Shown here one piece after another: positions 1 to 64,000 of a stretch of 64,000 nucleotides of DNA. Every line of letters begins with the position of its first letter. The first letter of the stretch is position 1. The notes beneath the pieces are model-generated. The model was not told where the DNA came from and searched no databases. It saw nothing but the letters and a program-made list of their open reading frames with translations. Source of the stretch: Escherichia coli (lineage in GTDB: Bacteria > Pseudomonadota > Gammaproteobacteria > Enterobacterales > Enterobacteriaceae); assembly GCF_013122565.1 (NCBI RefSeq), contig NZ_CP053258.1; one strand, 5' to 3'. Position numbers and translations under genes: made by a program.

Positions 1-209
1 TCCTGCGGGTTAAAGTCGCCCTCTTTGCCCCCGTGTTGCAGAATGCGCCGCAGAGACTCATCGCGGCTGATCCCTTTTAGGGATTCGTTAAACTGCGCAT
101 CAATGCTGATGCCAATTTCAGCGGCAATCTGCTGCCACGCCTGGAAATGCAGATGCGCGGTATCGGTGATTACACCATCCAGATCGAAAATTACCCCTTG
201 CAGTTTCAT
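1..209 (-). CDS. ycjU: beta-phosphoglucomutase, N-terminal part (gene runs off window start)
   Basis: Reverse-complement translation from ATG at 209-207 gives [13 protein letters not shown] (HAD DxD motif); AGGAGG 5 nt upstream; ATGA overlap with ycjT stop. Confidence 0.85.
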
Positions 210-2473
210 TCATCCTCCTGATGCGTGGTAGCGGTCCCATTGAAGGGCAAAATAAAATCACCCAAACAGAAAACAGATTCTTCAGCCACGGATATAAGCT
301 GACCGTTCAAACGCAGTGAAACGGGCGCAGAAGTTCGAATCGCAATACGCTGCGCGTCGAGAGTGACCTGTAATTCGCAGCCCTGCCAGAACAGAGGGAA
401 AGACAACTGTTGCCACTGCTCAGGTAACGCCGGATTGAGATGCAATTCACCGTCATGCACGCTCACCCCGGCAAAACCCTGAATCGCCCCCAGCCAGATA
501 GCGCCAGTTGCGGCAGCGTGGATACCATCATCACAACTATGCGGATCAGCACCAAGATCGATTTCAGTCCCCTCGCGCCAGAACTGATAACTTTGGGTCA
601 GCAGGCCACAGCGTGCGGCAACAATGCCGTGGATTGCTTTACTTAATGACGAGTCGTGAATGGTGCGCGGTTCATAAAATTGCAGATTGGCAAGACACGA
701 TACCGCTGAGAACTGCTCCGGCAGCATGTAATTGAGCATCACCACATCAGCTTGTTTGAGGATCTGCATCTCGTTCACTTCTGCGCGTGAATAATCCAGC
801 AGAATGGTTTGCTTCCCCGCCGCCGCTTTGTATTTCGCCAGGTTAATCGCCGGCTTAGCCATAAACGAATCATCCTGCGGCAAAACGCCGTCGGGCTGAG
901 TCTCTGGCATCCACAACTCTTTGAGGAATATTTCGGCACGATGAATAAACGCATCGTCGCTACAGCCGAACTGGCGGGCAATATTCAGCGCCTGTTGGAC
1001 GTTGTAGCAGGCCATATAGCTGGTGTATGCGTTATTATTGACATGTTCGGTATATTCGTCTGGCCCAATAACATCATGAATTTCCAGACGATCGTTAACT
1101 CTCACCGCGCGGCTAATCCAGAATTTCGCAGTTTCCAGCAGTAGCGCCATGCCTTCGTGAGCGATGAAGCTTTCATCTCCCGTTGCCTGCCAGTATTGAA
1201 TGACAGCCCAGGCGATATCGGCGACCAGATGATGTTCAGCCTGCGCCGAGGCCACTTTTTGCCGCAGTCCGGTGCGGATGTTAATGGCGGCAAATTCCGG
1301 CGTCTCTTCTTCGCCGCTGCGCGCGCTCTCCCACGGAAACAGCGCGCCCTGCCAACCATTGCGTCGCGCTTTCTCCTGCGCGCCAGGCAAGTTGTGCCAG
1401 CGATAACGCAGTAAACTTCGGGCAACCGTCGGATCGCTAAACAGATGAAACGGTAGCAAAAATACTTCTGTATCCCAGAAAACGTGGCCTTTGTAGCCTT
1501 CGCCGGTTAAGCCTTTTGCCGCAATACTGCTGCGCTCGTCGTGAGCCGGCGTCATGATGCGCAGATGATAAAGCGCATAATCTAACGCTTGCTGATCGTG
1601 CGCATCGCCGCCATTTACTGTGATACGACGTTTCTGCCACCATTGACGCCAGTTTTCTGTTGATGCTGCAAGAAGTTGGTCGTAACTCTGCTGCGCGCAC
1701 ATTTCAAGCTGGCGAAGCGACGCGCTGCCCCACTCGTCTAAAACGGCTTGCCTGTCATCCCGCCAGTCGATCCACACCAGTTTTTGCAACGTCACTGTCT
1801 CGCCTGCATGAAGCTGCGCACTGGTATGTTGCAGCAAACGGCGCTCTTTGGCGGTATAGCATTGCTGCACATCACCACTCACCTGGCAGCAACAGCTGAT
1901 GGCCACATCACTGCGTCCATCCTGGGTGGTGTAGATCCCCTGCATCAGATGCTGACCAAACACCCGCACCTGGGTTTCGTCGAGATGTTGGCGACCGTGG
2001 TTGGTTTGCGTGGCGTCGATACCTGTTGAAATCAGCACTGACGCGTCAGCGTCCAGTGGCGTAATAGTGATTTCCAGCGCAATGAGCGGCAGTTGGTCTG
2101 CCGAAACAAAGCGACGGCTGGCGATGGTGTAACCTGCGCCGTTGCTGGTACGCCAGACAACGTTGCGGCGTAATTCGCCACTGGCAAAGTCAAGCTCACG
2201 CTGCCAGGCTTCGTGGGATAACGAGAAAACCTCACCATTTATGGCAATCTCCATCCCCAAGATATCAGGCAGGTTCACCAGTTCGTTGATTTCACCTTTT
2301 CCCGCCCGATGATACAGCCCCGCCAGATACATCCCTCGCGTCTGGCGCGTGTAATCTTCTTCATGGCTGGCGCGAAGCCCAAGATAGCCGTTCCCCTGCG
2401 CCATCAGCGATGCATACTTGTTCAGGGTATGCTGGCTGAAATGGGGTTCTGATAACGTTACTGGCCTGGTCAT
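206..2473 (-). CDS. ycjT: GH65 kojibiose phosphorylase
   Basis: 755-aa ORF in track, matches remembered YcjT length and sequence; last gene before ycjU. Confidence 0.9.
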
Positions 2474-3525
2474 AATTCCACACGCGTCCCTGTTTCTGCG
2501 GATTGATACAACGCCGCCACCAGTTGCTGGATGATGTACCCCTGCTCGGCGTCGGCTATCATCACGGGCTTGCCCTGTACGTGATTGATAAAGGCTTCCA
2601 TGCTGCGCAAATGGCGGTTGTCGTCTGCCATTTCCCGTTGCATCAGCGTCATTAATTCACCGTTGTTATCGGTGTAGATATGTGCTGGAAACAGCGTCGC
2701 ACCGGCTTTATCACCACAAAAGCTGACGTTCATAATCGACTGTTCGCGGATGTTGAGCGCAAATGACGTTTCCAGCCACAGAATGCCGCCGTTATGAAAT
2801 TCAATGGTGCCAAACAGCGAATCTTCGACGCTGTAAGTTGCCGGATCCCACTCGCCAAACTGACCGCAGCTCTTTTGCGGGCCGATCTTTTGAAAGCTAT
2901 GCGCATTCACGCTTTTCACCGCCGGAAAGCCCAGCACATACATCGCCGCATCCAGCATATGAATACCGATGTCGATCAGCGGGCCACCGCCCTGCAGTTC
3001 TTTATTGGTAAAGACACCCCAGCCGGGAACGCCGCAGCGACGCAGGGCGCGGGCGGTGGTAACGTAAATCTCTCCCAAAACGCCGTTGGTCACCTGTTCA
3101 CGCAGCTGTTGCGTATCGAGCGCAAAACGATGGTGAAAGTCGTAGGCCAGCACCTTGCCCTGTTTGCGCGCGGTATCGCACATTTCCCGCGCCTGTTCTG
3201 GCGTCATGGCGGGCGGTTTTTCGCACATCACATGGCAGCCCGCTTCCAGCGCCATCAGGGTATGTTCGTAATGAAAACGGTTAGGTGAGCAGACGCTAAC
3301 CACATCAGGTTTCACCGCCAGCAGCATGGCCTGCGGATCGTCCCACACGGATGCATTCCCGTATTTTTCTGCCAGCGCCTGCGCCTGGGAAAGGCGGCTG
3401 TCACAGACAGCCACCAGTTCCAGATCGTTGCGGGTGCAGTAGTACGAAGCATGAACCTTATCCGCCACCTGGCCTGCGCCTATTATCGCGACCCGCAGTG
3501 GAGAGCTTGTCATTGCACTTTTCAC
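2470..3525 (-). CDS. ycjS: Gfo/Idh/MocA-family NAD-dependent sugar oxidoreductase
   Basis: 351-aa ORF; N-terminal Rossmann motif VAIIGAGQVA; 4-nt overlap with ycjT. Confidence 0.9.
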   Translation of the reverse strand: MKSAMTSSPLRVAIIGAGQVADKVHASYYCTRNDLELVAVCDSRLSQAQALAEKYGNASVWDDPQAMLLAVKPDVVSVCSPNRFHYEHTLMALEAGCHVMCEKPPAMTPEQAREMCDTARKQGKVLAYDFHHRFALDTQQLREQVTNGVLGEIYVTTARALRRCGVPGWGVFTNKELQGGGPLIDIGIHMLDAAMYVLGFPAVKSVNAHSFQKIGPQKSCGQFGEWDPATYSVEDSLFGTIEFHNGGILWLETSFALNIREQSIMNVSFCGDKAGATLFPAHIYTDNNGELMTLMQREMADDNRHLRSMEAFINHVQGKPVMIADAEQGYIIQQLVAALYQSAETGTRVEL

Positions 3526-3534
3526 AAAGACCTC

Positions 3535-4323
3535 TTAGCAGGTACGCAACCAGGTCAACGAATCACGGTACGCCTGGGCAGGATCTTCTGCCCGGATACG
3601 CCCTTCATACACCACATAACCCTGATAGTTATCGGCGCGCAGCTGTTCAAACAGCGCGTGGAAATCGAGGGTGCCGCTGCCCGGCTGGTAACGATGGTTA
3701 TCGGCAATATGCACATGACCGAGCAAGTCGCGGTTGTCATGCAGCGCCTGCGCCAGGTTATCTTCTTCGATGTTCATGTGATAGAAATCGCCGATAATCT
3801 GCACATGTTTAAGATTGTTTTCGACGATGTAACGACGAGCATCGGCGAGGGTGTTGATCATATGATCCTGATAGCGGTTTAACGGTTCGAGATACACCAC
3901 GGTTCCGGTACGCGCGGCGACCTGTTCCAGTACGCGCAGGGAATCACTCACCATTTTGCGGTCGCCGTCCAGGCTACGCGGCGAGGTCATCGGCGGTAAG
4001 CGGAAGGTAAACATGCCCCACGCTGCCGGAACGACGATACCTTTACCCCCCACTTCTGCCAGCGCTTCGAGAATGCGTTCGATCTGCTTTAAGCCATTAA
4101 GACGACGCTCTTCGATAAAGTCACCAATCCAGCCGTCATAGCCGCCGCAGGCGGTGGTCACCGGTAAACCGGTTTCTTTGATCGCCGCTTTGACTTCTTC
4201 GATGTTGTTGACCAGCAGTTTGCCGTCAATCTCAAAACCATCGAAGCCCATCTCTTTGATATAACGAAATTTCTCCAGAATATTTTCCGGGAAGAACGCC
4301 TGATTCTGTGTGCCTATTTTCAT
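3535..4323 (-). CDS. ycjR: sugar phosphate isomerase/epimerase (xylose-isomerase-like TIM barrel)
   Basis: Track ORF 3535..4452 trimmed to internal Met (MKIGTQNQAFF) to match the 262-aa protein. Confidence 0.85.
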   Translation of the reverse strand: MKIGTQNQAFFPENILEKFRYIKEMGFDGFEIDGKLLVNNIEEVKAAIKETGLPVTTACGGYDGWIGDFIEERRLNGLKQIERILEALAEVGGKGIVVPAAWGMFTFRLPPMTSPRSLDGDRKMVSDSLRVLEQVAARTGTVVYLEPLNRYQDHMINTLADARRYIVENNLKHVQIIGDFYHMNIEEDNLAQALHDNRDLLGHVHIADNHRYQPGSGTLDFHALFEQLRADNYQGYVVYEGRIRAEDPAQAYRDSLTWLRTC

Positions 4324-4340
4324 TTTTTCATTCCTTTGAA

Positions 4341-5393
4341 TTAAAACGTGACGCCCATTTTGATGCTCTGTTCCGGATGCTGATCGACATACTGCATGTA
4401 GCTTTCCGGGCTGTTGGCAAAGGTCACTACCGGGTCGATTAAATCTTCGCAATTGAGATAACCGTTCATCAGCAGTTTCCAGCAGGTTTCTTCAATACGC
4501 TTACGGCTCCAGCGCGGATAATCCGGGTTCGGTTCACTGCACGCGCGAGAGAAGACAATTTTGGCGTTATTGAAATGCGCTTCGCGTCCGAGGTTAAAAC
4601 CTTCAGCAAACGGTTTAGCAAACGCGACATAGGAGATGGTGCCACCGTAAGCCAGGCCGCGCAGCGCCGACTGCAGCGCGTCGGCGTAACCGCTGGTTTC
4701 GATAATCACATCGGCACCCTGCTTGCCGGTCAGCGTTTTGATCTCTTTGCCTACGTCAGTGCCAATGGGATTAAGGCAGAAATCCGCACCGTGACGACGA
4801 GCAATATCACAACGATGGGCAATAGGATCGACGCCAATTACCACCGACGCGCCAGCGCGTTTAGCCAATTGGATGGCAATTTGACCGATCGCGCCAAGCC
4901 CTACCACCACTACAAAATCCCCTACGCGTACGTTGGCATCGCGAACGCCACTCATGGCGAACTGCGCCGGGTCGTAGCAGACGGCGTTTTTCCAGGAGCT
5001 GCCTTCCGGCATTTTGCGCAGCTTGTAGTTATTCACTGCGTTAATGATGACCGTCTCGGAGAGCGGGCCGTAGCCGCATACGCTGTCGCCCACCGCGTAG
5101 TCGGTAACGTCGCTGCCGCACTCGATAATGTCGCCAACCACCATGTTGCCAAGCTGGAATTTGCCAAACTCAATGCCGCGCGGCGCATCTGCCGGACGCG
5201 GGGTGAACATCTGCCACTCGCCGTTAAAGTCTTCATCGATAAACGGGCTGGCGGCGCGGAAGTCGACCACTTCCGTTCCGTGTTTCGGTGCGCCGAAACG
5301 CACGCGGATCTTCACTTCATTGGCTAAAATCGCCCGATCTTCATACTCAACCAGCGCAGCAACGCGCGGTGCTGTGGCTACTAACTTTTTCAT
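4341..5393 (-). CDS. ycjQ: zinc-type medium-chain alcohol/sugar dehydrogenase
   Basis: 350-aa ORF; GLGAIGQ nucleotide-binding motif. Confidence 0.9.
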   Translation of the reverse strand: MKKLVATAPRVAALVEYEDRAILANEVKIRVRFGAPKHGTEVVDFRAASPFIDEDFNGEWQMFTPRPADAPRGIEFGKFQLGNMVVGDIIECGSDVTDYAVGDSVCGYGPLSETVIINAVNNYKLRKMPEGSSWKNAVCYDPAQFAMSGVRDANVRVGDFVVVVGLGAIGQIAIQLAKRAGASVVIGVDPIAHRCDIARRHGADFCLNPIGTDVGKEIKTLTGKQGADVIIETSGYADALQSALRGLAYGGTISYVAFAKPFAEGFNLGREAHFNNAKIVFSRACSEPNPDYPRWSRKRIEETCWKLLMNGYLNCEDLIDPVVTFANSPESYMQYVDQHPEQSIKMGVTF

Positions 5394-5423
5394 GTAAAAC
5401 TCCTTGTTAAGAAACTGGCCGCT

Positions 5424-6266
5424 TTAGCCCTTCACGCCACCGGCGGTCAAACCACTCTTAATAAAACGTTCCGAAAGCGCATACATAATCACCACCGGCA
5501 ATGCGGTCACCAGCGAGGCCGCCATCATGCGTCCCCAGATGTAATCAGGCGTACTGAACAGCGCGTTCAGGCCCACTGGTAAGGTGAAATTGCTGGCGCT
5601 GGAGAGGAAAATCGACGCAAACAGATAGTCGTTCCACGCCACCATAAAGCAGTAGACGAACACCGATATCAGCCCGGACATCGCCAACGGCACGGTGATA
5701 CGGAAGATAATTTGCAGACGGTTGAGGCCATCCATCATCGCCGCTTCTTCGATCTCATCAGGGATGGTGTCGAAGTAACTTTTCAGCATAAACACGGCGG
5801 TGGGCAGAGTTTGCGTCACCATGGTAATGATCAGCGCCATCTCGGTGTCGTAAATGCCAAGCGCGGTGATGATTTTGAACAGCGGCACCACCAGCAAAAT
5901 GCCAGAGAACATATACACCGTGTAAAAGCTGGCGTTGATGGTCATCCGGCCTTTAAAGCGCAGGCGAGAAAGCGCGTAAGCTCCGAGAATGCCGAGAAAT
6001 ACCGCCACCACGGATGAAACCACCGACACCACCATGCTGTTACGGAAGTAGTCGACAAACGGGAAAATCACCGGGTTAAAAATGTCGACATAATGCTCCA
6101 GCGTCCACTGTTGCGGCAGCAGCGTAGGATGCAGCGAGATCGCCTCTTTTGCGCTCTTGAACGAGGTCATCAGCATCACAAAAAACGGAAACAGCGTGAT
6201 GATGAGAAACAGCGCCAGCCCGCAGTAAAATCCGATACGACTGAGTGTGCGTTTATTTGTTGCCAT
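5424..6266 (-). CDS. ycjP: ABC transporter permease (sugar)
   Basis: 280-aa hydrophobic ORF, MalG-like. Confidence 0.9.
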   Translation of the reverse strand: MATNKRTLSRIGFYCGLALFLIITLFPFFVMLMTSFKSAKEAISLHPTLLPQQWTLEHYVDIFNPVIFPFVDYFRNSMVVSVVSSVVAVFLGILGAYALSRLRFKGRMTINASFYTVYMFSGILLVVPLFKIITALGIYDTEMALIITMVTQTLPTAVFMLKSYFDTIPDEIEEAAMMDGLNRLQIIFRITVPLAMSGLISVFVYCFMVAWNDYLFASIFLSSASNFTLPVGLNALFSTPDYIWGRMMAASLVTALPVVIMYALSERFIKSGLTAGGVKG

Positions 6267-7134
6267 TGAGGTTCACCCGTTTCCTGGTCAGAAGAATGAC
6301 AGCGAAAATAATGATGAAGAGCACCACCGAGATCGCCGCCGCTTTCCCTAAGTCATTAAAGGCAAAGGCAGTTTTGTAGAGATAGACACCGAGAATATCG
6401 ACCTTGGTCGTCAGCAGATAAACGTCAGCGAACATGTAGAACATCCAGATGGTGCGCAGGGTCACCACCGTCGCCAGGACCGGCATAATTGCGGGCAGCG
6501 TGACGATGCGAAACCGCTGCCAGGCATTAGCGCCATCCATCTCTGCCGCTTCGTACAGCGATTTGTCGATGGTCTGCAAAATCGCCAGAAACGAGATAAA
6601 GGCATACGGGAAGTAGCGCCAGATGGCGAACAGCACCACCAGCACAAAGCTACTGCCCGGATTATCGAACCACAGCGGTGCCTGCTCGTAGAGATGCAGA
6701 AGATCGACGCCGAGGTAGTTCACAATGCCGTAGCCGTTGTTGAACATGTATTTCCAGGCGAACACCAGCGAAATGGACGGCGTTACGTAGGAGAGGATCA
6801 CCAGCGAACGCGCGGTTTTGCGCAGGCGGAACTCGCGGTTGAAAAACATCGCCACCGCCAGCCCGAGCACGGTGCTGCCCGCCACCACCAGCGCGGTATA
6901 CCAGACCGTCATCCACAGCGAATGCCAGAAGCCGGGATCGGAGAGGATACGCACATAGTTGCTCACCCCAACAAACGTTGACTCGATGTTGGGATTGAGC
7001 GGCAGACGTAAAAAACTGATTTCGATATTCGACACCATCGGCCACGCCACCAGACCGCCCAGCAGTAATAAGCTGGGCGCGAGAAGCAGCAGCGCAAAGA
7101 GCATATCGGAACGACCTGAAAAAAGCCTGTTCAT
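6253..7134 (-). CDS. ycjO: ABC transporter permease (sugar)
   Basis: 293-aa hydrophobic ORF, MalF-like; overlaps ycjP start. Confidence 0.9.
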   Translation of the reverse strand: MNRLFSGRSDMLFALLLLAPSLLLLGGLVAWPMVSNIEISFLRLPLNPNIESTFVGVSNYVRILSDPGFWHSLWMTVWYTALVVAGSTVLGLAVAMFFNREFRLRKTARSLVILSYVTPSISLVFAWKYMFNNGYGIVNYLGVDLLHLYEQAPLWFDNPGSSFVLVVLFAIWRYFPYAFISFLAILQTIDKSLYEAAEMDGANAWQRFRIVTLPAIMPVLATVVTLRTIWMFYMFADVYLLTTKVDILGVYLYKTAFAFNDLGKAAAISVVLFIIIFAVILLTRKRVNLNGNK

Positions 7135-7154
7135 TGCGGATTCCTGTCCTGGGT

Positions 7155-8447
7155 TTAGTGCTGTTCGATCAGTTCATCCAGTTTTTTCTGGCTCGCTTGC
7201 AGCGTAGTAGAGAGATCGGCTTTACCCACGGTGACGTTATGCACCATTGAACTCACCACGCCAGAACCCGTCACATCACCCATGCGGGTAAAGTTTTTAT
7301 CCCCTACTGCGCCAAAGACCTGAATATTTGGCAGTTCACCGATTAGCTGATTCGGTAGTTCACCCAGCGCCTTAATAACGTCGTTGTCTTTCCAGGTGGC
7401 GGTAGTGACAACCGCTTTGTTCACCGGCAGTGCCGCGCCTGGCGACATCATCACCCAGTCGGCAATGTTGTCCGCCTGCTCCATAAAGGTGACGAATTTT
7501 TCTGCTGCTTCCGTTTCTTCGGTCTTTTGTCCGGCGGTAATGGTCAGCGAGGTCAACATGCCGTAGACGGCAGAGTTTTTCTCGGTTGGCACCACGAAAC
7601 CGACGTTTTTCGGGTCGCCTTCTTTAATCACAGCCGGAAGGATATAGGTGGAGTAAATCGCCATCGGCGCGGTGCCGTTCATAAAGGCGTCTTTCACTTC
7701 CATGATGTCGTTAGAACCCGGCATGGTGTTGGCAGCAAGGTCGCGGTAATAGGTCAGCGCCTGCATCATCTCTGGTGTATCAAGGGTGATTTTGCCTTCG
7801 GCGTTAAAGACGTTGGCCTGGTTGGATAACGCAAACTGGGAGAAGGATTGTTCCGTCAGCACGCTTTCTGCCGTAGGCAGCGCAATACCGTATTTTTTAT
7901 TCGCCGGGTCATTCAGTTTCTGTGCAACGTCCAGCAGCTGCTGCCAGTTTTTCGGCTCCTCCAGCCCGACTTTTGCCAGCACATCTTTGCGATACCAGAT
8001 GCCGCCAATCCAGGCGCTGACGGGAACACCGGTCCAGGCACTCCCATCTTCGGTGCGCACAATACGCAGTACGCCATCGTAAAACGCGCCTTCACCAACG
8101 TTGCTGATGACCGTGGCAACCGCCTTGCGATCGATAAGCTGCTCTTTGTCCATAACTTTGGCGTAGTCATGGCTGGTTTCGATCACTTCCGGCAGCGAAC
8201 CGCTACGTGAAAGGGTAATGACTTTAGTGTTATAGGCATCTTCTTCCACGGGCACTTGCTTAACGGTGATGCCCGGGTTTTCTTTTTCAAAACGGGCAAT
8301 CAATTTACTGATAACTGCCTGACGCTCCTGCTCCACCGAAGAATGCATAAATTCGATGGATACATTCGTTTTATTTTCTTCTTTACAGCCAGAAATCAGG
8401 GCGCAGGAAACCAGTGCTGATAACAGCACGATTTTTGATTTAATCAT
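7155..8447 (-). CDS. ycjN: periplasmic sugar-binding lipoprotein of ABC transporter
   Basis: 430-aa ORF; signal peptide with lipobox LISGC. Confidence 0.9.
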   Translation of the reverse strand: MIKSKIVLLSALVSCALISGCKEENKTNVSIEFMHSSVEQERQAVISKLIARFEKENPGITVKQVPVEEDAYNTKVITLSRSGSLPEVIETSHDYAKVMDKEQLIDRKAVATVISNVGEGAFYDGVLRIVRTEDGSAWTGVPVSAWIGGIWYRKDVLAKVGLEEPKNWQQLLDVAQKLNDPANKKYGIALPTAESVLTEQSFSQFALSNQANVFNAEGKITLDTPEMMQALTYYRDLAANTMPGSNDIMEVKDAFMNGTAPMAIYSTYILPAVIKEGDPKNVGFVVPTEKNSAVYGMLTSLTITAGQKTEETEAAEKFVTFMEQADNIADWVMMSPGAALPVNKAVVTTATWKDNDVIKALGELPNQLIGELPNIQVFGAVGDKNFTRMGDVTGSGVVSSMVHNVTVGKADLSTTLQASQKKLDELIEQH

Positions 8448-8460
8448 GAGATGTTCCTTT

Positions 8461-10140
8461 TTATTTAATCCACATAACCTGCCAGGGGCGCAGCGTTATT
8501 TCATTACCCAATATATCAACTTCACTAATCAGATCGCGACCATGCAGATTAGTAATATTTACATGCTGAATATTTTTACTGACATTAAACAATCCAGTCA
8601 GACAATTACCCTCTGCGTTACTTCTTTGAATACGCATTACGGATGAATTAACCGTATCGATGGTAAAATTATTATCCGGATGAAACTCGTTATGGCTGCG
8701 ACGAAGTGTAATTAAACGCGACAACTCATGATATACCGCATGCCTTAATGTAGCTTCATCGTTCAGTTCTCGGGTTATCTCTTCACTGTGATATTTTTTA
8801 CGGTTAATCGCACGGTTATATCCGAGTTTTTCGACACCTGCGTAATCATTACGCGAGCCCAGAATACTTTGAATATATATCGCTGGCACACCGGGGAAAC
8901 TTAACAAAATCGCATGGGCAAGGATAAACCTGGCGCAACGTTCTTCATCGCTACTCTCGCGGCGGCTTAACGCATCCATATAGGTGACATTTATTTCATA
9001 GGGACTGCGCGTACCGTCGGGATTATTTTTCCAGTTTACTAATGCACCTTCCTGCTGTAATGCCTCGACCAGCGCTAATATTTCGCTTTCTGGTAACAAG
9101 CCCCGCAGTGGGTTCAGCCCGATGCCATCGTGAGAGGCGAGGAAGTTAAACCAGGTCGTTTTACCGGAGGGCAAGCTCAGACTTTGCGCCCACTGGCACA
9201 GCGCCTCGACGTTCTGTTTTTGCACCGCATGTAACACCAGCGGCGGCAGCGAGAACTGGTACACCATATGCGCTTCGTCATCGCCTTCGCCAAAGTAAGC
9301 AATGTTATCTTTATGCGGAACATTCGTCTCAGTAATAATCACCGTACCTGGCGCGATGTCATCAATAATCGACCGTAACAGTTTGATAATCAGATGTGTT
9401 TTTTCCAGATGGATGCAGCTTGTTCCCGGCTCTTTCCACATAAAGCCAACGGCATCCAGACGGACATATTCTGCGCCCTTTTCCAGGTAACAAAGCAAAA
9501 CATCCACCATCGCCAGCAACACGTCAGGGCTACGGTAATTCAGGTCAATTTGATCGTCGCTAAAGGTGGTCCATAAATGGCGCGTGGAATTATCATCCAT
9601 TTGAAACGGCGTTAATAGCGGTAATGCACGCGGACGGGTGACAGCGCTGAGATCGGTTTGCGGATCAACCGCAATAAAAAAATCTTCAAAACCTGGCTGC
9701 TGTTGTAAATAGTTTTTAAACCATTCACTTTTTGCCGACATATGGTTGCAGACAAAATCAAACATTAAATGACTGCATTCACCGAGCTGCTGAATATCCT
9801 GCCACTCCCCCGCTTCACTGGCGACCTGATGATAATCAATTACCGAAAATCCATCATCAGATGACCATGGATAAAAAGGTAATAAATGAACATGTGAAAA
9901 AATGCTTTGCAGCCATTGATGGTAAAACTGATTAAATGTGGGTAGTGGTTTTAAATCATTACTGTGAAATTGATCGGCATAGGTAATTAACACGACATCA
10001 CTTTCATCCCAGTGTTTTTTACGTCGCTGTGTAATTAATCGTTTCGCACTCTCAAGACGCGTTACAAGTTTCTGTAAATGAGTTGCGGTAAATGTTCCAC
10101 CGTAGATTTCGTCCAGGTAATCCGTAATTTTCTGTTTCAT
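8461..10140 (-). CDS. ycjM: GH13 sucrose-phosphorylase-like enzyme (glucosylglycerate phosphorylase)
   Basis: Track ORF 8461..10167 trimmed to MKQKITDYL (559 aa); GGAAAGG SD upstream; first gene of ycj operon; visibly more AT-rich than downstream genes. Confidence 0.85.
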   Translation of the reverse strand: MKQKITDYLDEIYGGTFTATHLQKLVTRLESAKRLITQRRKKHWDESDVVLITYADQFHSNDLKPLPTFNQFYHQWLQSIFSHVHLLPFYPWSSDDGFSVIDYHQVASEAGEWQDIQQLGECSHLMFDFVCNHMSAKSEWFKNYLQQQPGFEDFFIAVDPQTDLSAVTRPRALPLLTPFQMDDNSTRHLWTTFSDDQIDLNYRSPDVLLAMVDVLLCYLEKGAEYVRLDAVGFMWKEPGTSCIHLEKTHLIIKLLRSIIDDIAPGTVIITETNVPHKDNIAYFGEGDDEAHMVYQFSLPPLVLHAVQKQNVEALCQWAQSLSLPSGKTTWFNFLASHDGIGLNPLRGLLPESEILALVEALQQEGALVNWKNNPDGTRSPYEINVTYMDALSRRESSDEERCARFILAHAILLSFPGVPAIYIQSILGSRNDYAGVEKLGYNRAINRKKYHSEEITRELNDEATLRHAVYHELSRLITLRRSHNEFHPDNNFTIDTVNSSVMRIQRSNAEGNCLTGLFNVSKNIQHVNITNLHGRDLISEVDILGNEITLRPWQVMWIK

Positions 10141-10311
10141 GTTGCCTTTCCGTGGTAGCGGTCCCATGAAATGAGAGACTACTCCGCAGAAAATAAACTG
10201 TCAATTGAGCACAAGGGTTTTAGTCACGCAGGAAATCATTTTTTACCAGGGAAAAAGCGTATTTGTGAGCTGACGCAAATAATCTATAGGGATGTAAATA
10301 AGGTGTGACAG

Positions 10312-10335
10312 AAAAAAACGGCGCATAAGCGCCGC
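10312..10335 (-). terminator. rho-independent terminator after pspE
   Basis: Minus strand reads GGCGC-TTAT-GCGCC followed by TTTTTTT. Confidence 0.8.
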
Positions 10336-10350
10336 TCATGGTGAATTCTT

Positions 10351-10665
10351 TTAACCTTTGACCTTCGGCATTGCGATGTCTTTCAGGCCACCGGCGTTCT
10401 CAACGTGGGTATATCCCATCTCGCTAAGGATCTCTTTTGCCTGCCCTGACTGGCGTCCGGCATTGCAATACACTTTCACGGTGTCGTTTTTATCGGGAAC
10501 GGCGGTGGCAATGCGCTCTTTCACTTCCTTCAGGGGAATATTGATGGCCCCCTGAACGTGCTCTTGCTTATACTGCTCTGGAACACGAACATCGATCCAG
10601 TGTTCAGCGGCAAAAACGGGCAGTGAAAACACCAGTGCCAGAGCAAGTAAGCCTTTTTTAAACAT
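10351..10665 (-). CDS. pspE: thiosulfate sulfurtransferase (rhodanese), periplasmic
   Basis: 104-aa ORF with signal peptide and rhodanese active-site Cys (CNAGRQS). Confidence 0.9.
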   Translation of the reverse strand: MFKKGLLALALVFSLPVFAAEHWIDVRVPEQYKQEHVQGAINIPLKEVKERIATAVPDKNDTVKVYCNAGRQSGQAKEILSEMGYTHVENAGGLKDIAMPKVKG

Positions 10666-10739
10666 GTAAGCGTCCTTCTATGGATGAAAATTGCTATCCA
10701 TTATACGCCTGAGATTTAACAATTTTTGCGAAACTCCCC

Positions 10740-10961
10740 TCACCTTTTATAACGCTGTGCCAGTTTATTAGCAGCCCGACTTAACAGCGGTTCCAGCGCC
10801 ACAGCCAGCAACATTTTCAGCGGTCGGCGAGCAACTGATTTTATCGCCCAGCCCGCCACACCCGCCGGGCCATAGCGCAGTGCGGTAAGAAGTACCAGCT
10901 TGCCTGCTAATTTGAAACCAGGCTTTACCTTTTGCCCGGCCTGTTGCCAGCGAGTATTCAT
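10740..10961 (-). CDS. pspD: phage shock protein D
   Basis: Track ORF trimmed to [10 protein letters not shown] (73 aa); operon position. Confidence 0.85.
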
Positions 10962-10969
10962 AACTTTCC

Positions 10970-11329
10970 TCACAGTTGACGGAAACGGCTACGTAACGTG
11001 AAAGTATCGGAAGTGACATAACGTTCCATCTCGCGTAAACGCGTTTCACTTGCCGCCAGTTCACGGTCGACTTCATCCAGCAATTCACTGCTGGAAGGTA
11101 GCTGCTCACCAAAGGCCATGTTGTCCGGCATTGGATCAAGCGCAAATGACAAAATGATGTAAGCAACCAGGGTAAACAGCGCCAGACCGAAGAAAATCGA
11201 CAGCACCACCAGGATACGCACCAGTTTTACCGGTACATCAAAATAGTTGGCAATCCCGGCGCAGACGCCACGGACCATGCCCTGCTGTGGAATACGCCAT
11301 AATTTTTTATTGAGATTAATGCCCGCCAT
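10970..11329 (-). CDS. pspC: phage shock protein C
   Basis: 119-aa ORF with single TM segment and PspC domain. Confidence 0.9.
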
Positions 11330-11553
11330 TAGCGATCCCTCCAGTTCGGATGTTCTGCATCAAGAATAGATTCCAGCGCCTGAATACGTTCGCGCATCCG
11401 TTTTGCTTCATCAGCCAGTTGCGCTAATCGCTGCTGCTCACTTTGCGACAATTCACTGCGACCAGAACGATTGCTGTAATGCAGCCATAACCAGATCGGT
11501 AAAACAAACAGCACAAAAATGGTTAACGGAATAGCCAGAAATAGCGCGCTCAT
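11329..11553 (-). CDS. pspB: phage shock protein B
   Basis: 74-aa ORF, N-terminal TM helix; overlaps pspC start. Confidence 0.9.
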   Translation of the reverse strand: MSALFLAIPLTIFVLFVLPIWLWLHYSNRSGRSELSQSEQQRLAQLADEAKRMRERIQALESILDAEHPNWRDR

Positions 11554-11606
11554 AAGTACTCCTTAGACGATGAGCGGCGGCGCGTTCGGACGCCGCCTGG
11601 ATGTTA

Positions 11607-12347
<741 letters not shown>

Positions 12348-12441
12348 TTATCTTTTTGATTTATAAAGATCTGATTGAAGAATCAACAGCAACATGCCAG
12401 GATGAGTTAGCGAATTACACTAACAAGTGGCGAATTTCATC

Positions 12442-13419
12442 ATGGCAGAATACAAAGATAATTTACTTGGTGAGGCGAACAGCTTTCTCGAAGTGCTGGA
12501 ACAGGTTTCGCATCTCGCACCGCTGGACAAACCGGTGCTCATCATCGGCGAACGCGGCACCGGTAAAGAGCTGATTGCCAGCCGCCTGCATTATCTCTCC
12601 TCCCGTTGGCAAGGGCCGTTTATTTCCCTTAACTGCGCGGCGTTAAATGAAAATCTGCTGGATTCCGAACTGTTTGGTCACGAAGCGGGGGCGTTTACCG
12701 GTGCGCAAAAACGTCATCCTGGGAGATTTGAACGTGCCGACGGCGGTACGCTATTTCTTGATGAACTCGCTACGGCACCGATGATGGTGCAGGAGAAATT
12801 ATTGCGCGTGATTGAGTACGGTGAACTGGAGCGCGTTGGCGGCAGCCAGCCATTGCAGGTGAATGTGCGGTTGGTATGCGCGACGAATGCCGATCTCCCG
12901 GCGATGGTCAATGAAGGTACTTTTCGCGCTGACCTGCTCGACCGGCTGGCTTTCGATGTAGTGCAACTGCCGCCCCTGCGCGAGCGCGAAAGCGACATTA
13001 TGCTGATGGCAGAACACTTTGCCATTCAGATGTGTCGGGAAATCAAGCTGCCTCTGTTCCCGGGGTTTACGGAGCGCGCCAGAGAAACATTGCTGAATTA
13101 TCGCTGGCCGGGAAATATTCGTGAATTGAAAAACGTGGTGGAACGTTCGGTGTATCGCCACGGCACCAGCGATTATCCGCTTGATGACATCATTATTGAT
13201 CCCTTTAAACGGCGTCCACCTGAAGAAGCCATCGCCGTTTCAGAAAACACCTCGCTTCCGACGCTGCCGCTGGATTTACGCGAGTTTCAGATGCAGCAGG
13301 AAAAAGAGTTGCTGCAACTCAGTTTGCAACAAGGGAAATATAACCAGAAGCGCGCAGCTGAATTGCTGGGGTTAACCTACCATCAGTTCCGCGCGTTGCT
13401 GAAAAAACACCAGATTTAG
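12442..13419 (+). CDS. pspF: sigma-54-dependent transcriptional activator (AAA+ bEBP)
   Basis: Track ORF trimmed to MAEYKDNLLGE (325 aa); Walker A GERGTGKE; GAFTGA motif; C-terminal HTH. Confidence 0.95.
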   Translation: MAEYKDNLLGEANSFLEVLEQVSHLAPLDKPVLIIGERGTGKELIASRLHYLSSRWQGPFISLNCAALNENLLDSELFGHEAGAFTGAQKRHPGRFERADGGTLFLDELATAPMMVQEKLLRVIEYGELERVGGSQPLQVNVRLVCATNADLPAMVNEGTFRADLLDRLAFDVVQLPPLRERESDIMLMAEHFAIQMCREIKLPLFPGFTERARETLLNYRWPGNIRELKNVVERSVYRHGTSDYPLDDIIIDPFKRRPPEEAIAVSENTSLPTLPLDLREFQMQQEKELLQLSLQQGKYNQKRAAELLGLTYHQFRALLKKHQI

Positions 13420-13440
13420 CAAAGTTGGGCAATGCGATTC

Positions 13441-13521
13441 GCCGGATGCGGCGTGAATGCCTTATCCGGCATACATAATCAATACGTCGTTTGCAGGCCT
13501 GATAAGCGCAGCGTATCAGGC
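13441..13521. repeat. REP/BIME palindromic units
   Basis: GCCGGATGCGGCGTGAATGCCTTATCCGGC and GGCCTGATAAGCGCAGCGTATCAGGC between convergent pspF and puuE. Confidence 0.8.
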
Positions 13522-13549
13522 ATTATTGCGTTGCCCCTGCTTCTGCGTA

Positions 13550-14815
13550 TTAGTCTCTCAGCGCATCCTGCAAAATTTTCATGGCCGCATCGAACTGCGC
13601 ATCCGGGATGGTTAGCGGATACAGAAAACGAATCACGTTGCCGTATGCGCCACAGGTCAGCAGAAGCAGCCCCTGCGCCAGCGCGCGTTGCTGGATTTTC
13701 TGCGCAATCGCCGCTGACGGTTCGCCCGTTTGCGGATCGTTAAACTCAGCCGCGATCATAGACCCCAGACCGCGTACCGCCGCGATGGCCGGAACGCTTT
13801 CTTTGGCATCAATCAGCGTGTTTGTCAGACGCTGGCCCAGTTGATTCGCGCGTTCGCAGAGTGATTCTTTGTCGATAATGTTGAGCACCGCGTGCGCGGC
13901 AGCCACCGCCAGCGGGTTCCCGGCGTAGGTGCCACCCAACCCGCCCGGCGCGGGCGCGTCCATAATATTCGCGTTACCGACCACGCCCGAAAGCGGCATC
14001 CCGCCCGCGAGGCTTTTCGCCATCGTCATTAAGTCCGGCTTATCGGCGTAATGATCCATGGCAAACAGTTTACCGGTACGCGCAAAGCCGCTTTGCACTT
14101 CATCGGCAATCATCACAATACCGTGCTCGTCGCACAGGCGGCGAATGGCGGCAACCAGCTCTTTTGGCGCAACGTTGAAACCGCCCTCGCCCTGCACCGG
14201 TTCGAAAATAATGGCCGCGACCTGCTTCGCTTCGATGTCTGATTTAAACAAGCGTTCGATGGCGTCGAGGGAGTCCTGTGTTGAAATGCCGTGTAAATCT
14301 GACGGATAAGGTACGTGATACACCGAACCAGGGAACGGGCCGAAGCCGATTTTGTACGGCGCAACTTTTCCGGTCAGCGCCATGGTCATATATGTACGAC
14401 CGTGGAAGCCACCGCTAAACGCAATCACGCCAGGTCGTCCGGTATGGGCGCGAGCAATTTTCACCGCGTTTTCCACCGCTTCCGCACCGGTAGTGAAGAA
14501 TGCGGTTTTAGCCTGCCCGCTCACTGGGGCAAGGGCGTTAATTTTCTCCGCCAGCGTGACGTAGCTTTCGTACGGCACAATCTGATACGCCGTGTGGGTA
14601 AACTGTTGCAATTGCTGCTCCACCGCCGCGACCAGATCAGGGTGGCGATGCCCGGTATTCAGCACCGCAATGCCTGCGGCGAAATCGATGTATTCGTTGC
14701 CCTCTACGTCCTTCAGCGTAGCGTTTTCTGCCGACTGGGCGAAGAAGTTACACATCACGCCAACCCCGCGTGGGGTAGCAGAAAGACGACGCTGATGGAA
14801 TTCATTGTTGCTCAT
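13550..14815 (-). CDS. puuE: 4-aminobutyrate aminotransferase (PLP-dependent)
   Basis: 421-aa ORF, class-III aminotransferase. Confidence 0.95.
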   Translation of the reverse strand: MSNNEFHQRRLSATPRGVGVMCNFFAQSAENATLKDVEGNEYIDFAAGIAVLNTGHRHPDLVAAVEQQLQQFTHTAYQIVPYESYVTLAEKINALAPVSGQAKTAFFTTGAEAVENAVKIARAHTGRPGVIAFSGGFHGRTYMTMALTGKVAPYKIGFGPFPGSVYHVPYPSDLHGISTQDSLDAIERLFKSDIEAKQVAAIIFEPVQGEGGFNVAPKELVAAIRRLCDEHGIVMIADEVQSGFARTGKLFAMDHYADKPDLMTMAKSLAGGMPLSGVVGNANIMDAPAPGGLGGTYAGNPLAVAAAHAVLNIIDKESLCERANQLGQRLTNTLIDAKESVPAIAAVRGLGSMIAAEFNDPQTGEPSAAIAQKIQQRALAQGLLLLTCGAYGNVIRFLYPLTIPDAQFDAAMKILQDALRD

Positions 14816-14852
14816 GTTTCACACCTTTTGACTCTTCACTGTTAATCGGAAA

Positions 14853-16133
14853 TTAAACGCCCAGACGATCGCGCAGGCTGTAATAAGCCGCGCCCATCGC
14901 GGTAAATGGCACGCGCAGCGTGCGCCCGCCGGGAAACGGGTAATGCGGCAGATTGGCGAAGGCATCGAAACGTTCGGCGTCGCCGCGCAGCAGTTCGGCA
15001 ATCAGACGCCCGGCAAGATGGGTACAGGTGACGCCGTGGCCGCTGTAGCCCTGCATGTAATAGATGTTGGTATCAAGGCGACCGAACTGCGGCATGCGCG
15101 ACAAGGTCAGCAGGAAGTTGCCCGTCCAGCGGTAATCAATTTTCACGCCCTTCAGCTGCGGGAAGGTTTTCAGCAGTTTCGGCACCACAAGGCGCTCAAC
15201 GTCATCCGGGTCGCGCGCGCCGTAGACCACGCCGCCGCCGTACAGCAGGCGGTTGTCGGCGGTAAGACGGTAGTAATCAAGCAGATAGTTACAGTCTTCC
15301 ACACAGTAGTTTTTCGGGATCAGCGAACGGGCTAAATCTTCCGACAGCCGTTCGGTGGTGATCACCTGCGTGCCGCACGGCATGCTGCGTTTCGCCAGTT
15401 CCGGCTCTACTTTATCGCCCAGATACGCATTCCCGGCGACAATCACATACTTCGCCGTCACCTGACCTTTGGCAGTTCGCACAACGGCTGGCGTGGTGTG
15501 CTGGATCTGCGTCACGGCAGAAAGTTCATACACGCGCCCGCCGTTGAGGCGGATGGCGTCGGCTTCACCAATGGCGAGGTTCAACGGGTGAATATGCCCG
15601 CCGCTGTGATCAAGCAGCGCGCCGGTATAGCGATCGCTGGCGACCTCGCGGCGAATGGCGTTGGCGTCCAGCAGTTCCAGCTGTTTATTGCCGTAGCGTT
15701 CCCAGTTCTCTTTCTGCTCTTCAAGTGTGGCGAGTTGTTTATCATTCATCGCCACAAACAGGCCGCCGGGGCGGTAGTCGCAGTCAATCTGATAACGTTT
15801 GATACGTTCGCGGATGATCTCGCCGCCTTCAAACATCATGCTGCCGAGCATACGGGCGGTATCCATGCCGTAGCTTTTTTCGATAACGTCGATGTCGCGG
15901 CTGTAGGAGTTCACAAGCTGCCCGCCGTTGCGCCCGCTGGCACCAAAGCCGATGCGTGAGGCTTCGAGAACCACTACGTCAAAGCCCGCTTCCGCCAGAT
16001 GCAACGCGGAGGAAAGCCCGGTATAGCCGCCGCCGACCACGCAAACGTCGCAGGAAATCGACTCATTCAGCGTGTCGAAAGGCGCATATTTATTCGCACT
16101 GGCGGCGTAGTAACTGCTGGTATGTTCGGTCAT
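14853..16133 (-). CDS. puuB: gamma-glutamylputrescine oxidase (FAD)
   Basis: 426-aa ORF with FAD-binding VVGGGYTG. Confidence 0.95.
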   Translation of the reverse strand: MTEHTSSYYAASANKYAPFDTLNESISCDVCVVGGGYTGLSSALHLAEAGFDVVVLEASRIGFGASGRNGGQLVNSYSRDIDVIEKSYGMDTARMLGSMMFEGGEIIRERIKRYQIDCDYRPGGLFVAMNDKQLATLEEQKENWERYGNKQLELLDANAIRREVASDRYTGALLDHSGGHIHPLNLAIGEADAIRLNGGRVYELSAVTQIQHTTPAVVRTAKGQVTAKYVIVAGNAYLGDKVEPELAKRSMPCGTQVITTERLSEDLARSLIPKNYCVEDCNYLLDYYRLTADNRLLYGGGVVYGARDPDDVERLVVPKLLKTFPQLKGVKIDYRWTGNFLLTLSRMPQFGRLDTNIYYMQGYSGHGVTCTHLAGRLIAELLRGDAERFDAFANLPHYPFPGGRTLRVPFTAMGAAYYSLRDRLGV

Positions 16134-16134
16134 T

Positions 16135-17622
16135 TCAGGCCTCCAGGCTTATCCAGATGGTTTTCAGTTCAGTGAATTTTTCAAGGGCATGCAGGGATTT
16201 GTCTCGACCGTTGCCGCTCTGCTTATAGCCGCCAAACGGCACGGTCATATCGCCATCGTTATAGTTATTGACGAAGACGGAACCGGCTTTCAGGCGACGG
16301 CTCATACGGTGGGCGCGGGAGAGATCGCGCGTCCACACCGCCGCGCCGAGGCCATACTGGCTGTCATTGGCAAGCTGTAGCGCCTGATCTTCTGATGTGA
16401 AACGGGTGACCACCAGCACCGGGCCGAAAATCTCTTCGCGGCTTAAGGACGCATTCGGGTCCACATCCACAAAGATGGTCGGGCCAATGGCCGCCGCCAG
16501 CCCGGCGTTACGACCATCCAGCAGCAGTTGCCCTTTGCCTTCGCCTTCACGAATAAAGCCATGCACCGAGTCAGCATGAGCGCTGTCGATTAAGGTGCCC
16601 ATGGTGGTTGCGGGGTCGAGCGGATGCCCCGGCTGCCAGTTTTGCGCCTGCTGTTTTAACAGGGCTAAGAATTCATCGGCGATGCTCTCTTCCAGCAACA
16701 GGCGCGTTCCGGCGATACACACCTGCCCCTGGTTGTAGAAAATGCCCGCTGCGGTGGCGCTCGCCGCTTTTTGAAGATCCGGGCAGTCGGCAAAAACGAT
16801 GTTGGCGCTTTTGCCACCGGCTTCCAGCCAGACGCGTTTCATGTTGCTGTCGCCTGCGTCTTTCAGCAGCTGTTTCCCGGTACGGGTCGAGCCGGTGAAG
16901 GCGATAACATCGATATCGCCATGGCATGACAGCGCCTGTCCCGCTTCATGACCAAAACCCGTCACCACGTTCAACACACCATCCGGCAAGCCTGCTTCTT
17001 TCGCCAGCCCAGCGAGACGTATCGCACTGAGCGGTGATTTTTCAGACGGTTTCAGGACAACGCTGTTCCCTGCCGCCAGCGCCGGGCCAAGCTTCCAGCA
17101 GGTCAGCAGCAGCGGGAAGTTCCACGGTACTATGGCGGCAATCACGCCGACCGGTTCACGCACGATCATCGCCAGCTCATGGCTACTGGTGGTCGCCACT
17201 TCGCCATACACTTTGTCGATTGCTTCGGCGTACCAGCGAATGGCGCGCGCCGCGCCGGGTATATCATCACGAAGGCTGTGACGAATCGGTTTGCCGGTGT
17301 CGAGGGTTTCCAGCAGCGCCAGTTCTTCGGCGTGGGCTTCCATTAAATCGGCGAGTTTATTCAGCACCGCTTTACGTTTTGCCGGGGCAGCCTGCGACCA
17401 GTCGCCGCGTTCAAATACGCCGTGTGCTGCGCTCACCGCACGGTCGATATCGACGCTCTTGCCGCGCGCAATATTCGCCAGCGGTGCCTGGGTGACCGGA
17501 TCAACGGTTTCAAAGGTTTCATTTTCCGCCGCAGCAGTATATTCACCGTTAATAAATAAGCGGGTTTCAATGGCGAGACTTAACGCTTTATCCTGCCAGT
17601 AAGCCAGATGATGAAAATTCAT
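16135..17622 (-). CDS. puuC: gamma-glutamyl-gamma-aminobutyraldehyde dehydrogenase
   Basis: Track ORF trimmed to MNFHHLAYWQDK (495 aa); aldehyde dehydrogenase family. Confidence 0.9.
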   Translation of the reverse strand: MNFHHLAYWQDKALSLAIETRLFINGEYTAAAENETFETVDPVTQAPLANIARGKSVDIDRAVSAAHGVFERGDWSQAAPAKRKAVLNKLADLMEAHAEELALLETLDTGKPIRHSLRDDIPGAARAIRWYAEAIDKVYGEVATTSSHELAMIVREPVGVIAAIVPWNFPLLLTCWKLGPALAAGNSVVLKPSEKSPLSAIRLAGLAKEAGLPDGVLNVVTGFGHEAGQALSCHGDIDVIAFTGSTRTGKQLLKDAGDSNMKRVWLEAGGKSANIVFADCPDLQKAASATAAGIFYNQGQVCIAGTRLLLEESIADEFLALLKQQAQNWQPGHPLDPATTMGTLIDSAHADSVHGFIREGEGKGQLLLDGRNAGLAAAIGPTIFVDVDPNASLSREEIFGPVLVVTRFTSEDQALQLANDSQYGLGAAVWTRDLSRAHRMSRRLKAGSVFVNNYNDGDMTVPFGGYKQSGNGRDKSLHALEKFTELKTIWISLEA

Positions 17623-17771
17623 TATGACTCCTGTTTCACGTCTATCAGATATATGCAGTTTGTGAACGTCAGGGCGCAGAGATCCCCGGGCCGTATGCCC
17701 GTTTATTTCTGGCGACATTCTTTATGGATTGCCGGGCGCATTGCGCTTACCCGGCTTACAGAACAAAAAGA

Positions 17772-18329
17772 TTAAAACGTGGTGGGCGTATGGGCGCTGA
17801 TAATTCGGCAAATACCTGCCGACGTATTACTGAAACTGTGCGGGATGCCGGTATTAATGGCATAACTTTGCCCCGCGACGAGATGATAATCCTGACCATT
17901 AATCGTCAGAACAATTTCACCTTCCAGTACAGTGCCTATTTCCTCACCCTGATGCTTAATTCTTTCCCCGGTGGTTGTGCCAGGCTGGTAAGTTTCAAAG
18001 ATCATCGCCAGCGTGCGATTCGGGTTACCGTTATGAACCAGCTTCATTGACACACCCTGACTGCCCATCTCAATTAAATCGTCCTGATTAATGACGACCT
18101 GCGGCTCATCAGGTTTTTCCGGCTCGGAAAAGAATTCCGAGAGTGACAGACCATACACCTTCAGCAGCTTTTGCAGCGTACTGATGGCAGGGCTGACTTT
18201 ATCTTGTTCTATCGTACTGATAGCACTGTGAGTCAGCCCGGAGAGTTCGGCGGCACGACGTTGTGAAAGCCCCTGCTGCTGGCGGATTTCCGACAAGCGT
18301 TTTCCTGGCGCCAGTCCCTCATCACTCAT
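17772..18329 (-). CDS. puuR: HTH-XRE/cupin repressor of puu genes
   Basis: 185-aa ORF; N-terminal HTH, C-terminal cupin. Confidence 0.95.
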   Translation of the reverse strand: MSDEGLAPGKRLSEIRQQQGLSQRRAAELSGLTHSAISTIEQDKVSPAISTLQKLLKVYGLSLSEFFSEPEKPDEPQVVINQDDLIEMGSQGVSMKLVHNGNPNRTLAMIFETYQPGTTTGERIKHQGEEIGTVLEGEIVLTINGQDYHLVAGQSYAINTGIPHSFSNTSAGICRIISAHTPTTF

Positions 18330-18355
18330 ATTTGCATTTCCTTAAACTGTAGTGG

Positions 18356-19120
18356 TCAGAGTCGCTGTTTTTCAGCGATATGGTGCTGACAAGCGGTGAT
18401 AAAGCCCTCGAACAATATACGCGAAAGCGCGTACTCGCTACTGTTCCATTCCGGGTGCCACTGTACGCCCAGCGCAAAAGGATGATTGATGACGCTCACC
18501 GCCTCAACTAAGCCATCCGGCGAGCGAGCTTCAACACGCAACCGTGGGCTAACGACCTTCGCCCCTTGTCCATGCAGAGAGTTTACCCAAAAGTTGCTAC
18601 ATTCAGGTAACAACGCAGACAGCAATCCCCCCTCTTCAACCTGAACTTCATGCGACGGTGCATATTGCTGTTCCACCGGCAGTTCGGGATCTTCCCGATG
18701 TTCCAGCAATTCAGGCTGTTCGCACAGCTTGCGATGCAACGAACCACCGGTTGCCACCACCAGTTCCTGTAAACCCCGGCAGATGGCGAAAATGGGGATG
18801 CGCCTTTCGAGTGCGGCATTAATTAACGCCATGCTCAGAAGATCACGCCCGGGATCGGCGTCAGGCTCATCGCCGTTTTCACCATATAGGTGCGGCTGCA
18901 CATTGCTGGGACTACCAGGAAGATAAATACCATCGAGTTTCGGCAAAAGTTGTTCAAGTAATGACGGTTCCGCCAGCGCATGTGGCAGCGCAATCGGCAA
19001 ACCGCCCGCGTGGATGATGGCATTCAGGTACTTTTCTTGCAGAGTCTGGGTCGTATGACCCTTAAGCCTGTTCCTGCACATTACGACACCGATAACCGGA
19101 TTGTTCATTATATTTTCCAT
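18356..19120 (-). CDS. puuD: gamma-glutamyl-GABA hydrolase (class-I glutamine amidotransferase)
   Basis: Track ORF trimmed to MENIMNNPVIG (254 aa); catalytic Cys in AICRG. Confidence 0.9.
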   Translation of the reverse strand: MENIMNNPVIGVVMCRNRLKGHTTQTLQEKYLNAIIHAGGLPIALPHALAEPSLLEQLLPKLDGIYLPGSPSNVQPHLYGENGDEPDADPGRDLLSMALINAALERRIPIFAICRGLQELVVATGGSLHRKLCEQPELLEHREDPELPVEQQYAPSHEVQVEEGGLLSALLPECSNFWVNSLHGQGAKVVSPRLRVEARSPDGLVEAVSVINHPFALGVQWHPEWNSSEYALSRILFEGFITACQHHIAEKQRL

Positions 19121-19331
19121 GCTCAATCTCACAAAGTGGACTAAATTATCGCCATTACTGCGCTTTAAATGACCTTTATGTTCAATATTTTTTCAATCTA
19201 GCAGTGGGTTTTCATTTTTGCAAACTCAATTTAACATTTGACAAACATTTAGTTTGCATACAGATTCGAATGGTGGTCATTATATTTTACGCTTTGATAA
19301 CGAGCGGAAAACAAACCAAAGGCGAAGAATC
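19121..19331. promoter_or_regulatory. puuD/puuA divergent control region with candidate PuuR operators
   Basis: AT-rich spacer with related elements ATGTTCAATATTTTTTCAAT and TGGTCATTATATTTTACGC. Confidence 0.5.
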
Positions 19332-20750
19332 ATGGAAACCAATATCGTTGAAGTAGAGAACTTTGTTCAGCAGTCAGAAGAGAGGCGGGGTAGCGCCTTT
19401 ACGCAGGAAGTGAAACGCTACCTGGAGCGCTACCCGAATACGCAATATGTTGATGTTTTACTTACCGATTTGAATGGTTGTTTTCGTGGAAAACGTATCC
19501 CTGTTTCAAGCCTGAAGAAGTTGGAGAAAGGGTGTTATTTCCCGGCCTCGGTGTTTGCAATGGATATTCTGGGCAACGTAGTAGAAGAAGCTGGCCTGGG
19601 TCAGGAAATGGGTGAGCCGGATCGTACCTGTGTCCCTGTTCTTGGTTCCTTAACCCCTTCTGCCGCCGATCCAGAGTTTATCGGTCAGATGCTCCTGACC
19701 ATGGTCGATGAAGATGGCGCTCCCTTTGACGTTGAGCCGCGGAACGTTCTTAACCGCCTGTGGCAGCAGCTGCGCCAGCGCGGATTGTTCCCGGTCGTAG
19801 CGGTAGAGCTGGAGTTCTATTTACTGGATCGTCAGCGCGACGCTGAAGGGTATCTGCAGCCGCCCTGCGCGCCCGGCACCGATGACCGCAATACACAAAG
19901 CCAGGTTTACTCGGTTGATAACCTCAACCACTTCGCCGATGTGCTCAATGATATTGATGAACTGGCGCAGTTACAGTTAATTCCCGCCGACGGTGCGGTC
20001 GCCGAAGCCTCGCCGGGTCAGTTTGAAATCAATCTTTACCATACCGATAACGTGCTGGAAGCCTGCGATGATGCGCTGGCACTAAAACGCCTGGTGCGTC
20101 TGATGGCAGAAAAGCATAAGATGCACGCCACTTTTATGGCGAAGCCGTATGAAGAGCACGCGGGCAGCGGGATGCATATCCATATCAGTATGCAAAATAA
20201 TCGTGGCGAGAACGTGCTTTCTGACGCGGAAGGCGAAGATTCGCCGCTGCTGAAAAAAATGCTCGCCGGAATGATCGATCTGATGCCGTCATCAATGGCG
20301 TTGCTGGCACCAAACGTGAACTCGTATCGCCGCTTCCAGCCGGGGATGTATGTACCGACGCAGGCGTCGTGGGGCCATAACAACCGCACCGTCGCCCTGC
20401 GTATTCCATGCGGCGATCGCCATAATCACCGCGTGGAATATCGCGTGGCGGGTGCCGATGCCAACCCATATCTGGTGATGGCAGCGATTTTTGCCGGTAT
20501 TTTGCACGGTCTTGATAACGAGCTGCCGTTGCAGGAAGAAGTCGAAGGCAACGGGCTGGAACAGGATGGCTTACCCTTCCCGATTCGCCAGAGCGATGCC
20601 CTGGGTGAGTTTATCGAGAATGATCACCTGCGCCGCTATTTAGGCGAACGGTTTTGCCATGTCTATCACGCCTGTAAAAATGATGAGCTGTTGCAGTTTG
20701 AGCGCCTCATCACAGAAACAGAAATTGAGTGGATGTTGAAAAACGCATAG
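19332..20750 (+). CDS. puuA: glutamate-putrescine ligase (glutamine-synthetase family)
   Basis: Track ORF trimmed to METNIVEVENF (472 aa). Confidence 0.95.
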   Translation: METNIVEVENFVQQSEERRGSAFTQEVKRYLERYPNTQYVDVLLTDLNGCFRGKRIPVSSLKKLEKGCYFPASVFAMDILGNVVEEAGLGQEMGEPDRTCVPVLGSLTPSAADPEFIGQMLLTMVDEDGAPFDVEPRNVLNRLWQQLRQRGLFPVVAVELEFYLLDRQRDAEGYLQPPCAPGTDDRNTQSQVYSVDNLNHFADVLNDIDELAQLQLIPADGAVAEASPGQFEINLYHTDNVLEACDDALALKRLVRLMAEKHKMHATFMAKPYEEHAGSGMHIHISMQNNRGENVLSDAEGEDSPLLKKMLAGMIDLMPSSMALLAPNVNSYRRFQPGMYVPTQASWGHNNRTVALRIPCGDRHNHRVEYRVAGADANPYLVMAAIFAGILHGLDNELPLQEEVEGNGLEQDGLPFPIRQSDALGEFIENDHLRRYLGERFCHVYHACKNDELLQFERLITETEIEWMLKNA

Positions 20751-21052
20751 TACCCCTTGCGGGGTTGTTTCATCGGCCTGAGCGGAGCCAGGCCTGACAT
20801 TTGCTGGTAATCCAGACATTTCCCGGATGTCGCGTTATGGAGCGCAGGCGGCAACGGGCTTCCGTTAACGATTAAGACTGTGACGAGGAAATGAGATGAT
20901 GCCGATGATTAAATCCCCGCATGGCGCGGGAGGCTGCGTATGCGCCCCTCCTGCGACTGACTGGACTCCGCCCCCTTTGCTTCCCTTGCTAAACAGGTTT
21001 GATTTCAGGTCGACACGACCGCAAACCTTATTACGCAGGGGAGGCAGCAATT

Positions 21053-22438
21053 ATGGCTATTAATTCACCACTGAATATTGCTGCGCAACCCGGCAAAACC
21101 CGTCTGCGAAAATCACTGAAATTGTGGCAGGTTGTGATGATGGGTCTGGCCTATCTCACGCCGATGACTGTGTTCGATACCTTTGGCATTGTATCTGGCA
21201 TTAGCGACGGTCACGTCCCGGCGTCCTATTTGCTGGCGCTGGCGGGCGTGCTGTTTACCGCTATCAGCTACGGCAAACTGGTTCGCCAGTTTCCGGAGGC
21301 CGGTTCGGCCTATACCTACGCGCAAAAGTCGATTAACCCGCACGTCGGATTTATGGTCGGCTGGTCATCGCTGCTGGATTATCTCTTTTTGCCGATGATC
21401 AACGTCTTGTTGGCGAAAATCTATCTCTCCGCCCTCTTCCCGGAAGTGCCGCCGTGGGTGTGGGTGGTAACCTTCGTCGCCATTTTAACCGCCGCGAATC
21501 TGAAGAGCGTCAACCTGGTCGCTAACTTCAATACCCTGTTTGTACTGGTGCAAATCTCCATCATGGTGGTGTTTATCTTCCTGGTGGTTCAGGGACTGCA
21601 TAAAGGAGAAGGCGTTGGCACCGTCTGGTCACTTCAGCCGTTTATCAGCGAGAACGCGCACCTGATCCCGATTATTACCGGGGCGACGATTGTCTGTTTC
21701 TCGTTCCTCGGTTTCGATGCGGTGACCACGCTTTCGGAAGAGACGCCGGACGCCGCACGCGTGATCCCAAAAGCCATCTTCCTGACGGCGGTATACGGCG
21801 GCGTTATCTTTATTGCTGCGTCGTTCTTTATGCAGCTGTTCTTTCCCGATATCAGCCGCTTTAAAGATCCGGATGCCGCACTGCCTGAAATTGCGCTGTA
21901 CGTCGGCGGCAAGCTCTTCCAGTCGATTTTCCTCTGCACCACGTTTGTGAACACGCTAGCGTCTGGCCTGGCTTCACATGCCAGCGTGTCGCGTCTGCTG
22001 TATGTGATGGGGCGTGACAATGTGTTTCCGGAGCGCGTGTTTGGCTATGTGCACCCAAAATGGCGGACTCCGGCACTCAACGTCATTATGGTCGGAATTG
22101 TCGCGATGTCGGCGCTGTTCTTCGATTTAGTTACCGCCACAGCGTTAATTAACTTCGGTGCTCTGGTGGCGTTTACCTTCGTGAATCTGTCGGTGTTTAA
22201 TCATTTCTGGCGGCGTAAAGGAATGAATAAAAGCTGGAAGGATCACTTCCACTATTTGCTGATGCCGCTGGTTGGCGCGCTAACGGTGGGTGTGCTGTGG
22301 GTTAACCTCGAGTCAACGTCACTGACACTCGGTCTGGTATGGGCTTCGTTAGGCGGCGCATATTTGTGGTATCTGATCCGCCGCTATCGCAAAGTGCCGT
22401 TGTATGATGGTGACAGAACGCCGGTGAGCGAAACGTAA
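21053..22438 (+). CDS. puuP: putrescine importer (APC superfamily)
   Basis: Track ORF trimmed to [12 protein letters not shown] (461 aa); about 12 TM segments. Confidence 0.95.
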
Positions 22439-22447
22439 TAGTCGGAT

Positions 22448-22486
22448 GCGCGGCGCATTATCCTGCCTGAGGGTAATGCACCGCGC
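22448..22486 (+). other. imperfect stem-loop after puuP stop (possible terminator, no U-tract)
   Basis: GCGCGGCGCATTA ... TAATGCACCGCGC, 13-bp arms with one mismatch. Confidence 0.4.
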
Positions 22487-22571
22487 CATTAACTATAAAA
22501 AGATGTATGACCCGGATCACGAGTGCTATCATCCGCCCTTATGCTTAGCGCATTAACCCCAGGGGCAAATA

Positions 22572-22817
22572 ATGAACCACGATATCCCGCTAAAATATTT
22601 TGATATTGCCGATGAGTACGCGACCGAATGCGCAGAGCCTGTCGCAGACGCTGAACGCACACCGCTGGCCCACTACTTCCAGTTACTGCTCACCCGTTTG
22701 ATGAACAATGAAGAGATCAGCGAAGAAGCCCAACATGAAATGGCTGCTGAAGCGGGGATTAATCCCGTACGCATTGATGAGATCGCAGAGTTTTTGAATC
22801 AATGGGGTAATGAGTAA
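22572..22817 (+). CDS. ymjA: small acidic protein of unknown function
   Basis: 81-aa [22 protein letters not shown]. Confidence 0.85.
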
Positions 22818-22850
22818 TTATTTAATTGCAGACGATCGGTCAGTATCGTT

Positions 22851-22880
22851 GCCCGGATAAAGCGTTCACGCTGCATCCGG
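22851..22880. repeat. REP element
   Basis: GCCCGGATAAAGCGTTCACGCTGCATCCGG matches the REP consensus on the opposite strand. Confidence 0.7.
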
Positions 22881-22993
22881 TTAAAATGACACGCATTGCA
22901 GCGTGCTTTAATGGGTTTCTCACGATCGTACCGCTCTGCTCCTCGCTAAGTTGTTCTGTGAGTTATAGTTATAGAGAAATCACGGGTACGAAT

Positions 22994-23024
22994 GTTGAAC
23001 AGATGGCGACGCCATCTGTTCAAC
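22994..23024. promoter_or_regulatory. 31-nt perfect palindrome upstream of sapA (candidate operator or UTR hairpin)
   Basis: GTTGAACAGATGGCG-A-CGCCATCTGTTCAAC, 15-bp perfect arms, about 105 nt upstream of sapA ATG. Confidence 0.4.
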
Positions 23025-23128
23025 GACCAACCACACGGCCCTCATTACGACCCCTGAACACAAACGGTAATGGCAAATGTCATTAAATATTAGTAAGATA
23101 GCCTCTTTACATAAAATCCCTTAATATT

Positions 23129-24772
23129 ATGCGCCAGGTATTATCGTCTCTTTTGGTGATTGCTGGACTTGTGAGTGGTCAGGCAATCGCCGCGCCTGAA
23201 TCCCCCCCGCATGCTGATATCCGCGACAGCGGTTTTGTCTATTGCGTCAGCGGGCAAGTCAACACCTTTAACCCATCCAAAGCGAGCAGTGGGTTAATTG
23301 TCGATACCCTTGCCGCCCAGTTTTATGATCGACTGCTGGATGTCGATCCCTATACCTATCGCCTGATGCCGGAACTTGCCGAAAGCTGGGAAGTACTCGA
23401 CAACGGCGCGACCTATCGCTTCCACCTGCGTCGCGATGTTCCGTTTCAAAAAACCGACTGGTTTACTCCCACTCGTAAAATGAATGCCGACGATGTGGTG
23501 TTTTCCTTCCAGCGAATTTTTGACCGCAACAACCCGTGGCATAACGTCAACGGCAGCAACTTCCCCTACTTCGACAGCCTGCAATTTGCCGATAACGTGA
23601 AAAGCGTCCGTAAACTGGATAATCATACCGTTGAGTTCCGTCTGGCTCAGCCGGATGCTTCTTTTTTGTGGCACCTCGCAACCCATTATGCTTCGGTCAT
23701 GTCGGCAGAATATGCCCGGAAGTTAGAGAAAGAAGATCGCCAGGAGCAACTCGACCGTCAACCGGTCGGCACTGGACCGTATCAGTTGTCGGAATACCGC
23801 GCCGGGCAATTTATTCGCCTACAACGTCATGATGACTTCTGGCGCGGTAAACCGTTAATGCCGCAGGTGGTGGTGGATTTAGGCTCCGGCGGCACCGGAC
23901 GTCTGTCGAAACTCCTGACCGGGGAATGCGACGTTCTGGCCTGGCCTGCTGCCAGCCAGCTATCCATTTTGCGTGACGACCCGCGCTTGCGTTTAACGCT
24001 GCGTCCTGGGATGAACGTCGCCTATCTGGCATTTAACACCGCCAAACCGCCGCTAAATAATCCCGCTGTCCGCCATGCGCTGGCACTGGCGATTAATAAC
24101 CAGCGCCTGATGCAATCCATCTATTATGGTACGGCTGAAACGGCGGCCTCTATTTTACCGCGCGCCTCGTGGGCCTATGACAACGAGGCTAAAATTACTG
24201 AATACAATCCGGCGAAATCGCGCGAACAGTTGAAGGCGTTGGGGCTGGAAAACTTAACGCTGAAACTGTGGGTGCCAACACGTTCGCAGGCGTGGAACCC
24301 CAGTCCACTGAAAACCGCCGAACTGATTCAGGCGGATATGGCGCAGGTTGGCGTAAAAGTGGTGATTGTGCCGGTAGAAGGTCGCTTTCAGGAGGCGCGG
24401 TTGATGGATATGAGCCATGATCTGACGTTATCCGGTTGGGCGACGGACAGTAACGACCCGGACAGTTTCTTCCGTCCGTTACTGAGCTGCGCAGCAATTC
24501 ATTCACAGACCAACCTCGCCCACTGGTGCGATCCGAAATTCGACAGCGTATTGCGTAAGGCGCTCTCCTCGCAGCAACTGGCGGCGCGCATTGAAGCCTA
24601 TGACGAAGCGCAGAGTATTCTGGCGCAGGAATTGCCCATTTTGCCGCTGGCGTCGTCATTGCGTTTGCAGGCCTATCGGTACGATATCAAAGGTCTGGTA
24701 CTTAGCCCGTTTGGTAACGCCTCCTTTGCTGGGGTGTATCGCGAGAAACAGGATGAGGTGAAAAAACCATGA
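23129..24772 (+). CDS. sapA: periplasmic peptide-binding protein of Sap ABC transporter
   Basis: 547-aa ORF with signal peptide, family-5 SBP. Confidence 0.95.
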
Positions 24773-25734
24773 TTATCTTCACCTTACGCCGCATTTTGTT
24801 ATTGATTGTCACCTTGTTCCTGCTGACCTTCGTTGGCTTCAGCTTGAGCTATTTCACTCCACACGCGCCGTTACAAGGCGCGTCACTGTGGAATGCCTGG
24901 GTGTTCTGGTTTAACGGTCTGATCCACTGGGATTTTGGTGTTTCCAGTATTAACGGTCAACCGATTGCCGAACAGTTAAAAGAGGTCTTCCCGGCGACGA
25001 TGGAACTGTGCATACTCGCCTTCGGTTTTGCGCTGATTGTTGGCATCCCCGTAGGGATGATTGCCGGGATTACGCGCCATAAGTGGCAGGATAACTTGAT
25101 CAACGCCATCGCCTTACTGGGTTTTTCCATCCCGGTGTTCTGGCTGGCGCTTCTGTTGACGCTGTTTTGTTCACTCACGCTAGGTTGGTTGCCCGTTTCA
25201 GGGCGTTTCGATCTGCTCTACGAAGTGAAACCGATTACCGGTTTTGCGTTGATTGATGCCTGGCTTTCGGACTCACCATGGCGGGATGAAATGGTCATGA
25301 GCGCAATCCGCCATATGATATTGCCCGTGATCACCCTGTCGGTTGCGCCAACAACTGAAGTGATCCGCCTGATGCGTATCAGCACTATCGAAGTGTATGA
25401 CCAGAACTATGTTAAAGCGGCGGCGACCCGCGGTTTGTCACGCTTTACTATTTTGCGTCGCCATGTTCTGCATAACGCGTTACCTCCGGTTATTCCTCGC
25501 CTGGGCTTACAGTTTTCTACCATGCTGACGCTGGCGATGATCACCGAAATGGTTTTTAGCTGGCCGGGTTTAGGGCGCTGGTTAATTAACGCCATCCGCC
25601 AGCAGGATTACGCAGCCATTTCCGCCGGAGTGATGGTGTGTGGCTCACTGGTTATTATTGTTAACGTGATTTCTGATATTTTGGGTGCCATGGCTAACCC
25701 TCTGAAACATAAGGAATGGTATGCCTTACGATAG
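24769..25734 (+). CDS. sapB: Sap ABC transporter permease
   Basis: 321-aa ORF, DppB/OppB-like. Confidence 0.95.
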
Positions 25735-26611
25735 CGTATACAGCGAAAAGCGCCCGCCGGGCACGCTGCGTACCGCCTGGCGCAAATTTTATAGTGACGC
25801 CTCTGCGATGGTCGGTCTGTACGGCTGCGCGGGGCTGGCTGTACTGTGTATTTTTGGCGGCTGGTTTGCGCCTTACGGCATCGACCAGCAATTTCTCGGT
25901 TACCAATTATTGCCGCCGTCATGGTCGCGCTATGGCGAAGTTTCTTTCTTTCTGGGGACTGACGACCTCGGACGCGATGTTTTAAGCCGTTTACTGAGCG
26001 GAGCTGCGCCAACCGTGGGTGGCGCATTTGTGGTGACGCTTGCCGCGACGATCTGTGGCCTGGTACTGGGCACCTTCGCCGGGGCAACGCACGGCCTACG
26101 ATCAGCAGTGCTTAACCATATTCTGGATACCTTACTGGCGCTCCCTTCCCTGCTGTTGGCAATTATCGTTGTAGCGTTTGCCGGACCGAGTTTGTCCCAC
26201 GCCATGTTTGCTGTCTGGCTGGCATTGCTGCCGCGTATGGTACGTTCGATTTACAGCATGGTGCATGACGAACTGGAAAAAGAGTACGTTATCGCCGCCC
26301 GTCTGGATGGCGCATCAACGCTGAATATTCTCTGGTTTGCTGTGATGCCAAACATCACCGCCGGGCTGGTCACCGAGATCACCCGCGCACTGTCGATGGC
26401 AATTCTCGATATCGCCGCGCTGGGCTTTCTCGATCTCGGCGCACAACTCCCCTCGCCTGAATGGGGAGCGATGCTCGGTGATGCGCTGGAACTGATTTAT
26501 GTCGCCCCGTGGACTGTCATGCTGCCAGGTGCGGCAATTATGATTAGCGTGCTGTTGGTTAACCTCCTTGGCGACGGTGTCCGTCGTGCAATTATTGCGG
26601 GGGTGGAATAA
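25721..26611 (+). CDS. sapC: Sap ABC transporter permease
   Basis: 296-aa ORF, DppC/OppC-like. Confidence 0.95.
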
Positions 26612-27603
26612 TGCCATTACTCGATATTCGTAACCTGACCATTGAATTTAAAACCGGGGATGAGTGGGTTAAGGCAGTTGACCGCGTAAGCATGACCTTA
26701 ACCGAAGGTGAAATCCGCGGTCTTGTTGGCGAATCCGGCTCCGGCAAAAGTTTGATTGCGAAAGCGATTTGTGGGGTGAATAAAGATAACTGGCGTGTTA
26801 CTGCTGACCGTATGCGTTTTGATGATATCGATTTGCTGCGTCTCTCCGCACGCGAACGACGCAAGCTGGTTGGTCACAACGTGTCGATGATTTTCCAGGA
26901 ACCGCAGTCGTGTCTTGATCCTTCAGAACGAGTGGGTCGCCAGTTGATGCAAAACATCCCAGCCTGGACCTATAAAGGCCGTTGGTGGCAGCGTTTTGGC
27001 TGGCGCAAACGCCGTGCCATTGAACTGCTGCACCGCGTGGGGATTAAAGATCACAAAGATGCGATGCGCAGTTTTCCCTATGAGTTGACCGAAGGTGAAT
27101 GTCAGAAAGTGATGATAGCCATTGCACTGGCGAATCAACCGCGTCTGCTGATTGCTGACGAACCGACCAACTCAATGGAGCCAACAACCCAGGCGCAAAT
27201 CTTTCGCCTGCTGACGCGTCTCAACCAAAACAGCAATACCACTATTTTGCTTATCAGCCATGACTTACAAATGCTTAGCCAATGGGCGGATAAAATTAAC
27301 GTGCTTTACTGCGGTCAAACGGTGGAAACCGCGCCGAGTAAGGAGTTGGTGACGATGCCACATCATCCTTATACCCAGGCGCTGATCCGCGCGATACCAG
27401 ACTTCGGCAGCGCGATGCCGCATAAAAGTCGCCTCAATACGTTGCCCGGCGCTATCCCACTGCTGGAACAGTTACCGATTGGTTGTCGTCTGGGGCCACG
27501 TTGCCCGTATGCACAACGAGAATGCATTGTGACGCCACGTTTGACGGGGGCGAAAAATCATCTCTATGCCTGTCATTTCCCGCTGAACATGGAGAAAGAG
27601 TGA
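26611..27603 (+). CDS. sapD: Sap ABC transporter ATPase
   Basis: 330-aa ORF; Walker A GESGSGKS. Confidence 0.95.
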
Positions 27604-27604
27604 G

Positions 27605-28411
27605 ATGATCGAAACGTTGCTTGAAGTGCGTAATTTAAGTAAAACGTTCCGCTACCGGACCGGCTGGTTTCGTCGTCAAACCGTAGAAGCGGTAAAACCC
27701 TTGAGCTTTACGCTACGTGAAGGCCAGACACTGGCGATTATCGGCGAGAATGGTTCGGGTAAATCGACGCTGGCAAAAATGCTGGCGGGAATGATAGAAC
27801 CTACCAGCGGCGAGTTATTGATTGACGATCATCCGCTGCATTTTGGCGATTATTCCTTCCGTAGTCAGCGTATTCGCATGATTTTTCAGGATCCTTCGAC
27901 CTCGTTGAATCCCCGTCAACGTATCTCGCAAATCCTGGATTTTCCACTGCGTCTGAACACCGACCTGGAACCGGAACAGCGTCGTAAACAGATTATTGAA
28001 ACGATGCGTATGGTTGGGCTGCTACCGGATCACGTCAGTTACTATCCGCATATGTTGGCCCCCGGGCAAAAACAGCGTCTGGGTCTGGCGCGCGCGCTGA
28101 TATTGCGCCCAAAAGTCATTATTGCCGATGAAGCCCTCGCCTCACTGGATATGTCGATGCGTTCGCAGTTGATTAATCTGATGCTGGAGTTACAGGAAAA
28201 ACAGGGCATTTCGTATATTTATGTTACCCAGCATATCGGAATGATGAAGCACATTAGCGACCAGGTGCTGGTGATGCATCAGGGCGAGGTTGTCGAGCGA
28301 GGCAGCACCGCGGATGTGCTGGCATCACCGCTGCATGAACTCACCAAACGGCTGATTGCCGGGCATTTTGGCGAAGCATTAACAGCGGATGCGTGGCGTA
28401 AAGATCGCTAA
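27605..28411 (+). CDS. sapF: Sap ABC transporter ATPase
   Basis: 268-aa ORF; Walker A GENGSGKST. Confidence 0.95.
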   Translation: MIETLLEVRNLSKTFRYRTGWFRRQTVEAVKPLSFTLREGQTLAIIGENGSGKSTLAKMLAGMIEPTSGELLIDDHPLHFGDYSFRSQRIRMIFQDPSTSLNPRQRISQILDFPLRLNTDLEPEQRRKQIIETMRMVGLLPDHVSYYPHMLAPGQKQRLGLARALILRPKVIIADEALASLDMSMRSQLINLMLELQEKQGISYIYVTQHIGMMKHISDQVLVMHQGEVVERGSTADVLASPLHELTKRLIAGHFGEALTADAWRKDR

Positions 28412-28438
28412 TTTTCTGAATCCTCCTTCCAGATTATC

Positions 28439-28481
28439 CACCTCATTCTGACAAGAGATTAAATCTTGTCAGAATGAGGTG
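28439..28481. other. perfect 18-bp inverted repeat / stem-loop at sapF-ycjD junction
   Basis: CACCTCATTCTGACAAGA-gattaaa-TCTTGTCAGAATGAGGTG; right arm abuts the ycjD start codon; no U-tract. Confidence 0.6.
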
Positions 28482-28832
28482 ATGGATAAAATAAAATCAA
28501 ATGCGCGTGATTTAAGACGCAATCTCACTTTACAGGAACGAAAGCTCTGGCGATATCTTCGCAGCCGACGTTTTGGTGATTTCAAATTTCGCCGTCAACA
28601 TCCGGTGGGGAGCTACATTCTCGATTTTGCTTGCTGCTCGGCGCGTGTAGTCGTTGAGCTGGATGGTGGGCAGCATGATTTGGCAGTTGCCTATGATTCC
28701 AGGCGCACTAGCTGGCTTGAGTCGCAGGGCTGGACCGTGCTGCGTTTCTGGAATAACGAGATTGATTGTAATGAGGAGACGGTGCTGGAGATTATTCTGC
28801 AGGAACTGAACCGCCGGTCACCCTCACCCTGA
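28479..28832 (+). CDS. ycjD: DUF559 protein (Vsr/restriction-endonuclease-like fold)
   Basis: 117-aa ORF MMDKIKSNARDLRRNLT; start may be GTG at 28479 or ATG at 28482. Confidence 0.85.
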   Translation: MMDKIKSNARDLRRNLTLQERKLWRYLRSRRFGDFKFRRQHPVGSYILDFACCSARVVVELDGGQHDLAVAYDSRRTSWLESQGWTVLRFWNNEIDCNEETVLEIILQELNRRSPSP

Positions 28833-29060
28833 AAGGGCGAGGGGGCCGACCGAGCCGAATAGCTGTTGTGGTGAAAACATGGAGACAGTGCTGGAGAATA
28901 TTCGGCAAGGTCTGAACCATCCCAGCCATCGCCATAAAAGGGTTAGGGGCTGTATGAGCCTGTTTGTTGCTGGGGTAACAATATTTGCACAATACGGTCC
29001 CCTCGCCCCTCTGGGGAGAGGGTTAGGGTGAGGGGAAAAGCGCCCACCCTGCCGCAGCCT
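28833..29060. repeat. degenerate copy of ycjD 3' end plus GC-rich imperfect palindromic repeats (box-C-like)
   Basis: GGAGACAGTGCTGGAGAATATTCGGCAAGGTCTGAACC about 80 percent identical to ycjD's last codons; motif copies AGGGCGAGGGG, AGGGTTAGGGG and CCCCTCGCCCCTCTGGGGAGAGGGTTAGGGTGAGGGG. Confidence 0.5.
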
Positions 29061-29199
29061 GCTCCGGTCGGACCTGGCAACTATAGCTACTCACAGCCAG
29101 GTTGATTATAATAACCGTTTATCTGTTCGTACTGTTTACTAAAACGACGAATCGCCTGATTTTCAGGCACAACAAGCATCAACAATAAGGATTAAAGCT

Positions 29200-29988
29200 A
29201 TGGGTTTTCTTTCCGGTAAGCGCATTCTGGTAACCGGTGTTGCCAGCAAACTGTCCATCGCCTACGGTATCGCTCAGGCGATGCACCGCGAAGGAGCTGA
29301 ACTGGCATTCACCTACCAGAACGACAAACTGAAAGGCCGCGTAGAAGAATTTGCCGCTCAATTGGGTTCTGACATCGTTCTGCAGTGCGATGTTGCCGAA
29401 GATGCCAGCATCGACACCATGTTCGCTGAACTGGGGAAAGTTTGGCCGAAGTTTGACGGTTTCGTACACTCTATTGGTTTTGCACCTGGCGATCAGCTGG
29501 ATGGTGACTATGTTAACGCCGTTACTCGTGAAGGCTTCAAAATTGCCCACGACATCAGCTCCTACAGCTTCGTTGCAATGGCAAAAGCTTGCCGCTCCAT
29601 GCTGAATCCGGGTTCTGCCCTGCTGACCCTTTCCTACCTTGGCGCTGAGCGCGCTATCCCGAACTACAACGTTATGGGTCTGGCAAAAGCGTCTCTGGAA
29701 GCGAACGTGCGCTATATGGCGAACGCGATGGGTCCGGAAGGTGTGCGTGTTAACGCCATCTCTGCTGGTCCGATCCGTACTCTGGCGGCCTCCGGTATCA
29801 AAGACTTCCGCAAAATGCTGGCTCATTGCGAAGCCGTTACCCCGATTCGCCGTACCGTTACTATTGAAGATGTGGGTAACTCTGCGGCATTCCTGTGCTC
29901 CGATCTATCTGCCGGTATCTCCGGTGAAGTGGTCCACGTGGACGGCGGTTTCAGCATTGCTGCAATGAACGAACTCGAGCTGAAATAA
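29200..29988 (+). CDS. fabI: enoyl-ACP reductase (NADH)
   Basis: 262-aa [31 protein letters not shown]. Confidence 0.97.
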
Positions 29989-30007
29989 TCGTTCTGTTGG
30001 TAAAGAT

Positions 30008-30040
30008 GGGCGGCGTTCTGCCGCCCGTTATCTCTGTTAT
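30008..30040 (+). terminator. probable fabI terminator
   Basis: GGGCGGC-gttct-GCCGCCC followed by a T-rich tract. Confidence 0.5.
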
Positions 30041-30131
30041 ACCTTTCTGATATTTGTTATCGCCGATCCGTCTTTCTCCCCTTCCCGCCTTGCGTCAGGA
30101 TAACGATTTCCTTTACGACCAAGGAGCGCCC

Positions 30132-31259
30132 ATGGAACAACGCCACATCACCGGCAAAAGCCACTGGTATCATGAAACGCAATCCAGTACTACGGAGTAT
30201 GACGTTCTGCCTCTGGTCCCGGAAGCCGCAAAGGTCAGCGATCCCTTTCTACTCGACGTGATCCTTGAAAAAGAAACGCTGGCCCCCTTCCTTTCATGGC
30301 TGGACCCTGCGCGTGTTCTTGCAGTGGATTTGTTCCCTGACCAGCTTACCGTGACCCGTTCACAGACCTTCACCGCTTATGAACGCTTGTCGACGGCCCT
30401 GACGGTTGCTCAGGTTTGCGGCGTCCAGCGGTTATGTAACTACTATTCGGCGCGACTTACGCCGCTCCCCGGGCCTGATTCCACCAGGGAAAGTAATCAT
30501 CGGTTGGCACAAATCACGCAATATGCCCGCCAACTGGCTAGCTCGCCTTCTATTATCGACAACCGATCGCGCCAGCATCTGAATGACGTCGGTCTTACTG
30601 CCTGGGACTGTGTGATCATTAACCAAATCATTGGTTTTATTGGCTTTCAGGCGCGGACAATTGCGACATTTCAGGCTTATCTCGGGCATCCGGTACGCTG
30701 GTTACCCGGGCTGGAGATACAAAACTACGCCGACGCGTCACTGTTTGCTGATGAATCATTACGCTGGCGAAGCAGCTATGAGGTGGAAAAACTACCTGAA
30801 GAGCACACAAAAAGTTCAACTGCAGAACTTTGCCAACTGGCCGAAATACTCTCTCTCCACCCTATTTCACTTTCCCTTCTCGAAAAGTTATTAAACAGCA
30901 CACGGGTCAATACACAGCCGGATAATCAGCTTGCGGCGTTGTTATGCGCGCGTATAAATGGCAGTCCTGCTTGTTTTGCCGCCTGTATGGATTCATCAAA
31001 TGAATATAAAAAAATCAGCCCCCTTCTGCGCAAGGGCGAAAATGAAATTAACCGATGGGCTGACCGTCATTCTGTTGAGCGCGCTACCGTTCAGGCGATA
31101 CAATGGCTGACCCGAGCACCCGATCGCTTTAGCGCCGCCCAGTTCAGCCCTTTACTCGAACACGAAAAATCATCAACGCAGATTATTAATCTGCTGGTAT
31201 GGAGCGGGCTGTGTGGCTGGATAAATCGCTTAAAAATCGCGTTGGGTGAGACATATTAA
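30132..31259 (+). CDS. yciW: putative oxidoreductase of the cysteine regulon
   Basis: Track ORF trimmed to [12 protein letters not shown] (375 aa); AGGAG SD upstream. Confidence 0.85.
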
Positions 31260-31326
31260 CCTTGCCGCGTCAGACAGATTCGCGTAAAACTGTCAGCCGC
31301 TCTAATGGCCACCAAAATAGACAATT

Positions 31327-33261
31327 ATGTTTCAGGACAACCCGCTGCTAGCGCAGCTTAAACAGCAACTGCATTCCCAGACGCCACGCGCTGAAGGGGT
31401 GGTAAAAGCCACAGAAAAAGGCTTTGGCTTCCTGGAAGTCGACGCGCAAAAAAGTTATTTCATTCCGCCGCCGCAGATGAAAAAAGTCATGCATGGCGAC
31501 CGAATTATCGCGGTGATCCACAGTGAAAAAGAACGTGAATCCGCAGAGCCAGAAGAACTGGTTGAACCGTTCCTGACTCGTTTCGTGGGTAAAGTTCAGG
31601 GCAAAAATGACCGTCTGGCCATCGTTCCTGATCATCCACTCTTAAAAGACGCCATTCCTTGCCGCGCAGCCCGTGGCCTGAACCACGAGTTTAAAGAAGG
31701 GGACTGGGCGGTTGCCGAAATGCGCCGTCATCCGCTGAAAGGCGATCGTTCTTTCTATGCTGAACTGACACAATACATCACTTTTGGTGACGACCACTTT
31801 GTACCGTGGTGGGTTACACTTGCGCGCCATAATCTGGAAAAAGAAGCACCAGACGGTGTCGCTACCGAAATGCTCGATGAAGGTCTGGTTCGTGAAGATC
31901 TGACCGCGCTGGATTTTGTCACCATCGACAGTGCCAGCACGGAAGATATGGATGACGCCCTTTTCGCTAAGGCGTTGCCGGATGACAAACTTCAGCTGAT
32001 TGTGGCGATTGCTGATCCAACCGCGTGGATTGCTGAAGGTAGCAAGCTGGACAAAGCCGCGAAAATTCGCGCATTCACCAACTATCTGCCTGGCTTCAAC
32101 ATCCCTATGCTGCCTCGCGAGCTTTCTGACGATCTCTGCTCACTGCGCGCCAATGAAGTCCGCCCGGTACTGGCATGCCGCATGACACTCTCCGCTGATG
32201 GCACCATTGAAGATAATATCGAATTCTTTGCCGCCACCATCGAATCCAAAGCGAAGCTGGTGTATGACCAGGTTTCTGACTGGCTGGAAAATACCGGTGA
32301 CTGGCAGCCTGAAAGTGAAGCAATTGCCGAACAAGTCCGTTTGTTAGCGCAAATTTGCCAACGCCGCGGCGAGTGGCGTCATAACCACGCACTGGTGTTT
32401 AAAGATCGCCCGGATTACCGCTTTATTCTCGGTGAAAAAGGTGAAGTGCTGGATATCGTCGCCGAGCCTCGTCGCATTGCCAACCGTATCGTCGAAGAAG
32501 CGATGATTGCCGCTAATATTTGTGCGGCCCGCGTACTGCGCGATAAGCTCGGTTTTGGCATCTATAACGTGCATATGGGCTTTGATCCGGCGAATGCCGA
32601 CGCGCTGGCAGCGTTGCTGAAAACGCACGGTCTGCATGTCGATGCCGAAGAAGTGCTTACGCTGGACGGTTTCTGTAAGCTGCGTCGTGAACTGGATGCG
32701 CAACCAACTGGTTTCCTCGACAGCCGCATTCGTCGCTTCCAGTCATTTGCTGAAATTAGCACTGAACCCGGTCCTCACTTTGGCCTCGGTCTGGAAGCAT
32801 ACGCCACCTGGACTTCGCCGATCCGTAAATATGGCGACATGATCAACCACCGTCTGCTGAAAGCGATTATCAAAGGCGAAACTGCGACGCGTCCACAGGA
32901 TGAAATCACTGTCCAAATGGCCGAGCGTCGCCGTCTCAATCGGATGGCAGAACGTGATGTTGGTGACTGGTTATACGCACGCTTCCTGAAAGACAAAGCC
33001 GGGACCGACACCCGTTTCGCGGCGGAAATTGTCGATATCAGCCGTGGCGGCATGCGTGTTCGTTTGGTTGATAACGGCGCTATCGCCTTTATTCCTGCAC
33101 CTTTCTTACACGCTGTGCGCGATGAAATGGTTTGCAGCCAGGAAAACGGCACCGTACAAATTAAAGGTGAAACGGTTTATAAAGTAACTGACGTTATTGA
33201 CGTCACCATTGCCGAAGTCCGCATGGAAACCCGCAGCATTATTGCGCGCCCGGTCGCGTAA
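31327..33261 (+). CDS. rnb: exoribonuclease II
   Basis: 644-aa [18 protein letters not shown]; RNB catalytic domain and C-terminal S1 domain. Confidence 0.97.
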
Positions 33262-33270
33262 TCTCCTTTC

Positions 33271-33304
33271 ACGGCCCATTCCTTATGAATGGGCCGTTTA
33301 TTTC
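33271..33304 (+). terminator. rho-independent terminator of rnb
   Basis: GGCCCATTC-cttatg-AATGGGCC followed by GTTTATTT. Confidence 0.8.
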
Positions 33305-33494
33305 CCCGCTCTACCTTCATCATGTCCCGGCAGTTTTTTAACTGACTTTCGTTTGAAAACTGGCGTTTTTCCAAAACTGGATTACAAATAAATATATAAA
33401 AAAACAATGCGTTTAGCCGCCGTTAATTTCATGTAAGTCATGTTGTTCCTTTTATTTAACCGCGGACTCCGCTGTTAACCGGAGGATATGCATC

Positions 33495-35480
33495 ATGAAA
33501 ACCGTTAGGGAGTCCACAACGTTGTACAACTTTCTCGGATCGCACAATTCATACTGGCGGTTGACGGAAAGCAGCGATGTTTTGCGCTTTTCTACCACCG
33601 AAACCACAGAACCTGAACGTATGTTGCAGTTATCTGCCGAACAGGCTGCTCGCATCAGGGAAATGACGGTCATCACCTCCAGCCTGATGATGAGTCTGAC
33701 CGTCGATGAAAGCGATCTTTCTGTGCATCTGGTAGGACGAAAAATCAATAAACGGGAATGGGCTGGCAACGCGTCTGCATGGCATGACACACCGGCGGTT
33801 GCTCGTGATTTATCACACGGGCTTTCCTTTGCTGAGCAGGTAGTTTCTGAAGCACATTCCGCAATAGTCATTCTCGACAGCCGGGGGAATATTCAACGCT
33901 TCAATCGGTTATGTGAAGATTACACAGGGTTGAAAGAACACGACGTCATTGGGCAAAGCGTGTTTAAACTGTTTATGAGCCGTCGTGAAGCTGCGGCATC
34001 CAGGCGCAATAACCGTGTATTTTTTCGAAGCGGCAATGCATATGAAGTCGAACTGTGGATACCAACACGTAAAGGCCAGCGGCTGTTTCTGTTTCGCAAT
34101 AAATTTGTCCACAGCGGCAGTGGCAAAAACGAGATTTTTTTAATCTGTTCAGGCACCGATATTACCGAAGAGCGCCGCGCTCAGGAGCGACTGCGTATTC
34201 TGGCAAATACCGACAGTATCACCGGACTGCCGAATCGTAACGCAATGCAGGAGTTAATCGATCACGCCATTAATCAGGCAGATAACAATAAAGTTGGGGT
34301 TGTGTATCTTGATTTGGATAATTTTAAAAAGGTCAATGACGCCTATGGGCATTTGTTTGGTGACCAGCTATTACGCGACGTGTCATTGGCTATTTTAAGC
34401 TGTCTCGAACATGACCAGGTGTTGGCGCGTCCAGGTGGCGATGAGTTTCTGGTACTCGCATCCAATACCTCACAAAGCGCGCTGGAAGCAATGGCATCAC
34501 GAATTTTGACTCGCTTACGGCTCCCCTTTCGTATTGGTTTAATTGAAGTTTATACCAGCTGTTCAGTAGGTATTTCGCTCTCTCCCGAACATGGTTCGGA
34601 CAGCGCGACTATTATTCGTCACGCCGACACAGCAATGTACACAGCGAAGGAAGGCGGACGAGGACAATTTTGCGTTTTTACTCCAGAAATGAATCAGCGG
34701 GTATTTGAATATCTCTGGCTGGATACCAACTTGCGTAAAGCACTGGAAAACGATCAGTTGGTTATTCACTATCAACCGAAAATCACCTGGCGTGGCGAAG
34801 TGCGCAGTCTGGAAGCACTAGTACGTTGGCAGTCACCTGAACGTGGGTTGATTCCACCGTTGGACTTCATTTCCTACGCCGAAGAGTCAGGGCTAATTGT
34901 GCCTTTAGGCCGTTGGGTGATTCTCGATGTCGTACGCCAGGTGGCAAAGTGGCGGGATAAAGGTATTAACCTGCGAGTGGCGGTAAATATTTCTGCACGT
35001 CAGCTCGCCGATCAAACCATTTTCACCGCCCTGAAACAGGTTCTTCAGGAACTCAATTTTGAATACTGCCCTATCGATGTTGAACTGACAGAGAGTTGTC
35101 TGATTGAGAATGATGAACTGGCACTGTCTGTTATTCAACAATTTAGCCAACTAGGTGCGCAAGTGCATCTGGACGATTTTGGTACCGGCTACTCTTCACT
35201 TTCGCAACTGGCGCGCTTTCCGATCGATGCCATCAAACTTGACCAGGTTTTTGTTCGAGATATTCACAAACAGCCTGTCTCGCAGTCACTGGTCCGGGCG
35301 ATCGTCGCTGTGGCCCAGGCATTGAATCTTCAGGTGATCGCCGAAGGTGTAGAGAGTGCAAAGGAAGATGCTTTTTTAACCAAGAACGGGATCAATGAGC
35401 GGCAAGGATTTTTGTTTGCCAAACCGATGCCCGCCGTCGCCTTCGAACGCTGGTATAAACGCTATCTGAAGCGCGCATAA
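33495..35480 (+). CDS. pdeR: c-di-GMP phosphodiesterase, PAS-GGDEF-EAL
   Basis: 661-aa ORF with degenerate GGDEF (PGGDEF) and EAL (EALVRW) motifs. Confidence 0.95.
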   Translation: MKTVRESTTLYNFLGSHNSYWRLTESSDVLRFSTTETTEPERMLQLSAEQAARIREMTVITSSLMMSLTVDESDLSVHLVGRKINKREWAGNASAWHDTPAVARDLSHGLSFAEQVVSEAHSAIVILDSRGNIQRFNRLCEDYTGLKEHDVIGQSVFKLFMSRREAAASRRNNRVFFRSGNAYEVELWIPTRKGQRLFLFRNKFVHSGSGKNEIFLICSGTDITEERRAQERLRILANTDSITGLPNRNAMQELIDHAINQADNNKVGVVYLDLDNFKKVNDAYGHLFGDQLLRDVSLAILSCLEHDQVLARPGGDEFLVLASNTSQSALEAMASRILTRLRLPFRIGLIEVYTSCSVGISLSPEHGSDSATIIRHADTAMYTAKEGGRGQFCVFTPEMNQRVFEYLWLDTNLRKALENDQLVIHYQPKITWRGEVRSLEALVRWQSPERGLIPPLDFISYAEESGLIVPLGRWVILDVVRQVAKWRDKGINLRVAVNISARQLADQTIFTALKQVLQELNFEYCPIDVELTESCLIENDELALSVIQQFSQLGAQVHLDDFGTGYSSLSQLARFPIDAIKLDQVFVRDIHKQPVSQSLVRAIVAVAQALNLQVIAEGVESAKEDAFLTKNGINERQGFLFAKPMPAVAFERWYKRYLKRA

Positions 35481-35626
35481 GTAGATGAATATATATACCT
35501 AGCGCTATATCCCGTCATTATATATCGTATTCCTGGATGATAATTAGCCGTTGCTGTTAAACACTTCTCTTTTAGCGGCAATTTTTGCATTATTCATTTT
35601 CCACTTTTGCTATAAGGATGTCCTTG

Positions 35627-35800
35627 ATGTCTGAATTTGATGCCCAGCGCGTTGCCGAACGTATTGATATTGTGTTAGATATCCTTGTGGCAGGCGATTA
35701 CCACTCTGCGATCCATAATCTCGAGATTCTTAAAGCAGAACTCTTGCGCCAGGTTGCTGAATCTACGCCAGACATCCCGAAGGCACCGTGGGAGATTTAA
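35627..35800 (+). CDS. yciZ: small protein, UPF0509 family
   Basis: 57-aa [30 protein letters not shown] after trimming track ORF to internal Met. Confidence 0.7.
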
Positions 35801-35890
35801 CAATCGTGCCTTCAGGTTTTCCTATTTGAGGATGCCCGGCGCGTCAGTATTTTTTTTATTTAGTATTATAACGTTATAAGAATTACAGCG

Positions 35891-36640
35891 ATGAATTCCC
35901 GACAACAAACTATTCTACAGATGGTCATTGACCAGGGTCAGGTTAGCGTAACCGATCTGGCAAAAGCCACTGGAGTTTCTGAAGTTACCATTCGCCAGGA
36001 TCTCAACACCCTCGAAAAACTGAATTACCTCCGCCGTGCACATGGTTTTGCAGTTTCGCTTGATAGTGATGACGTCGAAACCCGGATGATGAGCAACTAT
36101 ACGCTGAAGCGTGAACTCGCCGAGTTTGCCGCGTCACTGGTTCAACCGGGCGAAACCATCTTTATCGAAAATGGCAGCAGCAATGCCCTGCTCGCCCGGA
36201 CTCTTGGCGAACAGAAGAAAAATGTCACTATCATCACAGTCAGCAGCTACATTGCGCATTTGCTGAAAGACGCGCCTTGTGAAGTCATTTTGCTCGGTGG
36301 CGTGTACCAGAAAAAAAGCGAAAGTATGGTTGGCCCTTTGACACGCCAGTGCATCCAACAGGTGCATTTCAGCAAAGCATTTATTGGTATTGATGGCTGG
36401 CAACCTGAAACTGGATTTACCGGTCGCGATATGATGCGTACCGATGTGGTCAATGCCGTGCTGGAAAAAGAGTGCGAAGCGATAGTCCTGACTGACAGCT
36501 CGAAATTTGGTGCTGTACATTCATACTCCATCGGCCCCGTTGAGCGATTCAATCGCGTGATTACCGATTCGAAAATACGCGCCAGCGATTTGATGCATCT
36601 TGAGCACAGTAAACTCACCGTTCACGTCGTTGACATTTAA
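35891..36640 (+). CDS. yciT: DeoR-family transcriptional regulator
   Basis: 249-aa ORF; N-terminal HTH, C-terminal sugar-phosphate-binding domain. Confidence 0.9.
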
Positions 36641-36908
36641 CCATTTCCCTTCTCTACGGATGATTTGCAGTTTGGCAAATCATCCGCTCTAAGATGATTC
36701 CTGGTTGATAATTAAGACTATTTACCTGTCATTAACATTCTCAAGATATAAAATTATTATCAGCGATATAACAGGAAGTCATTATCACCTGCGTGATATA
36801 ACCCTGCGCGCGAGCGGATTTCACGGAATAATTTCACCAGGCTTATTCTTAGCTATTATAGTTATAGAGAGCTTACTTCTGTGAATCATAAATTCAGGAG
36901 AGAGTATT

Positions 36909-37127
36909 ATGTTTGTAACGAGCAAAAAAATGACCGCGGCTGTTCTGGCAATTACCCTGGCAATGTCTCTGAGTGCCTGTTCTAACTGGTCTAAACGGGA
37001 TCGTAACACCGCAATCGGCGCTGGTGCAGGGGCATTAGGCGGTGCAGTACTGACCGATGGCAGTACGTTGGGTACATTAGGTGGTGCAGCTGTCGGTGGT
37101 GTTATTGGTCACCAGGTCGGTAAATAA
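36909..37127 (+). CDS. osmB: osmotically inducible lipoprotein B
   Basis: 72-aa ORF; lipobox LSAC; glycine-zipper repeats. Confidence 0.95.
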   Translation: MFVTSKKMTAAVLAITLAMSLSACSNWSKRDRNTAIGAGAGALGGAVLTDGSTLGTLGGAAVGGVIGHQVGK

Positions 37128-37221
37128 TCGTAAATAAATGTCGATTATCGACTCGCAATTATAATACGCTTGATTCTGTTCAGTACGAAATAACTGAATA
37201 ATACACACAGTAAAATATTCG

Positions 37222-37249
37222 AAAGCCACGGATATATCCGTGGCTTTTT
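37222..37249. terminator. bidirectional terminator between osmB and yciH
   Basis: AAAGCCACGGATATATCCGTGGCTTTTT. Confidence 0.8.
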
Positions 37250-37252
37250 ATG

Positions 37253-37579
37253 TTAACCGCCTGCGAGTTTTACCTTCATCCCTTTCGCTTCAAGCAGTGA
37301 TTTTAATAAATCACGCTTATCGCCCTGGATTTCAATAATTCCGTCTTTAACTGCTCCGCCGCAGCCGCATTTTTTCTTCAGTTCCGCTGCCAGTTTTGTC
37401 AGTTCGGCATCATCGAGATCGACACCGGTAATCAGGCAAACGCCCTTACCTTTACGTCCACTGGTCTGACGCTGAATACGCACCACTCCGTCGCCTTTAG
37501 GGCGTACAGGGGCCGCTTTGGGCTCATCAATACGCCCGGTTTCTGTTGAGTAGACCAGACGGCTGTTGGAATCACTCAT
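37253..37579 (-). CDS. yciH: SUI1/eIF1-like translation factor
   Basis: 108-aa [19 protein letters not shown]; start overlaps pyrF stop. Confidence 0.9.
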   Translation of the reverse strand: MSDSNSRLVYSTETGRIDEPKAAPVRPKGDGVVRIQRQTSGRKGKGVCLITGVDLDDAELTKLAAELKKKCGCGGAVKDGIIEIQGDKRDLLKSLLEAKGMKVKLAGG

Positions 37580-38316
37580 CATGCACTCCGCTGTAAAGAG
37601 GCGTTGATCGCTTTCAGCGTCTGCGCTGGATCTACCGATTGCGTTACCGGGCGACCAATCACCATATAATCAACACCAGCCGCCAACGCCTGTTCTGGCG
37701 TCATAATGCGGCGCTGGTCACCAGCATCACTCCCCTGCGGACGAATGCCCGGCGTAACCAGTTTGAACTCCTGACCGAATACCTGTTTGAAACGTACAGC
37801 TTCCTGAGCAGAACACACCACACCATCAAGGCCACATTTTTGCGTCAGTGCCGCCAGACGTTCTGCATAATCTGCAGGTGACAGTGTCACGCCAAGATCG
37901 GTCAGGTCGCTGGCTTCCATGCTGGTCAACACTGTCACAGCAATCAAAAGCGGTGCATCTTTGCCAAACGGAACAAGTGCCTCACGCGCTGCGGTCATCA
38001 TACGCGCCCCACCGGAGGCATGAACATTCACCATCCACACGCCTAAGTCAGCTGCAGCAGCGACAGCGTGTGCTGCAGTGTTGGGAATATCGTGGAATTT
38101 CAGGTCAAGAAAGATATCAAAACCACGCTGTTGAAGTTCGCGCACAAACTGTGGCCCAAACAATGTAAACATCTCTTTGCCGACCTTCAGACGACAATCG
38201 CGTGGGTCGATCTTGTCGACAAAGGCCAGCGCGTCATCACGATTATGATAATCAAGGGCAACAACCACAGGAGAATTCGTAACAGCGCGGGAAGAAGATG
38301 AAGCAGTTAACGTCAT
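37579..38316 (-). CDS. pyrF: orotidine-5'-phosphate decarboxylase
   Basis: Track ORF trimmed to [12 protein letters not shown] (245 aa). Confidence 0.95.
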
Positions 38317-38507
38317 GACCAGACCTTCTTGATGATGGGCACCGGAAGTGGCGCGAAACAGGTAAACGGCGAGCATTCTACCCGTGGAAATAAAAAATTA
38401 ACAGTTGCGATTTCTCCCCTGGCAGGCTTTTCTGCGCCGTCGTTGCCGGAGCACAATGGAACATCAATAATTAGTATGTTGTAACTAAAGTCGATTTTTT
38501 TTAAAAA

Positions 38508-39677
38508 TTACAGGCCATCAAGACCGCGAATCGGTTTAATGGTTGACCAGGCCCGACAAGACGGACAATGCCAGTAGAGGGTGTATGCGGTAAAACCACA
38601 TTTCTGGCAGCGATAACGAGGCTTACTACGTACCTTTTCACCAACCATGTCACGCAGCACCATCAGGCTCTCTTTGGCACGCCCTTCTTCCGCTTCATTT
38701 AAGTGGTAATCCATTAGCTTATGGAACACACGCATGGTCGGATGACGCTGAAGCTGGCGCGTAATATAGACCTGTGCGGCCTCACTACCGTCGCGCGCTT
38801 CGATGATATCCGCAAGCATCAATTCAGCATCGGCACCGGTGTTCTCTTCCACCGCGCGCTGTAGGAATTCTGCCCATTCGGCAGTTTTACCCAACTGCTG
38901 ATAGCAGGTTTGCAACATTTCCAGCGTTTCGCTGACCAGTTCTCTGTCCTGGGATATGACACGTTGCAGACTTTCGACGGCTTTGGCGTATTCTCCTTTC
39001 GCCATAAACACGCGTCCCATCATGATGGATACGCGGGCGCTGTTTTTATCTGCCGCCGCCCCTTTTTTTAGCAAGGTCATGGCACGATCGAGATCGTCGC
39101 TGGCCATATGCTGCAGGGCTAACTCACAGTAGAAATGGGCAATTTCGACGCGCTGTTTATCTTTACCCAGCTTCACCAGGCGTTCGGCAACATCAATTGC
39201 TTTCTGCCACTCGCTGGTAGCCTGGTAGATTTGTAGCAACTGTTGCAGAGCGCCAATGCGGAAGTCAGTTTCATCGGTCAGCTGATTGAACATGTCTTCC
39301 GCGCGGTCGTATAACCCGGCGGCCATGTAATCACGCCCCAGTTGTTGAATCGCCAACAGACGCTGTTCATAGGTCAGCGAGGCGCTTTCCATTAGGGTCT
39401 GATGGATGCGAATAGCGCGATCAACTTCGCCACGCGAACGGAACAGGTTTCCGAGCGTAAGGTGGGCTTCAACGGTGCCTGTATCCTCTTTAAGCATATC
39501 GAGAAACAGGTCTACCGCTTTATCCTGTTGATTACTAAGCAGGAAGTTAACCCCCGCTACGTAATCACGCGACAAGCGGTTGGCTTCATCTTGCTTGTTT
39601 TGTTGCGCACTTCTGCGGCCCATATACCAGCCATAGGCAGCGGCTACAGGCAAAAGCAGAAACAACAACTCCAGCAT
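38508..39677 (-). CDS. lapB: LPS assembly protein B (TPR repeats, C-terminal rubredoxin-like zinc finger)
   Basis: 389-aa ORF; N-terminal TM; CxxC...CxxC at C-terminus. Confidence 0.95.
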   Translation of the reverse strand: MLELLFLLLPVAAAYGWYMGRRSAQQNKQDEANRLSRDYVAGVNFLLSNQQDKAVDLFLDMLKEDTGTVEAHLTLGNLFRSRGEVDRAIRIHQTLMESASLTYEQRLLAIQQLGRDYMAAGLYDRAEDMFNQLTDETDFRIGALQQLLQIYQATSEWQKAIDVAERLVKLGKDKQRVEIAHFYCELALQHMASDDLDRAMTLLKKGAAADKNSARVSIMMGRVFMAKGEYAKAVESLQRVISQDRELVSETLEMLQTCYQQLGKTAEWAEFLQRAVEENTGADAELMLADIIEARDGSEAAQVYITRQLQRHPTMRVFHKLMDYHLNEAEEGRAKESLMVLRDMVGEKVRSKPRYRCQKCGFTAYTLYWHCPSCRAWSTIKPIRGLDGL

Positions 39678-39683
39678 AGAAAG

Positions 39684-39992
39684 TTATTCCTTCGCCGCTG
39701 ACGAGTGCGGCGCTACAGCCACGTCAGTCGCGGGTGAAAGCTGGTTTTCCAGTCGCTTTATTTTACGTTCAGCGCGCGCCAGGGAAACACGAACTCGCAG
39801 CCAGAACAGGCCACAAATCAACCAACCGATAGCAAACCCCGCAGCAAACAATACCGCCAGCAATGTGGAAATACGGTACTCCCCTTGCGCTAACAGATAA
39901 TTAAACGTCACCTGTTGATCGTTCTGCGCACCCAACGTGACCGAAATCACGAAGATCGCTAACACCAGTAAGAAAATGAGTAAATATTTCAC
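39684..39992 (-). CDS. lapA: LPS assembly protein A
   Basis: 102-aa membrane ORF immediately upstream of lapB. Confidence 0.9.
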   Translation of the reverse strand: MKYLLIFLLVLAIFVISVTLGAQNDQQVTFNYLLAQGEYRISTLLAVLFAAGFAIGWLICGLFWLRVRVSLARAERKIKRLENQLSPATDVAVAPHSSAAKE

Positions 39993-40140
39993 ATTACTTC
40001 CCGTTATGTGGTTAGAGCGAATAAATTATGGTCAACTTACCGCAATAGCCCTTTAAAGTACCATTTTCGCGCCGTCTGCGAAATGGCATCCACGCGCATT
40101 GTTGATGATTTAAGGGCTAAATTCGGAAAATCAACCAGCG

Positions 40141-40905
40141 TTAACTTTCTTGTTCTCGTTGCGCTATTTCGCGATTTTCTTCCGCAGGTGGTGTTAATGG
40201 CCCACAAATTCGTTGCGTAAGCCACGTTGCCACCGCCACCAGCGCCCACGAAATCAACGTAGCTACCACCAGATCGCGTGGCCAATGCATCCCGAGCAGC
40301 AGGCGGCTTCCCATGACTCCCGTTGCCCAGACCAGCAAGATAGCAATGGTTAACGTTCGCCGACGCGGCCACAGCAAACCAACGGCCAGCAGTGCCCAAC
40401 TGGCAGCAAACATCGTGTGACCGGAAGGAAAGGCAAACCCGGTCTCTTTCTGCCAGTGTGAACGCAAATATTGTGGGATATTTATCTCTTCAGCCAACTG
40501 TTCTTTCACTAGATTTCCGCGTTCTGCTCGCTTTAAAGTGTAGAACTCATCAACCGGAATATGATGTGTTTTTTCCAGCCAGATAACAAAAGGTCGTGGT
40601 TCCTGGACTTTGTCTTTGATCCAGGATTTAACGCCTTGTCCCACAAGGATTGCCGCCGCCAGAATGGCAAATAATACAAAGGCAGCCTTAATGCGAAAAC
40701 GCAGACACCAGAGAAACCAGCCGAATAAAATCAAATGTGTAATGACGCCCCAGGGCTGGGTGACAGTTTCAGTAACCCAAAAAGCCGCTTTTAGTAGCCA
40801 ACTTTGTTCTCCAGGTTGCCAACGCCAGCCAGAAATCCATACGGCTACTGGCATAACAAGCAATAGTGCAGCTCCCACTGCGGTACGTCGGGCAATCGAA
40901 CGCAT
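40141..40905 (-). CDS. pgpB: phosphatidylglycerophosphatase B (PAP2)
   Basis: 254-aa membrane ORF with PAP2 motifs (PSGH, SRLLLGMHWPRD). Confidence 0.9.
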   Translation of the reverse strand: MRSIARRTAVGAALLLVMPVAVWISGWRWQPGEQSWLLKAAFWVTETVTQPWGVITHLILFGWFLWCLRFRIKAAFVLFAILAAAILVGQGVKSWIKDKVQEPRPFVIWLEKTHHIPVDEFYTLKRAERGNLVKEQLAEEINIPQYLRSHWQKETGFAFPSGHTMFAASWALLAVGLLWPRRRTLTIAILLVWATGVMGSRLLLGMHWPRDLVVATLISWALVAVATWLTQRICGPLTPPAEENREIAQREQES

Positions 40906-41074
40906 GGCCTCTCCTTTTTGATAAGTCCCACAATCATAACTGAAAATGCCAGTTCCAGGAAAAATTGACAGATTTGTGCCATTCCGTGAACGATCGACGC
41001 GTCGTGATTAGGTGAACCCCTTCTCGTTATGGCAAAATAAGCCAATACAGAACCAGCATTATCTGGAGAATTTC

Positions 41075-41665
41075 ATGCAGCTTAAACGTGTGGCAGAAGC
41101 CAAACTGCCAACCCCATGGGGCGATTTCCTGATGGTGGGATTTGAAGAACTGGCAACCGGACACGATCATGTCGCGCTAGTCTATGGCGATATTTCCGGG
41201 CATACCCCGGTACTTGCGCGCGTCCATTCCGAATGTCTGACCGGTGACGCTCTGTTCAGCTTGCGCTGCGATTGTGGCTTCCAGCTCGAAGCGGCATTGA
41301 CGCAAATTGCCGAGGAAGGCCGTGGTATTTTGCTGTATCACCGTCAGGAAGGTCGTAACATTGGTCTGCTGAATAAAATCCGCGCTTACGCACTGCAGGA
41401 TCAAGGTTACGATACTGTAGAGGCTAACCACCAGTTAGGCTTCGCCGCTGATGAGCGCGACTTCACTCTTTGCGCTGATATGTTCAAACTCCTTGGCGTC
41501 AATGAAGTCCGCTTGTTAACCAATAACCCGAAAAAAGTCGAAATTCTGACCGAAGCAGGGATTAATATTGTTGAACGCGTACCATTGATTGTAGGTCGTA
41601 ACCCCAATAACGAACATTATCTCGATACCAAAGCCGAGAAAATGGGCCATTTGCTGAACAAATAA
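41075..41665 (+). CDS. ribA: GTP cyclohydrolase II
   Basis: Track ORF trimmed to [11 protein letters not shown] (196 aa). Confidence 0.95.
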
Positions 41666-41686
41666 CCCTCTTGCATTGTGGAATTC

Positions 41687-41723
41687 ATTTGCTTGCCGGA
41701 AGCAAAATAACCGGCAAGCAAAT
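41687..41723. terminator. bidirectional terminator between ribA and acnA
   Basis: ATTTGCTTGCCGG ... CCGGCAAGCAAAT inverted repeat. Confidence 0.7.
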
Positions 41724-41728
41724 ACTTG

Positions 41729-44404
41729 TTACTTCAACATATTACGAATGACATAATGCAAAATGCCGTCGTTCTGGTAGTAGGTCAACTCCGTCGCGGT
41801 GTCGATACGACAACGGCAGAGTACGACTTCCTGGCTACCATCCGCGCGCGTAAGCGTCACCGGAACCGTCGCGCCGGGTTGTAGATTTTGCAGATCGCCA
41901 ATATCAATCTTCTCTTCCCCGGTTAGCCCTAACGTTTTACGCGTTACGCCTTGCGGAAATTCCAGCGGCAGGATGCCCATGCCAATTAAATTCGAACGGT
42001 GAATTCGTTCAAACGACTCGGCAATCACCACACGAATTCCAAGCAGACGAGGACCTTTTGCCGCCCAGTCACGGCTGGAGCCTGATCCATACTCTTTCCC
42101 GGCAATCACCGCCAGCGGCGTTTGCTCCTGCTTATAGCGCATCGCAGCATCATAAATAGAGACTACGTCGCTGTCAGGTAAATGCCGCGTCATCCCCCCT
42201 TCAACGCCAGGCACCATTTCATTACGGATGCGAATATTGGCGAAGGTGCCGCGCATCATCACTTCATGGTTACCACGCCGCGAACCGTAGGAGTTAAAGT
42301 CTTTTCGCTCAACACCCCGACCTTGTAGATATCGACCCGCTGGGCTGTCGGGCTTAATACTGCCCGCCGGAGAGATATGGTCAGTGGTGACTGAATCCCC
42401 CAGCATTGCGAGGATCCGCGCACCGTGAATATCTTCCACAGGTGCTGGTGTTGCCTGCATTTCATCAAAGAAAGGCGATAAGCGAATATAGGTTGAATCC
42501 TCCTGCCAACCGTAGGTATCGGATCGTGTGACGTTAATTTCCTTCCACTCTGCTGTGCCTTCAAAAACTTCTGCGTACTCTTTACGGAACATTTCTGTGG
42601 AGACTTGTTCTACCGCACGGGCAATTTCTTGTGCCGATGGCCAGATATCTTTCAGATAAACCGGGTCGCCTTTACGATCATGACCAATAGGCTCAGCAGC
42701 CAGGTTGATATTCATATTTCCCGCCAGCGCATAGGCAACCACCAGCGGCGGCGAGGCCAGCCAGTTGGTTTTAACCAGCGGATGGATACGGCCTTCAAAG
42801 TTACGGTTGCCGGACAGCACTGCACCGACGGTTAAATCGCCTTTTTTGATTGCCGTTTCGATAGGATCGGGCAGCGGCCCAGAGTTACCAATACAGGTGG
42901 TACAACCGTATCCCACAAGGTTAAACCCCAGTTCGTCGAGATACGGTGTCAATTTCGCTTTTGCCAGATAGTCAGAAACAACTTTCGAGCCTGGTGCCAG
43001 CGACGCTTTGACCCACGGTTGCCGCTTGAGGCCAAGAGTTACGGCTTTTTTCGCCAGCAAGCCTGCAGCCATCAGCACACTTGGGTTAGAGGTGTTGGTG
43101 CACGAGGTTATCGCAGCAATGACCACAGCGCCATCCGGTAACTGATACTGATGTCCGTTCATAACATAATCGACCGGCTGGCGATCTTTATGCGTGGCAT
43201 TCACTTCCAGTTCGTTACTGGCGGCAAATGCTTTTGGTACATCGGGCAGTGCAACGCGATCCTGTGGGCGTTTTGGCCCTGCCAGGCTCGCTTCAACGTC
43301 ATTCATATCCAGTTCTAACGTACTGGTAAAAATCGGTTCATCGCCCGGGTTACGCCACATGCCCTGCGCTTTGGCATATTTTTCGACCAACTCGACCTGA
43401 TCTTCGCTGCGCCCGCTTAAACGCATGTAATCGAGGGTTACAGCATCGATTGGGAAGAAGCCACAGGTGGCACCATATTCTGGCGACATATTGGCAATGG
43501 TGGCGCGATCCGCCAACGGTAGTGAATCCAGCCCATCACCATAAAATTCGACGAATTTCCCCACCACGCCATGTTTGCGCAGCATTTGGGTAACGGTGAG
43601 AACCAGGTCTGTGGCGGTAATACCTTCACGTAATTTTCCGGTAAGTTTAAAGCCCACTACGTCCGGGATAAGCATGGAAACCGGCTGGCCTAACATTGCG
43701 GCTTCTGCTTCGATCCCCCCCACGCCCCACCCCAGCACGCCAAGGCCGTTGATCATGGTGGTGTGCGAGTCAGTACCAACGAGTGTATCCGGATAAGCAA
43801 TCCATTCACCGTCCTGCAATTCGCTCCACACTGCTTTGCCGAGATATTCGAGGTTAACCTGATGGCAAATGCCTGTGCCTGGCGGCACGACGCTAAACCG
43901 ACTGAACGCCTGCTTTCCCCATTTCAGGAACACATAACGTTCGTGGTTGCGCTCCATTTCCAGGCGTACGTTTTCTTCAAATGCCTCATCATCACCAAAA
44001 CGATCGACGGTCACCGAGTGGTCAATGACCAGGTCGACCGGTGAGAGCGGATTAACCTTTGCAGTATCGCCACCGAGGCGTTTAACCGCTTCGCGCATTG
44101 CCGCCAGATCAACAACGGCAGGTACGCCGGTAAAGTCCTGCATCAGCACCCTTGCCGGGCGGTAGGCAATTTCACGGTCAGCATGGGCATTTTTCAGCCA
44201 TCCCGCCAGCGCGTGGATATCCTCTTCGGTAACCGAGTTACCATCCTGCCAGCGCAGCAGGTTTTCGAGCAAAACTTTGAGTGACTTGGGCAGACGGGTG
44301 ATATCGCCCAGTGATTTGGCAGCAAGCGGCAGGCTGTAGTAGTGGTAAGTTTTATCTTTGGCCTGCAACGTGTCCTTACTGGCTTCTCGTAGGGTTGACG
44401 ACAT
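41729..44404 (-). CDS. acnA: aconitate hydratase A
   Basis: 891-aa [28 protein letters not shown]. Confidence 0.97.
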
Positions 44405-44776
44405 AGCTCCTCCTTAATGACAGGGTTGCGAAGCCCTGATTCTCTTCAGGGTGAGTATTAAAGATAACACAAACATCGCGTAACGATTTGATAACAACCC
44501 AAATTGATAAAAGAGGAGAAACCTTGTGGCAAAGCAAATGAAAACCCCGCCGCAGCGGGGTCAAGGATCAGTGAGTAATGATCCAGAGGAGTTCGGCCCA
44601 GAAGAGCATCGACAGAGAAAATGCACCCATCCAGGACCAATATTTCATATTTGTGTTGATCATAGGCTACACCTTTAACGGTTATTACTTTGTGTTGAGA
44701 TAACTCAACCTGTTATTGCTGTGGTGTATTAAAAGCCCTTTAATTCATTAAAAATGGGTAATAAGAATGATGATAA

Positions 44777-44944
44777 TTATTGTTTCGGCTGTTCATCTTC
44801 AGCAAACAGTTCTATAAAGGCTTGCTGCTGCGATGTTAGTTGCCAGTCGTCTGGAATAATGACGGAACATTCCCGTTTCGTTTCTGGTTCATTATCACTA
44901 TGCTGACATAATGGTGACGACTCCAGTTGCTCCTGACCGACCAT
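44777..44944 (-). CDS. yciX: small protein
   Basis: 55-aa ORF MVGQEQLESSPLCQHSDNEPETKRE; start abuts ymiA stop. Confidence 0.7.
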   Translation of the reverse strand: MVGQEQLESSPLCQHSDNEPETKRECSVIIPDDWQLTSQQQAFIELFAEDEQPKQ

Positions 44945-44946
44945 AG

Positions 44947-45075
44947 TTATCCCCACACTTTCCAAATCAGCAGTGCGACAACCACCCAGAAAAGTGCAGA
45001 ACCAAGAAAAACCGCCAGCCAGGCTTTACGTTTTAATTCAGGATCGCGGCGGGGTTCCTGATTTCCAGAAGGCAT
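44947..45075 (-). CDS. ymiA: small single-TM membrane protein
   Basis: My translation: MPSGNQEPRRDPELKRKAWLAVFLGSALFWVVVALLIWKVWG (42 aa); below the track size cut-off; coordinates hand-counted. Confidence 0.6.
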   Translation of the reverse strand: MPSGNQEPRRDPELKRKAWLAVFLGSALFWVVVALLIWKVWG

Positions 45076-45403
45076 TGCTAACCTCATATAATCGCCATCA
45101 CTTATCAGCAAGACGTTGAACGATTGGTGTAATTAATCATACGATGAGACAAATCCTAAAGAAACTTTAGTCAAAAATCCAGCGAATTTACGAATCGTAT
45201 CCAGTGAATAATTCAATCTTTTGACCTGAAATAGATATTTGAAAACTGGAGTTTGCGAGGCGGGTAATTAGACACTACTTTACAGGTAATTTACCCTATA
45301 AATATGAGGGATAAAATATTGTGCACGATATACAAATAAGTAACAAAGAAAATATATTTCGGCACCTTCGCTACATAAAAGGTGCCGAAAATAACGCAAG
45401 AAA

Positions 45404-46402
<999 letters not shown>

Positions 46403-46530
46403 TCAGAACATCGTTTTTTCGTCACACCTGGCGGGTGACTAATACGATTTAATAATAAAAAAGGTGCTAACTATAACCACTATATCATTTATAGCCTTAG
46501 TGTATAGGTGTGAAGAAAAAATAATATGCA

Positions 46531-46558
46531 ATAAAAAAGGGCCGCTTTCGCGACCCTT
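46531..46558 (-). terminator. rho-independent terminator of topA
   Basis: Minus strand: AGGGTCGC-GAAA-GCGGCCCT followed by TTTTTT. Confidence 0.75.
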
Positions 46559-46587
46559 TGTTTATAAAAACCTGACAAAATTAAAGG

Positions 46588-49185
46588 TTATTTTTTCCCT
46601 TCAACCCATTTGCCATCAACATAAAATGCTGACCAGCCAGTCGCCTTTCCGTCTTTTTCCGAAGAGACATATTGCTGTTTGGTTTTACGGCTAAAGCGAA
46701 CCATGGTCTTATTACCTTCCGGATCCTGCTGTGGCGCATCGGCCAGATAACGCAGTTTTTCCGGCAGACGGTCGCGGAAGCGATAAAGCTCTTCCACCAG
46801 TGGCGCACGTGTTTCACGCGATTTCGGGAAAGTGTTGGCAGCCAGGAACACACCGGCAGCACCGTCACGCAGCACGAAATAAGCATCTGATTTTTCGCAC
46901 GGCAGCTCCGGTAATGGCACCGGATCTTCTTTCGGTGGTGCCACTTCGCCGTTACGTAAAATCTTACGTGTGTTTTTACACTCTTCGTTGGTGCAGGCCA
47001 TGTATTTACCGAAACGCCCCATTTTCAGGTGCATTTCAGAGCCACATTTTTCACACTCAACGATCGGGCCGTCATAACCTTTAATGCGGAATTCGCCCTC
47101 TTCGATCTCGTAACCGTCGCAGGTTGGGTTATTACCACAGACATGCAACTTACGTTTCGGATCGATGAGATAGCTGTCCATCGCCGTGCCACATTTCGGG
47201 CAACGACGTTTTGCGCGCAGCGCGTTGGTTTCAGCGTCTTCGCCTTCCAGCACGTTCAGCACTTCGTTTTCCGGCACCAGGTTAATGGTGGTTTTGCAAC
47301 GCTCTTTCGGCGGCAGCGCATAACCAGAACAGCCAAGGAATACCCCAGTGCTCGCTGTGCGAATCCCCATTTTGCGACCACAAGTCGGGCAGTCAATGCT
47401 GGTCAGAACCATCTGGTTCGGGCGCATACCACCCTCTTCCGGATCTTTTTCAGCTTTATCTAACTGCTGGGTGAAATCCGAGAAGAAGTGATCCAGTACA
47501 GCTTTCCACTCTGCTTCGTGATTTGCCACCTGGTCAAGGCTGTTTTCCATCTGCGCGGTGAAGTCGTAGTTCATTAACTCGCGGAAATTTTCTTCAAGAC
47601 GATCGGTGACGATTTCGCCCATTTTTTCCGCATAGAAACGACGGTTTTCTACACGCACATAGCCACGATCCTGAATGGTCGAAATGATCGACGCATAGGT
47701 AGACGGACGACCGATACCGCGTTTTTCAAGCTCTTTAACCAGCGATGCTTCACTGAAACGGGCTGGCGGTTTGGTAAAGTGCTGGGCTGGTGTCAGTTCA
47801 ACGAGCGTCAGAGCATCGCCTTTATCGACTGCCGGTAAGATACGATCTTCATCGCCTTTACGCAGTGCAGGCATCACTTTTGTCCAGCCATCAAAGCGCA
47901 AAATACGACCGCGTGCTTTCAGGCGGAAATCGCCCGCACCAACGGTCAGCGTCGTGGAGTCATATTTCGCCGGGGTCATCTGGCAGGCAACGAACTGACG
48001 CCAGATTAACTGGTACAGTTTCTGCGCATCTGCTTCCATATCCTTCAACGATTCCGCCATCACATTGACGTCAGAAGGACGAATCGCTTCGTGCGCTTCC
48101 TGTGAGTTTTCTTTGCTGGCGTACTGATTCGGACTTTCCGGCAGATATTTCTTACCAAAATTATCGCTGATATAACCGCGAACCATATTTACCGCGTCCT
48201 GACTCAGGTTAGTAGAGTCGGTACGCATGTAAGTGATATAGCCTGCTTCATACAAACGCTGCGCCATCATCATGGTTTTTTTCACGCCAAATCCAAGACG
48301 GGTGCTGGCAGCTTGTTGCAGCGTAGAGGTAATAAAAGGAGCGCCAGGTTTACTGGTTGTCGGTTTGTCTTCACGTTCCAGCACGCTGTAGCGCGCTTTT
48401 TCCAGCAGACTTACCGCAGCCTGAGTTTGTTCTTTGTTGACCGGACGGAACGGTTTGTCGTTCTGATGAGTCACCTGTAACGCCAACGCTTCACCAGATG
48501 GCGTGGTCGTGCTGGCATCGACTTCCCAGAACTCTTCCGGCACGAACGCTTTAATTTCACGCTCACGCTCGACCACCAGGCGAACCGCCACCGACTGCAC
48601 ACGACCGGCAGACAGACCACGAGCGATCTTTTTCCATAGCAGCGGCGAAACCATATACCCCACCACGCGGTCCATAAAGCGACGCGCCTGCTGGGCATTA
48701 ACACGATCAATATTCAGCTCACCCGGTTTGTTAAATGCCTGGCGGATCGCGTTTTTAGTAATTTCGTTAAACACTACTCGGCTATAGCGCGCATCATCAC
48801 CACCAATCACTTCCCGCAGGTGCCATGCAATGGCTTCCCCTTCGCGGTCAAGGTCGGTTGCGAGATAGATGTGGTCGGCTTTTTCAGCCAGTTGTTTCAG
48901 TTCAGAGACGACCTTCTCTTTACCAGGCAACACTTCATAGTGCGCCTCCCAATTGTGCCACGGGTCAACCCCCATACGGTTGACGAGAGCGCCACGTTCA
49001 TCCTTTTTAGGCTTTTTAGCCGTCTTGGTGGAGGTAGAGTCGGCACTCTTTTTGGCAGCTGAGCCACTGGTCGGCAAATCGCGGATGTGACCGACGCTGG
49101 ATTTCACCACGTAGTCACTACCCAGATACTTGTTGATCGTTTTGGCTTTTGCCGGGGACTCAACGATGACAAGAGCTTTACCCAT
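46588..49185 (-). CDS. topA: DNA topoisomerase I
   Basis: Track ORF trimmed to [22 protein letters not shown] (865 aa); C-terminal zinc ribbons. Confidence 0.97.
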
Positions 49186-49564
49186 ATTCACCTTACCTAA
49201 TTTGATTCTTCCAGGAATGCGTCGCACGTTGATAAACCTTCCACTGGCAACGAGTTACCGATATGGACTCGCTCTCTGCGGATATCAACCCCTTGTCGTG
49301 ACTCTGTTCACGAAAATTCAGGTGACTGAGTTAACAGGTCTTGGCCTACAGGCGCTATAGCACGACGGAATTTTGGTCGAATGTCAAGCAAATCTATTGC
49401 CAGATTGACGAAAGCGTCACACTGTACCTGATAAAATCCGATACGCAACTTTATTAGCATGCAAAATCCAAAGTTACCAGTAAGGCGCTCTTGCCAGCAG
49501 CGTGGTATATTTGTCTGCAAGCCATGCCTGGCGTAGACTAATGTCCTTGTTTAAGGAGTAAATA

Positions 49565-49816
49565 ATGAACAAAGAGACACAACCCATCGACCGCGAAACG
49601 CTGTTGAAAGAGGCCAACAAAATCATTCGTGAGCATGAGGATACGCTCGCAGGGATTGAAGCCACCGGCGTCACGCAGCGTAATGGCGTGCTGGTATTTA
49701 CCGGCGACTACTTTTTAGATGAACAAGGATTGCCAACAGCCAAAAGCACCGCGGTGTTTAATATGTTCAAACACCTGGCCCATGTGCTTTCAGAAAAATA
49801 TCATCTGGTTGATTAA
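49565..49816 (+). CDS. yciN: small protein of unknown function
   Basis: 83-aa [33 protein letters not shown]. Confidence 0.9.
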
Positions 49817-49820
49817 AGCA

Positions 49821-49851
49821 AAACGCGAGGTCTTAGCCTCGCGTTTGTCTT
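49821..49851. terminator. bidirectional terminator between yciN and sohB
   Basis: ACGCGAGG-tcttag-CCTCGCGT followed by TTGTCTTTT. Confidence 0.8.
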
Positions 49852-50901
49852 TTACATCAATGGCTTTTGACCCCGCTGCCACCAGCGTAGCAACAATCGA
49901 TCGGCGCTCTCTGCCGCGCTGCCGGTGAATCGGTCAATGAGTCGTTTACGCTGCATATAGCGTACATTGACCACTTCACGGCCTTCCATCAGGCTAAGAA
50001 TAACTTCATCACTGGTGTTGATTTCATCAACCAGGCCTTTCTCTACCGCCTGTTGTCCGTACCAGTGTTCACCCGTTGCCACCTGTTCAATATCCAGAGA
50101 AGGACGCATACGCTTCACAAAATCCTTAAATAACTGATGCGTTTCGTTCAACTCTTCGCGGAATTTCTCCCGCCCTTCTTCGGTATTTTCACCTAGCAAC
50201 GTCAGCGTGCGCTTATACTGCCCGGCAGTGTGCAGTTCAATATCAATATCTTTGCTTTTCAGGAAGCGGTTAAAGTTGGGCATTTGCGCCACCACGCCAA
50301 TGGAACCCACAATAGCAAACGGTGCGGAAACAATTTTGTCCGCCACACAGGCCATCATGTAACCGCCGCTGGCAGCAACTTTGTCTACCGTAACAGTTAA
50401 AGGAATGTTTTTATCACGCAGACGCTGCAGCTGCGAAGCCGCCAACCCGTAACCATGCACCATGCCACCAGGGCTTTCCAGACGGAGCACAACCTGATCC
50501 TGCGGTTTGAATGCTGCGAGTACCGCCGTTATCTCTTCACGTAGCGAGTTCACTTCATGGGCGTCCATGCTGCCTTTAAAATCCAGCACCCAGACGCGGG
50601 GTTTACTGTCAGTTGCCACCTCGCCCAGTTTGGCTTTCGCTTTTGCTGCTTTCGCTTCTTGCTTGTGCTTTTTCTTCTGCGCTTTGTGCCACTGTTTTTG
50701 CTGATGTGAGTCCATCAGCGCCGCGGCCAGTTCTTCTTTCATCTCCTTATACTGTTCGCTGAGATTGTTGACCCGTAACTCGCCACGCTGGCGTTTATTA
50801 CGTTGAGCAACATTGACAATAATGGCGGCAATCGCCGCAATCGCTAGCACAACGGTAACGATTTTCGCCAAAAACAAACCATATTCAGACAACAATTCCA
50901 C
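49852..50901 (-). CDS. sohB: S49-family inner-membrane peptidase
   Basis: 349-aa ORF; N-terminal TM; ClpP/S49 fold. Confidence 0.9.
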   Translation of the reverse strand: MELLSEYGLFLAKIVTVVLAIAAIAAIIVNVAQRNKRQRGELRVNNLSEQYKEMKEELAAALMDSHQQKQWHKAQKKKHKQEAKAAKAKAKLGEVATDSKPRVWVLDFKGSMDAHEVNSLREEITAVLAAFKPQDQVVLRLESPGGMVHGYGLAASQLQRLRDKNIPLTVTVDKVAASGGYMMACVADKIVSAPFAIVGSIGVVAQMPNFNRFLKSKDIDIELHTAGQYKRTLTLLGENTEEGREKFREELNETHQLFKDFVKRMRPSLDIEQVATGEHWYGQQAVEKGLVDEINTSDEVILSLMEGREVVNVRYMQRKRLIDRFTGSAAESADRLLLRWWQRGQKPLM

Positions 50902-51120
50902 GAGTCCCCACCTTGGTTAAACAACGCTTTGGCTCACAGTTTACAACAGGCATGTTAAGCCGTCTCGCAGAGATGTTATTGCAGCGAAAGTATGACAAAG
51001 TATCCATTTTGCGGTGTTATCGCCCCAGGCTGATTGAAATGCCCTTCTGTTTCAGGCATAAAGCCCCAAAGTCATAAAGTACACTGGCAGCGCGACAGAC
51101 AACGTCGTTGAGGAGTAGCC

Positions 51121-51879
51121 ATGCATTACCAGCCAAAACAAGATTTACTCAATGATCGCATTATCCTGGTGACGGGAGCCAGTGATGGTATTGGTCGTGA
51201 AGCCGCGATGACGTATGCACGCTATGGTGCGACAGTGATTCTGTTGGGCCGTAATGAAGAAAAATTACGTCAGGTAGCCAGCCACATAAACGAAGAAACT
51301 GGGCGTCAGCCACAGTGGTTTATTCTCGATTTGCTGACCTGCAGGTCCGAAGATTGCCAACAACTGGCACAGCGCATTGCCGTTAATTATCCGCGTCTGG
51401 ATGGTGTTTTGCATAATGCCGGATTGCTCGGCGATGTTTGTCCAATGAGCGAACAAAATCCACAGGTCTGGCAGGACGTCATACAGGTCAACGTTAATGC
51501 CACCTTTATGCTCACCCAGGCACTGCTTCCTTTATTACTCAAATCGGACGCCGGTTCACTGGTCTTTACTTCATCAAGCGTTGGACGTCAGGGACGAGCC
51601 AACTGGGGCGCATATGCAGCGTCGAAATTTGCCACCGAAGGGATGATGCAGGTACTGGCCGATGAATATCAGCAGCGCCTGCGCGTCAACTGCATTAACC
51701 CAGGCGGTACGCGCACCGCAATGCGGGCCAGCGCCTTCCCGACCGAAGATCCACACAAACTTAAAACCCCCGCTGATATCATGCCGCTATACCTCTGGCT
51801 GATGGGCGATGACAGCCGCCGTAAAACCGGCATGACCTTTGACGCCCAACCGGGCCGTAAACCAGGAATTTCCCAATGA
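51121..51879 (+). CDS. yciK: short-chain dehydrogenase/reductase
   Basis: 252-aa ORF with TGASDGIG and YxxxK. Confidence 0.9.
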   Translation: MHYQPKQDLLNDRIILVTGASDGIGREAAMTYARYGATVILLGRNEEKLRQVASHINEETGRQPQWFILDLLTCRSEDCQQLAQRIAVNYPRLDGVLHNAGLLGDVCPMSEQNPQVWQDVIQVNVNATFMLTQALLPLLLKSDAGSLVFTSSSVGRQGRANWGAYAASKFATEGMMQVLADEYQQRLRVNCINPGGTRTAMRASAFPTEDPHKLKTPADIMPLYLWLMGDDSRRKTGMTFDAQPGRKPGISQ

Positions 51880-52466
51880 GTGATGAACGCTACCAACAGC
51901 GTCAGCAGCGAGTGAAAGAAAAAGTAGATGCTCGTGTGGCCCAGGCCCAGGATGAACGCGGTATTATCATCGTCTTTACCGGCAATGGAAAAGGCAAAAC
52001 CACCGCGGCATTTGGTACGGCAACTCGTGCAGTAGGCCATGGCAAAAAAGTGGGTATCGTGCAGTTTATTAAAGGCACCTGGCCTAATGGCGAGCGCAAT
52101 CTACTGGAGCCACATGGCGTTGAGTTTCAGGTGATGGCAACGGGCTTTACCTGGGATACACAAAACCGCGAGTCTGATACCGCCGCCTGCCGCGAAGTCT
52201 GGCAACATGCAAAGCGGATGCTTGCTGATTCCTCACTGGATATGGTTTTGCTTGATGAGCTGACTTATATGGTGGCGTATGACTATTTGCCACTGGAAGA
52301 AGTGGTGCAGGCGTTAAATGAACGTCCACATCAACAGACGGTGATTATCACGGGTCGAGGCTGTCATCGGGATATTCTTGAACTGGCGGATACGGTGAGT
52401 GAATTGCGCCCCATCAAACATGCGTTTGATGCCGGTGTAAAAGCGCAGATAGGGATCGATTATTAA
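51876..52466 (+). CDS. btuR: cob(I)alamin adenosyltransferase
   Basis: 196-aa ORF; P-loop GNGKGKTTAAFG; overlaps yciK stop. Confidence 0.9.
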   Translation: MSDERYQQRQQRVKEKVDARVAQAQDERGIIIVFTGNGKGKTTAAFGTATRAVGHGKKVGIVQFIKGTWPNGERNLLEPHGVEFQVMATGFTWDTQNRESDTAACREVWQHAKRMLADSSLDMVLLDELTYMVAYDYLPLEEVVQALNERPHQQTVIITGRGCHRDILELADTVSELRPIKHAFDAGVKAQIGIDY

Positions 52467-52475
52467 TCTGTAAAA

Positions 52476-52505
52476 ATGCCGGATATGACGTCCGGCATAT
52501 TTTGA
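52476..52505. terminator. bidirectional terminator between btuR and rluB
   Basis: ATGCCGGA-tatgacg-TCCGGCAT followed by ATTTTG. Confidence 0.8.
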
Positions 52506-53378
52506 TTAACCGTTATTACGTCCGCCAGAACGACGACCGCCGCTCACCTGACTGTGACGTTTCACCGCACGACGAATCTGATTCGCCTTCATGCGACGAC
52601 GGTCTTTTTCTACAGCGACTTTAGAGCTGGTTTCTGGCGGTAGCTCCACCAGTTCGCGCAGATAGTTAGTCTGGGCGAGGTCCAGCTCCGTCCAGCCACC
52701 GCGTGGCAGACCTTTCGGCAGTGGGATATCACCGTAACGAACACGGATCAGGCGGCTGACCTGCACACCAACCGCTTCCCACAGACGACGAACTTCACGG
52801 TTACGGCCTTCGGTCAGAGTAACGTTGTACCACTGGTTGATCCCTTCGCCGCCGCTGAACTTGATGGTTTTAAAAGCTGCCGGCCCATCTTCCAGCTGCA
52901 CGCCACGACTCAAATCACGCAGTTTCGCGTCGTCAACCTGACCAAATACGCGCACGGCATATTCACGTTCAACTTCACGGCTTGGATGCATTAAACGGTT
53001 TGCCAGTTCACCGTCGGTAGTGAACAGCAACAGACCACAGGTGTTAACGTCCAGACGACCTACAGCAATCCAACGTGCGCCACGCAATTTTGGCAGACGG
53101 TCAAACACCGTTGGACGTCCTTCCGGATCGTTACGGGTACACAACTCACCTTCCGGTTTGTAATAGGCCAGAACGCGACAAATTTGTTCAGCGGACTCAC
53201 GTACCGAAATCAGATGACCATCGATACGAATTTTCAGCCCAGGAGTAACTTCAACGCGATCGCCGAGTTTAGCAATTTTGCCATCAACACTCACTCGACC
53301 GGCTTCAATAATAGATTCGATTTCACGGCGAGAACCGTGGCCGGCACGCGCCAGCACTTTCTGTAGCTTTTCGCTCAT
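52506..53378 (-). CDS. rluB: 23S rRNA pseudouridine-2605 synthase
   Basis: Track ORF trimmed to [21 protein letters not shown] (S4 domain; RLDxxTxGLL motif); Arg/Gly-rich tail. Confidence 0.9.
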
Positions 53379-53478
53379 AGAGCTTCCTTTTGGTGTCGCC
53401 TTCACAGGCGTCGAACAGGAGAATCAATGGCGCCGTATAGCGCCATTTTAAGGCCGCGTAGTATACAGAGTTACGCAC

Positions 53479-54099
53479 TTATAAGAAAGGCTTCACATCA
53501 CCTACGCCTTCACGCAATACGACTGGCGTATCATCGGTAAGATCAATAACCGTTGTTGGTTTCTGCCCGAGATAGCCGCCGTGAATGATCAAATCTACCT
53601 GTTTTTCCAGACGGTCTTTAATTTCTTCCGGATCGGATTCGGTAAATTCGCTGCCTGGCAGCATTAGCGAAGTGGAAAGCATCGGTTCGCCCAGTGCTTC
53701 AAGCAAAGCCTGCGCAATCGGGTTAGAAGGCACACGCATACCGATGGTTTTGCGTTTTTCCTGCAACAGACGGCGTGGCACCTCCTTCGTCCCCTTCAGG
53801 ATGAAGGTATAGTTGCCCGGCGTGTTGTTTTTCATTAAACGAAACGCAACGTTATCGACAAATGAATAGGTCGAGAGTTCAGAAAGATCGCGACACATCA
53901 GGGTAAAGTTGTGACCGTCCGGCAGCTGGCGAATACGACAAATACGCTCCATGGCGTTTTTATCTTCAATTTTACAGCCGAGCGCATAGCCGGAATCAGT
54001 TGGATAAACAATCACCCCGCCTTTACGCACGATCTCCACCGCCTGGTTGATCAGACGTTGCTGCGGGTTATCAGGATGAATATAAAAAAACTGGCTCAT
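53479..54099 (-). CDS. yciO: YrdC/Sua5-family protein (TsaC paralogue)
   Basis: Track ORF trimmed to MSQFFYIHPDNPQQRL (206 aa). Confidence 0.9.
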   Translation of the reverse strand: MSQFFYIHPDNPQQRLINQAVEIVRKGGVIVYPTDSGYALGCKIEDKNAMERICRIRQLPDGHNFTLMCRDLSELSTYSFVDNVAFRLMKNNTPGNYTFILKGTKEVPRRLLQEKRKTIGMRVPSNPIAQALLEALGEPMLSTSLMLPGSEFTESDPEEIKDRLEKQVDLIIHGGYLGQKPTTVIDLTDDTPVVLREGVGDVKPFL

Positions 54100-54977
54100 A
54101 ATTCCCTCTCTGTGGTGTTCTGCGGCTGTTCCCATAGCTGCCAGACGCCTTCAACGCCTGCAGGCAGCCAGAGTTTACGACCCAGTTCGATCCACGGGCA
54201 TGGCTGATGAAAATCAGATCCTTGTGATGCCCATAAATGATGCTGACGCGCAAGGGTCGCCAGCTGGGTACGTTCATTGGGCGATTGCTGGCACTGCGCG
54301 ACTTCCATCGCGTCGCCGTGGTGTTCGGCAAAATGCGCAACCAATCTTTTCAGCCATTTAGCACTAAGATTGTACCGCCCAGGATGAGCTAGCACCGCCT
54401 TACCGCCAGAATGATGAATGACATCAATAGCTTGTTCTATTGTACACCACTGTGGCGGAACGTATCCGGTTTTCCCGCGCGCCAGATACTTTTTAAAGAC
54501 ATCCGCCATTGAACTGGCTTTGCCGCACTCCACAAGGAAACGCGCAAAATGACCGCGCGTCACCGCGCCGCCCTGAGCCAGTCGTTGCGCGCCTTCCAGC
54601 GCCCCAGATATTTGCGCTTTTTCAAGTCTTTCGGCAATGAGCTGCGCCCGCTGATTGCGCCGTTCTGTTTGCTGCGCGAGGAACTCACACATTAGCGGAT
54701 GAGTAATATCAATATTCAGCCCGACAATATGAATTTCATGATTTTCCCAGACCGTGGAAATTTCCACGCCGGGAATAAGATTCAGCGCCAGTCCCGAACG
54801 TGAAATTTCCTCTCTTGCTGGCGCGATTGCAGCTGTGGTGTCATGGTCGGTGATCGCCAGGGTGCCGACGCGCATCTCGACTGCACGGTGCACCAATGCT
54901 TCTGGCGTCAGGCAGCCATCGGAAGCTGTGGTATGGCTGTGCAGGTCGTAAATCACTGCGTAATTCGTGTCGCTCAA
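54096..54977 (-). CDS. trpH: PHP-domain 5'-3' exoribonuclease (RNase AM)
   Basis: 293-aa ORF; PHP motif YDLHSHTTASDG. Confidence 0.9.
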   Translation of the reverse strand: MSDTNYAVIYDLHSHTTASDGCLTPEALVHRAVEMRVGTLAITDHDTTAAIAPAREEISRSGLALNLIPGVEISTVWENHEIHIVGLNIDITHPLMCEFLAQQTERRNQRAQLIAERLEKAQISGALEGAQRLAQGGAVTRGHFARFLVECGKASSMADVFKKYLARGKTGYVPPQWCTIEQAIDVIHHSGGKAVLAHPGRYNLSAKWLKRLVAHFAEHHGDAMEVAQCQQSPNERTQLATLARQHHLWASQGSDFHQPCPWIELGRKLWLPAGVEGVWQLWEQPQNTTEREL

Positions 54978-55052
54978 GGCGCACTCCCGTTCTGGATAAT
55001 GTTTTTTGCGCCGACATCATAACGGTTCTGGCAAATATTCTGAAATGAGCTG

Positions 55053-55089
55053 TTGACAATTAATCATCGAACTAGTTAACTAGTACGCA
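55053..55089 (+). promoter_or_regulatory. trp promoter with TrpR operator
   Basis: TTGACA -35, TTAACT -10, operator palindrome CGAACTAGTTAACTAGTACG overlapping -10; leader ATG about +27. Confidence 0.9.
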
Positions 55090-55114
55090 AGTTCACGTAA
55101 AAAGGGTATCGACA

Positions 55115-55159
55115 ATGAAAGCAATTTTCGTACTGAAAGGTTGGTGGCGCACTTCCTGA
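55115..55159 (+). CDS. trpL: trp operon leader peptide
   Basis: ATGAAAGCAATTTTCGTACTGAAAGGTTGGTGGCGCACTTCCTGA = [14 protein letters not shown] with tandem Trp codons. Confidence 0.95.
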
Positions 55160-55200
55160 AACGGGCAGTGTATTCACCTTGCGTAAAGCAATCAGATACC

Positions 55201-55229
55201 CAGCCCGCCTAATGAGCGGGCTTTTTTTT
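55201..55229 (+). terminator. trp attenuator (3:4 hairpin plus U-tract)
   Basis: CAGCCCGCCTAATGAGCGGGCTTTTTTTT about 20 nt upstream of trpE. Confidence 0.95.
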
Positions 55230-55250
55230 GAACAAAATTAGAGAATAACA

Positions 55251-56813
55251 ATGCAAACACAAAAACCGACTCTCGAACTGCTAACCTGCGAAGGCGCTTA
55301 TCGCGACAATCCCACCGCGCTTTTTCACCAGTTGTGTGGGGATCGTCCGGCAACGCTGCTGCTGGAATCCGCAGATATCGACAGCAAAGATGATTTAAAA
55401 AGCCTGCTGCTGGTAGACAGTGCGCTGCGCATCACAGCTTTAGGTGACACTGTCACAATCCAGGCGCTTTCCGGCAATGGTGAAGCCCTGCTGACACTAC
55501 TGGATAACGCCCTGCCTGCGGGTGTGGAAAATGAACAATCACCAAACTGCCGTGTGCTGCGCTTCCCCCCTGTCAGTCCACTGCTGGATGAAGACGCTCG
55601 CTTATGCTCCCTTTCGGTTTTTGACGCTTTCCGCTTATTGCAGAATCTGTTGAATGTACCGAAGGAAGAACGAGAAGCAATGTTCTTCGGCGGCCTGTTC
55701 TCTTATGACCTTGTGGCGGGGTTTGAAGATTTACCGCAACTGTCAGCGGAAAATAACTGCCCTGATTTCTGTTTTTATCTCGCTGAAACGCTGATGGTGA
55801 TTGACCATCAGAAAAAAAGCACCCGCATTCAGGCCAGTCTGTTTGCTCCGAATGAAGAAGAAAAACAACGTCTCACTGCTCGCCTGAACGATCTTCGCCA
55901 GCAACTGACCGAAACCGCGCCACCGCTGCCGGTGGTTTCCGTGCCGCATATGCGTTGTGAATGTAACCAGAGCGATGAAGAGTTCGGTGGCGTAGTGCGT
56001 TTGTTGCAAAAAGCGATTCGCGCCGGAGAAATTTTCCAGGTGGTGCCATCTCGCCGTTTCTCTCTGCCCTGTCCGTCACCGCTGGCGGCCTATTACGTGC
56101 TGAAAAAGAGTAATCCCAGCCCGTACATGTTTTTTATGCAGGATAATGATTTCACCCTGTTTGGCGCGTCGCCGGAAAGTTCGCTCAAGTATGATGCCAC
56201 CAGCCGCCAGATTGAGATCTACCCGATTGCCGGAACACGTCCACGCGGTCGTCGTGCCGATGGTTCACTGGACAGAGACCTCGACAGCCGCATCGAACTG
56301 GAAATGCGTACCGATCATAAAGAGCTTTCTGAACATCTGATGCTGGTGGATCTCGCCCGTAATGATCTGGCACGCATTTGCACCCCCGGCAGCCGCTACG
56401 TCGCCGATCTTACCAAAGTTGACCGTTACTCTTACGTGATGCACCTGGTCTCCCGCGTGGTCGGTGAGCTGCGCCACGATCTCGACGCCCTGCACGCTTA
56501 CCGCGCCTGTATGAATATGGGGACGTTAAGCGGTGCGCCGAAAGTACGCGCTATGCAGTTAATTGCCGAGGCGGAAGGTCGTTGCCGCGGCAGCTACGGC
56601 GGCGCGGTAGGTTATTTCACCGCGCATGGCGATCTCGACACCTGCATTGTGATCCGCTCGGCGCTGGTGGAAAACGGTATCGCCACCGTGCAAGCCGGTG
56701 CTGGCGTAGTCCTTGATTCTGTTCCGCAGTCGGAAGCCGACGAAACCCGTAATAAAGCCCGCGCTGTACTGCGCGCTATTGCCACCGCGCATCATGCACA
56801 GGAGACGTTCTGA
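55251..56813 (+). CDS. trpE: anthranilate synthase component I
   Basis: 520-aa [31 protein letters not shown]. Confidence 0.97.
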
Positions 56814-58408
56814 TGGCTGACATTCTGCTGCTCGATAATATCGACTCTTTTACTTACAACCTGGCAGATCAGTTGCGCAGCAATGGTCATAACGTGGTGA
56901 TTTACCGCAACCATATTCCGGCGCAGACCTTAATTGAACGCCTGGCGACGATGAGCAATCCGGTGCTGATGCTTTCTCCTGGCCCCGGTGTGCCAAGCGA
57001 AGCCGGTTGTATGCCGGAACTTCTCACCCGCCTGCGCGGCAAGCTGCCAATTATTGGTATTTGCCTCGGACATCAGGCGATTGTCGAAGCTTACGGGGGC
57101 TATGTCGGTCAGGCGGGCGAAATTCTACACGGTAAAGCCTCCAGCATTGAACACGACGGTCAGGCGATGTTTGCCGGATTAACAAACCCATTGCCGGTGG
57201 CGCGTTATCACTCGCTGGTTGGCAGTAATATTCCGGCCGGTTTAACCATCAACGCCCATTTTAATGGCATGGTGATGGCGGTGCGTCATGATGCGGATCG
57301 CGTTTGCGGACTCCAGTTCCACCCGGAATCCATTCTTACTACCCAGGGCGCTCGCCTGCTGGAACAAACGCTGGCCTGGGCGCAGCAGAAACTTGAGCCA
57401 ACCAACACGCTGCAACCGATTCTGGAAAAACTGTATCAGGCACAGACGCTTAGCCAACAAGAAAGCCACCAGCTGTTTTCAGCGGTGGTGCGTGGTGAAC
57501 TGAAGCCGGAACAACTGGCGGCGGCGCTGGTGAGCATGAAAATTCGCGGCGAGCACCCGAACGAGATCGCCGGGGCAGCAACCGCACTACTGGAAAATGC
57601 CGCGCCGTTCCCGCGCCCGGATTATCTGTTTGCTGATATCGTCGGGACTGGCGGTGACGGCAGCAACAGCATCAATATTTCCACCGCCAGTGCGTTTGTC
57701 GCCGCGGCCTGTGGGCTGAAAGTGGCGAAACACGGCAACCGTAGCGTCTCCAGTAAATCTGGCTCGTCGGATCTGCTGGCGGCGTTCGGTATTAATCTTG
57801 ATATGAACGCCGATAAATCGCGCCAGGCGCTGGATGAGTTAGGTGTATGTTTCCTCTTTGCACCGAAATATCACACCGGATTTCGCCATGCAATGCCGGT
57901 TCGCCAGCAACTAAAAACCCGCACCCTGTTCAATGTGCTGGGGCCATTGATTAACCCGGCGCATCCGCCGCTGGCGTTAATTGGTGTTTATAGTCCGGAA
58001 CTGGTGCTGCCGATTGCCGAAACCTTGCGCGTGCTGGGGTATCAACGCGCGGCGGTGGTGCACAGCGGCGGGATGGATGAAGTTTCATTACACGCGCCGA
58101 CAATCGTTGCCGAGCTGCATGACGGCGAAATTAAGAGCTATCAATTGACCGCTGAAGATTTTGGCCTGACACCCTACCACCAGGAGCAACTGGCAGGCGG
58201 AACACCGGAAGAAAACCGTGACATTTTAACACGTTTGTTACAAGGTAAAGGCGACGCCGCCCATGAAGCAGCCGTCGCTGCGAACGTCGCCATGTTAATG
58301 CGCCTGCATGGCCATGAAGATCTGCAAGCCAATGCGCAAACCGTTCTTGAGGTACTGCGCAGTGGTTCCGCTTACGACAGAGTCACCGCACTGGCGGCAC
58401 GAGGGTAA
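56813..58408 (+). CDS. trpD: anthranilate synthase component II / anthranilate phosphoribosyltransferase
   Basis: 531-aa ORF; TGATG coupling with trpE. Confidence 0.97.
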
Positions 58409-59770
58409 ATGATGCAAACCGTTTTAGCGAAAATCGTCGCAGACAAGGCGATTTGGGTAGAAGCCCGCAAACAGCAGCAACCGCTGGCCAGTTTTCAGAA
58501 TGAGGTTCAGCCGAGCACGCGACATTTTTATGATGCGCTACAGGGTGCGCGCACGACGTTTATTCTGGAGTGCAAGAAAGCGTCGCCGTCAAAAGGCGTG
58601 ATCCGTGATGATTTCGATCCGGCACGCATTGCTACCGTCTACAGAAATTACGCTTCGGCAATTTCGGTGCTGACTGATGAGAAATATTTTCAGGGGAGCT
58701 TTGATTTCCTCCCCATCGTCAGTCAAATCGCCCCACAGCCGATTTTATGTAAAGACTTCATTATCGACCCTTACCAGATCTATCTGGCGCGCTATTACCA
58801 GGCCGATGCCTGCTTATTAATGCTTTCAGTACTGGATGACGAACAATATCGCCAGCTTGCCGCCGTCGCCCACCGTCTGGAGATGGGTGTGCTGACCGAA
58901 GTCAGTAATGAAGAGGAACTGGAGCGCGCCATTGCATTGGGGGCAAAGGTCGTTGGCATCAACAACCGCGATCTGCGTGATTTGTCGATTGATCTCAACC
59001 GTACCCGCGAGCTTGCGCCGAAACTGGGGCACAACGTGACGGTAATCAGCGAATCCGGCATCAATACTTACGCTCAGGTGCGCGAGTTAAGCCACTTCGC
59101 TAACGGTTTTCTGATTGGTTCGGCGTTGATGGCCCATGACGATTTGCACGCCGCCGTGCGCCGGGTGTTGCTGGGTGAGAATAAAGTATGTGGCCTGACG
59201 CGTGGGCAAGATGCTAAAGCAGCTTATGACGCGGGCGCGATTTACGGTGGGTTGATTTTTGTTGCGACATCACCGCGTTGCGTCAACGTTGAACAGGCGC
59301 AGGAAGTGATGGCTGCGGCACCGTTGCATTATGTTGGCGTGTTCCGCAATCACGATATTGCCGATGTGGTGGACAAAGCTAAGGTGTTATCGCTGGCGGC
59401 AGTGCAACTGCATGGTAATGAAGAACAGCTGTATATCGATACGCTGCGTGAAGCTCTGCCAGCACACGTTGCCATCTGGAAAGCATTAAGCGTCGGTGAA
59501 ACCCTGCCCGCCCGCGAGCTTCAGCACGTTGATAAATATGTTTTAGACAACGGCCAGGGTGGAAGCGGGCAACGTTTCGACTGGTCACTGTTAAACGGTC
59601 AATCGCTTGGCAACGTTCTGCTGGCGGGGGGATTAGGCGCAGATAACTGCGTGGAAGCGGCACAAACCGGCTGCGCCGGACTTGATTTTAATTCTGCTGT
59701 AGAGTCGCAACCGGGCATCAAAGACGCACGTCTTTTGGCCTCGGTTTTCCAGACGCTGCGCGCATATTAA
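58409..59770 (+). CDS. trpC: indole-3-glycerol-phosphate synthase / phosphoribosylanthranilate isomerase
   Basis: 453-aa [24 protein letters not shown]; start could be the second ATG at 58412. Confidence 0.97.
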
Positions 59771-59781
59771 GGAAAGGAACA

Positions 59782-60975
59782 ATGACAACATTACTTAACC
59801 CCTATTTTGGTGAGTTTGGCGGCATGTACGTGCCACAAATCCTGATGCCTGCTCTGCGCCAGCTGGAAGAAGCTTTTGTCAGTGCGCAAAAAGATCCTGA
59901 ATTTCAGGCTCAGTTCAACGACCTGCTGAAAAACTATGCCGGGCGTCCAACCGCGCTGACCAAATGCCAGAACATTACGGCTGGCACGAACACCACGCTG
60001 TATCTGAAGCGCGAAGATTTGCTGCACGGCGGCGCGCATAAAACTAACCAGGTGCTGGGCCAGGCTTTACTGGCGAAGCGAATGGGTAAAACTGAAATTA
60101 TTGCCGAAACCGGAGCCGGTCAGCATGGCGTGGCGTCGGCCCTTGCCAGCGCCCTGCTCGGCCTGAAATGCCGTATTTATATGGGGGCCAAAGACGTTGA
60201 ACGCCAGTCGCCTAACGTTTTTCGTATGCGTTTAATGGGTGCGGAAGTGATCCCGGTGCATAGCGGTTCCGCGACGCTGAAAGATGCCTGTAACGAGGCG
60301 CTGCGCGACTGGTCCGGCAGTTATGAAACCGCGCACTATATGCTGGGCACCGCAGCTGGCCCACATCCTTATCCGACCATTGTCCGTGAGTTTCAGCGGA
60401 TGATTGGCGAAGAAACCAAAGCACAGATTCTGGAAAGAGAAGGTCGCCTGCCGGATGCCGTTATCGCCTGTGTTGGCGGCGGTTCGAATGCCATCGGCAT
60501 GTTTGCAGATTTCATCAACGAAACCAACGTCGGCCTGATTGGTGTGGAGCCTGGCGGTCACGGTATTGAAACTGGCGAGCACGGCGCACCGCTAAAACAT
60601 GGTCGCGTGGGCATCTATTTCGGTATGAAAGCGCCGATGATGCAAACCGAAGACGGGCAGATTGAAGAATCTTACTCCATCTCCGCCGGACTGGATTTCC
60701 CGTCCGTCGGCCCGCAACACGCGTATCTTAACAGCACTGGACGCGCTGATTATGTATCAATTACCGATGATGAAGCACTGGACGCCTTCAAAACGCTGTG
60801 CCTGCATGAAGGGATTATCCCGGCGCTGGAATCCTCCCACGCGCTGGCCCATGCGCTGAAAATGATGCGCGAAAACCCGGAAAAAGAGCAGCTACTGGTG
60901 GTTAACCTTTCCGGTCGCGGCGATAAAGACATCTTCACCGTTCACGATATTTTGAAAGCACGAGGGGAAATCTGA
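59782..60975 (+). CDS. trpB: tryptophan synthase beta chain
   Basis: 397-aa [24 protein letters not shown]. Confidence 0.97.
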
Positions 60976-61781
60976 TGGAACGCTACGAATCTCTGTTTGC
61001 CCAGTTGAAGGAGCGCAAAGAAGGCGCATTCGTTCCTTTCGTCACGCTCGGTGATCCGGGCATTGAGCAGTCGCTGAAAATTATCGATGCGCTAATTGAA
61101 GCCGGTGCTGACGCGCTTGAGTTAGGCATCCCCTTCTCCGACCCACTGGCAGATGGCCCGACGATTCAAAACGCCACACTGCGTGCCTTTGCGGCAGGTG
61201 TGACCCCGGCTCAGTGCTTTGAGATGCTGGCACTCATTCGCCAGAAACACCCTACCATTCCCATTGGCCTGCTGATGTATGCCAACCTGGTGTTTAACAA
61301 AGGCATTGATGAGTTTTATGCCGCGTGCGAGAAAGTCGGCGTCGATTCGGTGCTGGTTGCCGATGTGCCAGTAGAAGAATCCGCGCCTTTCCGTCAGGCC
61401 GCGTTGCGTCATAATGTCGCACCTATCTTCATCTGCCCGCCAAATGCCGATGACGACCTGCTGCGCCAGATAGCCTCTTATGGTCGTGGTTACACCTATT
61501 TATTGTCGCGTGCGGGCGTGACCGGCGCAGAAAACCGCGCCGCGTTACCCCTCAATCATCTGGTTGCGAAGCTGAAAGAGTACAACGCTGCACCTCCATT
61601 GCAGGGATTTGGTATTTCCGCCCCGGATCAGGTAAAAGCAGCGATTGACGCAGGAGCTGCGGGCGCGATTTCTGGTTCAGCCATTGTTAAAATCATCGAG
61701 CAACATATTAATGAGCCAGAGAAAATGCTGGCGGCACTGAAAGTTTTTGTACAACCGATGAAAGCAGCGACGCGCAGTTAA
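60975..61781 (+). CDS. trpA: tryptophan synthase alpha chain
   Basis: 268-aa [31 protein letters not shown]; TGATG coupling with trpB. Confidence 0.97.
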
Positions 61782-61786
61782 TCCCC

Positions 61787-61815
61787 CAGCCGCCAGTTCC
61801 GCTGGCGGCATTTTA
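61787..61815 (+). terminator. trp operon terminator
   Basis: CAGCCGCCAG-ttcc-GCTGGCGGC followed by ATTTT. Confidence 0.85.
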
Positions 61816-62161
61816 ACTTTCTTTAACGAAGCCGGAAAAATCCTAAATTCATTTATTATTTATTTTTTTACCGTTTCGCTTACCCCTGTCGAACGTCAAC
61901 TTACGTCATTTTTCCGCCCAACAGTAATATAATCAAACAAATTAGTCCCGCAACATAACACCAGTAAAATCAATAATTTTCTCTAAGTCACTTATTCTTC
62001 AGACAATTGTTAATATATCAAGAAGGTTCCTCATAATATATTTTCCCACTTTCTTCTCGTTACGCTTAATTTGACTAATTTTCATTAGCGACTAATTTTA
62101 ATGAGTGTCGACACACAACACTCATATTAATGAAACAATGCAACGCAACGGGAGAAATAAC

Positions 62162-62341
62162 ATGACCGAACATCGTGGTGGTTCAGGAAATTTCGCCGAA
62201 GACCGTGAGAAGGCATCCGACGCAGGCCGTAAAGGCGGTCAGCATAGCGGCGGTAATTTTAAAAATGATCCGCAACGCGCATCTGAAGCGGGTAAAAAAG
62301 GCGGTCAACAAAGCGGTGGTAATAAATCAGGCAAGTCCTGA
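62162..62341 (+). CDS. yciG: small glycine-rich stress protein with internal tandem repeat
   Basis: Track ORF trimmed to MTEHRGGSGNF (59 aa); GGAGA SD upstream; two copies of an about 20-aa unit. Confidence 0.85.
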   Translation: MTEHRGGSGNFAEDREKASDAGRKGGQHSGGNFKNDPQRASEAGKKGGQQSGGNKSGKS

Positions 62342-62426
62342 TTCACCGTTAATTATTAATATCAGCTGATAAAGATAATTGCATCTGCGGGCCGTATGGC
62401 TCGCAGTGATTTCATTGGAGAAAAAT

Positions 62427-62927
62427 ATGAATATGAAGACCATTGAAGATGTATTTATTCACCTGCTTTCAGATACCTACAGCGCAGAAAAACAATTAAC
62501 CCGTGCACTGGCAAAACTCGCTAGAGCAACATCAAACGAAAAATTAAGTCAGGCTTTTCATGCGCACCTCGAGGAAACTCATGGACAGATTGAACGAATT
62601 GATCAAGTTGTGGAATCTGAATCGAACCTGAAAATTAAGCGCATGAAATGTGTGGCAATGGAAGGTCTCATTGAAGAAGCTAATGAGGTCATCGAAAGCA
62701 CCGAGAAAAACGAAGTGCGTGATGCCGCACTGATTGCCGCTGCACAGAAAGTCGAGCACTATGAGATCGCCAGTTACGGGACCTTAGCGACGCTGGCTGA
62801 ACAATTAGGTTACCGTAAAGCAGCTAAACTTCTGAAAGAAACTCTTGAAGAAGAAAAGGCTACCGACATCAAACTGACTGATCTGGCCCTTAATAACGTA
62901 AATAAGAAAGCCGAAAATAAAGCCTGA
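62427..62927 (+). CDS. yciF: ferritin-like DUF892 stress protein
   Basis: Track ORF trimmed to MNMKTIEDVFIHLL (166 aa). Confidence 0.9.
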   Translation: MNMKTIEDVFIHLLSDTYSAEKQLTRALAKLARATSNEKLSQAFHAHLEETHGQIERIDQVVESESNLKIKRMKCVAMEGLIEEANEVIESTEKNEVRDAALIAAAQKVEHYEIASYGTLATLAEQLGYRKAAKLLKETLEEEKATDIKLTDLALNNVNKKAENKA

Positions 62928-62972
62928 AATATGAACTTTAACTTTTAGTCATTTTATAAAGAGGACATTTTC

Positions 62973-63479
62973 ATGAATCGTATTGAACATTATCATGACT
63001 GGTTACGTGACGCCCACGCAATGGAAAAGCAAGCCGAATCAATGCTTGAATCCATGGCCAGCCGTATAGATAATTATCCTGAACTACGCGCTCGTATCGA
63101 ACAACATCTTAGTGAAACCAAAAACCAGATTGTTCAACTGGAAACTATTCTTGATCGTAATGACATTTCACGTTCAGTCATTAAAGATTCCATGAGTAAA
63201 ATGGCTGCGCTTGGGCAGTCAATCGGTGGTATCTTCCCTTCTGATGAAATAGTTAAAGGCTCTATTAGCGGATATGTCTTCGAGCAATTTGAAATCGCCT
63301 GTTACACCTCACTATTAGCAGCAGCAAAAAATGCCGGTGATACAGCTTCAATTCCAACCATCGAAGCGATTTTAAATGAGGAAAAGCAAATGGCCGACTG
63401 GCTGATTCAGCATATTCCGCAAACAACTGAGAAATTTTTAATTCGCTCTGAAACTGAAGGCGTAGAAGCGAAGAAATAA
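62973..63479 (+). CDS. yciE: ferritin-like DUF892 stress protein (YciF paralogue)
   Basis: 168-aa ORF MNRIEHYHDWLRDAHAMEKQAE. Confidence 0.9.
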   Translation: MNRIEHYHDWLRDAHAMEKQAESMLESMASRIDNYPELRARIEQHLSETKNQIVQLETILDRNDISRSVIKDSMSKMAALGQSIGGIFPSDEIVKGSISGYVFEQFEIACYTSLLAAAKNAGDTASIPTIEAILNEEKQMADWLIQHIPQTTEKFLIRSETEGVEAKK

Positions 63480-63503
63480 TACCCTTTATGCCATGTCCTT
63501 ATT

Positions 63504-63531
63504 GACCCCGTATATTACGGGGTCGTTTTTG
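63504..63531. terminator. bidirectional terminator between yciE and ompW
   Basis: GACCCCG-tatatta-CGGGGTC followed by GTTTTT. Confidence 0.85.
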
Positions 63532-63538
63532 TGCGGAA

Positions 63539-64000
63539 TTAAAAACGATATCCTGCTGAGAACATAAACACCCACGGATCGAGGCGTACGCTATCATGTT
63601 GCTGTGCACCGCCCAGCTTATAATTGGCGGTGGTATCGATATCCATGTACCAGACTGACATGTTAACCAACCAGTCACGGTTAATCAGATAATCAACCCC
63701 CACCTGCCCGGCAGCTCCCCAGGAATCTTTCAGACTGAGATCGGAAAGCCCCGCCTCTTTGCCATGATCGTTAAATCCATTATCAAAGAAGGTGGTGTAG
63801 TTAATACCTGCCCCAACGTAAGGACGGAATTTGCTGCTGGCATCACCAAAATACCACTGCGCCATCAGTGTTGGCGGCAGATGATGAACGGTTGCAATAT
63901 CGCCGGTCGCCCGGGTGCCGATTTTATGGCGGAACGGCGTCGCTGCCAGTAATTCCACACCAATGTTGTCGGTCGCCATATAAGTAAACGTCAAGCCCAG
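63539..64000 (-). CDS. ompW: outer membrane protein W, C-terminal part (gene runs off window end)
   Basis: ORF ends in the beta-barrel terminal motif SAGYRF; N-terminus and signal peptide lie beyond position 64000. Confidence 0.9.
   Translation of the reverse strand: MGLTFTYMATDNIGVELLAATPFRHKIGTRATGDIATVHHLPPTLMAQWYFGDASSKFRPYVGAGINYTTFFDNGFNDHGKEAGLSDLSLKDSWGAAGQVGVDYLINRDWLVNMSVWYMDIDTTANYKLGGAQQHDSVRLDPWVFMFSAGYRF

Follow-up and report, generated by a model that had tools for sequence, protein, structure and literature searches.

An intact, native trp control region in an Escherichia coli-type chromosome carries a rare substitution at leader nucleotide 91

Within the window, i.e. the whole 64,000-nucleotide stretch of Escherichia coli DNA that was analysed, the span 55053-55229 extends exactly from a -35 hexamer to the end of a U-run and is a known textbook element, the control region of the trp operon, which lies intact and in its native place. 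We hold with high confidence that this native chromosomal trpLEDCBA control region would work as described in textbooks and that the one base by which it departs from K-12, an A to U change at leader nucleotide 91 (A91U), is real and most likely has little or no effect on regulation. The features on which the analysis bears are listed here by their positions in the window.

55053-55058, + strand: -35 hexamer of the trp promoter (TTGACA), read from the sequence; same in MG1655
55076-55081, + strand: -10 hexamer of the trp promoter (TTAACT), read from the sequence; same in MG1655
55068-55087, no strand: TrpR operator palindrome, CGAACTAGTT followed by AACTAGTACG, from an inverted-repeat reading; same in MG1655
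55089, + strand: transcription start (+1), the A of AAGTTCACG, by K-12 numbering
55115-55159, + strand: trpL leader peptide ORF, 14 codons plus TGA, with the ATG at 55115 and the TGA at 55157-55159; trpL is annotated at the homologous place of MG1655
55143-55178, + strand: region 1:2 hairpin, from folding, in agreement with the Rfam consensus helix
55162-55207, + strand: region 2:3 antiterminator, from folding of nascent RNA with a mask
55179, + strand: substitution A to T relative to K-12, leader nucleotide +91 (A91U), from ungapped comparison with MG1655
55180-55181, + strand: trpL pause site, U92 (-1, RNA 3' end) and G93 (+1, incoming base), from mapping of an oligonucleotide (PMC9291695)
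55202-55229, + strand: region 3:4 intrinsic terminator (attenuator), G+C-rich stem plus T8, from a stem search and its energy; the Rfam match ends at 55229
55251-61781, + strand: trpE, trpD, trpC(F), trpB and trpA, all five ORFs open (520, 531, 453, 397 and 268 aa)

Elements of the trp control region

The first-pass annotation, a reading of the letters without database searches, had described an undamaged TTGACA/TTAACT promoter, a TrpR operator palindrome, a 14-codon leader with tandem Trp codons and a terminator hairpin with U8. All four are present, the promoter and operator being identical to those of MG1655 and the leader peptide and terminator to those of K-12. The two hexamers are separated by 17 bp, as in K-12, and the operator is made of two 10-nt arms with a gap of 0, self-complementary at 9/10 positions (90%), with GTTAAC at its centre and an overlap with the -10 hexamer. 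A generic promoter scan did not list the trp promoter and reported only a weak match on the minus strand; because its rule calls for A as the second base of the -10 hexamer, a demand that TTAACT fails, the missing call is a limit of the scanner and no evidence against the promoter. Placing +1 at A55089, which we take from the established K-12 numbering, puts the AUG of trpL at +27-29, its Trp codons at +54-59 and its stop codon at +69-71, in agreement with the textbook positions.

The tandem Trp codons of trpL (TGG TGG at 55142-55147) lie within the 5' arm of the 1:2 helix, which upon folding pairs +55-59 with +86-90, +61-65 with +79-83 and +67-70 with +74-77; within it, +63-81 form the pause hairpin. 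The 2:3 antiterminator is folded by pairing of +74-78 with +115-119, +80 with +113 and +82-86 with +107-111. The terminator stem (AGCCCGC/GCGGGCT at 55202-55222) is a perfect 7-bp helix with six G-C pairs and runs into eight T residues at 55222-55229, the last of which is 21 nt upstream of the trpE ATG at 55251. A search with the Rfam family RF00513 (Trp_leader) matched 55136-55229 over model positions 1-100 of 100, with 93.5 bits against a threshold of 41 and E = 9.5e-21, and a control-region query of 221 bases (window 55040-55260) was identical to MG1655 at 220/221 positions; this score and this identity are a resemblance far beyond chance. The sole other RNA family match in the window, a strong one, is the enterobacterial sRNA STnc180 (RF02079) at 44534-44736 on the minus strand (199.3 bits, threshold 50).

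By what is known from K-12, TrpR with tryptophan would bind the palindrome overlapping the -10 hexamer and block initiation, while transcripts that have started would undergo ribosome-mediated attenuation. The trpR gene itself is outside the 64-kb window. During attenuation, as described for K-12, RNA polymerase would pause just after the 1:2 hairpin, at U92, and wait for a ribosome to start translation of trpL. Were this ribosome to stall at the tandem Trp codons, it would cover region 1, so that 2:3 pairs and transcription reads through into trpE; if it reached the stop codon, 3:4 would pair, leading to termination at the U8 tract.

Chromosomal setting and lineage

Upstream, the control region is preceded by its native neighbours rnm(trpH)-yciO-rluB, and downstream it is followed by the complete trpEDCBA; Pfam analysis of an identical locus in a public Logan assembly returned Chorismate_bind, GATase/Glycos_transf_3, IGPS/PRAI and PALP. 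Vectors make wide use of the trp promoter-leader, and of its 5,428 matches among complete E. coli genomes 6 are on plasmids, so that a cloned cassette, i.e. an expression vector or an engineered insert, was weighed as the origin of this segment. We consider this most improbable given the flanking genes at both ends, the collinearity of the whole window (1-64000) with E. coli chromosomes over 64 kb, the divergence of the surroundings, which is natural in look and mostly synonymous, and the absence of any vector sequence or junction from the few hundred bases around 55053-55229. In one of the genomes with matching places three copies were present; plasmid-borne and extra copies of the trp control region are probably vector-borne or duplicated.

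Around trp, the window differs from K-12 by 67 synonymous and 7 nonsynonymous codon differences and by 58 transitions and 17 transversions. The identity of the trp region is 97.7% to K-12 and 92-96% to E. albertii, E. whittamii, Escherichia sp. MOD1-EC7003 and a mislabelled 'E. coli' representative. Among 5,426 complete RefSeq E. coli genomes, the highest identity to the window was only 97.9% for 1-25000, 98.8% for 25001-45000 and 98.1% for 45000-64000. Sequence comparison thus points to a deep-branching lineage of E. coli type that has no complete genome in the 5,426-genome collection. A Shigella origin is unlikely, as the window carries no IS elements, is fully collinear and, in each of its three segments, is similarly far (~1-2%) from the E. 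coli genomes that match it best; an origin in another Escherichia species is likewise unlikely at only 92-96% identity to the representatives of these species. The first-pass annotation had called the window ordinary E. coli sequence, which holds for its collinearity and for its 97.7% identity to K-12, closer than to other Escherichia, and less well for its best complete genome, which reaches only 97.9-98.8%. The trp locus is therefore chiefly useful as a control, being native, collinear, of E. coli type and intact in its regulatory region; for other findings in the window, near-identity to K-12 is not to be assumed, given that best identity.

Several observations were made along these comparisons. 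The record NZ_JAATUR010000067.1, labelled Escherichia coli strain SCPM-O-B-8794, shares only 92.7% identity with the trp region of the window, is a separate GTDB species representative and has the terminator loop of E. whittamii (CTCATAA); it is probably a cryptic-clade Escherichia labelled E. coli. The gap between yciO and rluB (window 53412-53479) holds ~2.1 kb of extra DNA in E. whittamii and Escherichia sp. MOD1-EC7003 (L015 5638-7739 and L022 2644-4734), which is missing from the window and from K-12. The segment 1-25000, with ycjM-ycjT, sapA and puuA-puuC, was covered to at least 80% in one place by 3,932 of the 5,423 matching E. coli genomes, and therefore some of it varies or is rearranged in roughly one strain in four. 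Over the first 503 codons compared, TrpE (encoded at 55251-56813) differs from that of K-12 by A82T, S94N, E214D, A222T and R445C, the last of which falls in the conserved C-terminal chorismate-binding part.

A single substitution at position 55179

Across 54961-55432 the only mismatch to MG1655 is an A to T change at 55179. It lies inside the span 55053-55229 and outside the promoter, the operator, the leader peptide and the terminator. Alignment to the K-12 leader, by which the earlier reading was to be checked, thus found the four named elements identical and revealed one mismatch that had gone unnoticed. Made without tools, that reading had named leader mismatches as what would speak against it, and missed a single-base difference of just this kind; it is partly supported, i.e. 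it stands except for this one base and for a somewhat optimistic view of how ordinary the E. coli background is.

The allele is very rare. The 221-base query matched 5,421 of the 5,426 complete E. coli genomes, at places annotated 'Trp leader region', 'trpL' and 'trpE', with a best identity of 99.5% and never 100%. A 57-base probe centred on 55179 had no exact match in the 5,421 complete E. coli genomes, all records falling in the 95-99% band; the exact 31-mer with T had 0 matches in 100,044 GTDB species-representative genomes, and the exact string had 0 matches among JGI metagenome contigs. The fact that this single transversion matches exactly in no complete E. coli genome would fit with an error made in sequencing or assembly, or with a change private to one isolate, K-12 being the true sequence. 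This explanation, which we regard as very improbable, is contradicted by public assemblies. Exact look-up of the TrpE protein of the window returned five public contigs, two of which, Logan assemblies of runs SRR11451197 and SRR11451224, were checked for the allele, and both have T at the site. Over 7.5 kb, one of these contigs matches the window at every position, and the second departs from it at 6 further sites, so that it represents a different assembly and clone. Since T is found in two independent assemblies, it is a genuine polymorphism of a small lineage and not an error; A91U is real and lineage-specific.

Comparison of non-coding and coding positions suggests that the control region is constrained. 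The 273-bp intergenic region between rnm and trpE carries one change, that at 55179, versus a synonymous difference in 6.8% of the flanking codons, indicating strong purifying selection on the control region. We also fetched 27 leaders from species representatives by the conserved string GGTTGGTGGCGCACTTCCTGA and aligned them with K-12 and the window; column counts refer to the 28 leaders other than the window (the 27 and K-12).

+91 (pause -2): A in 7, C in 20 and T in 1 (Leclercia) of 28
+92 (pause -1): U in 26/28
+93 (pause +1): G in 27/28
+94: C in 28/28

The core of the pause is thus conserved across genera and the preceding base varies freely, which supports tolerance of A91U. All Escherichia leaders fetched (E. 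albertii, E. whittamii, MOD1-EC7003 and the record labelled E. coli) have A at +91; within this genus +91 may be under constraint, and A91U is not necessarily neutral in the strict sense.

Predicted effects of A91U and comparison with known leaders

The changed base, +91, is at the 3' edge of region 2 and belongs to a variable linker that joins the conserved 1:2 helix to the terminator and is unpaired in the Rfam alignment. Folding of the K-12 leader pairs A91 with U54, the outermost pair of an extension of 1:2 that is specific to E. coli; with U91 this closing pair is lost and a new pair, U91-A103, is formed. The predicted energy of the 1:2 hairpin accordingly changes from -16.9 kcal/mol in K-12 (A91) to -15.7 kcal/mol in the window (U91), i.e. 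by +1.2, and that of the 2:3 antiterminator from -15.6 to -16.8 kcal/mol, i.e. by -1.2, the gain in 2:3 arising because the U91-A103 pair lengthens a small hairpin within the 2:3 loop. The 3:4 terminator (-14.0 kcal/mol) and the pause hairpin (nt 63-81; -4.0 kcal/mol) have the same energies in both alleles. The combined shift of 2.4 kcal/mol from 1:2 towards 2:3 could, as modelled, slightly raise basal read-through.

We modelled the switch with both alleles on nascent RNA 1-123, in which region 4 is not yet made, using masks for the ribosome. With no mask, 1:2 formed with a probability of 0.99-1.00 and 2:3 did not form with either allele. Masking of nt 42-70, to mimic ribosome stalling at the Trp codons, gave 2:3 with a probability of 0.94 (A) and 0.98 (U), and masking of nt 57-84, to mimic a ribosome that has reached the stop codon, gave no 2:3 and left region 3 free for region 4. 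When the complete 141-nt leader was folded at equilibrium under ribosome masks, the terminator resulted in every case and the alleles were not told apart, as expected of a switch that is decided kinetically. As far as these models go, the mutually exclusive 1:2, 2:3 and 3:4 helices are predicted to form and the logic of the switch is intact.

The position of the substitution relative to the pause was derived from the template oligonucleotide of the trpL pause (3947SJ; supplementary), which spans -30 to +5 (PMC9291695). This oligonucleotide maps to leader nucleotides 63-97, and therefore the pause is at U92 (-1)/G93 (+1) and the substitution at -2. It falls in the RNA-DNA hybrid at the pause, outside the pause hairpin and the consensus G-10/Y-1/G+1 (PMC9291695); this hairpin, U92 (Y-1) and G93 (G+1) are as in K-12, and the -2 base is not. 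In the literature searched, we found no mutagenesis of the -2 base of the trpL pause. As a real, very rare and apparently tolerated change, A91U provides a modest experiment of nature at position -2 of one of the most thoroughly studied transcription pauses.

That A91U is functionally significant, altering the duration of the pause or the competition between 1:2 and 2:3 and so the basal trp read-through, we consider unlikely. It would fit with the position of the base in the hybrid of the paused complex, with the predicted changes of +1.2 (1:2) and -1.2 (2:3) kcal/mol, with the allele having no exact counterpart among 5,421 E. coli genomes, with the A kept by the other Escherichia representatives fetched and with its being the lone change in a 273-bp region under evident purifying selection. 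The shift is, however, small beside helices of -15 to -17 kcal/mol, the modelled pairing probabilities barely change, and hairpin, Y-1 and G+1 of the pause are all retained; moreover, this column holds C in Citrobacter and Enterobacter and T in Leclercia, the Rfam consensus leaves the base unpaired, and the allele is carried by two slightly different genomes with an intact operon. Equally doubtful to us is that A91U represents a natural regulatory variant of the deep-branching lineage, acting on the pause or on the balance of 1:2 and 2:3, or changes target pairing of rnTrpL. The preferred reading remains a textbook control region in which A91U most likely has little or no regulatory effect.

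A further consequence of the substitution concerns a start codon. In K-12, the AUG at +91-93 heads a 20-codon ORF (MRKAIRYPARLMSGLFFEQN) that runs through the terminator; in the window (55179-55241, + strand) this codon is UUG. To our knowledge no function has been reported for this ORF, which may be without significance.

Compared with K-12 MG1655, the hexamers, spacer, operator, leader peptide, Trp codons, regions 1-4, terminator loop and U8 of the window are the same base for base, and the control region is likewise located between rnm and trpE. The only difference is A91 in K-12 versus U91 here, by which the outer pair of region 1:2 is lost and the AUG at +91-93 becomes UUG. The leaders of Citrobacter, Enterobacter and Leclercia share with the window the ...GWWRTS* C-terminus of the peptide, the 1:2 core, the U/GC core of the pause, the small hairpin before region 3 and the 3:4 terminator with its U-run, whereas their linker from +84 to +99 differs from that of the window and has C (20 leaders) or T (Leclercia) at +91, which shows that variation is tolerated at this column outside Escherichia.

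The pauses of hisL and of other amino-acid operon leaders are likewise built from a nascent hairpin that lies ~10 nt before the RNA 3' end, a pyrimidine, with G as the incoming base, and such hairpin-stabilised, NusA-enhanced pauses are thought to synchronise transcription with translation of the leader (PMC9291695); relative to the trpL pause of K-12, that of the window has U and not A as its -2 base. The terminated trp leader, rnTrpL, is reported to be an Hfq-dependent sRNA that acts in trans on dnaA, sanA and mhpC (reviewed in PMC12612679). A transcript of ~140 nt reaching to the U-run would arise here too, differing from that of K-12 at nucleotide 91 only.

Follow-up and report, generated by a model that had tools for sequence, protein, structure and literature searches.

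The KGG family is already established in the literature, and so is much about its Escherichia coli member YciG: that it is disordered, that it is a hydrophilin, how it is regulated and that it protects in vitro. [quoted passage not shown] 2019, as cited in PMC7161692. Stress-induced expression is a feature of the family (PMC9262955, PMC7161692). The yciG operon depends on RpoS, is repressed by H-NS and is activated by McbR/YncC at the yciG promoter (PMC7705038, PMC5437024, bioRxiv 10.1101/2025.05.13.653802), control by RpoS, H-NS and McbR being also backed by PMC6064147. It is moreover a candidate for osmotic induction (bioRxiv 10.1101/2025.05.13.653802). Acid induction has been reported as well, and growth at pH 4.5 was impaired only when two or three KGG genes were deleted (bioRxiv 10.64898/2026.04.09.717482).

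YciG is counted among the hydrophilins of E. coli (PMC5437024, PMC3983491). Hydrophilins form a physicochemical class, not a homology family, and the definition of Garay-Arroyo et al. 2000, as quoted in PMC3983491, asks for more than 6% Gly and a hydrophilicity index above 1. According to the summary of Reyes et al. 2005 in PMC3983491, LDH that was vacuum-dried together with YciG in a molar ratio of 1:1 was protected to an extent comparable to 100 mM trehalose. As for the partner genes, Salmonella YciF reportedly binds iron and acts as a ferroxidase (bioRxiv 10.1101/2023.01.20.524870), which makes partly outdated the earlier remark, in a sequence-only reading of this DNA, that the function of the cluster is still unclear.

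Here, we examined the yciG locus in a window of 64,000 nucleotides of E. coli DNA, the whole stretch that was analysed. The order of genes is trpB-trpA, a terminator hairpin, yciG, yciF, yciE, a terminator and the convergent ompW, the hairpin behind trpA standing at 61789-61809, 5' of yciG. An identical annotated order of trpA, yciG, yciF, yciE and ompW is found in RefSeq E. coli genomes. The features of the locus are as follows.

61810..62149, + strand: AT-rich regulatory region of yciG, ~30-36% GC (from composition; trp, for comparison, ~55% GC)
62150..62154, + strand: Shine-Dalgarno sequence GGGAG, 7 nt 5' of the yciG ATG (read off the sequence; invariant in the aligned E. coli strains)
62162..62341, + strand: yciG coding sequence, KGG-repeat general stress protein (from its translation, the PF10685 match and annotated E. 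coli genomes)
62171..62188, + strand: stub of a third, N-terminally truncated unit, residues 4-9, HRGGSG (from the family alignment)
62189..62254, + strand: repeat unit 1, residues 10-31, NFAEDREKASDAGRKGGQHSGG (from the Pfam KGG stretch and the offset-22 self-match)
62255..62320, + strand: repeat unit 2, residues 32-53, NFKNDPQRASEAGKKGGQQSGG (from the second Pfam KGG stretch and the DNA direct repeat)
62321..62338, + strand: C-terminal tail NKSGKS, which with the preceding GG reads GGNKSGKS
62385..62406, + strand: GC-rich hairpin between yciG and yciF (from a terminator-like call and its folding energy)
62427..62927, + strand: yciF, DUF892 ferritin-like, second gene of the operon (PF05974, 4.7e-52; RefSeq annotation)
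62973..63479, + strand: yciE, DUF892 ferritin-like, third gene of the operon (PF05974, 4.7e-51; RefSeq annotation)
63503..63525, + strand: terminator-like hairpin with T-run that closes the operon, opposite the 3' end of ompW (from a terminator scan)

The gene consists of 59 codons plus TGA (ATG at 62162, TGA at 62339-62341) and encodes MTEHRGGSGNFAEDREKASDAGRKGGQHSGGNFKNDPQRASEAGKKGGQQSGGNKSGKS. Its identity as yciG, proposed earlier, is borne out by a match of 58/59 residues to RefSeq WP_000807651, the common E. coli YciG, in the same trpA-yciG-yciF-yciE-ompW context, and its position at the head of yciGFE holds as well, yciF and yciE coming next on the + strand. Compared to K-12 YciG (P21361; WP_000807651), it is the same gene, with the same synteny and the same length of 180 nt. 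The single difference from the common protein is Thr for Ala at residue 2, accompanied by three synonymous changes. The Thr2 allele is in the minority, with only 15 E. coli records reaching >=99% identity over the coding sequence, and the exact Thr2 sequence is found in public E. coli assemblies. NCBIfam gave no match for YciG, YciF or YciE.

The mass computed from this ATG for the Ala2 allele, after loss of Met, is 5867.79 Da, and intact E. coli YciG was measured in aged colonies by top-down mass spectrometry at 5867.78 Da, likewise without Met (PMC5594050). Because the published and the computed masses agree, the start codon and the production of the protein are confirmed on the Ala2 form. 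An upstream GTG start at 62105, which would open a 78-aa reading frame, was rejected: the Shine-Dalgarno sequence precedes the ATG at 62162, homologues begin with M[AT][EN]HRGG, and the mass fits a 58-residue product lacking Met. Two overlapping reading frames, at 62175-62369 on the + strand and at 62183-62311 on the - strand, were set aside as by-products of the repeat that are absent from annotations.

Compared with itself, YciG gave its best diagonal at an offset of 22 aa (66 nt), with a BLOSUM62 segment score of 91. Shuffled sequences of the same composition reached a mean of 31.3 (sd 6.1, maximum 69), and none of 5000 attained 91; the internal tandem repeat that had been noticed in the 59-aa product is thus real. 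It is mirrored in the DNA, as had also been claimed, by a direct repeat of 45 nt (62213-62257 vs 62279-62323) that is 78% identical at a spacing of 66 nt. When identity at the 66-nt offset was broken down by codon position, the two copies agreed at 22/37 first, 23/37 second and 11/37 third positions. Given that third positions agree at only 11/37, the DNA similarity is what amino-acid conservation alone gives. The pattern points to an old duplication and disfavours recent slippage, conversion or DNA homogenisation.

The repeat could still be read as a low-complexity or compositional artefact that means nothing functionally, since the composition of YciG is strongly biased and Tandem Repeats Finder made no call over 62000-62500. 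That miss is due to there being only ~2 diverged copies, which is below its threshold, and so gives no evidence against the repeat. Such an artefact is hard to reconcile with the absence of any comparable self-match among the 5000 composition-preserving shuffles, with a unit that is kept position by position across proteobacteria at a fixed period of 22 aa, and with the two matches of the Pfam repeat model to YciG. We therefore give this explanation practically no weight.

Pfam PF10685 (KGG repeat) matches YciG in two stretches with E = 7.9e-18 and 64.8 bits, against a cutoff of 20.4, the better stretch covering residues 10-30 and profile positions 1-22. The two units of YciG share NFxxDxxxASxAGxKGGQxSGG. 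Preceding them, HRGGSG lines up with (K)GGQxSGG, the tail of complete units, in longer homologues such as P0183, P0242, P0201 and P0248. As judged by these alignments, the architecture of YciG is a stub, two full 22-residue units and a short tail. The earlier description of two tandem units therefore stands, with the length of each corrected from about 20 to 22 residues. Likewise, the period of the units first delimited (19-40 and 41-59) was right and their phase was not, the Pfam register being 10-31 and 32-53. The former register overlooked the NFxxDxxxA start of the unit, where NFAEDREKA (10-18) matches NFKNDPQRA (32-40).

Homologues were collected by a word-indexed search, which yielded 1930 relatives, and by HMMER run exhaustively over 1.84 billion cluster representatives, which yielded 598 clusters at E <= 0.001. 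Within the family, successive G-x-[KR]-G-G cores lie 22 aa apart in 102/136 cases, and the consensus of 67 distinct units is NFANDPxRASEAGRKGGQxSxG, with A9, G13, K15, G16 and G17 invariant. Copy number and neighbourhood were then surveyed in the best 80 of 377+ genomic relatives from GTDB species-representative genomes. Two full units are present in 73 of these best 80 of 377+ loci (Enterobacterales and most Pseudomonas). The other seven of the same best 80 carry 3-6 units and differ by whole units: three in Methylobacterium, four in Erwinia persicina, Aureimonas and Pseudomonas vlassakiae, five in Acidocella, and six in Alcanivorax and Billgrantia. The highest counts in the survey are thus those of Alcanivorax, Billgrantia and Acidocella. 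The sequence-only reading had made its claim depend on whether the units are conserved among homologues; their sequence and 22-aa period are kept, copy number is two in most orthologues, and elsewhere it changes by whole units. These observations document a conserved unit alongside a copy number that varies by whole units.

In E. coli itself, every full-length yciG match is a single piece of 180 nt, found in 4590/5426 genomes. The yciGFE cluster is missing from ~15% of complete E. coli genomes (e.g., ST131), where only the paralogue ymdF is kept, and is therefore dispensable; ymdF is present in essentially all E. coli genomes. YmdF has the same two-unit architecture, with 85% protein identity to YciG over residues 1-53 and 81% identity at the nucleotide level.

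The composition of YciG is that of a hydrophilin. The protein contains 23.7% Gly and only 3 hydrophobic residues in 59, its GRAVY is -1.72, and it carries 11 Lys+Arg against 7 Asp+Glu, with 2 His and no Cys. Its Gly content of 23.7% and its hydrophilicity index of 1.72 both exceed the published thresholds. AlphaFold2, run on an alignment of 28 sequences, returned a mean pLDDT of 59.7 and a pTM of 0.29 with no residue >=90, and placed one low-confidence helix in each unit (residues 15-24 and 37-49). A PDB sequence search with YciG found no relative at E <= 10. Low pLDDT, few hydrophobic residues and the lack of a PDB relative by sequence thus agree as proxies for disorder. Both the disordered and the hydrophilin-like character suggested earlier are in this way supported, by the composition and the low-confidence model in the first case and by the published thresholds in the second, and both had already been published (PMC5437024 for the latter).

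Upstream of yciG, a 14-nt motif, ACTAATTTTAATGA, occurs in three copies at 62074, 62091 and 62120, and a (GCAAC)2 repeat at 62140-62149 is expanded to (GCAAC)4 in strain KN13-4. A scan of this region for promoter consensus gave 6 matches vs 4.6 expected, no better than shuffles, including a weak sigma-70-like match at 62010-62037. An Rfam scan of 61700-63600 returned only a sub-threshold match to sroD at the trpA terminator (19.5 bits vs a gathering score of 50, E = 0.88), which was dismissed for that reason.

The spacer between yciG and yciF holds a hairpin with a folding energy of -18.6 kcal/mol (z = -3.4). Its ten pairs are kept in six genera of Enterobacterales, with changes on both sides at four pairs. 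In the other genera it is followed by a U-run, and here only by TGATTTCATT. The hairpin is a candidate partial intrinsic terminator or stabiliser; a partial terminator at this place might yield more yciG than yciFE transcript.

Across species, 23/80 loci (best 80 of 377+ relatives) have a DUF892 homologue no further than 4 kb from the KGG gene, in most cases on the same strand and 75-330 nt downstream of it, the alphaproteobacterium Acidocella included. There, the KGG gene with five units is followed by DUF892, DUF4142 and a heme catalase. In P. vlassakiae, a Mn catalase comes after the KGG gene with four units and DUF892 lies beside them, and in Alcanivorax DUF892 and GlgE are found near the KGG gene. 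A Mn catalase stands downstream of the KGG gene in 6 of the best 80 of 377+ relatives. By gene order, the recurring module of KGG protein, putative ferroxidase and catalase extends the Salmonella yciGFE-katN arrangement to Alphaproteobacteria. Compared to that arrangement, the present operon has no katN downstream, and no catalase gene occurs within this window. No DUF892 gene accompanies the ymdF-type paralogues or most other family members, which stand alone.

Overall, YciG is probably a disordered hydrophilin that protects other proteins, in stoichiometric amounts, from water, pH or temperature stress. According to published work, its expression is turned on in stationary phase and by acid or osmotic stress, the AT-rich promoter being silenced by H-NS and dependent on RpoS, and it shields other proteins stoichiometrically when water is limiting, in the fashion of LEA-type hydrophilins. 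Each unit would contribute a charged segment with a weak tendency to form a helix (D-x-x-[RK]-A-S-[ED]-A-G-[RK]-K) and a flexible Gly/Ser/Asn linker (GGQxSGGNF), which may act as a module, and the number of repeats would set the length and valency of the shield, not a folded domain. YciG may be redundant with its paralogue YmdF and would act alongside the co-transcribed ferroxidase-type YciF and YciE.

Some observations sit uneasily with a general protectant. The protection result, as summarised in PMC3983491, was obtained in vitro. Motility phenotypes and a reported interaction with YhjH/PdeH hint at specific partners, and five invariant positions per unit exceed what a composition-driven shield needs. 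As to mutant phenotypes, single KGG deletions have weak or strain-dependent effects (PMC7161692; bioRxiv 10.64898/2026.04.09.717482), and in the accessible literature we found no desiccation phenotype of E. coli yciG.

Two other roles have to be weighed against the protectant. YciG might be a dedicated accessory that binds, stabilises, scaffolds or regulates YciF and YciE (and KatN where present). The DUF892 neighbours that KGG genes have in their 4-kb flanks in 23/80 loci (best 80 of 377+) speak for this, as do the KGG/DUF892/catalase clusters of Acidocella and P. vlassakiae, the Mn catalase downstream in 6 loci and the report that Salmonella YciF is a ferroxidase (bioRxiv 10.1101/2023.01.20.524870). 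However, the 85%-identical YmdF and most family members have no DUF892 neighbour, and co-location may reflect shared stress regulation alone. Physical interaction of YciG with YciF or YciE is not reported in the accessible literature, YciG has no obvious cluster of metal ligands (2 His, no Cys), and the conserved yciG-yciF hairpin suggests that expression is partly uncoupled. We regard such an accessory role as unlikely. In a broader proposal, the KGG protein would not be a free-standing general protectant but the disordered partner in an ancient KGG/DUF892 ferroxidase/catalase module, present in alpha- as well as gammaproteobacteria, the hairpin would adjust how much shield is made per enzyme, and whole-unit copy number (2 to 6) would tune the protein to habitat. 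As a whole this is speculative, and we would not expect it to hold; if true, YciG would have a specific client, the ferroxidase/catalase pair, in desiccation-linked oxidative stress. The KGG-DUF892-catalase linkage or the yciG-yciF hairpin could help explain how bacterial hydrophilins are deployed.

YciG might also be a regulatory disordered protein that folds on partners such as the c-di-GMP phosphodiesterase YhjH/PdeH or flagellar regulators, and so would link the stress response to motility and biofilm. Among the partners of YhjH returned by a bacterial two-hybrid genomic screen in S. Paratyphi A, yciG came up three times, yet with the S. Typhimurium allele no interaction appeared, though YciG is identical in both serovars (bioRxiv 10.64898/2026.06.04.730116). 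The motility defects of Salmonella KGG-gene mutants attributed to Oguri 2019 in PMC7161692 were not reproduced in S. Enteritidis (PMC7161692). Biofilm formation is defective in ymdF and PA2146 mutants (PMC9262955), the strictly conserved A-G-x-K-G-G core would fit a recognition motif, and the AlphaFold model shows a latent helix in each unit. A range of 2-6 units, however, is more typical of a bulk or valency function than of a single defined interface. A regulatory role seems to us quite unlikely.

Nucleotide binding has been attributed to KGG proteins through a Walker A motif, a claim that stems from Pfam family text quoted in PMC9262955 and that is repeated in PMC7161692. In YciG, GGNKSGKS at the C-terminus does fit the pattern G-x4-GK[ST]. 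Such a pattern is present in 37/277 collected homologues, all of the GGNKSGKS type and only in E. coli-type YciG, and in 0/143 representatives of 50%-identity clusters, whereas the orthologues of the neighbouring genera Citrobacter, Enterobacter and Kosakonia have tails of the SHGGGRKSDNS type instead. Moreover, the motif stands at the extreme C-terminus with no helix after it and no strand before it, in a low-confidence and probably disordered chain, and a chance match is easy in a sequence of 24% Gly, 12% Lys and 12% Ser. That YciG binds nucleotides in this way is in our judgement highly improbable, and we take GGNKSGKS for a chance pattern in a Gly/Lys/Ser-rich tail, not a property of the KGG family, so that homologues lacking it belong to the family all the same. 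This corrects an annotation error that has been propagated, the 'Walker A motif' not being conserved. YciG was accordingly not placed among the P-loop NTPases, the pattern being unconserved and C-terminal in a low-confidence chain and no Pfam NTPase match having been found.

The favoured protectant can be compared with described groups. Within the PF10685 family ('stress-induced bacterial acidophilic repeat motif'; 'con-10 family general stress protein' at NCBI), which includes Pseudomonas PA2146, YciG has two full matches to the 22-position model. It shares with the family the A-G-x-K-G-G core, the hydrophilicity and the stress-linked expression (PMC9262955, PMC7161692), with no essential difference.

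Bacillus subtilis GsiB is also a general-stress protein built of tandem, hydrophilic, KGG-containing units. It depends on sigma-B, unlike the RpoS-dependent YciG. A GsiB-like sequence, used as an approximate query, matched PF10685 at 3.2e-38 with 5 units and LEA_5 at 7.4e-15, which offers a lead more than a test. GsiB differs from YciG in its period of 20 aa, its inter-core EATSxNHDKEFYQEIG and its >=5 units. The database protein P0211 combines the two types, with one GsiB-type unit (HDKEFYQEIGSKGG) followed by YciG-type units; its KGG match is 1.2e-28 and its LEA_5 match, 0.003, lies below the cutoff. A homology link between GsiB and group 1 LEA proteins was published by Stacy & Aalen 1998, as listed in PMC3691520.

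Plant group 1 LEA proteins (Em/Em6; PF00477, LEA_5) are, like YciG, small, Gly-rich, disordered hydrophilins with a repeated motif that contains G[RK]KGG. LEA_5 (PF00477) gave no match to YciG at E <= 1, and hhalign of the YciG unit profile against an Em6-like LEA_5 sequence reached 8% probability over 11 columns, the GRKGG core only; on these two results YciG was kept out of the LEA_5 family. Through the GsiB-type units, YciG is probably a distant relative of the group 1 LEA/GsiB proteins, and by analogy it plausibly works in the same way as the plant group 1 LEA proteins.

yciG is a presence/absence polymorphism in Escherichia coli: the full-length gene was found in 4590 of 5426 complete genomes, the remaining ones carrying ymdF only. 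Presence or absence was inspected at the E. coli loci L002 (EC2001), L004 (VREC0864) and L005 (ST131); among the strains inspected, IS1 is inserted between trpA and yciG in one and replaces yciGFE in another. Moreover, yciF is annotated as frameshifted in strain 4621 and yciE in KN13-4 (L001 3646-4144 and L003 2702-3207; few genomes inspected). These few genomes hint that yciGFE is decaying in some E. coli lineages, with yciG remaining intact.

The window carries an uncommon yciG allele. The best match among complete E. coli genomes to the 649 nt at 61782-62430 reached 98.3%, only 15 E. coli records showed at least 99% identity over the coding sequence (62162-62341), and residue 2 of YciG is Thr instead of the usual Ala. 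The following elements were found around the gene:

62074-62087, 62091-62104 and 62120-62133: three copies, 86-100% identical, of the 14-nt AT-rich motif ACTAATTTTAATGA
62140-62149: pentanucleotide repeat (GCAAC)2, directly 5' of the yciG Shine-Dalgarno sequence
62351-62380: AT-rich palindrome AATTATTAATATCAG/CTGATAAAGATAATT with adjacent, 80% complementary arms, directly 3' of the yciG stop codon
62385-62406: GC-rich hairpin in the yciG-yciF spacer, 44 nt 3' of the yciG stop and 20 nt 5' of the yciF start

At the site of the (GCAAC)2 repeat, E. coli KN13-4 possesses four copies (a 10-nt insertion), and the 5' leader of yciG is thus polymorphic in length. The three motif copies all lie within 90 nt 5' of the yciG start and overlap a short palindrome around GTCGAC (62102-62117); they may be sites for a regulator. 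Binding of McbR/YncC to the yciG promoter has been reported in work on the regulation of this operon (PMC7705038, PMC5437024, bioRxiv 10.1101/2025.05.13.653802). The trpA-yciG intergenic region (61800-62100) has a GC content of 30-36%, and the entire operon one of 33-48%, compared to ~55% for the trp genes. This low GC content of yciGFE and its upstream region is consistent with the reported silencing by H-NS and with a horizontal origin.

Loci of Enterobacter, Citrobacter and Kosakonia preserve the structure of the spacer hairpin; of its 10 pairs, 4 show compensatory changes. In these three genera it is followed on its 3' side by a U-run, where the window has only TGATTTCATT. The hairpin is a candidate partial terminator or attenuator, which would uncouple the expression of yciG from that of yciFE. 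As judged by eye, the right half of the adjacent palindrome (62351-62380) appears to resemble a GATAAT-type iron-box half-site.

The operon of the window contains no catalase. Among 80 KGG-gene loci from species-representative genomes, DUF892 ferritin-like genes adjoin the KGG-repeat gene in 23; catalases also recur beside it, namely a Mn catalase in 6 loci and a heme catalase in Acidocella. Loci with such neighbours include:

L084 (Acidocella), 4001-7990
L085 (Pseudomonas vlassakiae), 3914-5916
L046 (Methylobacterium)
L024, L038, L053 and L071, further loci

The KGG-DUF892-catalase module extends to Alphaproteobacteria.
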